From Ranitomeya imitator (lineage: Eukaryota): a DNA stretch of 64,000 nucleotides. Where the stretch lies: positions 612,374,001 through 612,438,000 of the forward strand of contig NC_091283.1 in NCBI RefSeq assembly GCF_032444005.1. Direction: 5' to 3'. The stretch's first letter is position 1, and the number at the start of each line of letters is the position of its first letter. A program made the position numbers and the translations under genes. Below the pieces are notes generated by a model. The model made no database searches, had not been told where the DNA came from, and saw only the letters and a program-made list of their open reading frames with translations. Shown here in pieces: positions 1 to 64,000 of this stretch.

Positions 1-1130
1 TTCAGTTTACTCTGGATACTCTGGTCCATCTCGGCTACATTTTGAGAAGTTCTCCCTCATTTTTGCTCGGCACCTGGTGTTTCTAGGTATAAGACCCAAG
101 CCCGTGTCTTCCTTCCAGGAGAAGTTTTTCGTCCCTCTGCCAGGGTATCCGTACTCTAAAGCGTACAGCTTCTCTCCTATGGTCCTGCATGAGAGTTCTA
201 GGGGAAAGGGATTGTCGCCATGGAAGCCTTTTCTTTTGCCCAGTTCCATGCCCATCCTCTTCAGCTGGCTCTCTGATCGTCTTCGCGGATTATCCCGTGC
301 TTTTACCTCAGGGTGAGGCAGTCCCTCACCTGGTGACGCTGTCGGCATCAGTCCTATGAAGGAAGTCCTTCCTTCCTCTCTGGTGGCAGGTCATCATCAC
401 CGTCGGCAGTCTCCTTGTTTGGGGAGCCGTTTTTTCTTCGTCACACAGCACAGGGCCACTGAAACGCCAAAGAGGCCTCTCTCCCCATCAGTCTCCTGGA
501 GATCAGGGCAATTTGTTCTTCACCACTGGCATTCTCTTTCTGAGACAGCCGGTCTGCATACAGTCAGACAATGCCACGGCCGAGGCCTACATAAACTGTC
601 AAGGCGGAACACGCAGCAAACAAGTTATGATAAAGGTAACAAGGATTCTGCGATGGGCAGAATGTCTCATTTCCGCCATATCAGCTGTGCACATTCCAAG
701 GGTAGAAAGTCGGGCAGACGATTTTCTGAGCCATCAGGGTCTCGCTTTGGGCAGGTGGTTGCTCTGCCCCGCCGTCTTCATCCAGATATGCTGAAATGGG
801 GCTCTCTGGACGTCGTCCTCATGGCGTCTCGGATAAACCACGAGGTTCCTTGGTTTGTAGCCAGGACCCGGAATCCGCTAGCCACCTGTTGAGATGCTCT
901 AGTAATATCGTGGTCACAATTCCAACTGCCTTGTCTTTTTCTGTCTCTCTCCTTGTCCGGGCGTCGTGAAAAGAATAAAGGAAGAAGAGATCCATCATGA
1001 GAGCTCCGGGCTGGCCAAGAAGGGCCCGGTGAACATGTTCATGGACGCCCCTTGGAAGCTTCCAGGCCGTCCAGATCCTCTCTCTTAAGGTTCCCTCTTC
1101 CACCAGAGTTTATAGTCTCTGAGTTTAACA
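1..1130 (+). pseudogene. Degenerate DIRS1-type pol fragment (RT end, RNase H, methyltransferase-like region)
   Basis: ORF 513-794 reads SDNATAEAYINCQGGTRS...HIPRVESRADDFLS, matching RNase H motifs of the intact DIRS pol at 35.9-36.1 kb (SDNRVAVAYINRQGGTRS...HIKGKENVAADFLS). It has frameshifts and stops, and no termini in the window. Confidence 0.85.
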
Positions 1131-1134
1131 GCAT

Positions 1135-1617
1135 TGAACTTATCTGCACCAAAATGGTATAATTAAAAACGTCAGCTCGACGTGCAAAAAAATAAGCCCT
1201 CACCAGACCCCAGATCACGAAAAATAGAGACGCTACCGTTATCGGAAAATTGCGCCATTTTATTTATTTATTTATTTTTTAGCATACTTTGGAATTTTTT
1301 TGCCATTTAGATAACAGAGAACCTAGACATGTTTGGTGTCTATGAACTCGTAATGACCTGGAGAATCTAGTGAACCTAGCAAAAAAGCCAAACAAAAAAC
1401 AAGTGTGGGATTGCACTTTTTTGCAATTTCATCGCGCTTGGAATTTTTTTCCCGTTTTCTGTTACACGACATGGTAAAACCAATAGTACTGTTCAAAACT
1501 ACAAATCGTCCCGCAAAAAAAAAGCCCTCACATGGCCATAATGATGGAAAAATAAAGTTATGGCTCTGGAAAGAAGGGGAGCGAAATACGAAAAAGCAAA
1601 AAAGCTGGGTGAAGGGG
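1135..1617. mobile_element. Terminal fragment of a piggyBac-like non-autonomous element
   Basis: Ends in GAAGGGG followed by TTAA (1618-1621). It is similar in reverse orientation to 10965-11500. Confidence 0.6.
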
Positions 1618-1621
1618 TTAA

Positions 1622-1672
1622 GTGGGAGAACTTGCACAATTGGTGGCTGACTAAATACTTTTTTCCCCACTG
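1622..1672. mobile_element. Tc1 TIR fragment
   Basis: CTGACTAAATACTTTTTTCCCCACTG followed by TA; same terminus type as the Tc1 at 43410-45015. Confidence 0.75.
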
Positions 1673-1689
1673 TATGTGACAGAAGATAC

Positions 1690-3290
1690 CTAAAAGTGAC
1701 ACTATTTTAAAAACTGCACCCCTCAAAACCACATTGAAGCACTTTATTAACTCTTTAGGTGCTTTACAGGAATTAAAGCAATGTCGAAGAAATAAATGAA
1801 CATTTTAATTTTTCCCACAAAATTGGTACTTTTGCCTGCAATTTTTCATTTACACAAGAAAATGGACTAAGTATTGTGTTATTCAATTTCTACTTAATAC
1901 GCCGATACTCTAGATGTGGTGGAAAACTGCTGTTTTGGTGCACAGCAGGGCTCGGAATGGAAGGAGCACCAGAATAGACAGTGAATGCCATGTCGCATTT
2001 GTAGGGGCCTTGATGTGTCTAAACAGTGGAATTCCCCACTGTTTTGGAAACTACACCCCTTAAGAATTTTATCTAGTTGTGTGATGAGAACCTTGAACCT
2101 ACAGATGTTTCACAGAATTTTATAACGTTGAGCCGTGAAAATAAAAAAAATACACTTTTCTCACAAAAATGTTGCTTTTGCCACAAATTTTTCATTTTCA
2201 CAATGGTAACAGGAGAAAATAGCCAGTTCAATTTTTTGTGTGCAATTTTCCCTGAGTTCATCGATACCCCATATATGGTGGAAAACTACTGTTTGGGTGG
2301 TCATCAGGACTTAGAAAGAAAGAAGCTTTGTTTGAATTTTGGAGCGCCATTTGGCTGGAATAGATTGAAGACGTCATGTCACATTTGATGAGCCCCTGAC
2401 ATGCCAAAACAGGAGAAACCAACACAAGTGACCCCATTTTGTAAAATACATCTTTCGAGGAATTCATCTATGGGTGTAGTGAGCATTTTTAACACTTGGG
2501 CAATTCACAGAATTGTATAACATTGAGCTGGGTAAATTGAAAATTACCATTTTTTCCATTAAAATGTTGCTTTAGCTCCTAAAAATACGCCATAGAGAGT
2601 CCAAAGTGCCTCCATCTGCCTCATTATAGGGAATTTTCATATCACATATTTCAGAGATTTACACAGAAACCCTGGTGTAAGAGCTCAGCACAGAGCGCAG
2701 GATAAACTACAGTTTTTGGGAGGCAGAATAAACAAGTCAATAGCAGGTTGAGAATTGGTTTTATTTTTTTTTCTTCCCTCACCTTGTGGTATAAGTGATT
2801 AGACGACTTTATTCTTTGGGCCAGTGTGATTACAACAGTACCAGATTTATAGTTTTATTTCTGTTTAGTTGCTGTCACAAACTAAAAAAAACATTTGTTT
2901 GCATTGCCATATTTTGAGAGCTGTAAGTTTTCTATGTTTCTGCCAAAAGACCCATGTGGGGGCCTGTTTTTTGCGGGAGTTTGGAGTTTTTATTGGTGCC
3001 ATTGTCTGTCACAGCATTTTTTCATCGCTTCCTATTCCGATTTTTGGGAGGCAGAGTGAACAAAAACCATCAATTCAGGAGCTGTTTTTTTTTTTTTTTT
3101 TTAAATGCCATTCTCGGTATGGTAAAAGTTATAAGACAACTTTATTCTCCCTGGTAAACGATACCACGTTTCTACGTTTTTTTTTTTTTTGTTTTGCCGC
3201 TTTTAGACAAAATTTTTTTAGAAAAAAATTATTTTTTGTATCGCTATTTTCTGAGAGAGAAAACTTTTTTATTTTCTGCTGACAACTGTA
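1690..3290. mobile_element. Internal fragments of piggyBac-like non-autonomous repeat family
   Basis: Contains GTGACCCCATTTT/GGAAACTACACCCC modules shared with 16.7-17.2 kb, 26.9-27.1 kb and 48.2-50.1 kb. Boundaries are approximate. Confidence 0.55.
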
Positions 3291-3679
3291 TGGGTCTTGA
3301 GCTGAGCAGAAACATGCAGGAACATGGTCTGATCATCCCACAGCTCTTGGGCAGGGGAGGGGGAAAAAAAGAGTATACAGATATTACAGCACAGAATCAC
3401 AGCTGATTACTCTGCCTGTTTTTAAGCAATGTTTTACCTCCAAGAAAGAATAAGCTGTGATCTCCTGCTGTAATTTCTGTATACTCTTTTGCCTCCTTCC
3501 CTGCCCAGGAGCTGTGGTACGATCAGACCATGACTCTGTACGGTCAGACACAACCATTACACAGTACACAGCAGGGACACATTTATAAGATTATCTCAGC
3601 ACAGGTACAATTTTGTAAAACACATAAAATTGTGGAACTTATTATTGAAATATCTATTTAAAATGTTTATTAAAATTAA

Positions 3680-3993
3680 AGGGAATGTTGTCAGCAGATT
3701 CAGGGAAACTGAATCCAGTGATGTATAACTTAGATTACTGGGTGCAGCTGTTGAGACATCATTAGACATTGATTTAGATTCAAGTAGAGCTGAGAAGGAG
3801 GACCACACTCACACCAGGGCCTCCATGTACAAAGTCCAGAGACAGTGAGGTGCTTAGTTGCTGGACTAGACCAGCAATGTTAGTAAACAACAGCAGGTAC
3901 TTTGACAAGTGTCACATCGCTGAATTCTGTGTTTCAGCCTCCATGTCCTGCTATCCTCAGATTACATAGCAAAAGCCTTCTGACAGATTCCCA
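3680..3993. mobile_element. Kolobok/T2-type MITE
   Basis: TTAA|AGGGAATG...GATTCCCA|TTAA; same family as 6185-6588. Confidence 0.65.
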
Positions 3994-4274
3994 TTAACTT
4001 TGTTAGTGGAAAACTCCTGTAAGTTCTATTACTCCGATCACTGGTATAATGCATTGCAATGCATTATATCTATCAGTGTTACACTGACAGAACACCTTTT
4101 AGGCCATGCTCCTGGCGTGGTCTAATAGGTCGTCGTAACTGGCAGACTCAAAGGCCATCATTTGACGTCGGGTTGCAATGATCACCATTGGCAGCCCATG
4201 ATTGCGTTGTGGGGGGGTCTTCTAAATGCTGTGATCACTATTGATCGTGGCATTTAGATGGTTAAATCACTTAA

Positions 4275-5798
4275 AGGGAACCTGTCAGCAGGATTTTGCA
4301 CCGTAACCTACAGACAGTGTCAGGTCGGTGCCGTTATACTGTTTAAAATGATACCTTGGTTGATGAAATCTGTCTTGTGGTTGTTGTATAATCTTTATTT
4401 TCAGTTTTGAGTTAATGATATGCTTATGCTCCGGGGCGGCCTGTGGGGGGTCTTCATGTGGTGCTCTGATTAGATATTCATAATGCAGACTGCTGACCGG
4501 TCACTGATCCCTCACTGACCTGCCCCCTAGTTTATATTATGAATATAATCGCATGTGTAATGTGCATATAATTATTATGGTTGGGGTTATCCTGATGTTT
4601 AAAAAAAAAAAAAAAAAATCCATTTGAAAATGGCAGTAGCAGCTATTGGTATATAGAGGTGATCCAATAGCTACTACTGCGCAGGCGCCCTAGAGTAATA
4701 ACAAATGTCCTCCTCCAAGATGCTGCCGCCTGCGCAGTAGCAGCTATAGGTGTATATAGAGATGATCTGATAGCTGCTATTGCGCAGGTGGATCCAACTT
4801 GGGGGAGGATTTTTTTTTCTTCTCTAGCAAGATGGCAGCACCTGCGCAATAGCAGCTATCAGATCACCTCTTTATACACCAATAGCTTCTACTGTGCAGG
4901 TGGGGCGGGCGCCATTCTCAAATGGATTTTTATTTTTAACTAGATGGCAGCCCGATTCTAAAGAATCGGGAGTCTAGAATCCATATATACTTTATTTATT
5001 CAAATGTAAGAATAATACAATTAATAAATAATAGTAAGAAAGAACAAAAATAATAGGCAGTATATGGAGAAAACACCAAACAAAAGTTCAAAATTGGTGT
5101 GAAAATGTCACTGAACCACTTCACAACTAAATATATATAGTTTTGGTAAATGGTATTATCATTTTTTTGACGAAATTCGGCAGGAGCTTGAAGAGCAATG
5201 TCACTGGGCCCGCCTCCACGCAGTAGAAACTTGCTGTGAGGTAAAAATTCAAAAATCACACCAAAATGGCGGGCGGAGTGTGTCACAGTACGGCACGTTT
5301 CTGACACTGGACACTGTTGACGTCACTTATCTCCGGACATTAGCTCCAGACATTAGCTCCGGACAAAGCCACGGAAGTTGGCACAAATTGCAGGAAGTAG
5401 TATTCTAGGCAATTATATATTAGATATCCGGATAACCCCAACCATATTACTCATATACATGTTATTATGCTGCAGCAGAGGTGCCATGGCTGGCGCATGC
5501 CGGCAGAAGTTTTTTTTTTCACCCTCTATGTAAATATTATGTTCATTATGTAAACTAGGGGGCAGGTCATTGAGGGATCTGCGACCTGTCAGCAGGCTGC
5601 ATTATGAATATCTAATCAGAGCACCACATGAAAACCCCTACAGGCCGCCCTGGGGCACGAGCATATCATTAACAATAAGGAATAAACAACAACCACAAGA
5701 TGGATTTCATCACCCCAGGTATCATTGTAATCAGTATAAAGGTGCCAACCTGACACTGTCTGTAGGTTGCTGTGCACAATCCTGCTGTCAGGTTCCTT
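4275..5798. mobile_element. Kolobok/T2-type non-autonomous element with long TIRs, containing a Helitron
   Basis: TTAA TSD (4271-4274, 5799-5802) and AGGGAACCTGTCAGCAGG terminus. TIRs are about 250 bp, with an internal palindromic block at 4620-4935. Confidence 0.8.
4940..5424 (-). mobile_element. Non-autonomous Helitron
   Basis: On the minus strand: A|TCTAATATATAA...hairpin CCCGATTC-TTTA-GAATCGGG...CTAG|T. No TSD; A-T target. Confidence 0.8.
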
Positions 5799-5859
5799 TT
5801 AAGCCGAGCTCCCAGCTGGGATTGTACTGGCATAACTACTGTGCCTGCACCATATCCAG

Positions 5860-6110
5860 GAATAATAATAATCTTTATATATATATCGCCAACATATTCC
5901 GCAGCACTTTACAGTTTAACAGTTTCAAACGCAACAGTCATAAGTAACAACGTTAACAATACAATAATTAAAGCAAGATAAGACGACCCTGCTCGTGAGA
6001 GCTTACAATCTACAATGAGGTGGGGGAGATACAAAGCACAGGTGTACAATGATCGGCCAGCCATCTTGAGGGAGTGGGGGATAGATAGATAGAGATGGTG
6101 AATGGGAAGT
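5860..6110 (-). mobile_element. L2/CR1-clade LINE 3' end
   Basis: Reverse complement of the 3' end of the L2 fragment at 40.1-40.28 kb, with an (AAT)n tail. Confidence 0.7.
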
Positions 6111-6184
6111 ACTGGTACGTCCATTTAGGGGGATGCACTGCAAAATAGGATGTACCGTTACATCCAATGTCAGGAAGGGGTTAA

Positions 6185-6588
6185 AGGGATTATGTCAGCA
6201 GGTTTTTGCTATGAGAGTAGCATGGTGTAGGCTGGAAACTATGATTCCAGAGATGTCCCTCCTTGGGTTGCATGCTGTCATTTTGATACAGTCACTGTTT
6301 GCTGCAAATCTCAGTGCACAGAATGCTGAGCTTTGCATAATTCTTCCCACAGCACTGATTGGCAGCTTTCTGTGTACACTATGCATAGGCAGAAAGCTGC
6401 TAATCAGTGGGGGTGTGGTTACATGGTACAAGACTCCTCCTCCTGTAGTGATACTCTCCTGCTAACAGGTTTTATTGAAAGTGCAACAACACAATCCCAA
6501 AGAGTGACACATTGCTGAAAGCAGGGTCCCTGCTCCTACATCATGCTGCTGTCAGATTACATAGCATAAACCTACTGACAGATTCCCT
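6185..6588. mobile_element. Kolobok/T2-type MITE
   Basis: TTAA|AGGGATTATGTCAGCAGG...CTGACAGATTCCCT|TTAA. Confidence 0.75.
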
Positions 6589-9160
6589 TTAAGCACAGGT
6601 GAGCCAACACTAGTATATCACGTGTAATGGCCTTCTTGATTATGGTCCCACCGCAGTCCATTGTTGTTTTTTTTAGTAAAGCTTGTGATGTGAAAAAAAA
6701 ACATTAGCAACATTTTAAAAAAAAACAATACATATAATAAAAAAAACCCTGATTTAAATAATAGGCCCATTTTCTAATGAGAGCTTTTTGTTAAGAAATG
6801 AGAACCTCTTGGTCTTGTGAGCACACCTTTTCTGACTTTGGTTTTGGTTGAGCAGATCCGCCTCCCCAGGGTATCTCTTACCCTGCGTCCTTCCTGCATC
6901 ACAGCCACAGGATGCTTTTTTGTCAAATACTAGTAGTAGTTAGTTTAGGTTTTGTCAAGGTCTCACTTGGATTCTCCCGGATGGCCGCAGACCCCATAAT
7001 TATAGCGTACTTGTTCTGGTTGCTCTGGTTCCTCTCCGTTGTTCGCTGGTGGTTCCTTCCTGTCTGATGCTTTTGATCTGCTCCCTGTGAAGACATCGCT
7101 CAAGCCTTAAACGTCATTTCAAAAGCTCTCAGATCATCCTATGTGTCTCTAAATGTTTGCATTCTGGATCCTGCCCGTCATCCCCGGCTTGCTCTTTGAA
7201 GTGCTCTTGGTCCCATTGATCTTCAGACATCAAACTAAGCAGACCTGTGGCACTAATCAGCTTCCATCCTGGGATGGAAGGAATGCTGCACATGCCACCA
7301 GCTTTCCCTGCTCGAGGACACTTGATTGTTATGTTCTTCTGTTTATGTCTGAAGAAACAAACATAGATTTGGTGACAGATGTACAGAATACCTCCTCTCT
7401 GTTCTCCTTGTCTCCGCCACTCTTTTTTTTCCCCTCCACTATTTATACTTTTTTTTTTTTCTTCTTCACTGTATGACTTTATTCTTTGTGTATCTGTGGC
7501 TCAGTGTCGCCGAGCTCTGTTGTCTTTGTGTTCCTATTGCTGGGTGTATGTGCGGCCTGTTCCTCCCTGCAATGAATTCTCTGTGACCCTCGGGGCCTTT
7601 TTCCTCACGAGACTTTGAAGTGTTTGCCCAGAGATTGACTGACAAGGAAGTTTTAGTGGCGGCACCAGGGGGAATGGACAAAAAAAAGGGACGCGCTTTG
7701 AACTAAAGATCTTTCAGTTTGGAGATGCTGGCTTTAGTTATCTCCTTCACTATGTTAATTATTCACCACGATAATTGGGGGGGAAGAGTAAAGAGAGAGA
7801 GGAGGTTATTAAAAAATTCCAGCACTAACACGCTACACAAACCTCATTTTCCAGCTTCCCGCGTGCATAAAAGAAATGTTGTGTTTAAAGGGGGCTAGTG
7901 TGTTTCAAGGGGGAGCGAGGGGCCCTTTCTAAGCTGTCCTTTCTCTAAATAGTGAAATCCCTACAGATGAAACATCAAAGCTTTGGCGAGTGTTCTCTCT
8001 CTGAGTTTTGACCATGTCTGGTACTCTGTAATTAAAGTTTACGGAAAGCTGTCTTTGTTTTCTGATGGCATGCAACCTTACACAATACAGATAGAAAAGG
8101 AAATGTTAAAAAGTCCTGCTTCATATGCTGCACCCATCTGACCTACACGGGCAGCACTCCTTACGGTTTATTCACACACAGCAGATTTTCTGACTGTTCT
8201 ATTCATTTAAATAGAACTTGCCGAAATGTATGTACCTGCCACTAAAACAACCCATTCACTTGAATTTCTACAGCCCTGAGGAGTCTGCAGCGCTATGTCA
8301 CCTCCCGTCATACACATCAGCACACGTTCTGAACTGTATGTGCTTGATTCCCAGGGACCAGATGATGCAAGGACATAGGCTTGGCTCAGTCCTTGTGACG
8401 CACCTGGTAGTAATAGACATCAAAAGTATGGACGCCTTCTGGTATGCAGGTGCACTGGTGATCCAGTTTGATCTTTTTGATGTTACTGTCCAGTTGGATT
8501 AATTGGAGTTGAACAATGTGATATCATCTTTTAAAAAGAGAGGAAACTTCTAGCAAATATGTCCCCTACCAGAATCCCTCCATATCACTTGGAGAGATAA
8601 GAAAATAACCACATTTGCACTAATCGCAGGTTACCCTTTGGTGAAAAAAAGGCCAGATATGCACCCATCCTTGTATGCCAGTATTGTGGCTAGTGGATAC
8701 CACCCAAGTTCACAAATCCTATAAAAAATGGGGTAGTGATAACTTGACATGATGTTACTATTTAATGGACTCATTAGCAGATTTTGCTTAATATCTCATC
8801 TTTCTTGTCAGGCTTCTGAAACAAGTCAGATTATTTTTTTTTTTCATTTAATAGTTAATGTATGTCACTTTAATATGGCAGCACTTGATCAGTAGAAGTA
8901 TAACTTCTGGGATCCATTGATCTTGAAAACTAAGGTGCAGCTCTGCTGGTTTAGAGGACGCAGCACTAAGCAAATATTGCAGCCCATTCACTATCTACAT
9001 CTGTAGAGGTTAAACTTTCACCAATCATAGTAATATGCCATTACTTTAAATTATGGGAATACGCCTTTTACCTCTTAACAAACTAGGCCTGCTCTGTACA
9101 CAGTGGGTCCTGGCTTGTGAAACAGCCAGCGCCTGCCTATAACATCAGTGACCTGAGCAA

Positions 9161-10612
9161 GAGTGGGGAAAATAAGTACCGTATTTGATCCACTGCCAAC
9201 TTTGCAAGTTTTCCCACCTACAAAGAATGGAGTGGTCTGTAATTTTTATTGTAGGTACACTTCAACTGCAAGGGGCAGAATCTAAAAATAAAAAACAGAA
9301 AATCACATTCTATGATTTTTAAATAATTTGCATTTTATTGCATGGAATACATATTTTACCACCTACCATCGAGCAAGGATTTTCGGTCTCACAGACCTGT
9401 TAGTTTTTCCCGTGTACTCTTCACTCATAAATAATGAAAAAATAAGACACATGTTCACCCACACAATCGATCACACTCCAACCTCTCCACCATGGCCAAG
9501 ACCAAAAGAGCTGTATAAGGACACCCGGGACAAAACTGTAGACCTGCACAAGGCTGTGATGGGCTACAGGACAATAGTCAAGCAGCTTGTTGATGACTGC
9601 CAATCTTCCTCTGTCTGGGACTCCATGCAAGATCTCACCTTGTGAGGTAGGGATGATTCGGAGAAAGGTCAGGAATCAGCCCAGAACTACACGGGAGGAC
9701 CTGGTCAATGACCTGAAGAGAGCTGGGACCACAGTCTCAAACATTACCATTAGTAGCACACTATACCGTCGGGGATTAAAATCCTGCAGGTCACGCAAGC
9801 ACATGTCCAGGCCTGTTCGCCAATGACCATCTGGATGATCCAGAAGAGGCATGGGAGTAGGCCATGTGGTTAAATGAGACCAAAATAGAACTTTTTGGTA
9901 TCAACTCCACTGTTTGGTGGAAGAAGGATGAGCACAACCACAAGAACACAATACCAACCGTGAAGCATGGTGGGGGAAACATTATTCTATGGATGTGCTT
10001 TTCTGCAAAGGGGACAAAGACGACTGCACCGTATTGAAGGGAGGATGAATAGGGTCATATATCGTGAGATTTTAGCCAGCAACCTCCTTCACTCAGTAAG
10101 AGCATTGAAGATGGGTCGTGGCTGGGTCTTCCAGCATGACAATAACCTAAAATACACAGCCAGGGCAACTAAGGAGAGGCTCTGTAAAAAGCATTTCAAG
10201 ATCCTGGAGTGGCTTAGCCAGTCTCCAGCCCTGATCCCAATAGAAAATCTTTGGAGGGAGCTGAAACTCAATGTTGCCCATCGACAGCCCTGAAACCTGA
10301 AAGATTTGGAGAATATCTATGAGGAGTGGACCAAAATCCCTGCTGCAGTCTGTGCACATTTGGTCAAGAATCACAGGAAATGTCTGACCTCTGAAATAGC
10401 AAAGTTTTCTGTACCAAATAATAAGTTCTGTTTCTCTATTGTATCAAATACTTATTTCATGCAAATAATGAAAAAAATCACACAATGTGATTTTCTGTTT
10501 TAATTTTTAGATTCTGCCTGTACCTACGATAAAAATGACAGACCTCTACATTCTTTTTAGGTGGGAAAACTTGCCAAAGCTGCAGTGTATCAAATTCTTA
10601 TTTTCCCCACTG
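9161..10612 (+). mobile_element. Degenerate Tc1 transposon
   Basis: Termini AGTGGGGAAAATAAG...CTTATTTTCCCCACTG|TA. Fragmented transposase ([18 protein letters not shown]; [17 protein letters not shown]; [15 protein letters not shown]) is homologous to 43777-44799 but carries indels. Confidence 0.9.
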
Positions 10613-10964
10613 TAGCTCCAAACACTGCTAATTAGGCATTGAGATGCCAATGTCAATCACTGACTGTGGCATTAAAATATTTTGAAATGGTATGGGCGCG
10701 GGGTGCCAACTGAATACCAAGTCAGCCGGTCGCTTAATGAAGGCCATGTTCCAGCCGTCTTGGTGCGTCTTTGGCTGGGCTTCATAGGATATCGCTATTT
10801 TTATTATGTACTGCAATACTAATGCTTTGCAGTATGTAGTATAGATACTGCAAAGCATACCTACTAAAAGATGACAGGTTCAAATCCCCCTAGGGGGAGT
10901 AAATAAATGTCTAAAGTATTCAAATATTGAAAGAAAAATTACAATACAAAACATAAAAGTTTAA

Positions 10965-12187
10965 CCCCATCACGACCTTGCCCTTTTCGTTTTTGTGTTC
11001 TCATTTTTCGCTCCCCAGAGCCATAACTTTTTTTATTTCTCCATCAATATGGCAATGTGAGGGCTTATTTTTTGCGGGACAAGTTGTACTTTTGAAAGAC
11101 ATCATTAGTTTTAGCATGTCATGTACAAGAAAACGGGAAAAAAGTTCCAAGTGCGGTGAAATTGCAAAAAAAAGTGCAATCCCACACTTGTTTTTTGTTT
11201 GGCTTTTTTGCTAGGTTCACTAAATGCTAAAACTGACCTGCCATTATGATACTCCAGGTCATTATGAGTTCATAGACACCAAACATGTCTAGGTTCGTTT
11301 TATCTAAGTGGTAAAAAAAATGGCAAACTTTGCTAAAAAAAAATTGCGCCAATTTCCAATACCCATAGCGTCTTATTTTTTGCGTGTTGAGCTGGCGTTT
11401 TTAATGATACCATTTTGGTGCAAATACATTCTTTTGATCGCCCATTCTTACATTTTAATGCAATGTCGCGGCGACCAAAAAAACGTAATTCTGGCGTTTT
11501 AAATTTCTTTCTCGCTAGGCTGTTTAGCGATCAGGTTAATCCTTTTTTTTATTAATAGATCGGGTGATTCTGAAAGCGGCGATACCAAATATGTGTAGGT
11601 TTGATTTTTTTATTTTTTATTTTGAATGGGGCGAAAGGGGGGTGATTTAAACTCTTATATTTTTTTTTCACATTTTTTTAAACTTTTTTTTTTTTACTTT
11701 TGCCATGCTTCAATAGCCTCCATGGGAGGCTAGAAGCTGGCATAGCCTGATCGGCTCTGCTACATAGCAGCGATCATCAGATCGCTCCTATGTAGCTTAA
11801 TTACAGGGATGTTATGAGCGCCGACCACAGGGTGGCGCTCACAGCAAGCTGGCATCAGCAACCAAAGAGGTCTCAAGGAGACCTCTGGTTGCTATGCCGA
11901 CGCATCGCTGACCCCCGATCATGTGACGGGGTCGGCGATGCGATCATTTCCGGCCACGCGGTCGGAAGCGCCGGTTAAATGCCGCTGTCAGCATTTGACA
12001 GCGGCATTTAACTAGTTAATAGCAGCGGGTGAATCGTGATTTCACCCGCCGCTATTGCGGGCAGCACATGTCAGCTGTTCAAAACAGCTGACATGTCCCA
12101 GCTTTGAGGTGGGCTCAGCGCCGGAGCCCATATCAAAGCAGGGGATCCGACCTCCGCTGTAATAGTACGGCGGAGGTTGGTAAGGGG
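10965..12187. mobile_element. piggyBac-like non-autonomous element
   Basis: TTAA|CCCCATCACGACC left end; right end GGTTGGTAAGGGG lacks an intact TTAA. The subterminal region contains hairpins. Confidence 0.6.
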
Positions 12188-12196
12188 AGGAAGGTA

Positions 12197-12535
12197 AGGG
12201 AACCTGTCATTCCCCCCCCCCTCAGGCGTTTGTAAGTAAAAGAGCCACCTTGTGCAGTACTAATGCTGCATTCTGACAAGGTGGCTCTTTTAGCTGTAAG
12301 TTCGAAGCCTGCGCTGTAAGTTCGAAGGGCAGCGCAACTGCGCATGCCTGACAAAAAACTTACAGCGCAGGCGCCGGGGACGCTAATGAAGGAAGAGGAG
12401 GCGGCGTCCGGCACGCACAGGCCATGAATGAGGCAGTGAGGCGTCTTTGTCAGAATGCAGCATTAGTGGCTCTTTTAGTTACAAACGCCTGGGGGGGGAG
12501 GGGGGGAGGGGGGGGGTTGGGGTGACAGGTTCCCT
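12197..12535. mobile_element. Kolobok/T2 MITE (short, partly degenerate)
   Basis: AGGGAACCTGTCA...TGACAGGTTCCCT|TTAA. Confidence 0.7.
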
Positions 12536-12672
12536 TTAAATCACTCTCCTTGTCCCACTCCAAAGAAAAAGAAACATAAGCATATTTGGTATCACAGTAT
12601 CCGCAAAAGTCTAATCTAATGAAAATATAAAACGATTTCACTCGCACAGTTAACAAGGATGGAATAGTTTAA

Positions 12673-13308
12673 AGGGAACCTGTCACCCCGAAAATCGCAG
12701 GTGAGGTAATCCCACCGGCATCAGGGGCTTATCTGCAGCATTCTGTAATGCTGTAGATAAGCCCCCGATGTTATCTGAAAAAGGAGAAAAAGACGTTATA
12801 TTATACTCACCCAGGGGCGGTCCCGCTGCTGGTCAGGTCGGATGGGCGTCTCCGGTCCGCTCCGGCGCCTCCCATCTTCATTCCATGACGTCCTCTTCTG
12901 ATCTTCAGCCACGGCTCCGGCGCAGGCGTACTTTGCTCTGCCCTCTTGAGGGCAGAGGATAGTACTGCAGTGCGCAGGCGCCGGAAAGGTCAGAGGCCCG
13001 GCGCCTGCGCACTGCAGTACTTTGTCTGCCCTCAACAGGGCAGAGCAAAATACGCCTGCGCCGGAGCCGTGGCTGAAGATCAGAAGAGGACGTCATGGAA
13101 TGAAGATGGGAGGCGCCGGAGCGGACCGGAGACGCCCATCCGACCTGACCAGCAGCGGGACCGCCCCTGGGTGAGTATAATCTAACGTCTTTTTCTCCTT
13201 TTTCAGGTAACATCGGGGGCTTATCTACAGCATTACAGAATGCTGCAGATAAGCCCCTGATGCGGGTGGGATTACCTCACCCGCGATTTTCGGGGTGACA
13301 GGTTCCCT
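12673..13308. mobile_element. Fold-back Kolobok/T2 MITE (636 bp near-perfect palindrome)
   Basis: TTAA TSDs at 12669-12672 and 13309-13312. The arms pair almost throughout, with the centre near 12990; mirrored ORFs appear in the track. Confidence 0.9.
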
Positions 13309-13555
13309 TTAAATACCACATTTGCCATTTTCAGTTGCTGCACTCCCCCCCCCCCCCCCTCCACCCCCCCCAAAAAAAAAAAAACTATAAAATCTACAGC
13401 TCAGTGTGCAAAAAACAAGCCTTCATACAGCTCCAATAAAAAAACAAGTTCTCATATGGCTACATTGACAGAAATAGAAATTGAAAAAGTTATGGCTTCT
13501 TGGAAGATAAAGAGAAAAAAGCAAAAGCACAAAAAAAAAATGGCTACATCTTTAA

Positions 13556-13928
13556 GGCTATGTGAACATGTTGCGGATTTTCTGCGGATCCGCAGCGTTT
13601 TTTGCGGTGCAGAAACGCTGCAGATCCTCAATTGATTGACAGTACAATGTAAATCAATGAGAAAAAAAAAAGCTGTGTACATGTTGCGGAAAATCTGCTG
13701 CGGTTTAAAAGAAGTGGCATATCACTTCTTTTTTGAGAATCTGCAGCGTTTTTGTACCCATTCCATTATAGAAATCCGCAGGGGTAAAAAACGCAGCAAA
13801 AACGCACAAAAAACGCTGCGGATCTGCACAAAAAAAACGCAACAAATCCGCAGGTGCGTTTTCTGCCAGGAGAGGCAGAATCCGCAACAGATATTCCTAA
13901 GGCTAATCCGCAACGTGTGCACATAGCC
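13556..13928. mobile_element. PIF/Harbinger-like MITE
   Basis: TAA|GGCTATGTGAACATGTTGCGGATT...AATCCGCAACGTGTGCACATAGCC|TCA. Confidence 0.75.
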
Positions 13929-15892
13929 TCAAAAGAACCTGTCCCCAGGTCAAAAGTGGCCAATTTTTTTGCCCCTATTTAATTCCCGCTGCTCCCCTGA
14001 GTATTCTATTTTGATTAAATCCGCCATATGGTTCTGGAGATTTGGGCCTTTTAATTAAGTTCTAATTTTTCTGGTCTTGTCATTATGGTAAATACATTCC
14101 AAGGAATCCTGTGTGCACAATACCCCTGTAAAGACCAGAAAAAGTAGCACGATATATAAAGGCCCATATCTCTAATACTGAATGGCAGACTTAAAAGAAA
14201 AAAAACAAACTGGCCACTAATCACCTGGTAACAGGTCCTCTTTACAGGACACCTACACATAATTGTTTATTTTCAACTGTGTGATGGGGCGCTGAAGCCT
14301 ACAGATTGGTGGGGTCTGGGTCCTGAGACCCCCACCATTTGCTCAGAACATGTCTCATAAGCTCACATTGAGACAGTACTCTACTCTATGAACTCTCAAG
14401 GAAGAGCAAGACATTCCTGCTTCTTCAGCAGCTCTCATCCAACAATCAGACAAGTGTTTCAAACGAATAATTGAGACCCCCACTAATCTGCAAAAAAGGA
14501 AAAAGAAAGGTTATGTACTCTTTCACAGGTCAAGTGCTGGTCAGCATGGAAATCCATGTAGAAATCTCAGGTCCCATAGACTTTGGCTGTAACATTCTAC
14601 ACACTGGTGGCAGTGGGATACAGACATTCTCCATTTACATGGGTTGCCCTAACTTGAGAAGAGGTACATTTGTTTTCCAGGATGGTAGAGATCTTCCACC
14701 TGTCTGAAGGGACCAGCATGTAACAATAAACACTACCCACGTTTCACTTCAAAGGCCCTGGTTACACGGAATTTTCAGGGGATTTGTCCCATTTTCAGTA
14801 GATGTATTCTCTAGTCGCTTTCTGTCCCTCAATCTGTATGAGTATTTCAAGAGTAGATGAATGACGAGATATGTTTATTTACTGCACATGCTGTCCTTGC
14901 GAGTGGCTTCAATAACTATATATTGCAATGCAATCTTCTTCCTTCCGCCCTCATCTTTACTTACTTAAGGTTTATTCCAGCCATGTTACGTTTGTACAAT
15001 GAAAAGGTTTTCCATTGTTGCCATATATTTCCTGTGCATATAATCCATTTCCTGCCTTACTGTCATTCAGTAGGAATCTTTTTTATTTTTTTTTCTCCCA
15101 GTGGATGTCTGCGCTGGTAATGTGATGAATACTTAGCTGCAGGACTGGTTACAATTACATAGATGAGAACAGTGACTTGTGCTCACTATCCCGAGACTAC
15201 GGCCAATTCCCTCATCATAAAGATGTCCAAGACCGAAAAACGTAGGATGGTGTCAGTTTATCTTTTTGCTGGATCAAATAACTAACAAACAATTCAAGCA
15301 GAATTCATTGCTCTCATCTATTTCTGACCTGGGATATTAGAATGAATATATCCTTTGGATGGCTGTTCCTGTTGTTCGAACAGCATTGCTGGCTTTGTTT
15401 TTCACATTGGTTAGTATTAGTTATCAAAGCGCTCATACTGTCACGAGCCATTTACCTGCATGTCCAGGACAGATCTTTATGGAATGACAACAAGCAGAGC
15501 ACTTAAAACCGTGAACAATTAGTGTAAAAGCTACTGTATATTGTAAAATAATAGAACTTTATTATCCAAAACATTTGTAGAGATGAGCAAGTTGATTTGC
15601 AGGACCCTACAGTCTATGGTCACCAGAAGAAAACCCTGTGTACCTCCTCCTACCTGTCAGCATTCCTACCATGTCTTCTGATTAGTAGGCCTGGCTGTAC
15701 ATTGTGTGTTTCTCACCGCAATGATAGCATCGGGCCGGGACTAAAGATCAGAAAAGGTGCTCGGGGATGTTGGTAGAAGGTGTATTGCAGGGTTCCAATC
15801 CGGAGTACTGATGATTCTGCTTTAGATTGTTACAAACTATATTGTATACACAACCTGATATTTGCTCTTTGTTTTGTCATCTCACCCCCCAG

Positions 15893-15944
15893 GCCCAGCT
15901 TTTTCCTGCTGCTGTTGTTCATTTTGGGTCACCAAAACAGAAAG
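15893..15944 (+). CDS. ASPSCR1: ASPSCR1/TUG coding exon (52 nt)
   Basis: CAG|...|GTACGA. Encodes AQLFPAAVVHFGSPKQK, matching human ANLFPAALVHLGAEEPA (end of the UBX domain). Ends in phase 1. Confidence 0.88.
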
Positions 15945-16198
15945 GTACGATCTTATGCACAACCAATGTATTCTGTCATGAAATGTGTTTTGCCGTAATG
16001 TATAAACGGTAAGTTACAATACGCTGTTTCCTGACATGTGCTGTCACTCTCAGACAATCCTATTATTGCACTACTCCTTTCACATGTCGCCATGTCATCA
16101 GTCTGCGTGGAGCATTGTCCATTACTTCCCACAAGGTCATGAAATAATCTCTGATTATGTAGGGTGTTGCTTTTTTCAGCCTCTGATCCTCTGTTTAA

Positions 16199-17628
16199 CC
16201 CCTTAATGACCGCCTATATGCATTAAAACGGCGTCCGCTAAGGGTACTTATTCCCTCATTGCCGTTTTAAAACAGCGACCGGGAATAACGCTGTAGCACC
16301 CCACAGAATCAGAAAATCTCCGAGGTCTTGCCTACCGGGAGATCATCACACGATTGCTATTATGCAGTAAATAACGGCTATCAGAACCCCCCCCCCCCAA
16401 AAAAAATTATGTCCACTGTTAGTTTTTTTTCTGTCTTCTGACATGATATACATGTCAGAGGAGAGAAAAATTATGGCCCCTGAGACCCACGCAATCTCCA
16501 GGCCCTCCTGATCCATCCCTGGCCATCCGCGTCATCTTCTTGAAAAAAAAAAATGGGCATACGCAGTATAAACCTGAGCACCCGATGCAAACTGGAGTTG
16601 TGAGCACTTGCGTTCAACACTAATGACAACGCATTCAATATGACGACCTAATGTTATCAAATTCTGCGCCGTACATAAGAGATCAAAATCCTCACTATAC
16701 CCCTGGATAAAATCCTTGAGGGATGTGGTTTCCAAAATGGGGTTACTTGTGGGGGGTTTCCACTGTTTATGTACATCAGGGGCTCTTCAAACGTGACATG
16801 GCGTCCGCCAGTTGTTCCAGCAAATGTTACATTCAAAAAGTGAAATGGCGCTCCTTCCCTTCCGAGCTCTGTTGTGCGCCCAAACGGATTTCTACCACAA
16901 ATAAGGTATTTGCGTGATCAGGAGAAATTGCACAACAAATTTTGTGGTCCATTTTCTCCTGTTACCCTTGTGAAAAAAAATAAAAAATTGGGCCTAAAAT
17001 ACATTTTTTTGTGAAGAAAATTAAATGTTCATTTTTTTCCCCATCAACATTGCTTCAGTTCTCCTGAAGTAACTCAAGGGTTAATAAACAATTTGAATGT
17101 GGTTTTGAACACCTTGAGGGGTGCAGATTTTAGAATGGTGTCACTTTTGGGTATTTTCTGTCATATAGACCCCTCAAAGTCACTTCAAATGTGATGTGGT
17201 CCCTAAAAAAAAAAAAGGAATGGTTTTGTACATTTGGTTGAAAAAATTAGAAATTGCTGGTCAACCTTTCACCCTTCTAACTTACTATCAAAAAAAGATT
17301 GTTTCAAAAATTGTGCTGATGTAAAGTAGACATGTGGGAAATGTTATTTATTAACTATGTTGTGTAACGAGGCATAGAAATTAAAAGTTTGAAAATTGCA
17401 ACATTTTCTAAATTTTTGCCTAAATTCCATTTTTTCCCACATATAAACGCAAGTCATATCGAATACATTTTACCACTATCATGAAGTACAATATGTGACG
17501 AAACAACACTCAGAATCAGTGGAATCCTCTCAAGCATTCCATATTTATTACCACATAAAATGAAACTGATCAGAATTGTAAAATTTGGTGAGGTCATTAA
17601 GCTCAAAATTGGCTTGATTACTAAGGGG
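16199..17628. mobile_element. piggyBac-like non-autonomous element
   Basis: TTAA|CCCCTTAATGAC...TTACTAAGGGG|TTAA. Confidence 0.8.
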
Positions 17629-17753
17629 TTAAAATGGGAGTGCCATGAAATATAAGTTTACAGCATATGTCCTATGAAGGCGTGAACATCATGGGAGGGG
17701 GACCTCTGTTTTAGACATCCCCCTCTGAGCTAGATAAGAGAGCTGCTTTGTAA

Positions 17754-17949
17754 GGCCGGGATCACACATGCGAGAAACACATCCGTGTCTCACATGTGAA
17801 ATCCCTTCTCTGGCGCCGGCACTCCAGAGCGGAGCGTGCGGCTGCATAGCAACACATGGAGCCGCACGCTCCACTCTGGAGTGCCGGTGCCATAGCTTGG
17901 ATTTCACATGCGAGACACTGACGTCTTTCTCGCATGTGTGATCCCGGCC
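17754..17949. mobile_element. PIF/Harbinger-like MITE
   Basis: TAA|GGCCGGGATCACACATGCGAGA...TCTCGCATGTGTGATCCCGGCC|TGA. Confidence 0.8.
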
Positions 17950-18189
17950 TGAGAGCGTTTCTCATTCTGGAAAACTCAAAATGTCTTTGTATTATAATGA
18001 CAGACCTCCATCTGAATAGTAGCCATGTAATTGTACATTTTGCCTGCAGTTGCTTCTGCATGCATTATCTTTCAGTAGCCTTAGCATCTGTAAGTGAAAA
18101 AAAGTAAAAAAAAAAAGTTTGTGCTAGAACCCGGCCGCTGCTTCTCGAAAGTCGTCTCCAATAAAATATCACAAACTGCCCTACCCTCT

Positions 18190-18372
18190 CCTAGTGTTTC
18201 ATCACCCATCCCCTGCAGACTGTGAGCCCTCGTGGGCAGGGTCCTCCCTCCTTATGTACCCGTGTGCCTTATTTGCTCATGTTTAATGTACTTGTCTATA
18301 TTTGCCCCGTATTCACATGTAAAGCGCCATGGAATAAATGGTGCTATAAAAATGTATAATAATAATAATACT
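18190..18372 (+). mobile_element. L2-type LINE 3' end
   Basis: GACTGTGAGCCCTC...GTAAAGCGCCATGGAATAAATGGTGCTATA followed by an (AAT)n tail. Confidence 0.65.
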
Positions 18373-18662
18373 ACAGCCTCTTACATCACACACTCAATAG
18401 AACACTAACACAAGTGAACAGGGGGGTTGTTTATTCAAAATAATTTCCCAAAATGCAAACTGTAAAGCACTACAGAATATGTTAGCGCTATCTAAAATAA
18501 AGATTATTATTATATTCTCACACCCATGTACAGTACAGACCAAAAGTTTGGACACACCTTCTCATTTAAAGATTTTTCTGTATTTTCAGGACTATGAAAA
18601 TTGTTAATTCACGCTGAAGGCATCAAAACTATGAATTAACACATGTGGAATTATATACTTAA

Positions 18663-19563
18663 AGGGAACCTGTCACCCCATTTTTTCAGTAGGAGATAAA
18701 AATACCGTTAAATAGGGCCTGAGCTGTGCTTTACAATAGGGTATTTTTTGTCCCCTGATTCCCTACCTATGCTGCCGAAATACCTTACAAAAGTGTCCTT
18801 TTTCGCCTGTCAATCAGGCTGGTCAGGTCAGATGGGCGTGGTCACAGCGCTGTTTCTCCCCCACATCTTGCTTATGTTCCCGTTGGTGGCGTAGTGCTTC
18901 TCGCATGCGCAAGTGCCGAATGCACTGCGCAGCTGTAGAAAAAGAGCGCGCTCGCCGCTATTCAGCGGTTTCTCGGTGGGCGCGGCCATCTTCCTGAGGC
19001 CGCGCTTGCGCAGATGGAGTCTCCTGCTTCCCGGGGCTTCAGGAAAATGGCCGCGGGATGCCGCGCGTGCGCAGATGGACATCGCGGCGGCCATTTTCCT
19101 GAAGCCGAGTTCGAATCTCGGCTTCAGGAAAATGGCCGCCGCGATGTCCATCTGCGCACGCGCGGCATCCCACGGCCATTTTCCTGAAGCCCCGGGAAGC
19201 AGGAGACTCCATCTGCGCACGCGCGGCCTCAGGAAGATGGCCGCGCCCACCGAGAAACCGCTGAATAGCGGCGAGTGCGCTCTTTTTCTACAGCTGCGCA
19301 GTGCATTCGGCACTTGCGCATGCGAGAAGCACTACGCCACCAACGGAAGCATAAGCAAGATGTGGGGGAGAAACAACGCTGTGACCACGCCCATCTGACC
19401 TGACCAGCCTGATTGACAGGCGAAAAATGCCACTTTTGTAAGGTATTTCGGCAGCATAGGTAGGGAATCAGGGGACAAAAAATACCCTATTGTAAAGCAC
19501 AGCTCAGGCCCTATTTAACGGTATTTTTATCTCCTACTGAAAAAACGAGGTGACAGGTTCCCT
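18663..19563. mobile_element. Fold-back Kolobok/T2 MITE (901 bp palindrome) inserted in the Tc1 left TIR
   Basis: TTAA duplicated at 18659-18662 and 19564-19567, whereas the right Tc1 TIR has a single TTAA at the equivalent site. Centre at about 19113. Confidence 0.93.
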
Positions 19564-20969
19564 TTAACAAAAAAGTGTGAAACAACTGAAAATATGTCTT
19601 ATATTCTAGGTTCTTCAAAGTAGCCACCTTTTGCTTTGATGATTGCTTTGCACACTCTTGGCATTCTCTTGATGAGCTTCAAGAGGTAGTCGCCGGGAAT
19701 GGTTTTCGCTTCACAGGTGTGCCCTGTCAGGTTTAATAAGTTGGATTTCTTGCCTTATAAATTGGGTTGGGACCATCAGTTGTGTTGTGCAGAAGTCTGG
19801 TGGATACACAGCTGATGAATAGACTGTTAAAATTTGTACTATGGCAAGAAAAAAGCAGCTAAGTAAAGAAAAATGAATGGCCATCATTACTTTAAGAAAT
19901 GAAGGTCAGTCAGTCCGAAAAATTGGGAAAACTTTCAAAGTGTCCCCAAGTGCAGTGGCAAAAACCATCAAGTGCTACAAAGAAACTGGCTCACATGAGG
20001 ACCGCCCCAGGAAAGGAAGACAAAGAGTCACCTCTGCTTCTGAGGATAAGTTTATCCAAGTCACCAGCCTCAGAAATCGCAGGTTTAGAGCAGCTCAAAT
20101 TAGAGACCAGGTCAATGCCACGCAGAGTTCTAGCAGCAGACACATCTCTACAACAACTGTTAAGAGGAGACTGTGCAGCAGGCCTTCATGGTAAAATAGC
20201 TGCTAGGAAACCACTGCTATGGACAGGCAACAAGCAGAAGAGACTTGTTTGGGCTAAAGAACACAAGTGTAACAACTCTGCTGGCATCACGGCATGGCCT
20301 CACATCTCTCACACAATCTTACCCACTGCTCCAGGCCATGATGTGGTTTCTGTTTCATGCCAGCTCCATGTTCTGTGTGTCTGCTCTGTGCATGCTTCAT
20401 GGCTATGTGTGTAGGGGGCCGGCGCCTGAACTCTCTGGTTCTTATAGGAATCAGGTGCATCTGTCTAATCAGTTCCTGACCAATTACCTAGAGGCCTCCT
20501 GTATATAGTGCAGCTCCACCCTGTGGTCTGGGCCTGTGCAACTTACTCCCTCAGTCAGTTCTTAGCTGCTGAGGTGCCAGGTCCTGTCTCGGTTACTCTC
20601 TCTTGTCTGCCACCCAGGGGGGCGTTGTACCCTGGTCTTAGTCCTGTGTAGCCACCCAGTGGGGCTTAGTACCCTGGCCTTTGTCTATGTCTCTGTCTCT
20701 TGTCTCGTTCCTGACTGTCTTAGTCTAGTCCTATTCCACTGTCTGTTTATATCTGTCTTGGTTTGCCTTTTCTGCTCTGTTCGCCACTGTCTGTGCTCTG
20801 CTTCTCTTTGCTCAGTTCTACCACAACCTGTGCTTCTGTGTCTCTCAGCTTTTCCCTCAGCTCTGCTCTCTGTAACCTTGCTCTGCACTCTGACCTTGCT
20901 TTACTCTCTGTGGCTTTGCTCTCTGCTCTGCACTCTGACCTTGCTTCACACTCTGTGGCTTTGCTCTGT

Positions 20970-21200
20970 GGCTCCGCCTCCAGCATCTCCGCTCTTGGCT
21001 CCGCCTCCAGCTTCTCCGCTCTTGGCTCCGCCTCCAGCGTCTCCGCTCTTGGCTCCGCCTCCAGCCTCTCCGCTCTTGGCTCTGCCTCCAGCCTCTCCGC
21101 TCTTGGCTCCGCCTCCAGCGTCTCCGCCTTCAGCGTCTCCGCTCTTGGCTCCGCCTCCAGCGTCTCCGCTCTTGGCTCCGCCTCCAGCGTCTCTGCTCCT
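20970..21200. repeat. 27-bp tandem repeat (GGCTCCGCCTCCAGCGTCTCCGCTCTT), about 8 copies
   Basis: Directly visible; explains the LLAPPPASP-type ORFs. Confidence 0.85.
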
Positions 21201-21536
21201 GGCTCCGCCTCTTGCGGCTCCATCCTTGGCTTTGCCTTCTCCTTCTCTTAGTTCCACCTTCTACTTGTACTCAGCCTCCTGCGTTTCTGTTCTTGGTTCT
21301 AGCTCTTGTGCTTTCGCTCTGCATCCGCTCTTGCGGTCTTTCTCTACTTGTTACTTAGTCCTCCTGTCTGAACAGGTTCCTACCTGTTTCACATACCTGC
21401 CTGCAGACCGATCCCTACCGGTTCTTCCTATGTTCCAGCCGTACCTGCCTGCCTACCAGAGAGCCAGTCGTGTCCGCCTGCCCACCAGTGTCTGTTGTAC
21501 CCGTCTGCCTGCCTGTGTCCCAGCCGTGCCCGCCTG

Positions 21537-22349
21537 TGTTGTGAATTCTGTGGCAGAGCTCCCTCCTGTGGTCACAAGTGGTACTTCGGCTGATTCTCTC
21601 TGTGAGCTTCCGTTGGTGGAGGAAAGTTGTACTGCGGCTTCTGAGTTTCCTTCCTCAGGTGATGTGGTGAAGTCGTTAGGTGCTGCTCTATTTAACTCCA
21701 CCTAGTGCTTTGATCCTGGCCTCCAGTCAATGTTCTAGTATTGGACCTGTTTCCTCCTGGATCGTTCCTGTGGCCTGCTGCTCTGCATAGCTAAGTTCTG
21801 CTTTGCTATTTTGTTTGCTGTTTTTTTCTGTCCAGCTTGTCTATTTGTTTTTTCTTGCTTGCTGGAAGCTCTGGGAAGCAGAGGGTGTACCTCCGTGCCG
21901 TTAGTTCGGTATGGAGGGTCTTTTTGCCCCCTTTGCGTGGTTTTTGTAGGGTTTTGTGTTGACCGCAAAGTTATCTTTCCTATCCTCGCTCTGTTCAGAA
22001 AGTCGGGCCTCGCTTTGCTAAATCTATTTCATCTTTACGTTTGTCTTTTCATCTTAACTCACAGTCATTATATGTGGGGGCTGCCTTTTCCTTTGGGGTA
22101 TTTCTCTGAGGCAAGATAGGCTTATTTTCTATCTTCAGGCTAGCTAGTTTCTCAGGCTGTGCCGAGTTGCATAGGGAGCGTTAGGCGCAATCCACGGCTG
22201 CCTCTAGTGTGGTTGGAGAGGATTAGGGATTGCGGTCAGCAGAGTTCCCACGTCTCAGAGCTCGTTCTATGTTTTTGGGTTATTGTCAGGTCACTGTATG
22301 TGCTCTGATCTCTATGTCCATTGTGGTACTGAATTACCTTATCATAACA
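21537..22349 (+). mobile_element. Solo LTR (813 bp)
   Basis: TGTTGTGA...TCATAACA inverted termini with a 6-bp TSD CGCCTG (21531-21536, 22350-22355). Related to 29074-29866. Confidence 0.88.
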
Positions 22350-24080
22350 CGCCTGTCAGCCAGTGTGCCAGCCGTGCCCGCTCCGTTCCTTAGTGGGATC
22401 AGCAGCCACAGCCAGACATCACCCTGGAGTGGCACCTGGTTGCTTCCTATTGCATAAGTCTGACCTCACCATCAGAGGTTCCAGCGAACACCTAGGAAGC
22501 TACTTAGTTACGCCCCTTCCAGGGAAGTTTGGTCTGTGGTCCAGTGGGGCCACACCCTCATATGCCCGCGCCAACCAGTCTGGGCGCGTGCGTGACAACA
22601 AGGAATGGACATTAGACCAGTGGAAATCTGTGCTTTGGTCTGATGAGTCCAAATTTGAGATCTTTGGTTCCAACCACCGTGTCTTTGTGTGACGCAGAAA
22701 AGGTGAACGGATGGACTCTACATGCCTGGTTCCCACCGTGAAGCTTGGAGGAGGGAGTGTGATGGTGTGGGGGGTGCTTTGCTGGTTACACTGTTGGGGA
22801 TTTATTCAAAATTGAAGGCATACTGAACCAGCATGGCTTCCACAGCATCTTGCAGCGGCATGCTATTCCATCCGGTTTGCGTTTATTTGGATCATCATTT
22901 ATTTTTCAACAGGACAATGGTCCCAAACACACCTCCTGGCTGTGTAAGGGCTATTTGACCAAGAAAGGAGAGTGATGGGGTGCTACACCAGATGACCTGG
23001 CCTCCAGTCACCAGACCTGAACCCAATCGAGATGGTTTGGGGTGAGCTGGACTGCAGAGTGAAGGCAAAAGGGCCAACAAGTGCTAAGCATCTCTGGGAA
23101 CTCCTTCAAGATTGTTGGAAGACCATTCCCGTTGACTGCCCCTTGAAGCTCATCAATAGAATGCCAAGAGTGTGCAAAAAAGTAATCAAAGGAAAAGGTG
23201 GCTACTTTGAAGAACCTAGAATATAAGACATAATTTCAGTTGTTTCACACTTTTTTGTTAAATATATAATTCCACATGTGTTAATTCATAGTTTTGATGC
23301 CTTCAGTGTGAATGTACAATTTTCATAGTCATGAAAATACAGAAAAATCTTTAAATGAGAAGGTGTGTCCAAACTTTTGGTCTGTACTGTACATTATAAA
23401 CCTGTCAGTATGGGCAGTTAGCTACCTATCAAATGAGTCTACAGCAGTGATCCCAAAATCTTTTTTACCGGAAGAGCCACATTTGGCTCTGAGAGGGTCA
23501 CGAGACACATCCAGAGCCCCTCGAATACCGTTCCTCAGCTACTGCTCTCCCCTCCCTCAAAGTAGTGACACCCGGAGCCCCTATTATCGGTATGATAGCT
23601 AAAGCCTCCCCACAGAAATCACACTGAGGCCGTATACTTGCATCTAGGACTTCCCATTGTAACCTCATTTGGTATTCTAGCATCATCAGCACTCTATCTT
23701 GCAATATCATCCTATGTCCAGCTTATAACTTAATGTATCTCTCCAACTCCAAGGCCAGTATATAAGCATCAAGATCTGCTTTTCTAAGTTGGCCTACTCA
23801 CAAAAGTCACTATCTGGAGTCTCGCTCTTCTGTTTGCTAGATCTGGTGCTAATGCACCAAGCTGGCAGACAGCCGCAAGCCACACATGATGGTCCCGTGA
23901 GTCACAAGTTACGGATCCCTGATCTATAGGGACCTAGTAATATTGTAGATGACTTGTGTAACATCTTACTAGCTCCTGGCCAATCAAATCCCCCACATTA
24001 TGGCTTCACATTATCTCTACATGTACAAAAATAACGGGAACGTTTTATTATTTACATACATCTCCCTTTTCACTTTACAG

Positions 24081-24150
24081 AACAATTCCTGCGGCAAAAC
24101 TTTGTGAATGAAGCAATATCTCTTTCTCAGGCTGACATTATCATTGCCAG
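24081..24150 (+). CDS. ASPSCR1: ASPSCR1 coding exon (70 nt)
   Basis: TTTACAG|...|GTAACT. Encodes EQFLRQNFVNEAISLSQADIIIAR versus human GVYLEPGLLEHAISPSAADVLVAR. Phases 1/2 fit the neighbouring exons. Confidence 0.88.
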
Positions 24151-24233
24151 GTAACTGAGGCTTTAAATTAATGTAGAAGGGCACAACGTGTTGCTGTCCA
24201 CTTGTCCTCAGTGATGACGTTCTACCTTGCCAG

Positions 24234-24412
24234 GGCCATGCCACGTATCCCAGCTGTGTCAGCAGCACCTGTGATGGAGGAGTATCTGGACAATGGCTCA
24301 CAGGCAGCTCACAGAGCACCGGAGAATTATGAAGAGCTGTCAGGAATCCCTGATTCTCATCAGCAAGTTCAAAGGGATCACGGCAAAGTACCCAAGTGGT
24401 TGAAACTGCCAG
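24234..24412 (+). CDS. ASPSCR1: ASPSCR1 penultimate coding exon (179 nt)
   Basis: CCAG|...|GTAATG. Ends RDHGKVPKWLKLP, matching the human C-terminal GKVPKWLKLP. Confidence 0.9.
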
Positions 24413-24527
24413 GTAATGAGTGCACATAGCTGAGCCCCACGTGGTCTGGGTTTAGGCTATAGATTACGCTTCCTGAATGTACCTTCTACATTCACATGCT
24501 AATTGCTGATGCTTCTGATTTCCTCAG

Positions 24528-24538
24528 GAAAGAACTGA
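24528..24538 (+). CDS. ASPSCR1: ASPSCR1 terminal coding exon (G-K-N-stop)
   Basis: TTTCCTCAG|GA AAG AAC TGA, in phase with the previous exon. Confidence 0.75.
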
Positions 24539-26526
24539 GTGACGTTCCTCTTTACAGGAGTCTGAGGCATTAAACCGTCTGGTTACCAGTTATTTGGAGT
24601 TCTTTCTGCGGTTGAACGTTCTGCATTGATTGGTTGATAGGATCTCGCAAGTTCCTAAGGTTGAACTGACACAGATGTAATTGTACTACATGCGCGTCAC
24701 GTCTTGCTTCAGCAGTGCTGAAATAAGTGCGCACAAGGAAAGTTGTTTGCATCATTAAATTAAACAAATTAAAGTTTTTTTTGCTATGCCTTTTCCCCCC
24801 GTTATTTTTCTGTTACACACAACGTTAACCTTTGCTTACAGCATGTGAGCCAGTGCCGTGAATCCGGTAGTTTGACATTTGGTATGATGTGACGACTCTT
24901 GTCTAGATTGATGGTAATGTTCTGTAAGTGGGAAAAAAAACAAACAAAAAAAACTTTTAATGGATGAACATGTCCTTTTGGAAGCTGTTTTCTAGCTGCC
25001 TTGGATAATGATCCAAAATGATGCCTCCGACAGCACAACACAGCCTTGTGTTAACGATGCAGGAGACTACTTAAAATGTCCAAATGTCTTTGAAGTCAGC
25101 TACTTGGCTCTGATCTCTTTCCACTTCACCATATTGACTTTGCTAATTACTCATCCTCCAACAACAAGGAACCCAAGCTGAAAAGGTCCTTTTTACCTCG
25201 AGTTTGTCTGTACTCCCTGTTTCCTCCACCCCGTGCTTTCCTTGGCTGGTGCTTTTCCTGGGTTGAAATTGTCCTTTGTTGGCACGGCTTCCTCAGTGAG
25301 GTTGCGTCTGAGCCACACATGAGATGCCGGAGCTGATAAAAGGGACAATCTTTGGCATTTATAAAAAGCTAGGAATAAAATGCACTCAGTGTTCCTCATA
25401 ATATTTTGCGTCACCTCGTTCTACAACTACACAATTTTCTTTTCTCTGATGAAGCATGGAAAACAGACCTGAATATATAACGACACTCCTGGTCTTTGTG
25501 TGCTCAGATGTCATTAATTGTGACTGCTCCGACACCAAAGTGCATATGGAAAGTTAATTAAGGACCTGCACCTTTCCACTGGCGACTGTCACTTGTCCCC
25601 TCCCTACCCACACACTTTAATATCAATTGACCAAGCATCAAAGCAACACCTGTCTTTGTCTCTAGTCAGGGAATGTTTTCCTTCATGCCTAATGATTTCC
25701 AAATGCTTAAAGTAGAGGGGGTGGGTTGACAGCGGAGTTAAAGAGGAGCTATAGTTTTAGCAGACGCAAAGGGACCGCTTGGTATTTAGAGAGATTGAGT
25801 TTAAAGAGAATTTAGGGGATGTTTTAGAAAAGGGGAAAGAAAACTTTTGGGAGGTTTGCTGCACAGAGAGGAGTCACTCTGTCTGAAGGACTCAGTCTGT
25901 TTTCGGAAGTGTTTCTCAAGATGCTCATGAAAAAGTTTCCCAATTTGCTCCATAAATTTCTTTGAAGAGTGGCCAAAATTGCAAATGACGAGCAGTATGT
26001 TCTCAGAGATGAGATAAGCAACTTGTGATCCGGCTGCAGATTCATCAGAAGAGAATGAATACATGTGGTTGGATTGAGAATTTCTGTGCTTATTCTGTAA
26101 GTGGGATCTGTGGTGACAGCCAAAGAAGGCTTAGAAATGAATTTTCTAATAATTTCTTCAGTTGATATTTCCTATCAAGTTAGGAACCCAGGTTAACCTT
26201 TTCTCGGTTACATCTGGGAAAGCTGGGTGACGTTCTAATTAGGTAGAGCTCAAAAGTTAAGAAATTAGACTATATAGTTTCATTATTACTAACGAGACTT
26301 TATGAAAAATGTGAAGTATTATTCAAAGAAAACATTCTTACAACTCATATTGGTGGGGTCTCATTCCTGAAAGACAAGCTGAGAAGAAAGATGTTATCAC
26401 ATACCTAAGTAACATTGCTAGCCAACAATGTGTGAAGCTAGGTGATATCCGTTATAAAAGGCTAGGCATAAAGCTTTCTTTACATTGGGCAAATAGGGTT
26501 TTACAACTTATTTGAGTAGGGTTTAA

Positions 26527-27489
26527 CCCCTTAGTGACGGAGCCAAATTTTTGAAATCTGACCAGTGTCACTTTATGTGGTAAAAACTCTGCAACGCTTC
26601 AACAAATCCCAGTGATTTTTTAGATTGTTTTTTCGTGACACATTATACTTTGTGATAATGGTAAATTTAGGTCAATATGTTTTGTGTTTATTTATAAAAA
26701 AATATCAAAAATTTGAGAAAAATGTAAAAAAGTTTGCAATTTTCAAAATTTGAATGATTATCCCTTTAATCCAGATGGTCATACCACAGCAAATCATTAA
26801 TAAATAACATTTCCCACTTGTCGGCTTTACATCAGCATCATTTGTAAAATGTTGTTTTATTTTGTTAGCATTTTAGGAGGTTTAAAAATGTAGCAGCAAT
26901 TTTTCATTTTTTCAAGGAAATTTACTAAATTTATTTTTTTAGGGACTTATCCAGGTTTGAAGTGACTTTAGGGGTCTCATATATTGGGAAACCCCCAAAC
27001 GTGATACCATTTTAAAAACCGCACCCCCTGACATATCGAAAACTGCAGTCAGGTAGTTTATTAACCCTTCAGGTGCTTTACAGGAATTAATGCAAAGTGG
27101 TATGACAGAAATGAAAATGTGTATTTTTTACCACCTAAATGTCTCTAACTTCTGAACAGATTTATACAGCCGTCAGACTTTAAGGCCCCTATTTGGTCAT
27201 GAATAGCCATGGCAAACATCAGGACCACAAAATCGTGATCTAAGGGCACCAATTGATATAAAGAGGAAGCCCCCACACTCTGTTGACCATATATAATGAT
27301 GTAGTCACTATTGACAGCAGCATCTAAGGGGTTAAACAGATTTGGACGGTGCAAACACTGATCGTGGCTGATGCAGAAAGTTGTCAGCTATAGTGGACAG
27401 CCGACAGCTGCTGCATTGTCACCTGTATGGAGAGGCTATGCTCTTATATCTCAAGTCAGTTAAAAGACGTATTGGCTGTCATTAAGGGG
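26527..27489. mobile_element. piggyBac-like non-autonomous element
   Basis: TTAA|CCCCTTAGTGAC...GTCATTAAGGGG|TTAA. Confidence 0.8.
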
Positions 27490-28697
27490 TTAAAGGACTG
27501 AAACCTATCAACTCTCCAGGGTCATAATAGGTTGATAGGGATGCCTTTGCATATTTGGGCAGATGTAGAAACTATGAAAATAAGCTATATTTAAAAGCAC
27601 CTGAAAGGATCATAAGGGTGGTACCAATTCTCAAGTCACACTGACCATTCTCCCTCGCAACTTCTGCAGCATCTAGCGCAGGGGTGCATAACTTTTTTTG
27701 GTCCAAGGGCAACATTGTTTTACTGAACCAATCCTGGAGCTGCACTAAAAGTTAAGGTTTTACCTTCAGACATTTATGACATATCAAAAGTTTATACCAT
27801 AAATATCTGATAGGTACTCATAGGTTTTTATTGTAGTTTTCAGTTAGTGAGATTCTCGTGCTTCGGGGCGGCCTGTGGGGGGAGGGGGTCTTTATGTGGT
27901 GCTCTGTTCAGCTATTCATAATGTATACTGCTGACTGGTCACTGGTCCTTCAGTAACCTGCCCCCTATTTTATATACTGCATATGATATTGTTGGCTTAC
28001 ACAAATTACCTAGTAGAGGTATGAAGAGAAGAGGGAAAACGTAGATAGAGATCTTTCTTTTATTGAAACAATATTTAAAACACATGTAATATAAAAGACA
28101 GCAAGATGGAAAAATTGAGACCTCCAAAAAAGTCAGGGTGTGACATATACAGCTGGTAAATTTTAGGTCTATCTGCACATTGGAAAGTATTCCCCTAAAG
28201 GGATCATCATCAATAATTTTGGTTAAGTTTACTTCTCTTTGGTGAGGACTGCAAAGGGTATTAACGAGACATTTTCATGTCCACCCATCCCATCAAGTCC
28301 ACATGATCCCTTTACATTACATATGTTTTAAATATTGTTTCAATAAAAGAAAAATCTTTTTATCTACTTTTTCTCTCGTCACTTCATACCTCTACTAGGT
28401 AATTTGTGTAAGTATCTATGATTGAAGTGCTATTTATTGCCAATTTAAACTTTGGATTATGGGATTAATATGATATTGTTGGCTTAAAAAAAATTCAACA
28501 TGCGCAGTGGCAGCTATCGCTTCCAGGTGCTACTGCGCAAGAACCATGTCCATTTTGCTGCAGCCAATTTTTTTTTTTTCTGGCAGAATGGCGCTGCCGG
28601 TTGCCTTTTCCTGAAGGTAAATTGTTTTTTTCAAAGCCATTAATATATGCAGTATGTAAAATAGGGGGCTGGTCAGTGAAGGATCAGTGACCTGTCA

Positions 28698-30049
28698 TCT
28701 ACTATATAATTGTCTACGGGTCACTTCCGTCCGTCTGTCTGTCACAGATATTCATTGGTCGCAGCCTCTGTCTGTCATGGAAATCCAAGTCGCTGATTGG
28801 TCGCGGCAAAACAGCCACGACCAATCAGCGATGGGCACTGTCTGGTAGAAAATGGCCGCTCCTTCCTCCCCGCAGTCAGTGCCCGGCGCCCGCATACTCC
28901 CCTCCGGTCAGCGCTCACACAGGGTTAATGGCAGCGTTATATACTCCCCGTCCGTCGGCCCTTCAGATCCACAACAGGCCTTTCCCGCTCGCGATGCTCC
29001 GGTAACCGGTCCATGCTGCGATCTCGCGAGACCGCAATGCACTCTTCAGACCGGAGCGCACGAGGACCATTGGTGTTGTGGACCTGGTGGTTAGGAGCAC
29101 CCGGAATGACCTGATGGTTAAACTCACACAGGACAAGCTCTGGGAAGTGGGAGCTCTGCTGACCGCAACCCCTAATCCTATCACACAACTAGAAATAGCC
29201 GTGGAGCGTACCTAACACGACCTAGACGCCTCTTCACAGCCTAAGAGCTAACTAGCCCTAAAGATAGAAAATAAAGCCTACCTTACCTCAGAGAAATTCC
29301 CCAAAGGAAAAGGCAGCCCCCCACATATATTGACTGTGAGTTAAGATGAAAATCACAAACACAGAAATGAAACAGGTTTCAGCAAAGGGAGGCCAGACTT
29401 ACTAAACAGACTGAGGATAGGAAAGGTATCTTTGCGGTCAGCACAAAAAACTACAAAAGACCACGCAGAGTGTGCAAAAAGACCTCCGCACCGACTCACT
29501 GTGCGGAGGTGCCACTCTGCATCCCAGAGCTACCAGCTAGCAAGGCAAAATCATGATAGCCAACTGGACAACGAAACAATGAACAAATAATAACTAGCAG
29601 GGACTTAGCTTCTGCTGGAGTATACAGGTCACCAGAAAGATCCAAGAGCGAACTGAACCAGTACAAGAACATTGACAGCTGGCATGGAGTAACGATCTGA
29701 GTGGAGTTAAATAGAACAGCCAGCCAAAGAATAAACTACGTCACCTGTGGAAGGAACCTCAGAAGCAACAGCTCCACTCACAGCCACCAGAGGGAGTCCA
29801 TGAACAGAACTCGCCGAAGTACCATTCATGACCACAGGAGGGAGTTCGAAAACAGAATTCACAACACATTGGTAACTGGCCGCTTCGATCGGGAGGCTCC
29901 AAAAGACGAGTATGTAAGTTTTTTATTTTAATTCTTTTTTTTTTTAACAGGGATATGGTGCATACAACGTGACTGTGCTGTATACTATGTGGTTGGGCAA
30001 TATACTACGTGGACATGCATATTCTAAAATACCCGATGCGTTAGAATCA
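28698..30049 (+). mobile_element. Non-autonomous Helitron, 3' CTAG end deleted
   Basis: A|TCTACTATATAATTGTCTA start is the same as the 40802 copy. It runs to GCGTTAGAATC and then jumps into host TIR sequence. Confidence 0.8.
29074..29866 (-). mobile_element. Solo LTR (793 bp)
   Basis: TGTTGTGG...TTCACAACA termini with a 6-bp TSD CATTGG (29068-29073, 29867-29872). The reverse complement begins TGTTGTGAATTCTG like the 21537 copy. Confidence 0.9.
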
Positions 30050-32395
30050 GAGCACCACATAAAGACCCCCCACAGGCCACCCCAGAGCACGAGAATCTCA
30101 TTTACTCTAAACTGCAAAAACAGATATTTCATCAACCAAGGTATCATTGTGATCAGTCTAATGGTGTCAACCTGATACTGTCTGTAGTTTAATTGGAAAA
30201 ATCCTGCTCACAGGTCCCCTTTAAAAAGGAAGATGTCATGCACGCCCACGGCACTTTACAATAGTTTATGGGCTTCGTACTCACGGTCTAATGTCTCACA
30301 ACTTCCATAAACTACAGTGGAGCCGCAGACACTGAAGGTCAGCAGCCGGTCTACTGCCTACTCTTTTCTGAAAAGTTGAACTGGACTAGAGACCCCATTG
30401 CCCTGATGTAGGAGGCATCCAGAGAGGTCTACCCAGCGCACCATTGGAACTTACCAGTCCTAGCTCCTCAGCTGCGGACTACTACTCTTCTGTCTGAAGC
30501 TGCTCAATTATAATCACACAAGTATTTTTCTGTCCATATGGATGCGGGGCATCACAGGCTGCAGGTTGTATACTCCTGATCTAGCGCACGCGCAGTGACG
30601 TGTACTGGCCTCTCGCTGCACATGTGCCAAATGCCATCTGAGCTGCCAGGCCCGTCCATGAACTACGTTCTCCCGATGATAAGAGATTCATTTTAAAAGG
30701 TGATCGGCAAGAAGGAAAAAAAAATAAATCACTTTTTGGCTTTGTAAAATTGGAGAAACTGTTAGATAATATTGTATTGGAAGTTGCAAGACCACAACCT
30801 GGGCTGCTCTAGTCATAGGTTCCCATGATCATGTCCAAGTTTTCTTATCAGACAATTACACTACTTCTGTCAGCTTGCCTTCTCTCAATCCATACTAGTG
30901 CCATCTCTTCCCCAGGTAAGAAGCACACATTCCCATATGTCCGTCTCACATTGCACCATTGTCCAGTTTTGAAGTTCCAGCTCATTTTAATAATTTTTAT
31001 TTATGTAACACATTCGGCACCACTATAGAAGAGCGTGCAATCTTTGAAGAAAAAGTTAACACAAAAGGTAAAAAGTGCTGGTAGAGTCTGGTCCAGCCAT
31101 CTTTATAACAGAATTCATGTAAAGCTGCATGAACCAAGCACCTGTCAGAATCTGTATATGTCCAGATACAAAGGTACAGCGCACAGATGACGGTCTGTTT
31201 TTAACATTGCAAAGTATAGCGGAAGCTTTCTCATTTCTTTCTTATCCATACCGGAAAATGACTGATGACACCTGTACCGGTTTTTCATGTGCGTGTTTTA
31301 TATAGACATGTGAATGAGGCCTAAGAAAAATTAGCAAGTTCCAGTGAAAACCCTAGGTTAAAAAGGGGTTTCCAGTGAAAACAACTCATGGGCTTTACAT
31401 AACTGTTAAGCAATGAGTGTCTTACCGCTGGTTCCAATCTTGATAGGCAAAACGGATTTTTTTTTTCCTATTACAGAATGGAGTGGTAGGTCGGATGCCA
31501 GAGTGCCGCTCCATCCATTCTTTATTGGGCTTGCAGAAAAAGTCAAACACAGCACTCTGCAGTATCTTGGTCAAATGAATGGAGCACAGGTAGAGCATAA
31601 TCATTGCCAATCCATTCTAACAGGGCTAAAATTGTCCCATTCTGCCAATCAGTACAGGTCTCAGTAGTCACACTCTCATTAGCAAGAAGAAAAAAAAATT
31701 GAAAACGTTTTAAATGTAGAGGAGTTTGTTGAACACTGGCCAAAAGTTTCAGAGAGAACAACGGAAAAAGACACCACCCAAAACTAGATGGGTTCCTGTG
31801 TGCTGTAGACAAGAAGTTACATTCAACAGTACAAGGTTAGGAGAAGTCTCCTTCAGACAGGAGCAGAACAGACAGCAACTGGTTCAGTGATTTATGACAA
31901 ATGTGAAGTGGGAGATATATACTATTCACATATGAGCTGTTCATGGGAGGGAAAAAGGACGGAGGCGAATGGCGTACACTGCAGGTAAGAAAGACAGGCA
32001 AGTTTGAAAGAAAACATCTGTTAAAATGAAGATGAAATTAGTAAATATGGAAAGCCAATTTTGCAGCATATTTCTCATGTTAACAAGTTTGAGTATCTTG
32101 CCTAGAATACTTCTCTTAACTGCAAGATCATTGATACATACAGCACCCGGACAAAGATGATCGCTGCCCTCCTGTCTCCTCCAAGCTAAATCTCATTTTA
32201 GGCTCCTTCTGCACAAGTCACACTACATGAAAAGTCCTCACCCACTCTTCTAGCCACTCTAATACATCAACATATATCCCACTCCTCAACAGGTGCTATC
32301 ATTACAACCAATGTCATTCACTAGAATTGTCAGTGGTTTTAATGTTATTCAGAGTACATGCCTTATGAATAATGTCTAGAAAGTAAAACACTTTT

Positions 32396-32496
32396 ATTCG
32401 GACTCCCATGACAGCACACGAGAGAGGGGATCCGCCCTTAAGGAACAGGAAACCTACAGATACAAAAGGGCGGCACCTCTCCCCATGCATCAGTTG
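32396..32496 (+). repeat. DIRS left ITR
   Basis: Inverted match to 37857-37948; its start pairs with the first half of the ICR. Confidence 0.93.
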
Positions 32497-33099
32497 GTTT
32501 CCTGTTCCTGAAGGGACTGGATGCCTATAGATACTACAGGAGTCCAGGCCGGCCGGACCGATTCTGGTGGCGAGAGGGTCTCCCACTTCGGCCGGTGCGG
32601 GTACCTGAAGTAGTCACGGTGGCCCTGGCAGGGCGGCACGGCGGTGACTAGGCAGCGAGGAGCGGTCGCCAGGGGGTGTCCGGTCTCCGGGGCCAGCGTC
32701 TGGTAAGTCGCCCTTCCCGTGGGCTGTGGGTCTCTCTGGAGCAGGGGGGAGCGCGGCGGCATCTGGGGGGCGCCGATCGGATCGTAGCTGGCCGGCCTCG
32801 GCGTTCCACGAGAGCTGCAGCGCTGACAGGAAGCGCTGTAAGCTGTGGTGACGTCGGGGGGCGGAGCCAGCGACGTCTTCCGGATCGGTAAGCTCCTGCG
32901 CATGCGCGGGGGCTCCAAGATGGCGGCGCCCACCGGAGATCATGCCGCAATCCCTCCGGAGCGATGATTGATTCCCCACAGCTGCGGGGGGGCGGGAAAA
33001 TTAAACAAGCAAGCTGGGCAAGGTGCGCTGACCGAAGGAGGGGCCTTATAAGGCGGCTCCAGCAGCATGTTCCCGGGTTCTGGCTCCAATTTACTGAAA

Positions 33100-33258
33100 A
33101 TGGATTCAGATCAGGATCAGCAGGTTGTGCTGCTGGAACAAGCATCCCAGAGACCCAAGGAGAAGGAACATGAAAAAAGGAGCGATGGTTCGGGCCGCAG
33201 AAGCTCCTCCAGACAGGGGTCTGGAGGGTCAGTCAAAAAGGATCCCCCTCGTGCTTCG
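33100..33258 (+). CDS. Putative DIRS gag exon 1 (donor at 33259 or 33271)
   Basis: ATG 33100 (MDSDQDQQ...DPPRAS). Phase-0 donors TCG|GTATTT or GGT|GTGAGC; the unspliced frame stops at 33288. Confidence 0.55.
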
Positions 33259-33344
33259 GTATTTCTGGGTGTGAGCAGCCACTGGTAAGTGATCTTCGAG
33301 AAAGTTCACTTAGTGACTAGTCTCCCCTCATGTGTTTTATGCAG

Positions 33345-33452
33345 GGAAGGAAAAACGTCAGTAAGGCGAAGCATAGGGAATGTGCCATCTGCGGGGTTCC
33401 CTTGCCTGACTCACACCCTAAAAAACTATGTGACCCCTGTATCCAGCAGACG
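33345..33452 (+). CDS. Putative DIRS gag exon 2 (Cys4 zinc-finger-like)
   Basis: TTTTATGCAG|GGA...ACG|GTGAGG. Encodes GRKNVSKAKHRECAICGVPLPDSHPKKLCDPCIQQT (CxxC-x12-CxxC); phase 0 at both ends. Confidence 0.7.
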
Positions 33453-33527
33453 GTGAGGTTCTGGAAGGAGGGGACGGGGTATAGCATGTAGATTTTACAC
33501 TCTAGTCTACCTTACTTATCCCCGTAG

Positions 33528-34667
33528 GTAGCCGAAGAATCCTCCTCTATTACGGCCAGTCTCAAGGAGATGATTAGAATGGAGGTTAAAGAGTCCTTTA
33601 AAAACCTTTCACAGTCAGGAGGTTCTAGGCAGAGAACTGAGTGGGCATCGGATTCGTCTGTGGAAAAGGACAAGTCCGAAGAATCAGACAATTCAGCAGC
33701 ATCATCCTCCTCTTCGGAAGAAGACGCTGCTCGGTTTTGCCTACCCCTAGAAAGGATAGACAAATTGGTAAAGGCGGTCAGAGGCACAATGGGTATATCG
33801 GAACCCAAGCCTCAACTATCCAAAGAACAAATGATGTTCAGTGGATTGGAGCAAAAGAAGCGCAGAGTGTTTCCTTTAAATGAGAAAATACAAGATCTTA
33901 TTAATAGGGAATGGAGGAAACCTGAGAGAAAAGGCTCCTTACCACCTGCGCAAAAACGCCGATACCCTTTTGATGACCCAGCAGTAGGTAACTGGGAGAA
34001 AGCACCCAAGCTGGATGCAGCAATTGCCAAGGTAGCTAAACGATCTTCTCTCCCATTTGAAGATATGGGAACACTTAAAGACCCCCTGGATAGGAAAGTG
34101 GATACCTTCCTGAAGGGAACCTGGGAGATGGCAGCTGGCTCCTTAAGACCTGCGGTAGCTTCAACCTGCACGGCAAGGTCAATGATGGTCTGGCTGGACC
34201 AGTTGGAGACCCAATTAAAACAAGGGGCCTCTAGAGAGTCCATTCTCTCAGCATTACCTGTAATCCAGGAGGGGGCGGCTTTTTTATCAGACGCCTCAAT
34301 TGACTCCGTAAAGTTGGCAGCTAGAGCAGCAGGACTTTCTAATGCTGCAAGGAGAGCCCTATGGCTGAAATGCTGGCCGGGGGATATGCAGGCAAAAGCG
34401 AAGCTCTGCGCTATCCCTTGTAAAGGCGAATATTTATTTGGGCCTACCCTGGATGAACTCCTGGAGAAAGCAGGAGATGATAAGAAAAAGTTTCCCAACC
34501 TGTTCAATCCATACCGTCGTCCCTTCAACAAAAGAAGGTTCAACCGGGGAGGAAAGCGAGCCTTTTCACCAGGGAGAGATCGTCCCAGATGGGAGGATAG
34601 GCGAAAGCGAGGTACAGGTCTCATGTTTCGCCGTAACCAGACGGAAAATAAAAAACAAGACCAATGA
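33528..34667 (+). CDS. DIRS gag-like ORF1 (main exon, 379 aa)
   Basis: Acceptor CCCCGTAG|GTA GCC GAA is in frame with track ORF 33570. Typical vertebrate DIRS ORF1 features: acidic Ser-rich linker, WEKAPKLDAAIAK, RRALWLKCW, YLFGPTLD, basic C-terminus. Confidence 0.88.
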   Translation, partial: VAEESSSITASLKEMIRMEVKESFKNLSQSGGSRQRTEWASDSSVEKDKSEESDNSAASSSSSEEDAARFCLPLERIDKLVKAVRGTMGISEPKPQLSKEQMMFSGLEQKKRRVFPLNEKIQDLINREWRKPERKGSLPPAQKRRYPFDDPAVGNWEKAPKLDAAIAKVAKRSSLPFEDMGTLKDPLDRKVDTFLKGTWEMAAGSLRPAVASTCTARSMMVWLDQLETQLKQGASRESILSALPVIQEGAAFLSDASIDSVKLAARAAGLSNAARRALWLKCWPGDMQAKAKLCAIPCKGEYLFGPTLDELLEKAGDDKKKFPNLFNPYRRPFNKRRFNRGGKRAFSPGRDRPRWEDRRKRGTGLMFRRNQTENKKQDQ

Positions 34668-36560
34668 CTGGCAATTCCAGTGGGAGGGAGACTATTGCAT
34701 TTCTCGGCAGAGTGGTCGAAAATCACAAACAGCGTTTGGATAAAAGACACTGTTTCCCATGGTCTCAAGCTGGAATTTGTTCATATTCCACAGGACAAAT
34801 TTAGGTTAACACCCTGGCGCTCATCTCCCACTGAACAATTCGCCCTAGAAGAGGAAGTGAGGACTCTTTGTTCCAAAAATGTTTTGGTAGAAGTGCCGTA
34901 TTCTCATGCAGGGGAAGGGTTTTACTCTCCCCTGTTCCTAATCCAGAAGCCTGATAAATCTTACAGGACCATTATAAATCTTAAGGGTCTCAATAAGTTT
35001 TTGGTGAAACATACTTTCAAAATGGAGTCCATCAATTCGGCAATAAAAATGCTTTTCAACAACTGTTTCATGGTAGTAGTGGATTTGAAAGATGCCTACT
35101 ATCATGTACCCATTCATGCTGATTTCCAACGATACCTGAGGGTAGCGATACTAATGGGGGGTAGGATTCGACATTTTCAATTCAGAGCGCTCCCCTTTGG
35201 GATCACCTCGGCACCTAGGGTGTTTACTAAAATAATTGCGGAAGTTATGGCGCATTTAAGAGAGTCAAATATCCTTATAGTCCCCTACTTAGACGATTTC
35301 CTCATTGTAGGTAACTCGGTAGATCATTGTCTGTCACAATGGGAGATTGCTAAAACCAAACTAGAACGGTTGGGTTGGATCATAAACTTTGAAAAATCTA
35401 AATTACAGCCCCTAAATGTTCAAAAATTCCTGGGGTTAATGTTGAATTCAGTGACACAGCAGTGTCTCCTCCCTATAGAGAAAATGGACCAAATTCAGAG
35501 TTTTGTATTAAGAGCAATCAATACACCTTCCATGACACTTAGGCAAGCAATGTCTCTACTTGGGTCACTCACATCTTGCATCCCAGCAGTTAAGTGGGCT
35601 CAGTTCCACACCAGGTCCCTACAAAATGAAGTCCTGTTCCATGACAGAGCCTTAGGAGGCGCATTGAATGGAAAATTGACATTGAGGCCGATAACATTGA
35701 ATTCCCTTAGATGGTGGCTAGATAAACAAAATTTATCAGCAGGGGTTCCCTGGATGATAGATGTCACCCACGTGATAACCACGGATGCCAGCTCTTCAGG
35801 GTGGGGAGCCTATATGGGAGACATGGTGGTCCAGGGACAGTGGGAACCCTTCACAACATTTTCATCAAATCAAAGAGAGTTGTTGGCGGTTGAACTGGCT
35901 GTTAAAAAATTCCTCGTATATCTGCAGGGCCAGCACGTCAGAATTCTGTCGGACAACAGAGTGGCGGTCGCTTACATAAACCGGCAAGGGGGAACTCGTT
36001 CCGAAACTTTAATGCAGATCACGGATCGGTTGTTCCAGGTGGCAGAGCTCAATTTTCTATCTTTGACAGCTCTTCACATCAAAGGAAAAGAAAATGTGGC
36101 AGCAGATTTCCTCAGCCGAAATGTGTTAAAACAGGGAGAGTGGTCTCTCAACGAGGACATTTTCAATCTTGTCGTCCGCAGATGGGGTCAACCAGTGGTG
36201 GATCTATTCGCCACCAGAAACAACAGAAAAGTAAAACTTTTTTGCTCCCTAAATCCCAGGGAGAATCCCCTGGCGGTAGACGCGTTTCTCATAAAATGGG
36301 ATTTTCCACTAGCCTATGCTTTCCCACCACTGAACCTGATACCTCTAGTGGTGAGGAAAATCAGGGAGGATCGAGCGAAAGTCATCCTTATCGCCCCCTT
36401 TTGGCCCAGAAGAACCTGGTTTGCCTGGCTCAAGACAATGTCTGTAGCGGTCCCCTGGGTACTGCCAGAGATCCCGAACTTGCTTTCGCAGGGACCGATC
36501 TCCCATCCACAAGTGACGGGGCTCCATTTGACGGCATGGTGTTTGAACGGTCACTATTAA
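34668..36560 (+). CDS. DIRS pol: reverse transcriptase, RNase H and DAM-methyltransferase-like domain
   Basis: RT: YSPLFLIQK, VDLKDAYYH, ALPFGITSAPRVF, YLDD. RNase H: TTDASSSGWG, RELLAV, SDN, AADFLSR. MT-like: VDLFAT, AYAFPP. No internal stops. Confidence 0.95.
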   Translation: MAIPVGGRLLHFSAEWSKITNSVWIKDTVSHGLKLEFVHIPQDKFRLTPWRSSPTEQFALEEEVRTLCSKNVLVEVPYSHAGEGFYSPLFLIQKPDKSYRTIINLKGLNKFLVKHTFKMESINSAIKMLFNNCFMVVVDLKDAYYHVPIHADFQRYLRVAILMGGRIRHFQFRALPFGITSAPRVFTKIIAEVMAHLRESNILIVPYLDDFLIVGNSVDHCLSQWEIAKTKLERLGWIINFEKSKLQPLNVQKFLGLMLNSVTQQCLLPIEKMDQIQSFVLRAINTPSMTLRQAMSLLGSLTSCIPAVKWAQFHTRSLQNEVLFHDRALGGALNGKLTLRPITLNSLRWWLDKQNLSAGVPWMIDVTHVITTDASSSGWGAYMGDMVVQGQWEPFTTFSSNQRELLAVELAVKKFLVYLQGQHVRILSDNRVAVAYINRQGGTRSETLMQITDRLFQVAELNFLSLTALHIKGKENVAADFLSRNVLKQGEWSLNEDIFNLVVRRWGQPVVDLFATRNNRKVKLFCSLNPRENPLAVDAFLIKWDFPLAYAFPPLNLIPLVVRKIREDRAKVILIAPFWPRRTWFAWLKTMSVAVPWVLPEIPNLLSQGPISHPQVTGLHLTAWCLNGHY

Positions 36561-37570
36561 TGGGAAAAGGCTTCTCTCCAAACTTGGTGGAGACGCTCCT
36601 AAAGAGTAGAAAGCAAATAACTACGAAAATCTACTCTAGGACTTGGAGAAAGTTCTTGTCTTGTTCAAAGTTTAATATCCAAGACGGGGTGCCAGTACAA
36701 CAAATCCTAGAGTTCCTACAAAAGGGGTTCGAGTTGAAACTCTCTCCTAGTACCCTTAGGGTACAGGTCTCAGCTTTAGGTGCCCTGTTTTCCTGTAATA
36801 TAGCGAATAACTACTGGATAGCGAGGTTTATGAAGGCAGTTAGTAGATCTACACCACTGCATAAAGACAGAACAGTTCCATGGGATTTAAATTTAGTTCT
36901 GTCCTCTCTAACTAAACCCCCCTTTGAACCTCTGCAGGAGGCCTCGATCAAAATGTTGACACTTAAGACAGCCTTCCTGATCGCCATAACCTCAGCTCGC
37001 AGGATAGGGGATATACAGGCACTTTCCAGAGCTCCTCCATACACTGAAATCTTGTCAGACAGAGTAGTCCTTAGACCAGACCCAGCATATCTGCCAAAGG
37101 TGGCGACACGGTTCCATAGATCACAGGAGATAGTTTTGCCGTCCTTTATTCCTAATCCCTCTAATCCTAAAGAGCAGGAGCTTCATACGTTAGACGTCAG
37201 GAGATCTCTTCTTCAGTATATTTCAGCTACTGATAATTGGAAGAAGGATGGGGCACTGCTTCTTTCCTTCCAAGGTCCAAAGAAAGGATTTAGAGTATCG
37301 AAATATTTACTGGCTAAATGGATTAGGGAAACTATCTCTCTAGCTTATACAGCAGGTGGGGGGCCAGCTCCGCAGAACCTAAAGGCACATTCCACCCGGG
37401 CCATGGCGTCATCCTGGGCAGAAAGATCTGGAGTGTCAGTGGAGCAGATATGTAAGGCGGCCACATGGTCATCCCCTTCCACTTTCTTTAAACACTATCG
37501 GTTGGATTTGGGGTCCTCCTCTGATCTTTCCTTTGGGTTAAGGGTGCTACAATCTATAGTCCCTCCCTAA
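36140..37570 (+). CDS. DIRS tyrosine recombinase (YR); functional start likely near 36492-36560
   Basis: Catalytic set TSARRIGD (R), AHSTRA (HxxR), ATW...FFKHY (W/Y). The first 421 nt overlap pol in another frame. Confidence 0.93.
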   Translation: MVSQRGHFQSCRPQMGSTSGGSIRHQKQQKSKTFLLPKSQGESPGGRRVSHKMGFSTSLCFPTTEPDTSSGEENQGGSSESHPYRPLLAQKNLVCLAQDNVCSGPLGTARDPELAFAGTDLPSTSDGAPFDGMVFERSLLMGKGFSPNLVETLLKSRKQITTKIYSRTWRKFLSCSKFNIQDGVPVQQILEFLQKGFELKLSPSTLRVQVSALGALFSCNIANNYWIARFMKAVSRSTPLHKDRTVPWDLNLVLSSLTKPPFEPLQEASIKMLTLKTAFLIAITSARRIGDIQALSRAPPYTEILSDRVVLRPDPAYLPKVATRFHRSQEIVLPSFIPNPSNPKEQELHTLDVRRSLLQYISATDNWKKDGALLLSFQGPKKGFRVSKYLLAKWIRETISLAYTAGGGPAPQNLKAHSTRAMASSWAERSGVSVEQICKAATWSSPSTFFKHYRLDLGSSSDLSFGLRVLQSIVPP

Positions 37571-37591
37571 GGTAGCTTACATCTCTGTAAA

Positions 37592-37675
37592 TCTCTCGTG
37601 TGCTGTCATGGGAGTCCGAATAAAGCATTAAGCTACTTACTGGTAGCGGCATTTTTCGGAGGCCCATGACAGCAC
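37592..37675 (+). repeat. DIRS internal complementary region (ICR)
   Basis: TCTCTCGTGTGCTGTCATGGGAGTCCGAAT-AAA-GCATTAAGCTACTTACTGGTAGCGGCATTTTTCGGAGGCCCATGACAGCAC is the reverse complement of the left end plus the right end. Confidence 0.93.
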
Positions 37676-37856
37676 CCTTAGTTCCCTCCCTATTCACGTG
37701 GGGGTAGCACTTCCTGATATGTATATAGCGTAATATGTAAATCTCACGTATGGTGTCTTATTACAATAATGGGTTATTTTGTTTCAAATGTATATAATGT
37801 ATATATTGTATATTTGTGTACCACTAACCGCGGCAGTCCTCTCAGGCTCTGAAATA

Positions 37857-37986
37857 CAACTGATGCATGGGGAGAGGTGCCGCCCTTTTGTATCTGTAGG
37901 TTTCCTGTTCCTTAAGGGCGGATCCCCTCTCTCGTGTGCTGTCATGGGCCTCCGAAAAATGCCGCTACCAGTAAGTAGCTTAATGC
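37857..37986 (+). repeat. DIRS right ITR with 3' extension
   Basis: 92-bp inverted core plus a 38-bp extension that pairs with the second half of the ICR. Confidence 0.93.
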
Positions 37987-38594
37987 TTTTTCCGTTCATT
38001 GTGATTTTTTGCTTTGAACCTTACATCAGTATTACAAATTGGGTTACACAACAGTTTCCTATAAAGATGTAGTCATTATTAGTACAATAGAATATCGCCA
38101 TCTACTGGTGAGAATATACAATAGCTGCTGAACTATTTCTGCACTGAATCCCTAGATGTTTGGAAGATAATGAGTTAACAACCAGTACACGCTCCAGCAG
38201 GCAAGTGTTAACAAGGTAGTTATGAGGGTGACAACTACATTTCTCCAAGGATGTTGGCTTTGTCAGCAGCATAGAAATAGTAATGGTGTGTTTCCTACCA
38301 GATCTAGGGTGGTGCTGGTGAGAAGCTGGGGAAATTTATAACCAGGCATTAGCTTTTAGACGGCAGGTTTAATAAACACGTTTTGAAAGGTTTGTGGTTT
38401 CCAGAAAATTTGAACATATCTGGTTATGTTTTTTTCTTCTTGAAAAGCTATGGTAAAAAGTTATGTATTGGGAATATAGTCATAGGTCTTGACGAAAACG
38501 AGAAGATCAGTCTTGGTGGTATCTTTAATGGTACATTGAATTGAGGACAGTCTGGTCCAGATGATCAGAACGTGGTCATGGCACAAGTGCCCAT

Positions 38595-38609
38595 CTAGAA
38601 GTCCAGTAG
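38595..38609 (-). CDS. CENPX: CENPX exon 5 (LLDF-stop)
   Basis: CTTTCTTCTAG|CTA CTG GAC TTC TAG; identical to the human CENP-X C-terminus LLDF. Confidence 0.92.
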   Translation of the reverse strand, partial: LLDF

Positions 38610-38686
38610 CTAGAAGAAAGGAGAAATTACTGAAAGGAACGGGATACTAGACAAGCCATGTGTTACATGAGGGGCCTGAAACTTAC

Positions 38687-38775
38687 CAGCTGAGGCAGCA
38701 TCTTCTCCACATGTTCTATATCCACCACAGTCAAATCTTCAGCCAGGGCCTGACGCGCTGCTCGGGCAGCTGCCT
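38687..38775 (-). CDS. CENPX: CENPX exon 4 (89 nt)
   Basis: TTTTACAG|...|GTAAGT. Encodes EAAARAARQALAEDLTVVDIEHVEKMLPQL versus human [30 protein letters not shown]. Confidence 0.95.
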
Positions 38776-39544
38776 CTGTAAAATCAATGCAGTATAGTTA
38801 ATACATGGACAAGGTACTGGAGACAGAAGTCTCCATCTTGCAGGATTTCTAGGTGGAATTAAGGCGCTTATCTACACGTTTCAGGACGATTTACCAGGTA
38901 TGTGGTGGGTGATAAATGCAGAAGTGGTGACATGTTTCTATTATACTTTTCCTCTAATTGTTCCTCTCCTGGTTTTGGCTTACAAATACTGATGTAAGAT
39001 ACTGACCAAATACTGCTAGTGTGATGGCAGCCTTAGAGAAACGATCTTCGGTTGCATGGAAGAACAGGTAAGAGTGCTCACTGACGTTTTATCCGTTTGC
39101 TTTCATTTCTAACCTTCCAAGAGCCAAATTTTATTTTTCCCCCCATCAACACATGAGTATTAGGGCTTGTGTTTTACAAAAAGACTTAGAATTTTAAATG
39201 ACAACCACTCATTTTACCATACAACGTACTGGAAAACAAAAAAAACTGCAGTGGAAGTGCGAAAATAAAATGCAATTTTGGCACCATTTTTTTTCCACTT
39301 TTATACCGTTCATTGTGCATTGACAACATGATTTTCCAGGCCCAAATGATTACGCGGTGATACCATAGTTAACTTTTTTTTTCCATGGACCTATGTGAGG
39401 GATTAAAGAATTTGTTGATACTATGGTGTGTGTTGCATACAATATTTTGATCATTTTTTATTGCACTTTTGTTTTTGTTAGAATGAAAAAATTTAGCAGT
39501 TCATTTCTTTTTTTCTCTTTACAGCATTTACCATAAGGAAATCC

Positions 39545-40284
39545 ACTCGCAGCCACCAAGTGCAGTGACTCCCATCCCTCCCTGCATTTCCCCTGGCTCA
39601 CTCTCCACATTTGATCCCATCACAGAAGAAGTAGCCTCCAAGTTCCTCTCTTCTTCTCGTCCGACCTACATGCACTACTGACCCCATTCCCTCACATCTC
39701 CTCCAGTCGTCACTACTCACCTAACCACAATCTTTAATCTCTCCCTCTCTGGCATTTTCCCCTCCTCCTTCAAACCCACCCTCGACCCATCTTGCACAAA
39801 CAACTACAGACCAGTCTCCAATCTCCCCTTCATCTTTAAACTCTTGGAGCGCCTTCTCTACTCCCGCCTTACCAGTTACCTCTCCACTCATTCCCTCCTA
39901 GACCCTTCACAGTCTGGTTTCAGCCCAATATATTAGCACCATCCACAATTTACATAGTTTTAGGCACTCCCTCAAAATACATTTGTTCAAAGCAGCCTAT
40001 CACGTTCACTAATCAGTCATTTTATGCTTGTGTGGGTGTAGCCCCTTCACTATCTCCATCTATCCCCCACCCCTGAAGATGGCCGGACCATCATTGTAAA
40101 TACATCATTGTAAATACACACCTGTACTTTGTATCTCCCCCACCTCATTGTAGATTGTAAGCTCTCACGAGCAGGGTTGGCTTATTTTGCTTTAATTATT
40201 GTATTGTTAACGTTGTTACTTATGACTGTTGTGTTTGAAACTGTTAAACTGTAAAGTGCTGTGGAAAATGATGGCGCTATATAA
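39545..40284 (+). mobile_element. L2 (CR1 clade) LINE: ORF2 fragment fused to its 3' UTR
   Basis: Decayed frame resembling TLDPSCTNNYRPVSNLPFI.KLLE...LLDPSQSGF. A large internal deletion precedes the 3' end shared with 5860-6110. Confidence 0.8.
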
Positions 40285-40801
40285 GCTGATCTTCACAGGA
40301 GGGCAAAGATTATAGCCATCGGGGGGGGAGGGGTCTTCAGAAAAACACATCAGAACACCCATCGAAGAGGGCCATTGTGAGCCCGTGAGTGCAGGCATCA
40401 GCACGCAGAATTTGAATGTCGAAACACGTTGATACGACAGTCAATGATTAATTGCAGCATTTTTTCTGATTAAACGGCAGCAGAGTAAACTCCAGCCACT
40501 GCAGTCTTTGGGCTAATGCAGACGTCCATGAAAATTGGTCTGAACATGGACCGTTAATGCACAGACTGGCAGTGGGTCTCCCGACCTGGGCGTGGCAGCT
40601 TTATTCATGAATGTCTATGAGGCTGTCACCCTGGGGTCAGGAGAGTCGCAGCCAGTTCATGAATTGCAGGGCTGATTTGCAAGCATGTCTGAATGAGCCC
40701 TTAAGCAGATGTTGGCTATGGAAAACCTCCATAATCTGCAGAGTATGAAGCAGGCTCATTTCCTGAGCCCGCAACAATATGGGGACCCAGCAAAGGATGT
40801 A

Positions 40802-41955
40802 TCTACTATATAATTGTCTATGGGTCACTTCCGTCTGTCTGTCACGGTTATTCATTCGCTGATTGGTCTCGCCAGCTGCCTGTCATGGCTGCCGCGACCA
40901 ATCAGCGACGGGCACAGTCCGGAAGAAAATGGCCGCTCCTTACTCCCCGCAGTCAGTGCCTGTCGCCCGCATACTCCCCTCCGGTCACTGCTAACACAGG
41001 GTTAATGCCGGCGGTAACGGACCGCGTTATGCCGCGGGTCACTCACTCCGTTACCGCCGCTATTAACCCTGTGTGTCCCCAACTTTTTACTACTGACGCT
41101 GCCTATGCGGCATCAATAGTAAAAAATGTAATGTTAAAAATAATTAAAAAAACAAAAACCTGCTATACTCACCCTCCGTAGTCGCTCGTGCCGGCCGCCA
41201 TCTTCCGTTGCAGGTTCCGGTGGCAAAGATGGTATGGGAGAAGGACCTGCCATGACGTCACAGTCATGTGACCGCGACGTCATCACAGGGCCTGCGCGAG
41301 AAGGACCTGCCATGACGTCACGGTCATGTGACCGCGATGTCATCACAGGTCCTGCGCTCATACCAACCCTGGGACCCGAAGCTGCCGTGGACTACAAGGG
41401 GCCCTCGGAAAGGCAAGTATATGTTTATTTTTTAAACTGTGACAAACTTAGCTGGGCAATATACTACGTGGCTCTGTGCTGTATACTACATGGCTCTGTG
41501 CTGTATACTACGTCGCTGTGCAATATACTACGTAACTGGGCAATATACTACGTGGCTCTGTGCTGTATACTACGTCACTGGGCAATATACTACGTGGCTG
41601 CGCAATATACTACGTAACTGGGCAATATACCGGTACTACGTCACTGGGCAATATACTACGTGGTTGGGCAATATACTACGTGGCTGGGCAATATACTACG
41701 TGGCTGGGCAATATACTACGTGGCTGGGCAATATACTACGTGGCTGGGCAATATACTACGTGGCTGGGCAATATACTACGTGGTTGGGCAATATACTACG
41801 TGGTTGGGCAATATACTACATGGTTGGGCAATATACTATGTTGCTGGGCAATATACTACGTGGGCTGTGCAATATACTACGTGGGCTGTGCAATATACTA
41901 CGTGGACATGCATATTCTAGAATACCCGATGCGTTAGAATCAGGCCACCATCTAG
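40802..41955 (+). mobile_element. Non-autonomous Helitron with 20-bp minisatellite
   Basis: A|TCTACTATATAA...CCCGATGCGTTAGAATCAGG hairpin...CATCTAG|T; no TSD. Confidence 0.88.
41440..41905. repeat. 20-bp minisatellite (TGGGCAATATACTACGTGGC)n
   Basis: About 20 variable copies; explains the GQYTTW/GNILRG ORFs. Confidence 0.9.
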
Positions 41956-42509
41956 TTACTACATCATATGCTGGTAAGGGGGTTAATCAGAGGCTATGGG
42001 ACTGTGAGAGATAGACAAGTGCTGCATGTGGCCAACTCATTTAAATAAGACTTTTTTTGTGATAGTTGGGGTCCAAATGTTGGGATAAATTGATCCAACA
42101 CTTATCCCTGATACACTTAAAGGGTTCTATACGGTTACAAAGACAAGAATTGGCATGGGTTTCACCTTCTAAGAGCAAACCCCATTTCCTAATTACAACT
42201 CTAAGTAGAGAGTAGTCTTTGCATCTAGCTGTAAATGTGTAAACACCTATGCTAACAATCCATATGTGAAGGCTAATATTCATTTATATAGCAGAAATAT
42301 CAACAAGAGAAAATGCAAGCCTGTTTAAAATCATGATACAAATTTTATTAGATATATATACCCACTTCTAAAGTCAAGTAAAAGAATGAGACAACACAGG
42401 TAATGGCTGGGGGACGCCTACCATGAAAGGTTTAGAACACTGAAGGAATAATAATAAATATGGGTACCAGCACTAGGGAGAAACTAAATGAAATCTAATA
42501 TATAAAGCT

Positions 42510-42575
<66 letters not shown>

Positions 42576-43409
42576 CCGGGATTGGCATCTGCACCGTCGC
42601 AGCTACAGCCACAAAATTTTGCACAGTCACACGTCTGGACCCGAGAGCGTCATAGGCTATGTTGTGAGGTGAAATTTTAACCCCGCGCTTTCCAATTCAC
42701 CAAACAATTTTGCCCTTATCTACATAATGGGAAAAAATGAAAGGAAAAGTGTAGGAGGCAAATTGACAGCTGCCAGATGTGAACAAGGGGGACTTAAAGA
42801 ATGAGAGCGATGGCGCCAAAGAGTATATACCGTACAGTTGCTAAGGTGGGGCCCTGACATGGGATACTCACCACACACGGGGATATGAACACACACACAA
42901 AATGCGCCACACACTACCACGTGCTTGAACACATATTACCCTCAGCACACATTTCACCACAAATACACCAACCTCGCCACATAAAAGTCGAAACACAAAA
43001 GTCGCCGCTCAAAACTCGCCACGCGCAGAACTCGCCACATGCAAAACTAGGCTCTTGCAAAACTCACCACAAGTGCAAAACTCACCTCATGGAAAACTCG
43101 CCATGCGCAAAACTTGCTGCACACAACTTGCTACACTAACCTGTCACATGCAACTCAACACACAAAAAGTTGCTACACGCATGTTGCCACACAAAACTCA
43201 TCTCACAAAAGTCGCTACATGCATGTCGCCACACGCAACTCAACACACACAACTTGACAAACGAAACTCGCCCTAAAACACACACAAGTCTGGTATTATC
43301 CTTCAAAAATAAAAATCTGATTAATAAGCAGACAAACTACAACAAATGTACCATATAGGAAATACGGCAGCTGTCAGTCACATGACCTGTCTATGTGTGA
43401 GCTAATATA

Positions 43410-45015
43410 CAGTGGGGCAAAAAAGTATTTAGTCAGTCAGCAATAGTGCAAGTTCCACCACTTAAAAAGATGAGAGGCGTCTGTAATTTACATCATATGT
43501 AGACCTCAACTATGGGAGACAAAATGAGAAAAAAAAATCCAGAAAATCACATTGTCTGTTTTTTTAACATTTTATTTGCATATTATGGTGGAAAATAAGT
43601 ATTTGGTCAGAAACAAACAATCAAGATTTCTGGCTCTCACAGACCTGTAACTTCTTCTTTAAGAGTCTCCTCTTTCCTCCACTCATTACCTGTAGTAATG
43701 GCACCTGTTTAAACTTGTTATCAGTATAAAAAGACACCTGTGCACACCCTCAAACAGTCTGACTCCAAACTCCACTATGGTGAAGACCAAAGAGCTGTCA
43801 AAGGACACCAGAAACAAAATTGTAGCCCTGCACCAGGCTGGGAAGACTGAATCTGCAATAGCCAACCAGCTTGGAGTGAAGAAATCAACAGTGGGAGCAA
43901 TAATTAGAAAATGGAAGACATACAAGACCACTGATAATCTCCCTTGATCTGGGGCTCCACGCTAAATCCCACCCCGTGCGGTCAGAATGATCACAAGAAC
44001 GGTGAGCAAAAATCCCAGAACCACGCGGGGGGACCTAGTGAATGAACTGCAGAGAGCTGGGACCAATGTAACAAGGCCTACCATAAGTAACACACTACGC
44101 CACCATGGACTCAAATCCTGCAGTGCCAGACGTGTCCCACTGCTTAAGCCAGTACATGTCCGGGCCCGTCTGAAGTTTGCTAGAGAGCATTTGGATGATC
44201 CAGAGGAGTTTGGGGAGAATGTCCTATGGTCTGATGAAACCAAACTGGAACTGTTTGGTAGAAACACAACTTGTCGTGTTTGGAGGAAATAGAATACTAA
44301 GTTGCATCCATCAAACACCATACCTACTGTAAAGCATGGTGGTGGAAACATCATGCTTTGGGGCTGTTTCTCTGCAAAGGGGCCAGGACGACTGATCCGG
44401 GTACCTGAAAGAATGAATGGGGCCATGTATCGTGAGATTTTGAGTGCAAACCTCCTTCCATCAGCAAGGGCATTGAAGATGAAACGTGGCTGGGTCTTTC
44501 AACATGACAATGATCCAAAGCACACCGCCAGGGCAACGAAGGAGTGGCTTCGTAAGAAGCATTTCAAGGTCCTGGAGTGGCCTAGCCAGTCTCCAGATCT
44601 CAACCCTATAGAAAACCTTTGGAGGGAGTTGAAAGTCCGTGTTGCCAAGCGAAAAGCCAAAAACATCACTGCTCTAGAGGAGATCTGCATGGAGGAATGG
44701 GCCAACATACCAACAACAGTGTGTGGCAACCTTGTGAAGACTTACAGAAAACGTTTGACCTCTGTCATTGCCAACAAAGGATATATTACAAAGTATTGAG
44801 ATGAAATTTTGTTTCTGACCAAATACTTATTTTCCACCATAATATGCAAATAAAATGTTAAAAAAACAGACAATGTGATTTTCTGGATTTTTTTTTCTCA
44901 GTTTGTCTCCCATAGTTGAGGTCTACCTATGATGTACATTACAGACGCCTCTCATCTTTTTAAGTGGTGGAACTTGCACTATTGCTGACTGACTAAATAC
45001 TTTTTTGCCCCACTG
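43410..45015 (+). mobile_element. Full-length Tc1 transposon (1606 bp)
   Basis: TA TSDs (43408-43409, 45016-45017) and 208-bp TIRs differing at about 3 positions. Confidence 0.96.
43777..44799 (+). pseudogene. Tc1 DD34E transposase, 340 codons, three nonsense mutations and no frameshift
   Basis: ATG 43777. In-frame stops at TGA 43945, TAA 43963 and TAG 44290. Motifs [15 protein letters not shown] and SPDLNPIE, with 34 residues between the second D and E. Confidence 0.93.
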
Positions 45016-45104
45016 TATACTGCCAGGGGGAGGGCTTCCTGTTGGCTGGGGATTTATCAGGCTGCCAATTTAGCTTACAAATACTGAGCAAATAACGTGT
45101 GAAC

Positions 45105-45660
45105 GAGGTCTAATACAGGAGGAGATGACACACAGGTATATACTATATACAGGGGAGATGACACATAGATATATACTATATACAGGAGAGATGACACACG
45201 TATATACTATATAGAGGAGGAGATAACATACAGGTACATATATACAGGAGGAGATGACATACAGGTACATATATACAGGAGGAGATGACATACAGGTATA
45301 TACTATATACAGGAGGAGATGACACACAGGTATATACTATATACAGGAGCAGATGACCTACAGGTATATACTATATACAGGAGATGACATACAGGTATAT
45401 GTTATATATAGAAGATGACATGCAGGTATATACTATATACAGGAGATGACACAGATATATACTATATACAGGGGAGATGACACACGTATATACTATATAC
45501 AGGAGGAGATGACATACAGGTATATACTATATATAGAAGGAGATGACATTCAGGTATATACTATATATAGGGGAGATGACACAGCAGGTATATACTATAT
45601 ACAAGGGAGATGACATACAGATGTATACTATATATAAGGGAGATGACAAACATGTATATA
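45105..45660. repeat. About 28-34-bp minisatellite (ATACAGGAGGAGATGACACACAGGTATATACTAT-like) inside the Helitron
   Basis: Directly visible degenerate tandem array. Confidence 0.85.
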
Positions 45661-46809
45661 CTGAGGTGAAAATGAAAAGGTGTGAGTGCAAAATGAGAGG
45701 AGTGAGGAAAAATAGTGGAGTGATCAGAAAATGACATGTGAGGTTGAAATGACAAGTGTTAGGGGGGAATGAGAGGAGTGAGGGAAAAAATGAGAGATGT
45801 GAGGGGGAAAATGAAAGATGTGATTGGGAAAATGAGAGGCGTGATGGGAAAATAAGAGAAGTGAGGTGCTTTAACTAACCACAGATATTTACTATGCCCA
45901 GGCAACGCCGGGCTCTTCAGCTAGTATGATATAAGGAACAAAAATTGCCTACTGAGGCACAATGTGTATTATTACATATATTATATATATATATATATGT
46001 GCAGAATAACAGTGGTACTTTCTCCCTCATTAGCAGTAATGATACAGTGCGAGCTCCTGGGCCTATAATTCGCAGCAATACTTCTAGAGTCTAAGAGCAG
46101 TGAGACCAGTCATGGTTAAAGGGGCATTGATTCCTAGTAATTCTAAAAGTATAGCTCCCAACAGTCCTGGATTCAGTGGCACTTTCCGAATTTGATGGCT
46201 CAGTCCTGCCACATCATGGCTTTGGAGTCATGAGTAAGTCGAAAATGCGTCGACTGGGTCATCTCGACCATGTAAATTTTTCTTTTCTATTCACTATATT
46301 TTCTTTTGAAAAATAGAAACGGAAAATCCAGTCCCGTTGAGCTGGACTGCAATTTTTTCTATTTTCCTTAATGTGAGGCCATGTCTGAGCCCCAGGTGCA
46401 GGTGCGGGCTGGGCCGGGTGGCAGAAATGCATATGCCCCCCCGGGCCGGTGTCTAAGCAGCTGCACAGGGCCGCTGGAGGACTGGCAGTGACTAATACAT
46501 AGCGGACCTATAGTGCGCGGTGGTGTCATCCCGCCAGCAGCCCTGACATGCAGGCTGCAGGGGTATGTGATGAGCAGGCTCCTATGTATGCGCCACTGCC
46601 ACTCTGAGGAAGAGAGCCAGCAGCCAAGATGAAAGGTCAGCATACCGGCATACCCGCCTGTGTGTGCACGGAGCTCCGGCTTCTCCTGCTCTTATCTGCT
46701 ATCCCGGCAGAGAAGGAGAGACGGGGGAGGTGCCGGGACAGTGCAGAGCTGTGAGCAGGAGAAACTGAAGAGCTGCACATGGACATCAGCCACCCCTGCA
46801 CCACAGATG

Positions 46810-47460
46810 AGAGTGTGTGATGTGTGTATGAGGAGAGTGTGTGTGTGTGTGTATGTGTGTGTATATATATATATGGAGGAGAGTGTGAGTGTGTGTGTGT
46901 ATGAGGAGAGTGTGTGCGTGTGTGTGAGGAGAGTGTGTGTGTGTGAGCTGCGTGCGTGTGTGTGTGTGTGAGCTGTGTGCGTGTGTGAGCTGCGTGCGTG
47001 TGTGCGTGTGAGCTGCGTGCGCGTGTGAGCTGCGTGCGCGTGTGAGCTGCGTGCGCGTGTGAGCTGCGTGCGCGTGTCATTATACAGTGGGGCAGTGCAT
47101 GTGCCTGTCATTATACAGTGGGGCCATGCGTGTGTGTCATTATACAGTGGGGCCGTGCGTGTGCCTGTCATTATACAGTGGGGCCGTGCGTGTGCCTGTC
47201 ATTATACAGTGGGGCCGTGCGTGTGCCTGTCATTATACAGTGCGGCTGTGCGTGTGCCTGTCATTATACAGTGCGGCTGTGCGTGTGTGTGTCATACAGT
47301 GGGGCTGTGTGTGTGTGTCATACAGTGGGGCTATGTGTCATTATACAGTGGGGCTGTGTGTGTGTGTCATTATACAGTGGGGCTGTGCGTCATTATACAG
47401 TGGGGCTGTGCGTGTGTCTCATTATACAGTGGGGCTGTGCGTGTGTGTGTGTGTGTCATT
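46810..47460. repeat. Compound tandem array: (TG)n-rich, 16-bp GTGAGCTGCGTGCGCG and about 30-bp GTCATTATACAGTGGGGCCGTGCGTGTGCCT units
   Basis: Directly visible; probably internal to a GC-rich non-autonomous DNA element whose termini were not resolved. Confidence 0.8.
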
Positions 47461-49367
47461 GGTGCATTCACTCTGTGACTCTTTGGACTGCAGACTTGTG
47501 CTTCTCACATTGCTGGCAGTGCTGTGGTCATTTGGCGGGTTTGTGATTTGCATACATGCGGTCACATGCCGACTAGACTTGCATGGCCTAATGCAACTGT
47601 ATTGAACAAGGCCCAAAACAGTCTAGTCGAAATGTGGCTGGGAATATATATATCGCATGCTTGCAGTCACAAGACCACCTGTTGCCGGCACCAGAGAATC
47701 TTCATAGCGCATGATATGAGGATTCACACATAGTGTCTGTAGACATGTAGCATAAGATCCGACAACCCCTTTAACCCCTTAGTGACAGAGCCAATTTGGT
47801 ACTTAATGACCGAGCCAATTTTTGCAATTCTGACCACTGTCACTTTATGAGGTTATAACTCTGGAACGCTTCAACGAATCCCGCTGATTCTGAGATTGTT
47901 TTTTCGTGACATATTGTTCTTCATGTTAGTGGTAACATTTCTTCGATATTACTTGCGATTATTTATGAAAAAAACGGAAATATGGCGAAAATTTTTAAAA
48001 TTTTGCAATTTTCAAACTTTGTATTTTTATGCCCTTAAATCAGAGAGATATGTCATGAAAAATAGTTAATAAATAACATTTCCCACATGTCTACTTTACA
48101 TCAGCACAATTTTGGAAACAACATTTTTTTTTGTTAGGGAGTTATAAGGGTTAAAAGTTGACCAGCAATTTCTCATTTTTACAACACCATTATTTTTTAG
48201 GGACCACATCACATTTGAAGTCATTTTGAGGGGTCTATATGATAGAAAATAATGAAGTGTGACACCATTCTAAAAACTACACCCCTCAAGGTTCTCAAAA
48301 CCACATTCAAGAAGTTTATTAACCCTTTACGTGCTTCACAGGAACTGAAACAATGTGGAAGGAAAAAATGAACATTTAACTTTTTTTTTGCAAACATCTT
48401 AATTCAGAACCATTTTTTTTATTTTCACAAGTGTAAAAACAGAAATGTAACCATAAATTTTGTTATGCAATTTCTCCTGAATACGCCAATACCCCATATG
48501 TGGGGGTAAACCACTTTTTGGGCGCACCGCAGAACTTAGAAGTGAAGGAGCGCCGTTTGACTTTTTCAATGCAGAATTGGCTGGAATTGAGATCGGACGC
48601 CATATCACGTTTAGAGAGCCCCTGATGTGCCTAAACAGTGGAAACTCCCCACAAGTGACACCATTTTGGAAACTAGACCCCTTAAGGAACTTATCTAGAT
48701 GTGTGGTGAGCACTTTGAACCCCCAAGTGCTTCACAGAAGTTTATAATGTAGAGCCGTGGGGAAAAAAAAAAAAAATCGAATTTTTTCTACAAAAATGAT
48801 CTTTTTGCCCACAAATTTTTATTTTCACAAGGGTAACAGGAGAAATTAGACCACTAAAGTTGTTGTGCAATTTCTCCTGAGTACGTCGATACCCAATATG
48901 TGGGGGTAAACCACTGTTAGGGCGCACCGCAGAGCTTGGAAGAGAAAGAGTGCCGTTTTACTTTTTCAATGTAGAATTGGCTGGAATTGAGATCGGACGC
49001 CATGTCGCGTTTGGAGAGCCCCTGATGTGCCTAAACAGTGGAAACCCCCCACAAGTGACCCCATTTTGGAAACTAGACCCCCATGGAACTTATATAGATG
49101 TGTGGTGAGAACTTTGAATGCCCAAGTGCTTCACAGAAGTTTATAATGCAGAGTCGTGAAAATAAAGAATATTTTTTTTTTCCACAAAAAAGATTTTTTA
49201 GCCCCCAAGTTTTTATTTTCACAAGGGTAACAGGAGAAATTGGACTGCAATAGTTGTTGTCCAATTTATCCCGAGTACGCTGATGCACCATATGTGGGGG
49301 TAAACCACTGTTTGGGCGCACGGCAGAGCTCGGAAGGGAAGGAGCGCTGTTTTGGAATGCAGACTTA

Positions 49368-49662
49368 GTCTACGTTCACATTAGCGTCGCGTCGCCGTTG
49401 CGTCGGCGACGCAGCGGCGACACGCGCAAAAACGCGCGCGTTTTGCGACGCGTGCGTCGTTTTTGACGAAAATCGGACGCACAGAAAATGCTACATGTAG
49501 CGTTTTCTTGCGTCCGACGCTAGCGTCGGAAACGACGCACGTGGCGAAAAACGCCACCAAAACAACGCACGCGTCCCCTATGTTAAACATAGGGGCGCGT
49601 CGCCGCTGCGTCGCCGACGCAACAGCGACGCACATTAGCGTAACGCTAATGTGAACGTAGCC
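49368..49662. mobile_element. PIF/Harbinger-like CpG-rich MITE
   Basis: TTA|GTCTACGTTCACATTAGCG...CGCTAATGTGAACGTAGCC|TTA. Confidence 0.85.
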
Positions 49663-50117
49663 TTAGATAGAATGGTCTGCGGGTATTATGTTGCGTTTGC
49701 AGAGCCCCTGATGTACCTAAACAGTAGTAACCCCCCACAAGTGACCCCGTTTTGGAAACTAGACCCCCCAAGGAACTTATATAGATGTGTGGTGAGAACT
49801 TTGAATGCCCAAGTGCTTCACAGAAGTTTATAATGCAGAGTCATAAAAAAAATATATATATATTTTTCCACAAAAAGGATTTTGTAGCCCCCAAGTTTTT
49901 ATTTTCACAAGGGTAACAAGAGAAATTGGACCCCAGAAGTTGTTGTCCAATTTATCCTGAGTATGCTGATGCCCCATATGTGGGGGTAACCCACTGTTTG
50001 GGCGCACGGCAGAGCTCAGAAGGGAGGGAGCACCATTTGACTTTTTGAGCGCAAAATTGGCTATCGTGTTTGGAGACCCCCTGATGTACCTAAACAGTGG
50101 AAACCCCCCAATTCTAG

Positions 50118-50965
50118 CTCCAACCCTAACCCCAACACACCCCTAACCCTAATCCCAACCCGATCCATAATCCTAATCACTAACCCTAACGATAATCACA
50201 ACCCTTACCCCAAAACAACCCTAATGTCAACCCTAACCATAACCCTAATCAAAACCCTAAATCCAACACACCCCTAATCCTAATCTCAACCCTAACCTCA
50301 AACCTAACCCTAATCCCAATACACCCCTAATCCCAAACCTAACCCTAATCCCAAGCGTAACCCTAATGCCAACCCTAACCCTAATACCAACCCTAATCCA
50401 ATCCCTAACCCTAATCCCAACTCCAACCCTAACCCTAGCCCTAAGGCTACTTTCACACTTGCGTTGTTTGGCATCCGTCGCAATCCGTCGTTTTGGACAA
50501 GAAACGGATCCTGCAAATGTGCCCGCAGGATGCGTTTTTTGCCCATAGACTTGTATTGCCGACGGATCGTGACGGATGGCCACACGTCGCGTCCATCGTG
50601 CACTGGATCAGTGTTTTGGTGGACCGTCAGCACAAAAAAAGTGCAATGTAACTTTTTTTGTACGTCGCATCCGCCATTTCTGACCTCGCATGCGTGGCCG
50701 TAACTCCGCCCCCTCCTCCCCAGGACATAGATTGGGCAGCGGATGCGTTGAAAAACTTCATCCGCTGCCCACGTTGTGCACAATTTTCACAACGTGCGTC
50801 AGTATGTCGGGCCGATGCATTGCGACGGCCCCGTACCGACGTAAGTGTGAAAGAAGCCTAACCCTAAATTTAGCGCCAACCCTAACTCTAAATTTAGCCC
50901 CAACCCTAACCCTAAATTTAGCCCCAACCCTAACCCTAAATTTAGCCCCAACCCTAATTTTAGCC
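50118..50965. repeat. Degenerate telomere-like (CCCTAA)n array split by a MITE
   Basis: AACCCT/AATCCC hexamers at 50118-50444 and 24-bp AACCCTAAATTTAGCCCCAACCCT-type units at 50859-50965. Confidence 0.85.
50445..50858. mobile_element. PIF/Harbinger-like MITE
   Basis: TAA|GGCTACTTTCACACTTGCG...CGTAAGTGTGAAAGAAGCC|TAA. Confidence 0.88.
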
Positions 50966-51849
50966 CCAACTGCTCTTCTCCTGCCGGCCGGCAGATGGAG
51001 ACAGATGGCGGGCGCACTGCGCATGCGCACGCCAATTTCTTTTGCCGGCGGCCAGGAGGAGCAGCAGGAGGACCCAGGGACACAGGTGAGTATGATAGGG
51101 TCCCCGAATCCCCCTATTTCTCTGTCCTCTGATGTGCGATCACATCAGAAGACAGAGAATTACACTTTGACTTTTTTTTTTTTGCGATCGCCGGTAAACA
51201 GTTAATTACCGGCGATTGCAAAACAGGGGTCGGTAAAACCGACCGCGATCATGCTCTTTGGGGTCTCGGCTACCCCCGGCAGCCGAGACCCCAAAGATTC
51301 TAACGGGGCCGGCCGGCGGGCGCACTGCGCATGAGCCCGCCATTTTGAAGATGGCGGCGCCCACCAGGAGCCACGAGGAGCACCGGGGGAGATGGGTATT
51401 GGGGGGCTACCTGGGACCCCTTTTCTCTGTCCTCCGATGTGCGATCAGATCGGAGGACAGAGAAATTAAAAAGAGATCGCGTTTTTTTTTGCGATCGCCG
51501 GTAAACGGTTAATTACCGGCGATCGCAAATGCGGGGTGGGTTAAAAAACCCCCGAATCATGTTCTCTGGGGTCTTGGCTACCCCCGGCAGCCGAGACCCC
51601 GGAGAAAATCCGACTCTGGGGGGCGCTATTCACTTTTTCCACAGCGCTGTTAATTAACGGCGCTGTGGTTTAAGTACCCTTAGCGGCCGCCGTTAAAAGG
51701 CGTATCGGCGGTCGCTAAGGGGTTAAGGATGAGCCCCTACTCATGGGCCACTGCTATGTGCTTGCCCCCCAGGCCAAAATTTGCCAGTCAGCCCCTGCCC
51801 AGGTGGATGAGCATAGAGCAACTGGGCGAGCTGGAATCAAGTTTTTATA

Positions 51850-54631
51850 ATCTAATACCCTCTCCTTAGGACAACATCACATTTGATGTGACTCTGAGGG
51901 GCCTATATGACAGAAAATACCCAAAACTGACATGTGGAATGTGGAAGGGTAATAAGAGAAATTGGACCCCAAAATCTGCTGTGCAATTTCTCCTGAGTAC
52001 GCCGATACCCCATATGTAGAGGAAAACTACTGCTTGGGTGCACAGCAGAGTTCTGAAGGGGAGGAGTGATGTTTTGGAATATAGACTTTGGTGGATTGGT
52101 CTGTGGGCGTCATGTCATGTTTGGAGAGCCCCTAATGTGCCTAAACAGTGGATGTGTACATCAGGTTGGCATACGTGAGTTGTGCAAGTCAGAAATGAAT
52201 TTAGTAGTCCATGGATGTGTGGTAGAGTTTGAAGCATTCAATACAGGCCAGGTTGGTCGGGGCAGGTATCGCATTGATAAGTAGTGTCCTTGTGTATCCC
52301 CCTTTCTCTAACACACTCGCCACCTCTTTTGTGACCTTCATTTCTTTGTGGTTTGATTGATTTCTCCGGGGAAATGTTGACTTTGTACGATACGATCACC
52401 TTCAGTTCCAAAAGTAATGGGGCCTGCTCCTTCCTGACTTCCAAAGATTAAGGGCCTTGATCACTACCTCCTGGAACTGAAGGTACATACCAGTCTGGCC
52501 TGCACATTGTGATAGCACCTAAGCGTTGTACATTGCCATCTGTATGATGTGCACAGTCAGCTTCTTGTACCACACCTTGGCTTTTTTGATGGCACTGTAC
52601 GGCTGGAGGACTTGATCATGGAGATTACCTCCCCACATGTTCTTGTTCTACCCCAGTACACAGTCTGGTTTGGTGACCTGTACCTTGTACAGTGGTGGAG
52701 GTGCTGCTATCACCATGTATGGTGGTCAAGAAAAGTACATCCCTCTTGTACTTGACCACCAGCATTTTGTCGCTACATTGGCCTCTGCTCTGACACTTTC
52801 TGAGAAGGTGCCCGATTAGCGTCTTAAGGAAGCCTTTCTGATTTTTGCGGACAGTACCGCATCATGCAGTAGCTCGAGCAGAGAGGAACTTGAAAAGTGG
52901 GATGCTGTATAAAAGTTATCTACGTAGAGGTGATACCCTTGATCTAGCACTGGATGCACACATTTCCCTCTCACTGCCAGGAGAGATGGACATTCGGGGA
53001 GGAGGGGGGTGTTCAATCCAGGTGTCCTTCCATAAACGCTAAACCTGTGGGTGTACCCTGAAGTACTCGCACACTTTTTAGAGCTTATTTCCATACTTGG
53101 CCCTCTTACTGGACAGGTATTGCCAGAATTTGAGCCTCCCTTTGAAATGCATTAGGGACTCATCCACGCAGATATCCCTTTCGGGAATGGACAATGACTG
53201 GATGAATAACCAGTCAGCGATGGAGTCTTCTCAGGGAGGATGAAGAAATATAAAGGAAGGTGGCATCCTCTCCCTCACCAACGTTGTTGAAGGCAAGGGA
53301 AGCGCATGTCTACTCTGCTAAATACTGTGTTTGGGACGAGTGGGACATTTTTTTTTTTTCACGTATGCAGTATTTGTGTGTGCATCAAATTTTATTCAGG
53401 TGTATGTGTGTTTGGTGTAAACATTTTTTTTATTTAGAAGAGAAAACAAAAAATATAGAAAGAAAACTATTAAAATTTGGTAAAATAAAAAACAGATGTA
53501 CTAACCGGACGTCAGTAAAAAAATAATTACCGAACGCCCACAACTGACACTAAACCTGACTCAACTCAGTCAAAAAAAATACTGTAGTAGACGCCGATTA
53601 CTACTGCATATTTTTACAGTCCCTAATCTAGTCGCATCAACTAATCTAAATTATTTCTGTTGATTCTTTTTTCACACAAAAAACAAAGAAAACAACCAGA
53701 GGACAATCGCTGATGTGAGTCGGTGATCAGCACTCGACATGCACGGATGTGGTACAAAAAGGGAAAAAAAAAAAGGCCTTGCCAAAAGCAGGCACGGACG
53801 CCAATCAGTGATGTGTATCTGTTTGGCGGCTATGCAACTGTAGGATGCACAAACCACAGTGGTGATGGTGGGGCATGAAAGAGATAACGAGAAGTCCTTG
53901 AGAACAGCGACCACGAGAGCGGATCTGTCATTTGCGTCACTGATGAGCGCTTGGCGCAGGAAAAATAAAAAACTTGACAAAAATCGAGCGATCAAGTACT
54001 GATCCGCGCTCAGTGGCAGAACGGTGGGGTGTGAAAGGGGGATTGGGGTGGATTAGGAAAGATCAGGGAAGAATCAGGAATGCCTTCATCTTCAGCAGCA
54101 GCTGGAACACCAGCAGGGATCACATAAGCTTGAAAAAGTCTGTGGCACCACACGGTCCAGCACAGCGCATAGAACGACACAGTGACCCCCTGTTCACAGC
54201 TACAGTAGAATGAAAAAGTACAGGACAGTCACTGTGATGTCACATCGTGTCTGTGCCCTCTAATTGGTGCGATCCATGTCATCGTCAATAGGAAAAATCA
54301 GAGTTGGCCCTGTTGACACCATGGTTGCTAGGTTCCAGCCTCTTACAGCACTGATCGTAGGCTGGACATCAGTGTTTCAGGACATGTCATTGTCTGAAAC
54401 CCTGAAAACCTTGTGATTGGCTGTTCAGTTCTGAACAGCCAATCACAGCGATCGTAGTTGGTGGGTGGGGGGCTTCGCCACCCTCGGGACGACTCCTCAA
54501 TGTATCCTACTGCAAGATTAAGCAAGCACCTTAATGCGGTGCCGCATTAAAGATATGATGTATCCATACGTCCCAGGTGGGCAAGTACCTACCGACCTGG
54601 ACGTATGGATACGTCAAAAGTCGTAACGGGG
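51850..54631 (-). pseudogene. Decayed piggyBac element with transposase remnant (about 52215-53200)
   Basis: Minus-strand fragments VDESLMHFKGRLKFWQYLSSKRAKYG, CASTSGYTHRF, GYHLYVDNFYT and the Cys-rich tail KDTTYQCDTCPDQPGL. One terminus is CGTAACGGGG|TTAA at 54631; the other end is uncertain. Confidence 0.85.
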
Positions 54632-55460
54632 TTAAGTGCAGAATGAAAACTTTTCTGTACTAGAAAAAAAAAAAAAAAAAAACACTAAAAAAACGCGGCT
54701 TCACATCTGCACCAAAAAAGGATCACATAAGGGGGAAAAGGCATAAACAATGCAACAAAGATGCAGTTTGGTGTGGACACCAGCAGACAGCATAAATACT
54801 GTTTTTTTTTTTGGTATGTGTGAACAAAGCCTTACAAACACAACAAAGCCAGATGTCATAGTGAAGCTTGCATAAAAATGAGAACATTCTGGCTGCTACA
54901 ACTGTGAGCAAATAATAAATCCATATGTCCCAACTAGAGATGATGAGTGGTGCACAAATAAAATTGCACTAGCCCTGACTAATCAAAAGCTGCATCGGGA
55001 GGCAAGACTCTCAGGATTTCCATCCAGCCGCCAGTTCACAGACCGGAGTCCTGTGAACCGATCCGTTCATCTCTAGTCCCAACTGTCCCGGATGTGGCTG
55101 TACAGTCCCTGGGTGTCTCCTGAATGTCCCTCACTGCCATCGCCCCTCTGACATCTCCTCCTGCCAGGGGAGAAAGAACTGGTGATCAAGACCTGACGCA
55201 GTGTGCTACGCGCCACTGTATATCCCTCTCTGCTTTTCAAAAGTGGGGTTAAAAGTGATGGTTACTGGTGATAAGACTAAACCTCAGATTATCCACCCGA
55301 GACTCTACTGGAGTTGGGAATTCCCCCCCCCCCCCCCAAAAAAAAAGTTTTTGTACCCCCCCTAAAAAAAATAAGCTTTTGGTTCATGTTGGGAGTTTTC
55401 CTTCTCAACATTGTAAAAGAATAGGTTGAACTGGATGGACAGACATCTTTTTCTTACAAA

Positions 55461-55463
<3 letters not shown>

Positions 55464-55519
<56 letters not shown>

Positions 55520-55530
55520 CACACACACAC
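55464..55530. repeat. (TA)n/(CA)n microsatellite
   Basis: Directly visible. Confidence 0.9.
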
Positions 55531-55761
55531 TATGTCTCCACAACACATTCTATGTATCAATGACAACGTATTCCCCCGGAAGGTCCATAATATGACTTGT
55601 GAGTAGAAGGAATTCTTCCAAGTACTCAGTTATGCCCAGCTGATAAGACAGGGGTGGTGGTTACCGCCATTGTATTGATATTACTGAGTCTAGAAGGCAT
55701 GAGGAACGGTCCCTAACTGAGGAGACCCTCCAGCTCCATAAGAAGTGGCTAGTGTACTTAC

Positions 55762-55815
55762 CATGGACAAATACTTTAAGTAGCTCTGACAGAAGTAGTA
55801 TGGAGTCTCCACTGA
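55762..55815 (-). CDS. CENPX: CENPX exon 3 (54 nt)
   Basis: GTATTTCAG|...|GTAAGT. Encodes ISGDSILLLSELLKVFVH versus human VSGDALQLMVELLKVFVV. Confidence 0.95.
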
Positions 55816-56502
55816 CTGAAATACAAGAAAGACGATCTGGTAAAATGCATATCAGCCACAAAAAGATCCACAAATAGGCTCATAATGTACAGGTGGCTAT
55901 GAACAGAAGAGAAGGACCGGCCAGAATGTGACTGACCATACTCAGGATCCGACCAACAACATGTCAAAGTAATATCGCACGTCCTGACCATACTAATTTT
56001 CATTTCTGTTTTTCTTTCCTCCCCTTCTTCCAAGATTTGTATTTCTCTGTTGATATACCTGTATGGTGTTTTATTGTGGGCTGAATTATAGTTTTGAATT
56101 GCACCCTTCACTTTATTATGTACTGAAAATCGAGAAAGAAAAATTCCACGTGGGGTGAAATGGTGTAAAAAATGCAATTTTGCCTATGGTTTTTAAGTTT
56201 TATCTTCATGGAGGTCACAGTGCAGGAATAATTACCAGGTTTTTCCAGTTCTGTAAGACTAAGACCCACAACTTTGTTTTATTGTCAGTGAGGCTGTGTG
56301 AGGGGATGTCGTTTGTAGGGCAAACCGTACTTTTAATGGTCACATTTCGGGGTACATACAAAAAAAGTTGCATTATTCTACGTTATTAGTACTGATTGAC
56401 AAAAACAAAAAAACAATTCCCATAATTAGGCTACACTCCCATCATGAGCATTTAGTGAGCTTTTGATGTTGCACATTTTCCACAGCATTTCTGCACTTAT
56501 TA

Positions 56503-56788
56503 GGCCACATTCACACGTTCAGTATTTGGTCAGTTTTTTACCTCAGTATCTGTAAGCCAAAACCAGGAGTGGGTGATAAATACAGAAGTGGTGACTTGTT
56601 TTATAGTTTTCCTCTGATTGGTCAGTATTTTACCTCAGTATTTCTCAGCCAAAACCAGGAGTGGGTGATAAATACAGAAGTGGTGACATGTTTCTATTAT
56701 ACTTTTACTCTAATTGTTCCACTCCTGGTTTTGGCTTACACATACTGAGGTAAGATACTGACCAAATACTCAACGTGTGACTGTGACC
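56503..56788. mobile_element. PIF/Harbinger-like MITE with internal duplication
   Basis: TTA|GGCCACATTCACACGTT...AACGTGTGACTGTGACC|TTA. The AAAACCAGGAGTGGGTGATAAATACAGAAGTGGTGAC block occurs twice. Confidence 0.75.
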
Positions 56789-57712
56789 TTAGAGTATGTG
56801 CAAATGTTTAGTAAGAAAAAAAAATCTGCAAAAACCAGAGCATTGGCAGGAAAAACACTGCGTAAAATATGCGCGATTTGATGCATTTTTCATTTCCATT
56901 TTTTTCAATTGGTGAAAAATCCTGTAAAAATGCAGAAAGAATTGACAGAGATAAACCCTTAGGTAAAACAGGTTACTTGCATTTTTTTCATTGCGTTTAA
57001 TGCATTTATAGCATTTTTTAGTCTCTTTGGTGTGTCATGCTTTAAATAAAGCCGCTTTGTTTTTTGATACTTCCCGGTTTTTGGCTTTGGTACAGTCATG
57101 TGCGGATTACATGCGTTCATACTGTGTTACTGCAGCGGATACGCACTAAAAATGCACGTGCGTTCTTTACCTGCAGATTTTCCACATCTAATGCAAGTCT
57201 ATTGGAAAAATCTGCACAGAAAACTCAGCATACCCGTAAGAGAAACTGAAATGTTGCGGATTTCAACCAGGTCAGTTTACGTGGAGTAAGAAAAAAAAAG
57301 AAAAGCACAGCAGACCAGAGATCTCTATGAATCCCATCCAGTTTGCTGGTACTGTAAGACGTTGCGTTATTATGTGCAATGTCAAGAATCATCATGGGAG
57401 CTTATCCTCACACAGCCAATACCGAGTCCAACTCATGCGAACGGAGCTGGATCTAATCGCAGCAGTTTAACCTCTTCGATATAATTGATGATAGCGGCAT
57501 TACTGTGATTATGAGAAGCCTTACTTGCATTTTTGCATGGGCTTTTGATGCGTTTTTCCCATTCATTAGTATGTGTAACATCTGCAGCAAATATGCAGAA
57601 AGAATTGACAAGCTGCAGATTTAAACCTGCAATGAAAAAACGTGTGCACAGACCCTTTATGGCCTCTGGTATATTTTCCCTCTACAGCCACCAACATCAA
57701 TAAGTTCTACGT

Positions 57713-59300
57713 ATTTATCTGGAGGGTTATGAGCAGGTGTGTGGTTTCGGCTGCCCTTTATCTGGAGGGTATGCGCAGGTGTATGGTCTCGGCTGCCCTT
57801 TATCTGGTGGGTATGCGCAGGTGTATGGTCTCGGCTGCTGTTTATCTGGAGGGTATGAGCAGGTGTGTGGTCTCGGCTGCCATTTATCTGGTGGGTATGA
57901 GCAGGTGTGTGGTCCCGGCTGCCCTTTATCTGGTGGGTATGAGCAGGTGTGTGGTCTCGGCTGCCATTTATCTGGTGGGTATGAGCAGGTGTGTGGTCTC
58001 GGCTGCCGTTTATCTGGTGGGTATGAGCAGGAGTGTGGTCTCGGCTGCCGTTTATCTGGTGGGTATGAGCAGGTGTGTGGTCTCGGCTGCCGTTTATCTG
58101 GAGGGTATGAGCAGGTGTGTGGTCCCGGCTGCCATTTATCTGGTGGGTATGAGCAGGTGTGTGGTCTCGGCTGCCGTTTATCTGGTGGGTATGAGCAGGA
58201 GTGTGGTCTCGGCTACCGTTTATCTGGTGGGTATGAGCAGGTGTGTGGTCTCGGCTGCCGTTTATCTGGTGGGTATGAGCAGGTGTGTGGTCTCGGCTGC
58301 CGTTTATCTGGTGGGTATGAGCAGGCGTGTGGTCTTGGCTGCCATTTATCTGGTGGGTATGAGCAGGCGTGTGGTCTCGGCTGCCATTTATCTGGTGGGT
58401 ATGAGCAGGTGTGTGGTCCCGGCTGATGTTTATCTGGTGGGTATGAGCAGGTGTGTGGTCCCGGCTGCCATTTATCTGGTGGGTATGAGCAGGTGTGTGG
58501 TCTTGGCTGATGTTTATCTGGTGGGTATGAGCAGGTGTGTGGTCCCGGCTGCCATTTATCTGGTGGGTATGAGCAGGTGTGTGGTCTCGGCTGCCATTTA
58601 TCTGGTGGGTATGAGCAGGTGTGTGGTCCCGGCTGCCCTTTATCTGGTGGGTATGAGCAGGTGTGTGGTCTCGGCTGCCATTTATCTGGTGGGTATGAGC
58701 AGGTGTGTGGTCTCGGCTGCCGTTTATCTGGTGGGTATGAGCAGGAGTGTGGTCTCGGCTGCCGTTTATCTGGTGGGTATGAGCAGGTGTGTGGTCTCGG
58801 CTGCCGTTTATCTGGAGGGTATGAGCAGGTGTGTGGTCCCGGCTGCCATTTATCTGGTGGGTATGAGCAGGTGTGTGGTCTCGGCTGCCGTTTATCTGGT
58901 GGGTATGAGCAGGTGTGTGGTCTCGGCTGCCGTTTATCTGGTGGGTATGAGCAGGCGTGTGGTCTCGGCTGCCATTTATCTGGTGGGTATGAGCAGGCGT
59001 GTGGTCTCGGCTGCCATTTATCTGGTGGGTATGAGCAGGTGTGTGGTCCCGGCTGATGTTTATCTGGTGGGTATGAGCAGGTGTGTGGTCCCGGCTGCCA
59101 TTTATCTGGTGGGTATGAGCAGGTGTGTGGTCTTGGCTGATGTTTATCTGGTGGGTATGAGCAGGTGTGTGGTCCCGGCTGCCATTTATCTGGTGGGTAT
59201 GAGCAGGTGTGTGGTCTTGGCTGCCATTTATCTGGTGGGTATGAGCAGGTGTGTGGTCTCGGCTGCCATTTATCTGGTGGGTATGAGCAGGTGTGTGGTC
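57713..59300. repeat. 42-bp minisatellite, about 38 copies, in CENPX intron 2
   Basis: Unit GTTTATCTGGTGGGTATGAGCAGGTGTGTGGTCTCGGCTGCC; 14-aa periodicity in the ORF track. Confidence 0.95.
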
Positions 59301-59305
59301 CTTAC

Positions 59306-59357
59306 TTTTAGTCTTCTCTTCTTCTAGGTGCATGTGCAGCAGTTTGGAGACTAGGCT
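59306..59357 (-). CDS. CENPX: CENPX exon 2 (52 nt)
   Basis: TTTCTTACAG|...|GTAAGG. Encodes SLVSKLLHMHLEEEKTK versus human ELVSRLLHLHFKDDKTK. Confidence 0.94.
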
Positions 59358-59889
59358 CTGTAAGAAAAAGAGTGGCCATTAACCCCATCAGGACCAGCCC
59401 CTATTTATGCGGAGTTATTAGTCCCAGCTTTATAGACGGATATTGTTGGGAAGTGCTTGTAAAAAACATATGCTGTTTTTTGAGACCTTAACATTTGTTT
59501 TGTTTATGGCTCATCTAGGAGACCGACCACCGCTGCTATCTAGCCTACAAGTTTTTCTCCTAGGCAACATAAACAAAACAAGTGATGATACCTCTTTTTC
59601 CCCTGTGTCAGGGCTTGTTATCCTTGGTATCATATGTTGGGTCATTTTGTGAGAGGTCTGAATGACGCTTTCATTAGTGGGCACCTCCATCTACACCAAA
59701 GTTTGCGGCGCGCAACGTGCGCCGTGGCAAATTTTAGGCCACGCCTCTGACCACACCCATTCATAGCTAGTCACACTCATATCCACGTCCCAACCACACC
59801 CATTTAGCACTGCTGATCACACTGTTTCATAAAGAATAATTATAAACAAAAAAATATGGCCACACAGTGCTCCATACTGTATAATCGCT

Positions 59890-60750
59890 CCGTACACCCC
59901 ATACACACACGCGGCTCCGCTCCGTCCACCCCATGCACACACGCGGCTCCGCTCCGTCCACCCCATGCACACACGCGGCTCCGCTCCGTCCACCCCATGC
60001 ACACACGCGGCTCCGCTCCGTCCACCCCATGCACACACGCGGCTCCGCTCCGTCCACCCCATGCACACACGCGGCTCCGCTCCGTCCACCCCATGCACAC
60101 ACGCGGCTCCGCTCCGTCCACCCCATGCACACACGCGGCTCCGCTCCGTCCACCCCATGCACACACGCCGCTCCGCTCCGTCCACCCCATGCACACACGC
60201 CGCTCCGCTCCGTCCACCCCATGCACACACGCCGCTCCGCTCCGTCCACCCCATGCACACACGCGGCTCCGCTCCGTCCACCCCATGCACACACGCGGCT
60301 CCGCTCCGTCCACCCCATGCACACACGCGGCTCCGCTCCGTCCACCCCATGCACACACGCGGCTCCGCTCCGTCCACCCCATGCACACACGCGGCTCCGC
60401 TCCGTCCACCCCATGCACACACGCGGCTCCGCTCCGTCCACCCCATGCACACACGCGGCTCCGCTCCGTCCACCCCATGCACACACGCGGCTCCGCTCCG
60501 TCCACCCCATGCACACACGCGGCTCCGCTCCGTCCACCCCATGCACACACGCGGCTCCGCTCCGTCCACCCCATGCACACACGCGGCTCCGCTCCGTCCA
60601 CCCCATGCACACACGCGGCTCCGCTCCGTCCACCCCATGCACACACGCGGCTCCGCTCCGTCCACCCCATGCACACACGCGGCTCCGCTCCGTCCACCCC
60701 ATGCACACACGCGGCTCCGCTCCGTCCACCCCATGCACACACGCGGCTCT
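59890..60750. repeat. 32-bp CpG-rich minisatellite, about 27 copies, in CENPX intron 1
   Basis: Unit GCGGCTCCGCTCCGTCCACCCCATGCACACAC; nearly invariant. Confidence 0.95.
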
Positions 60751-61132
60751 GCTACATCCACACTGTAAACACCGATCATGTGACCCCTGACTCCTCCCCT
60801 CCTGTGACCTCATCACAGGTCCTGTGCGCACAGAGCAGCCAATATGTGGTGTAAGGCTCTGCGGGTGCAGGGATGACCGGCTGATACATTGCACACCTCC
60901 CAACCAGTGCGGGACATACTTGTCCTGGCCGTGACAGCGGGAGAGACAAAATCGTGACAGTCCCGCTGGATCCGGGACGGTTGGGAGGTATGCCGGGTAA
61001 TTTTTAAGCCATCACGTACGCAGTATTCAGTGTCAGAACACACACTTCATGGCGGGACATACAGACGCACCACGCACAGAACTTTATACTCAGTAAGCAC
61101 CTCCATGAGAAGGGACGCAATGTTACACTTGC

Positions 61133-61168
61133 CTTACGAAACTCCACCGACTCTTCTTCCCGCTCCAT
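61133..61168 (-). CDS. CENPX: CENPX exon 1 coding part (MEREEESVEFRK)
   Basis: 12 codons ending FRK like human MEGAGAGSGFRK, with donor AAG|GCAAGT. The five exons total 246 nt, or 81 aa plus stop, the same length as human CENP-X. Confidence 0.9.
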
Positions 61169-61550
61169 CCTTCCTATCTGCCGCTCAACCCTTCTCCTCC
61201 TCTAATTTGTCCACGGAGCTCGGCGAGCAGCTGATTGGTGGATGGGCCTGTCAGTCAAAGAAGTCTCCAGCAATCAATCTCCGGCGGTGCATTCCCAAAC
61301 AGAATTGTAAACACTAGAGCGCGCACTGTAATACACAGGTTTGTCTCCAGCTGTTCTAGTGACAGCACTGAGGGCGGCCATTTTTCCGAAGATAAAAACC
61401 CACTTAGTTTTTATTAGGCGGCGTTTATAAAATGGCATCGGTAATGGAGACATAGGCTCTCTGTAGTAGTCTTCTGGGGCTGACAGATTGAGCTCAGTGC
61501 CTTCCTGGTTACATGTTATGTGTACATGCAGAAAACGATATCTGGCACAG
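61169..61550. promoter_or_regulatory. Putative bidirectional CENPX/LRRC45 promoter and LRRC45 non-coding first exon
   Basis: Lies between divergent genes. Contains an inverted CCAAT (ATTGG 61234-61238), a GC-rich GAGGGCGGCC, and YY1-like GGCCATTTT and AAAATGGC. A strong + strand donor CAG|GTAAGT is at 61551. TSSs were not determined. Confidence 0.5.
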
Positions 61551-62772
61551 GTAAGTGGCTGCCTGGGGAGCTATTTCCATACAGTGCACTATTACACACA
61601 CACACACACACTGACTGGTACTGTAGTGTCCGCAGCTTTGCAATGGCCATATAAGCAAACCCCATAGAAGTGAAAGGGAGTCGGGTGGGCATGTGATTCC
61701 ACAGCAGGTCTCGGTTGCTCTGCCTATACCGTGGAGTTATGGTGAGTGCAATGTTGGCTTTGGTGTTTGTGGTCGCAGTTGTCAGGGCAGTAACCCCACC
61801 TAATGCCAGTTTGGGGGTCCAGTTTGCTGAATGAATAGTCATTACAGGCACCCACTATTCATCAGCTCTCCGCAACCAATGAATATATGAGCTGCACGCT
61901 TAAAAACTTCATTTTTAAAAAAATAAAAAATGTATAATCCCATAACCACTGACAAGGTGACCTCATTTCAGAAGGGTCCATGGTTCTTCAGCTTCGCCTC
62001 TCCATGTTCCTCAGCCATAAATAAATTGGGGAAGGCACAGATCCAAATATAATTTGCTGCAATTAAAATAATCCTGTTAGGATGAGCAGATGTCAGTACA
62101 CGGCTTCATGGCAGGTTCATGCTGCACACGGACATACCTGTGACTGCTCAGGGTCACTGTAGCAGGCAAGTGGAACTAAGTATATAACAATCACTTAGAC
62201 TCTGTGAATTTTCACCATTGTCAATGCTGCAAACCTGCAGGAGTATCCATATGCATTCCTTGCAGATCTGCGGCACATTATATTGACTCACTTCGGGTAG
62301 GATCACAGTGGTCGATTTGCTGCAAATTCTTTTTAGTGAAAAATCGGCAAGGTGGATGAGATTTCGCCTCCTCTCATCCACGTTTTGCATTAAAAAAAAA
62401 TCTGGGTGGCTTATATCCTGTGATGCATTTATTTAACATCTGCAGCAAATCCTACTAGCGCAGCATCCACACATCCGTAAGTCACGCTATGGGTAATGAC
62501 TGGTGTGCGGACTGGCTGCAGGTCTCTTGACCCAAACTTGATAGCCTCCCAGGCATATATAAGGTTCTCAAGTTTGGGTCAAGAGGTTCGCGGTGAGTCC
62601 GTGCGTCACCGTGTGTACTCGTACTATGTCACATGAATGGGAGCATTTTATATACTGGTAGTGTGTGATACTCAGAAGTCCTTTTTTCTTAATACACCTC
62701 TTGTCCCTGTTTGATTATCCTGTAGGTGGAAGAGTTTGAGCAGAGCCGAAATCTTCTGCTAGCACGCAAGTG

Positions 62773-63004
62773 ATGGATGAACTGAAACGGTTATATATCA
62801 TGCTGTGCCAGGAGAAGGGGGCACAACCCCAAGATGCAATACTAAAGGAATTACAGAAGATGAAAGAGTCTTGTGGACAAGGGAAACTGGATTTCTCCAC
62901 CCAGAATCTCTCCATGGAGTCATGCCAGGTCCTGGGTCTCCTCCTGCAGGATGATGTTACCTTCTCACATGTCCTCCTCAGTGACTGCATGCTCAGCGAA
63001 GATG
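62773..63004 (+). CDS. LRRC45: LRRC45 first coding exon
   Basis: MDELKRLYIMLCQEKGAQPQDAIL...LDFSTQNLSMESCQVLG...LSDCMLSEDG versus human [24 protein letters not shown]...LSDCMLSEEG. Acceptor at 62725, donor GTAAGT at 63005. Confidence 0.94.
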
Positions 63005-63087
63005 GTAAGTGCCCAACATTGCCAATAGTATGCACGCCAATGTACTTGTCATTACACATTAGTGAGAGTCCTTGTGTGTTTTCACAG

Positions 63088-63149
63088 GTTTAAAACTTAT
63101 TTTGCAAGGCCTCCGCAATAATTCTGTAGCAAAGTACCTGGATCTGAAG
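63088..63149 (+). CDS. LRRC45: LRRC45 coding exon 2 (62 nt)
   Basis: TTCACAG|...|GTCAGT. Encodes GLKLILQGLRNNSVAKYLDLK. Confidence 0.92.
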
Positions 63150-63223
63150 GTCAGTGTGAATTTATTCGACTTTCCTGAGGTTTTTGGTGGCTTTCTGGAG
63201 TAAAACAATCTGTATTCTTCCAG

Positions 63224-63294
63224 GGTAATAATCTGCGTGGTGAAGGTGCAGAAGCATTGGGGAAGCTCTTGAGACACAACACCTCTGTAACCAG
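63224..63294 (+). CDS. LRRC45: LRRC45 coding exon 3 (71 nt)
   Basis: TTCCAG|...|GTCTGT. Encodes GNNLRGEGAEALGKLLRHNTSVT. Confidence 0.93.
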
Positions 63295-63598
63295 GTCTGT
63301 GATGTCCGGCTTCTGTCTGTTCTCTAACGGTAGTGTCATAGCAGTCCTTATATTATTATTGTATCATTAGAAAAAGAACCTTTTATGCTTCAGACTGAGA
63401 ATGATAAGATGCTGAAATAAGAATCATTGCATGTTTTATAAGTTTTACTACTTATTTATGGAACGCTTAGTGCACATTACAAGGTTCATCTGCCGCCTAG
63501 TGTGCAGGAACCGGTATGCACAATTGTTCCAGGTCGTCATTACGTAGACAGACCAGGTCTACTGCAGGACGTTTTTGAATGTTTGCCATTTATTCCAG

Positions 63599-63777
63599 TC
63601 TGACGTTGGAGTGGAACAACCTCGGCATGTGGGAAGATGGATTTTCCCTTTTGTGCGATGGACTTAGTTGTAACCAAACTCTTCAAAGATTAGATCTCCG
63701 CAACAACCAGATCAACCATAAAGGGGCGGAAGAATTATCCGCAGCGCTGAAACAGAACCTCACTCTACGAGAATTAG
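63599..63777 (+). CDS. LRRC45: LRRC45 coding exon 4 (179 nt)
   Basis: TTCCAG|...|GTATGG. Encodes [16 protein letters not shown]...[19 protein letters not shown]; the gene continues beyond the window. Confidence 0.95.
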
Positions 63778-64000
63778 GTATGGAGTACATAAGTTTCAGA
63801 GTAGCCTCTTGGCGATGTTGGCAGGGTTTCTGGTAATTTGGTGGTCCTCCTGATGAGACATACTTGGTGACATTTGAGGGTTAGCCTGATGCAACATTCA
63901 GTTTTATGTCTGATTGAAGCCGAGCAGAAGACTGGCGGCCCTATATGTAGTTATGACTCATGCATACATACACATTCACAAAACTAATACTTCTATGTAT

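What the first reader, a model, noticed from the sequence alone, without database searches (positions are those of the whole stretch)
33100..33570. Retrotransposon gag gene apparently split by two small spliceosomal introns, with a zinc-finger micro-exon
Seen: upstream of the DIRS gag ORF, a 108-nt segment (33345-33452) is bounded by TTTTATGCAG and GTGAGG and encodes CxxC-x12-CxxC. A 75-nt GT-AG intron (33453-33527, containing an in-frame TAG) joins it in phase 0 to the main gag. A 74- or 86-nt intron (33271 or 33259 to 33344) joins it in phase 0 to an ATG exon starting at 33100. The spliced Gag would be about 468-472 aa. Established: retrotransposons replicate through RNA, so introns are normally lost, and intron-bearing retroelements are rare. 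Inference: an unspliced genomic RNA must be reverse-transcribed while spliced mRNA makes Gag, a retrovirus-like division of labour.
Basis: partly seen in the sequence, partly recalled or inferred. Interest (0 to 1): 0.78.

Follow-up and report, generated by a model that had tools for sequence, protein, structure and literature searches.

The report
Frog retrotransposon gag split by introns
A young jumping gene of a poison frog that copies itself through RNA appears to keep two short introns inside its structural gene, so it would need a spliced RNA to make the protein and an unspliced RNA to copy itself; comparison with relatives supports this strongly, but the spliced RNA has not been seen.

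Summary
The stretch is the 5' part of gag in an intact, young DIRS1-like retrotransposon (about 32393-37989) of a dendrobatid frog. The CxxC-x12-CxxC segment is a real N-terminal Gag domain (83 families among retrieved relatives) and is as conserved against a sister family (26/36 aa) as the Gag body (156/225). Cutting exactly 33453-33527 restores the spacing of relatives that are contiguous there; of 19 such cuts only this one is GT..AG. For intron 1, homology picks donor 33259 (86 nt), not 33271; unspliced relatives show a pyrimidine-tract signature at the same place, and it shifts frame between copies. No splice joint appeared in contigs of 4 runs (not on record as RNA), which bridge both introns unspliced, so splicing is inferred, not shown. 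The 'retrovirus-like' label is loose: Gag would come from spliced RNA, as in copia, and the introns hold no coding sequence, so their retention needs explaining. I found no paper on introns in vertebrate DIRS gag (10 searches). This scan has noted spliced DIRS/Ngaro elements before on other DNA (protists, coral, sponge), none in frogs.

The parts
32393..37989 (+). DIRS1-like retrotransposon, full length, TTT at both ends, all three long frames open
   Evidence: single copy in the window; near-identical copies in 4 of 4 runs laid
32393..32519 (+). left inverted terminal repeat
   Evidence: 91% complementary to 37834-37959 over 126 nt
32703..32981 (+). possible 279-nt leader intron (strong donor CTG|GTAAGT at 32703, weak acceptor 32981), GC 0.68, holds 4 upstream ATGs; speculative
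   Evidence: no joint
33047..33051 (+). TATAA 53 nt before ATG 33100, after a GC-rich stretch; candidate internal promoter for a gag mRNA; speculative
   Evidence: sequence
33100..33258 (+). gag exon 1 (53 aa, polar, low complexity)
   Evidence: 23/49 aa identical to sister-family models P0046/P0051, junction in register; a 9-nt in-frame deletion in one sister contig
33259..33344 (+). intron 1, 86 nt, GT..AG, phase 0, in-frame stop; holds alternative donors 33271 and 33285 and ATGs 33330, 33339
   Evidence: Val codon (GTN) follows the homologous point in read-through models of two sister families, P0040 and P0033/P0050
33345..33452 (+). gag exon 2: basic lead plus CxxC-x12-CxxC putative zinc finger (hairpin plus helix)
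   Evidence: 26/36 aa identical to P0046/P0051; motif in 159 of 298 retrieved proteins, 83 families; model pLDDT 82-89 over this domain in relative P0005
33453..33527 (+). intron 2, 75 nt, GT..AG, phase 0, in-frame TAG
   Evidence: only GT..AG cut of 19 that restore spacing; 1-nt deletion at 33493 in one sister contig
33528..34667 (+). gag exon 3, LAP2alpha-type DIRS Gag body (379 aa)
   Evidence: PF11560 E 5.5e-18; profile hits PDB 2v0x E 2.2e-31
34668..36560 (+). pol frame (RT, RNase H, methyltransferase-like tail), same frame as gag behind TGA-CTG; first ATG only at 35022
   Evidence: PF00078 E 3.8e-21, PF17917 E 1.9e-7
35906..37570 (+). tyrosine recombinase frame overlapping pol
   Evidence: PF00589 weak, E 0.093; R, HxxR and Y motifs present (motif meaning recalled)
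37592..37675 (+). internal complementary region with circular junction TTT
   Evidence: 100% complementary to 32393-32425 and 97% to 37936-37994
37834..37989 (+). right inverted terminal repeat and 3' extension

Best explanation
An active-looking frog DIRS1-like retrotransposon makes its full Gag (468 aa) from a spliced mRNA: exon 1 (33100-33258), a zinc-finger exon (33345-33452) and the LAP2alpha-type body (33528-34667). Both introns carry in-frame stops, so unspliced RNA cannot make Gag (62 aa, or 101 aa with intron 2 kept). Because new copies inherit the introns, the RNA that is reverse-transcribed must be unspliced. Most likely mechanism (inferred): two RNA pools. A gag mRNA, perhaps from an internal TATA promoter at about 33047 and so lacking the left terminal repeat needed for copying, is spliced and translated; a full-length RNA from the left repeat, with 8 upstream ATGs and a weak first donor, stays unspliced and is copied. 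Intron 1 is old in frog DIRS; intron 2 is limited to some families (gained here or lost elsewhere). Shown: anatomy, frames, conservation. Inferred: splicing itself. Speculative: the promoter and the reason the introns persist.
For: Exon 2 is as conserved as the Gag body against a sister family (26/36 vs 156/225 aa), exon 1 23/49. RefSeq models XP_069625301.1 and XP_069583237.1 join the same three pieces at the same points, while model P0040 of that family reads on with VLYF after the donor. EE falls 7-8 residues after the last Cys only after the 75-nt cut, as in 36 of 68 families including 6 ORFs called on raw contigs. Those 6 of 6 have a Phe/Leu-rich stretch ending in Gln 11-16 residues before Cys1, against 2 of 63 others (criterion set after seeing them; with two contig-called ORFs recognised later, which fail the strict test, 6 of 8 against 2 of 61); all 8 have 0.29-0.59 hydrophobic residues there against mean 0.08, max 0.23 in 18 gene models. 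That stretch changes frame or length between copies of one cluster while the downstream part is kept (P0035/P0094, P0138/P0314, P0136/P0302, P0195/P0346/P0350). P0127 against P0120, and Xenopus laevis isoforms P0206/P0343/P0344, differ exactly upstream of the finger exon. An engineered 74-nt intron is lost when Dictyostelium DIRS-1 transposes (PMC7192593, passages), so inherited introns imply an unspliced template.
Against: No joint at either intron in the contigs of 4 runs; contigs bridge intron 1 (X4 record 10, 33193-33493) and intron 2 (X11 record 2, 33381-33746) unspliced. Such contigs drop rare forms, so this leaves splicing unshown rather than refuted. Donor 33259 (TCG|GTATTT) is weak and the strong donor 33285 joined to 33344 is out of frame. 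No gene model of this very family with the three-exon join was found; one model of it, P0049, uses the 33285-type donor and skips the finger. I could not see exon coordinates or RNA support of the NCBI models, which may be partly ab initio. Several sister models start at the Met homologous to 33570 (P0001, P0002, P0003). No DNA of diverged sister families was available, so GT/AG conservation there is read from protein sequence only.
Confidence: 0.75

Rival explanations
1. Only intron 2 is needed, or exon 1 is joined differently: translation starts at ATG 33330/33339 just before the finger, or the strong donor 33285 is joined to the AG at 33349 (65 nt, in frame), or donor 33271 is used.
For: ATGs 33330 and 33339 are in frame with exon 2; some relatives have a Met shortly before the Gln (P0115, P0135, P0010); 33285 is the best donor in the element and 33285-33349 is in frame.
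Against: Exon 1 is conserved in frame and aligns without a gap at 33258|33345 to P0046/P0051; ATG 33330 is changed in sister contigs of 3 of 4 runs (33332 G>A); ATG 33339 sits in a T-run, a poor start context (recalled rule).
Confidence: 0.12
2. No functional splicing: the finger is a relic cut off by a 75-nt insertion, Gag (365 aa) starts at ATG 33570, and the spliced gene models are annotation artefacts.
For: No joints; models P0001-P0003 and several contig-called ORFs begin after the finger.
Against: A cut-off relic should decay, yet it is 72% identical with all four Cys where the body is 69%; a random insertion bounded by GT..AG at the homologous junction, with the second-best acceptor of the region, is unlikely.
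Confidence: 0.08
3. The hydrophobic stretch before the finger in relatives is coding (a signal or membrane leader on a longer Gag form), and this family bypasses its stops by read-through rather than splicing.
For: Some contig-called ORFs are open from a Met through that stretch (P0020, P0035, P0138).
Against: The stretch shifts frame between copies; here exon 1 and exon 2 lie in different frames and intron 2 has two in-frame stops.
Confidence: 0.05

Closest known systems
DIRS1-like (DIRS-like) tyrosine-recombinase retrotransposons of amphibians (Xenopus families, PMC9210276; overview PMC3266345)
   Same: Inverted termini of about 120 bp, internal complementary region, TTT ends, LAP2alpha-type gag, RT/RNase H, overlapping recombinase frame.
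   Different: Described with gag as one ORF; the words intron and splic* occur 0 times in either paper. Here gag has three exons and an N-terminal four-cysteine domain that these papers do not mention (zinc: 0 hits).
Ty1/copia spliced subgenomic Gag mRNA (Arabidopsis EVD, PMC5580714 abstract; BARE, PMC3735527 listing; Drosophila copia recalled)
   Same: Gag made from a spliced RNA, genome copied from unspliced RNA.
   Different: There the splice lies at the gag-protease junction and removes or bypasses pol, so a spliced copy is defective. Here the introns are short, non-coding and inside the 5' part of gag, so a spliced copy would keep all frames.
Penelope-like elements that retain introns (PMC8557442, passages)
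   Same: Retroelements that pass spliceosomal introns on; a 75-bp 5'-UTR intron overlaps the internal promoter of Penelope.
   Different: Other RT class and integration enzyme (GIY-YIG); introns mostly in the leader, not splitting gag around a domain exon.
Retroviral spliced and unspliced RNAs (PMC5035971, abstract in listing)
   Same: Unspliced RNA is the template for copying.
   Different: Retroviral Gag is made from unspliced RNA; the logic is reversed here. No envelope, integrase or LTRs.
Pat1-like zinc-finger Gag (PMC4157794, passages) and mammalian LAP2alpha/ZNF451 domains derived from DIRS gag (PMC4495291, passages)
   Same: [quoted passage not shown]
   Different: Pat1 elements have split direct repeats; whether their finger is of the same type was not tested. 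The domesticated LAP2alpha exon is a single exon.

Membership tests
DIRS1-like retrotransposon | Inverted terminal repeats | tested here: met
   126 nt, 91%
DIRS1-like retrotransposon | Internal complementary region matching both ends, 3-bp circular junction | tested here: met
   37592-37675, TTT junction; feature described in PMC3266345
DIRS1-like retrotransposon | gag, then RT and RNase H | tested here: met
   PF11560, PF00078, PF17917
DIRS1-like retrotransposon | Tyrosine recombinase frame overlapping pol | tested here: met
   554-aa open frame, PF00589 below cut-off (E 0.093), R/HxxR/Y motifs present
DIRS1-like retrotransposon | Methyltransferase-like domain after RNase H | tested here: inconclusive
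   No Pfam hit; DLFA and AFPP motifs at pol 512 and 551 (motif meaning recalled)
DIRS1-like retrotransposon | RT groups with DIRS1 in a tree | not tested
   No tree was built
U2 spliceosomal introns | GT..AG ends, pyrimidine tract, branch-like motif, length above about 60 nt | tested here: met
   (branch-like CTCAT at -18 in intron 1, TTTAC at -34 and CTTAC at -17 in intron 2); donor 33259 weak
U2 spliceosomal introns | Removal restores the homologous protein; exons conserved, introns not | tested here: met
   protein level only
U2 spliceosomal introns | Junction present in RNA | tested here: inconclusive
   No joint in contigs of 4 runs; contigs show presence, not absence
Ty1/copia-type subgenomic Gag splicing | Splice at the gag-protease junction that removes or bypasses pol | tested here: not met
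   Introns lie in the first 430 nt of gag and hold no pol sequence
Retrovirus-type splicing | Gag translated from unspliced RNA | tested here: not met
   Unspliced frame from ATG 33100 stops after 62 aa
Penelope-like intron-retaining elements | PLE-type RT with GIY-YIG nuclease | tested here: not met
   RT-RNase H plus recombinase and inverted termini
Treble-clef zinc finger | Hairpin plus helix with four Cys binding zinc | tested here: inconclusive
   Model shows hairpin plus helix; best structural matches only Z 2.0-2.2 (LIM, Ada2, ribosomal proteins; e.g. 6cw3_E Z 2.1, rmsd 2.0, 30 aligned); Pfam DZR_2 and DUF2116 below cut-off; zinc binding not testable

The most novel reading that the evidence does not exclude
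Frog DIRS1-like retrotransposons as a group depend on the host spliceosome for Gag, have kept a dispensable-looking short intron before the finger exon across hyloid, ranid and pipid frogs despite copying through RNA, gain or lose further introns by family, and in several families also reach Pol by a splice in the 3' end of gag. This would be a vertebrate system, with many young copies, for watching intron retention, loss and gain through reverse transcription, with thousands of such Gag genes now hidden in annotations as 'LAP2-like'.
Probability: 0.45. Interest if true: 0.8.

Novelty: new variant of a known kind. Interest (0 to 1): 0.62.

Why it matters
Short non-coding introns should be lost one way whenever a spliced RNA is reverse-transcribed, and a DIRS element does lose an engineered intron (PMC7192593). 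A family that keeps them must sort its RNA or depend on the intron, which makes the sorting mechanism testable in a vertebrate. It also corrects the picture of DIRS Gag: the protein is about 100 aa longer than the single open frame suggests and begins with a conserved four-cysteine domain. Families with and without intron 2 give a natural test of intron gain or loss by reverse transcription. If splicing is limited to germ line or embryo, it would be a control point for an abundant element class in very large frog genomes.

Tried and rejected
No whole genome is held for this window, so no copy-by-copy DNA comparison or search for intronless copies was possible. Run search: no RNA holder listed (17 runs, none on record as RNA); 4 of 17 were laid. 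The two joints listed there (32932-33420, CC..CT; 37101-37447, GG..CA) are not GT-AG, each in one contig, and were rejected as splices. X9 has no cover at 32654-33184 (3 of 30 bins), which I do not interpret. DNA of relatives: genome contigs 0 of 78 candidates, viral contigs 0 of 1; metagenome contigs gave 68 distant loci (24-42% identity in pol), 0 of 68 with a hit to the Gag profile, so they were dropped. A search with the finger region for longer proteins found none (1 candidate, weak evidence). Clusters of the 10 nearest partial models were singletons. RNA folding over the two introns is not unusual (z -1.41). Foldseek on the Gag model gave no match at E 0.001; best was LAP2alpha 2v0x; no capsid-like fold was listed, which does not exclude one. 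A shared-donor scheme (33285 to pol and recombinase), suggested by earlier notes, found no in-frame pol acceptor with a pyrimidine tract and one for the recombinase frame (36069), without RNA support. Literature: 10 searches and term look-ups in 14 papers plus one abstract and outline found no report of introns in vertebrate DIRS gag; intron had 0 hits in PMC9210276, PMC4495291, PMC3266345, PMC4157794, PMC3783388, PMC3537659. The Poulter and Butler 2015 review is not held; the Goodwin and Poulter papers and Repbase entries were not seen and may mention introns (uncertain recall of introns in some fungal or algal recombinase elements). Supplements were not read; the family tables of PMC9210276 could bear on ORF1 structure.

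Full report
What is there. The finding lies in a full-length DIRS1-like retrotransposon, about 32393-37989 on the + strand. It has 126-nt inverted termini (91%), an internal complementary region matching both ends, and TTT ends. Three long frames are open: gag body 33528-34667 (Pfam LAP2alpha, E 5.5e-18), pol 34668-36560 (RT E 3.8e-21, RNase H) and a recombinase frame 35906-37570. The nearest named relatives are NCBI proteins of Ranitomeya, Dendrobates and Phyllobates, up to 99% identical over part of Gag, so the host is a dendrobatid frog. Contigs from 4 of 4 runs laid match with few differences over hundreds of bases, so the family is young and multi-copy.

Observation. With a crude splice matrix (frequencies recalled) the two acceptors rank 1 and 2 of 114 AG sites in 32400-33700, and donor 33453 ranks 3 of 72 GT sites. 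The two upstream donors are weak (19 and 15 of 72).

The cysteine segment is part of Gag. 21 of the first 50 hits carry a CxxC..CxxC motif. Among 298 proteins retrieved by three searches and a cluster look-up (redundant set), 159 carry it behind a basic stretch; they fall into 83 families, 69 with 12-residue spacing. Against sister-family RefSeq models P0051 and P0046, exon 2 is 26/36 identical, the body 156/225 (P0051) and exon 1 23/49, with both junctions in register. AlphaFold2 on an alignment of 17 relatives folds this domain with pLDDT 82-89 as a hairpin plus a helix that runs across the position of intron 2. Its fold class stays open (best Z 2.2).

Intron 2. In 36 of 68 families two acidic residues sit 7-8 positions after the last Cys, including 6 ORFs called directly on assembled reads, which cannot have been spliced by a gene model. 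This copy fits that spacing only after a 75-nt cut; of 19 such cuts one is GT..AG, 33453-33527. So intron 2 is an insertion relative to those families, with exact splice ends and in-frame stops. One sister contig has a 1-nt deletion inside it. Whether sister families share it could not be settled from protein sequence.

Intron 1. Of 22 cuts of 86 nt that restore the alignment to P0051, one is GT..AG, 33259-33344. Read-through models of two sister families continue with Val (GTN) at the same point and then diverge (P0040; P0033, P0050). All 6 contig-called ORFs first examined have a Phe/Leu-rich stretch ending in Gln (a CAG codon would fit) 11-16 residues before Cys1, against 2 of 63 others (Fisher p 2e-7; criterion set after seeing the data). 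Two contig-called ORFs recognised later (P0195, P0274) were among the 63 and fail the strict test, giving 6 of 8 against 2 of 61, but they show the same hydrophobic bias (0.41 against mean 0.08 in 18 models). This upstream stretch changes frame or length among copies in four clusters while the rest is kept, as a non-coding T-run would. One cluster holds both a read-through (P0127) and a spliced-type model (P0120), and Xenopus laevis isoforms differ just upstream of the finger exon. The apparent phase differs in the Aquarana and Xenopus families, so these introns need not all be homologous.

Against. Laying contigs of 4 of 17 listed runs gave no joint at either intron; single contigs bridge intron 1 and intron 2 unspliced. 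These contigs drop rare forms and may come from DNA or from copies inside host transcripts, so the test is inconclusive, but splicing is not shown. No three-exon model of this exact family was found, and one model of it (P0049) uses the out-of-frame-type donor. I could not see exon structures or RNA support of NCBI models. Some sister models start after the finger.

How it most likely works. Unspliced RNA gives 62 aa from ATG 33100, and 101 aa if only intron 2 is kept, so full Gag needs both splices. Dictyostelium DIRS-1 loses an engineered 74-nt intron on transposition (PMC7192593, passages), so a family that inherits introns is copied from unspliced RNA. Unlike copia or retroviruses, a spliced copy here would keep every frame, so loss should ratchet unless something prevents it. 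My best guess is two RNA pools: a gag mRNA from an internal promoter (TATAA at 33047 after a GC-rich stretch) that lacks the left terminal repeat, and a full-length RNA with 8 upstream ATGs that is poorly spliced and is copied. An AATAAA at 34647, just before the gag stop, could end such a gag mRNA, but 3 such hexamers occur in 5.8 kb. Alternatives are a packaging or promoter signal inside intron 1, as for the Penelope intron (PMC8557442, passages). These steps are inference.

A related lead. In 8 relative models Gag is joined to Pol at PC[EQR]G, skipping about 31-32 Gag codons and continuing in the +1 frame; 4 of 8 exceed a shuffled null for +1-frame compatibility with a Gag tail (0.93, 0.69, 0.69, 0.64 against about 0.5). 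This may be a further conserved splice or a gene-finder's way round a frameshift. In this copy that donor reads GC, the matching AG is absent, and pol follows gag in frame behind TGA-CTG; a GC donor at 34426 joined to the AG at 34680 would fuse in frame at the conserved VGGRL start of pol. No joint was seen.

Comparison with what is known. The element meets the tested features of DIRS1-like retrotransposons. Papers on Xenopus DIRS (PMC9210276: one section part and passages), DIRS1 overview (PMC3266345, passages), LAP2alpha origin (PMC4495291, passages), nematode and fungal elements (PMC4157794, PMC3783388, passages) and ALOG elements (PMC3537659, passages) contain no hit for intron. PMC8547959, PMC12477816, PMC9341512, PMC3212892, PMC5890265 and PMC12822217 (passages) showed nothing on introns within DIRS. 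Ten searches found no report, but key subscription papers and Repbase were not available. Spliced Gag mRNA is known in Ty1/copia (PMC5580714, abstract), intron retention in Penelope-like elements. Earlier notes of this scan describe spliced DIRS/Ngaro elements in protists, coral and sponge; they are unchecked, gave leads, and none matched this sequence.

Verdict. Real feature; splicing likely (about 0.87 for intron 2 in some form, 0.75 for the exact three-exon model with sorting of RNA); new variant of a known kind; interest 0.62, higher once junction reads are shown.

Noticed in passing
window 34416-34680; relatives P0180, P0034, P0037, P0157, P0027, P0048, P0170, P0191: Relative gene models join Gag to Pol at one fixed place in the 3' end of gag and continue in the +1 frame; this copy has a GC donor there, lacks the matching AG, and has pol in frame with gag behind TGA-CTG (read-through-like context, recalled). 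Pol has no ATG before 35022.
   Followed up: partly
window 34369-34743: The +1 frame over the gag tail is open for 124 codons, as in relatives where it leads into pol, but here it ends shortly after the gag stop; contigs of several runs show the same arrangement.
   Followed up: partly
window 32703 and 33285: Two identical strong donors, CTG|GTAAGT, the best in the element; 33285 joined to AG 36069 would put exon 1 in frame with the recombinase frame; 32703 may define a leader intron.
   Followed up: partly
window 33047 and 34647: TATAA 53 nt before the gag ATG and AATAAA 18 nt before the gag stop, framing a possible gag-only transcript.
   Followed up: no
P0015, P0042, P0047, P0049, P0107, P0160, P0285 and others: Many frog gene models are chimeras of host genes and DIRS gag pieces, and whole Gag proteins are annotated as 'lamina-associated polypeptide 2-like'; the acceptors around the finger exon may exonise into host transcripts.
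   Followed up: no
L001-L068: 68 metagenome loci with distant DIRS-like pol (24-42% identity), none with this Gag type.
   Followed up: partly
window 18831-19395: Near-identical 167-codon open frames on opposite strands, pointing to a long palindromic or inverted-repeat element.
   Followed up: no
window 28697-30057 and 40801-41950; 41446-41903; 57636-61011; 43965-44796: A dispersed repeat present twice about 12 kb apart with a 20-nt tandem array; long minisatellite arrays; a fragment that looks like a Tc1-type transposase (recalled resemblance).
   Followed up: no

Follow-up and report, generated by a model that had tools for sequence, protein, structure and literature searches.

The window, a 64,000-nucleotide stretch of Ranitomeya imitator DNA, contains an intact DIRS1-like tyrosine-recombinase retrotransposon in which gag and pol share one reading frame and are separated by a single TGA, and this same-frame layout is common to the whole family and is not a lesion of one copy. 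We lean towards the view that the UGA-C stop is an inherited leaky one whose low-level read-through now yields Gag-Pol in this family, with the tyrosine recombinase (YR) probably being reached by a splice.

The element and its gag/pol junction

The coordinates of the element and its parts are given in Table 1. As expected for a DIRS1-like element, it possesses inverted terminal repeats (126-nt arms, 91% complementary) and an internal complementary region (ICR) that pairs with both element ends through matches of 33 nt and 54 nt with a 3-bp overlap, AAA. Pfam matches were obtained for LAP2alpha (5.5e-18), RVT_1 (3.8e-21) and RT_RNaseH (1.9e-07). The match of the third ORF to Pfam Phage_integrase (E = 0.093) lies below the cut-off, and the same ORF has 733 relatives at E<=1e-30 and carries an HSTRA motif and a downstream Tyr, which we take to be tyrosine-recombinase motifs. 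Pfam returned no methyltransferase match in pol, the C-terminus of which is nonetheless alignable to relatives, and a search of Rfam gave no match.

Table 1. Features of the element, in positions of the window
Feature	Position	Strand	Remarks
Complete DIRS1-like element	32393..37989	+	5,597 bp, TTT at each end
Left inverted terminal repeat	32394..32519	+	91% complementary to 37834-37959
Probable gag exon 1	33100..33258	+	ATG 33100; probable extent, donor uncertain
gag exon 2	33345..33452	+	CxxC..CxxC finger
gag intron 2	33453..33527	+	75 nt, in-frame TAG inside; homology-supported
gag main exon	33528..34667	+	LAP2alpha domain
Open +1 frame across gag end	34369..34743	+	Closes at 34741; corresponds to pol leader frame in relatives
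Phase-1 GC donor at 34426	34423..34431	+	Homologous to donor in relatives' gene models
Candidate intron of the initial annotation	34612..34680	+	Weak sites; unsupported
Decayed 5' recombinase frame	34634..35905	+	22 stops inside pol
CAA-TGA-CTG, gag stop in leaky-type context	34662..34670	+	In frame with pol
pol	34668..36560	+	RT, RNase H, probable MT; begins LAIP-VGGRL; ATG-free before 35022
YR ORF	35906..37570	+	-1 to pol
Candidate YR acceptor	35909..35927	+	AG 35926-35927, 11/17 pyrimidines; putative
ICR	37592..37675	+	Halves overlap on AAA (37622-37624)
Right inverted repeat and right extension	37834..37989	+	

The initial annotation had proposed introns in gag. The second is backed by homology and has reasonable sites (donor 7/9, acceptor 13/17 pyrimidines). 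For the first, the choice of donor is uncertain: sites at 33259 and 33271 are compatible with the frame, and a strong donor at 33285 is off-frame.

As that annotation also stated, gag ends in CAA TGA (34665-34667) and pol continues in the same frame for 630 codons; this TGA is the sole stop in frame 0 from 34600 to the end of pol. The first Met of pol is residue 119, preceded by 118 codons without an ATG, and lies after the start of the RVT_1 match at residue 92. The claim that some bypass of the gag stop is required for pol is thus supported.

The junction is the same throughout the family. A DNA-run contig spanning 34609-34763 shows 0 differences at a word depth of 851.6, compared with 7-19, and 231 in one case, for rare deletion joints in the same run, depth not being a copy number. 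The stretch 34431-34763 occurs without a difference in two further runs, two sister contigs that are ~91% alike span the junction gap-free, and indels at the junction are not listed in the sequencing-run contigs. Likewise, the public gene model P0169, which is 97% identical, has equal spacing from the stop-overlapping ATG to the GG codons. That the family, its ~91% sister subfamily and this gene model have the junction in common counts for the read-through reading. The 5' part of the YR frame inside pol holds 22 stops against a shuffle mean of 20.1, which amounts to saturation; since pol is intact over its 630 codons while this overlapping frame is saturated, the layout appears to be old and pol to have been kept. 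Counting against the read-through reading, only 4 of 7 family variants in the non-overlapped part of pol are synonymous, taken from 40 of the 386 listed differences.

Downstream, YR and pol overlap for 217 stop-free codons (shuffle mean 10.8, minimum 4 in 2000). The AG at 35926-35927 is the first after the last stop of the YR frame and stands in phase 1 of that frame. The arrangement suggests that YR is probably expressed by joining a phase-1 gag donor to an acceptor in the vicinity of 35927.

Gag, pol and recombinase frames among relatives

Relatives were grouped into 69 clusters, of which 48 were classified by profile and 21 were unclear and stand outside the class statistics; the profile took the place of a strict motif search, which left about half of the loci unplaced. 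In pol, the distant loci reach an identity of only 31-39%. A first metagenome scan with a single-protein query found no match, and one distant locus from a viral scan (L081) was excluded from every count. The frames, their distribution and the stop contexts can be read directly from these sequences.

In 23 of the 69 clusters pol lies in +1 to gag, and in every one of these (23/23) the gag frame, once beyond a single stop, becomes a YR frame that spans pol, with 0 further stops in the gag frame along pol. In the spacer between the gag stop and pol, no stop occurs in the gag frame or in the pol frame (0/478 triplets each), as against 24/455 in the third frame (p 2e-8). The gag stop is TGA-C or TAG-G in 18/23 of this '+1' class (TAG-G in 4/23) and in 0/17 of the -1 class; at the pol stops of the same '+1' elements these contexts occur in 4/20. 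TCC, CCC or TTT directly precedes the stop in 9/23. The single-stop, frame-0 layout was found in 2 of the 48 classified clusters, the window family and L065; a third candidate, L069, was rejected since it carries further stops. The -1 class keeps its frame open upstream of the stop (58 vs 10 codons, 15/17). Selection keeping the +1 frame open upstream of the stop in the '+1' class was rejected (84 vs 86 codons, 0/23 at p<0.1), in a comparison of low power. Confirmation of gag in the upstream ORFs of the '+1' class by Pfam LAP2alpha was weak (2/23); a frog-gag profile in its second round matched 12/23, a count that includes two seeds, and none of the reversed controls.

The window element nests among frog relatives (SH-aLRT 97-99, quick tree). 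Protein alignment of the relatives' pol leaders to the three frames of the window was uninformative (+1 z <=1.7), and a dual-frame test was used instead; by this test 10 of 39 leaders fit pol in +1 at 0-3 mismatches of 21. Relatives with full-length YR frames fit with 0/40 (P0244/P0032) and 1/40 (P0267/P0042) mismatches. The stops inferred for the frog relatives include TAA, which counts against an inherited leaky stop. Given that the relatives are mostly +1 and have a leaky stop in frame with the recombinase ORF, comparison indicates that the window family layout, in which pol stands in frame 0 and stops have filled the 5' part of the YR frame, is derived. The initial annotation had named a different gag/pol frame relationship in relatives, if joined by missing junction reads and missing read-through in reporters, as evidence against a bypass; the relatives do mostly show the +1 relationship, and the bypass in the window family itself is not refuted.

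Candidate routes into pol: read-through, splicing and others

Two bypass routes had been put forward, splicing and read-through, of which read-through compares better and splicing is disfavoured. The likeness claimed to a leaky motif holds for the UGA, the C at +4 and the U at +5, and fails further on, the context being UGA-CUG and not the UGA-CUA/CGG consensus. TGA-C and TAG-G are treated as weak stop contexts in passages of PMC4615788 and PMC3159437, and portions of PMC9841425 describe UA at +5/+6 as mattering for read-through. The effect of a 5' AA, which the window stop also has, is disputed. No 3' stem-loop was found in the 60-150 nt after the window stop (z 0.08, -0.66, -0.99); among the '+1' relatives, 3' structure reaches z < -2 in 9/23.

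The splicing alternative, which we judge rather unlikely, holds that the stop is dropped by joining the phase-1 donor 34612 or the GC donor 34426 to the AG at 34680, so that Gag-Pol would run on from VGGRL. The candidate intron 34612-34680 is, as claimed, a GT..AG interval of 69 nt that joins G+TG in frame; 34680 is phase-compatible with both donors, both joins are in frame, and the element does possess gag introns. One recurrent gag-pol splice is shared by nineteen gene models of frog relatives; it uses the homologous counterpart of donor 34426, where the family majority has a G at 34430 that is closer to consensus (2135/2726 depth in X18), and three sister-family models leave gag at the position equivalent to 34612, each to a different acceptor. 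These gene models may, however, be ab initio, and annotations that bridge the gag/pol junction with introns may be artefacts. The sites themselves are weak: donor 34612 matches U1 at 5/9 positions, and acceptor 34680 has 9/17 pyrimidines, a score equalled by 41% of the element's 421 AGs on these crude scores; the acceptor follows an A-rich stretch, its putative branch A lying at a distance of just 13 nt. Moreover, this AG lies within a Pro codon, and relatives keep the Pro but not the AG. Pro precedes VGG in 18/26 (CCA 9, CCT 4, CCG 3, CCC 2), and its retention through all four codons is what would be expected of a translated spacer. A check for the 34612-34680 junction in four runs, made without a positive control, yielded no junction contig; 0 of 15 joints in these runs have GT/GC..AG ends, and the contigs that span the junction are unspliced. 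This counts only weakly against splicing, since contigs alone were searched, the RNA status of the runs was guessed, and the gag introns are likewise unspliced there, no contig for the gag intron 2 junction being found in the four runs. Among the sequencing runs listed as carrying the element, none is recorded as RNA, which has no bearing on expression. Acceptors are not enriched in the '+1' relatives (1/23 at p<0.1). The TGAC as a branch point was considered and rejected, the first AG falling 0-93 nt after the stop in mixed phases.

It is improbable that pol starts by itself, whether CUG 34668 or GUG 34680 serves as a reinitiation or near-cognate start site or an internal promoter gives a separate transcript. 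Such a start would be independent of frame, in keeping with the varied layouts; a CUG immediately follows the stop, and a TGGGA 75 nt upstream (34590) resembles calicivirus restart signals. That sequence is, however, a Trp-Glu codon pair, Trp-Glu/Asp is not kept by all relatives, and the ATG overlapping the stop (34664) is in the YR frame, which closes after 46 codons. In the '+1' relatives the pol frame is open over the whole spacer, and a pol-frame ATG lies nearby in only 9/23. A retrotransposon with a minor junction promoter is known in Tca2, according to parts of PMC2194720.

Slimmer still is the chance that the window family makes no RT of its own and depends on '+1' families for mobilisation in trans, its same-frame state being a fixed lesion: DIRS-1 RT can act in trans (passages of PMC7192593) and dendrobatid annotations hold many related families, but pol is intact over 630 codons against a stop-saturated overlapping frame and the spacing is kept in the ~91% sister subfamily.

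Proposed origin and comparison with known systems

Under the preferred read-through reading, the majority of ribosomes would terminate at CAA-UGA-C to give Gag, and a few percent would pass the UGA to give Gag-Pol. From the frames and stop contexts we infer this read-through, its rate, the order of events that follows and the YR splice. The weak stop would have been inherited from an ancestral DIRS1 layout in which gag and the recombinase ORF formed one frame across the stop; read-through there would produce Gag-linker-YR, and pol would sit nested in the +1 frame. In the window family, the spacer from the stop to VGGRL may then have changed from 3n+1 to 12 nt, whereby read-through would enter pol; the former YR frame would have decayed in its 5' part, and YR would probably be made via a splice. 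The window family thus seems to have turned a long-standing read-through signal over to another enzyme, RT instead of recombinase. In most DIRS1 elements the model would lead to read-through into the recombinase frame, and in the window family to read-through into pol.

Goodwin and Poulter (2001, 2004, 2005, 2015) may already have described the shared gag/YR frame, and the Xenopus ORF tables of PMC9210276 may be relevant to the frame relations. A search of the DIRS literature, mostly at title level, found no description of a gag-stop read-through mechanism, and the parts of PMC9210276 and PMC3266345 consulted are silent on how pol or YR is translated from overlapping, mostly ATG-less ORFs. With the DIRS1-like elements that passages of these two papers describe (Dictyostelium DIRS-1, Xenopus families), the window element shares the inverted terminal repeats, an ICR with a 3-bp junction, TTT ends, a LAP2alpha gag, RT/RNase H, and a YR overlapping pol in -1; it differs in having pol in the gag frame behind one stop, a short YR overlap and gag introns.

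Gag-stop-pol read-through is already known in other retroelements, which limits the surprise. Type II read-through (alphavirus UGA-CUA/CGG, mammalian UGA-CUAG) likewise has UGA followed by C-U, 5' adenines and a polymerase downstream of the stop, whereas the window stop is followed by CUG and lacks a 3' stem-loop. As in gammaretrovirus gag-UAG-G-pol, the Gag:Gag-Pol ratio would be set at an in-frame stop, and the TAG-G is shared with the four '+1' clusters that carry it; the window differs in its UGA, in the order of the element and in that no pseudoknot was found. Tca2 of Candida albicans is also a retrotransposon with gag-UGA-pol in one frame, but it is an LTR/copia element, and in yeast its gag-UGA-pol flanks did not by themselves bring about read-through (parts of PMC2194720), which calls for caution here.

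More tentatively, the DIRS1 gag stop may be an ancient three-way switch whose outputs the window frog family swapped by a one-base spacing change. Termination would give Gag, read-through would give Gag-recombinase with a ~650-codon linker over pol, and a +1 shift would give Gag-Pol; in the window family, read-through would give Gag-Pol and a splice the recombinase. A weak stop at which termination, read-through and a +1 shift compete is also found in antizyme OAZ1 (+1 shift at UCC-UGA), a likeness limited to the putative pol entry of the '+1' relatives, as the +1 frame of the window is closed. If true, such a switch would account for the long, domain-free YR overlap in DIRS1 elements and would provide a natural example in which a recoding signal was redirected to another enzyme.

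The element and its gag-pol junction

The DIRS1-like retrotransposon in the window is complete (Table), and the two halves of its internal complementary region overlap on AAA. In Pfam, gag matches LAP2alpha, pol matches RVT_1 and RNase H, and the third ORF gives a weak integrase match. The closest named proteins are from dendrobatid frogs, one of them 97% identical, which makes a poison frog the probable host.

Table. Positions of the element, its signals and other repeats in the window
Feature	Position	Details
Complete DIRS1-like tyrosine-recombinase (YR) retrotransposon	32393-37989	Inverted terminal repeats, internal complementary region, TTT ends
Strong-looking donors, 5' leader	32703; 32889	32703 scores 8/9
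Part of gag split by two small introns	33100-33527	Unusual for a retrotransposon
GC donor in gag	34426	
GT donor in gag	34612	5/9 to U1 (crude score)
Gag stop	34665-34667	CAA TGA
Acceptor of the proposed 69-nt intron	34680	9/17 pyrimidines (crude score)
End of old +1 frame	34741	
First AG after last YR-frame stop	35927	11/17 pyrimidines, phase 1, matches both gag donors
Pol stop variant	36560	G in all four runs: family pol stop TAG; overlapping YR ATG of the window copy becomes GTG
Decayed piece of another DIRS pol	387-955	RNase H region, 36-39% identical
Near-perfect long inverted repeat, probably a MITE-like DNA transposon	18659-19567	Arms 451 nt
Same, probably MITE-like	12668-13313	Arms 289 nt
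Same, probably MITE-like	43406-45019	Arms 212 nt
Tandem array	57599-59400	42-nt units
Tandem array	59726-60921	32-nt units
Telomere-like repeats	50229-50986	

The initial annotation had described gag as ending in TGA with pol continuing in the same frame, and had placed the first pol ATG behind the start of RT. Both observations hold: pol is open for 630 codons, and its first ATG is residue 119, inside an RT match that begins at residue 92. Contigs from 4 of the 24 listed sequencing runs were then compared with the window. A contig from a DNA-type run covers 34609-34763 with no differences at a word depth of 851.6, and the contig sets X2 and X7 likewise cover 34431-34763 with no differences. 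Two sister contigs (32 and 19 differences) span the junction without gaps, and the 8 listed indels all lie elsewhere; 40 of 386 substitutions were shown, such that rare changes within the stop could be missed. Translation of 35 of these 40 showed 9 of 12 gag differences to be synonymous; for non-overlapped pol the count is 4 of 7, a weak figure. P0169, a relative's protein, starts at an ATG overlapping the stop and keeps to the same frame as it passes the GG codons, so the spacing is identical in this independent copy. The matching run contigs, the sister contigs and P0169 rule out a lesion private to the window copy. The gag-stop-pol junction is real and family-wide.

Gag stops and reading frames in distant relatives

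We grouped 80 metagenome loci (31-39% identical) and the window into 69 clusters by the frame of pol relative to gag: 23 are +1, 16 are -1 plus one mixed, five are fused, three are frame 0 and 21 are unclear. In all 23 +1 clusters the gag frame, once past its own stop, has no further stop along pol: it reads on for 662-1142 codons, or in four clusters as far as the contig end. It carries the YR domain in 18 (three have no YR match and two are displaced). Such an open gag frame was found in only 4/17 of the -1 class and 0/5 of the fused class. Within the +1 spacers, stops occupy 0/478 triplets in the gag/YR frame, 0/478 in the pol frame and 24/455 in the third. The +1 gag stops are TGA in 19 of 23 (TGA-C in 14, with CTA next in 6) and TAG-G in the other 4; passages of PMC3159437 and PMC4615788 assign UGA-C and UAG-G to type II and type III read-through. 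TGA is the gag stop in 0/17 of the -1 class (p 3e-7), and among the pol stops of these +1 elements 4/20 have a TGA-C or TAG-G context (p 2e-4), both p values being optimistic as the clusters are related. A stable fold lies 3' of the stop in 9/23 +1 versus 1/17 -1 clusters. A frog profile confirms the upstream ORF as gag in 12 of the 23, the others being gag by position and length.

We take this pattern to reflect selection for reading through the gag stop into YR, and a gag/YR frame shared across one weak stop may be the rule for DIRS1 expression. This comparative result is more interesting than the window feature itself: in most of the DIRS1 relatives examined, a weak stop of this kind opens into the recombinase.

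In the +1 layout (L003, L007, L023, L030, L068 and 18 more), a single frame holds gag, one weak stop and a YR ORF of up to ~1000 codons, and pol lies nested within, in +1. In the -1 clade (L012, L017, L024, L035, L067, L079 and others), the pol frame is open upstream of the gag stop much further than in shuffles (58 codons versus 10; 15/17), making it a candidate for -1 frameshifting. In short-overlap loci (L014, L029, L035, L050, L058, L067, L072 and L076), a pyrimidine-rich YAG follows the last YR-frame stop by 24-72 nt, always in one phase, a hint that this clade may express its recombinase by splicing. The only true single-stop frame-0 cases are the window and, independently, L065, whose gag stop (TAA-C) lies 60 nt before the Val codon and whose sister L063 is +1. 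Since L065 retains an entirely open YR frame, its change looks recent or is an assembly slip.

Entry into pol in +1 and frog relatives

A pol-frame ATG is nearby in only 9 of the 23 +1 clusters. Upstream of the stop the +1 frame is no more open than in synonymous shuffles, three clusters being open for only 11-22 codons, and the +1 relatives show no acceptor enrichment. Given that termination, read-through and shifting compete at a weak stop (in the relevant part of PMC9841425), a +1 shift there would be the simplest reading of pol entry in these relatives.

For frogs, splicing has to be weighed seriously as an alternative: 19 gene models, which may be ab initio, join a C-x-G/E donor to the +1 frame. 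The AG that these models seem to use is missing from the window (TAC CGT), its position being deduced from proteins. Among 48 new matches, 25 gag proteins end at a common place, 95-108 residues past the RRxLW motif (105 in the window). When these 25 ends were compared with 39 pol leaders in a dual-frame test, the +1 frame fitted ten leaders, with four gag partners, at 0-3 mismatches in 21. Fits in the +2 frame had at least 9 mismatches and those in frame 0 at least 7, the two best frame-0 cases being models that continue from gag into pol. Nine of the ten fitting leaders come from gene models that join gag to pol, and P0034 is pol alone. The inferred frog gag stops (TAG, TAA and TGA) are separated from the Val codon by 7-16 nt, in every case a 3n+1 distance, compared with 12 nt, up to the Val of VGGRL, in the window.

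Many proteins of 940-960 residues were retrieved with the YR ORF as query, 18 of the top 63 having at least 900. Two long YR proteins correspond to the overlapping frame of frog pols, with 0/40 and 1/40 mismatches, indicating that at least two frog families have a YR frame that extends across pol and coincides with the gag frame. In a quick tree of 66 pols, the window falls within starred sets (11, 14 and 16 rows; SH-aLRT 97, 98 and 99) whose other members are the frog relatives' proteins; from this nesting we infer that the window's frame-0 layout is derived. A different gag/pol frame in relatives was one part of the refuting condition in the initial annotation, and relatives are indeed mostly +1; this leaves stop bypass in the window family unrefuted.

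Routes into pol and the recombinase in the window family

Three ORFs and a variable pol/YR overlap are described, with no translation mechanism, in the consulted portions of PMC3266345, PMC9210276, PMC7192593 and PMC5633606; those of PMC8547959 and bioRxiv 2021.04.08.439009 hold nothing further. Our literature search, its scope lying outside the main Goodwin and Poulter papers, found no report of read-through in DIRS.

In the window pol is in frame 0. The YR frame within pol has 22 stops over 413 codons (shuffle mean 20.1), followed by none in the last 217 pol-overlap codons (shuffle mean 10.8, minimum 4 in 2000), a pattern pointing to YR entry having shifted to near 35906 long ago. The first AG beyond suggests that Gag-YR would be made by splicing into it, its phase agreement with both gag donors having a one-in-three probability by chance. 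Because pol stayed intact meanwhile, it needs a frame-0 route. Ribosomes would read through CAA-UGA-CUG into pol, the most economical route since a weak stop was already present, and we lean modestly towards a junction that works like gag-pol read-through. In excerpted reports, one study puts basal UGA-C read-through at 3-4%, and UGA-CUA by itself gives 2% in cells. The junction is not a textbook type II signal, however: CUG differs from the consensus, no 3' fold was found at the window stop, and the Tca2 junction, in the portion of its report consulted, failed a comparable read-through test.

Bypass of the stop by splicing of any kind appears unlikely. The 69-nt intron proposed in the initial annotation does have GT..AG ends and an in-frame join, and a join from the GC donor, homologous to the donor in relatives' gene models, is also in frame and at least as likely. 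By crude scores, the 5/9 donor and 9/17 acceptor of the 69-nt intron compare with 7/9 (donor) and 13/17 pyrimidines (acceptor) for a homology-supported gag intron. Conservation, proposed as a check, also spoke against this intron: the acceptor AG is made by Pro-Val codons, and Pro, which the splice would remove, is kept in 18/26 clusters using all four codons. Junction contigs are absent, with 0/15 joints in the run contigs being GT..AG or GC..AG (RNA status guessed), which counts only weakly against splicing because X7 covers 32871-34372 gap-free, the gag introns thus appearing unspliced too and providing no positive control.

P0143, a Logan-derived relative, seemingly has the first gag intron and lacks the second.
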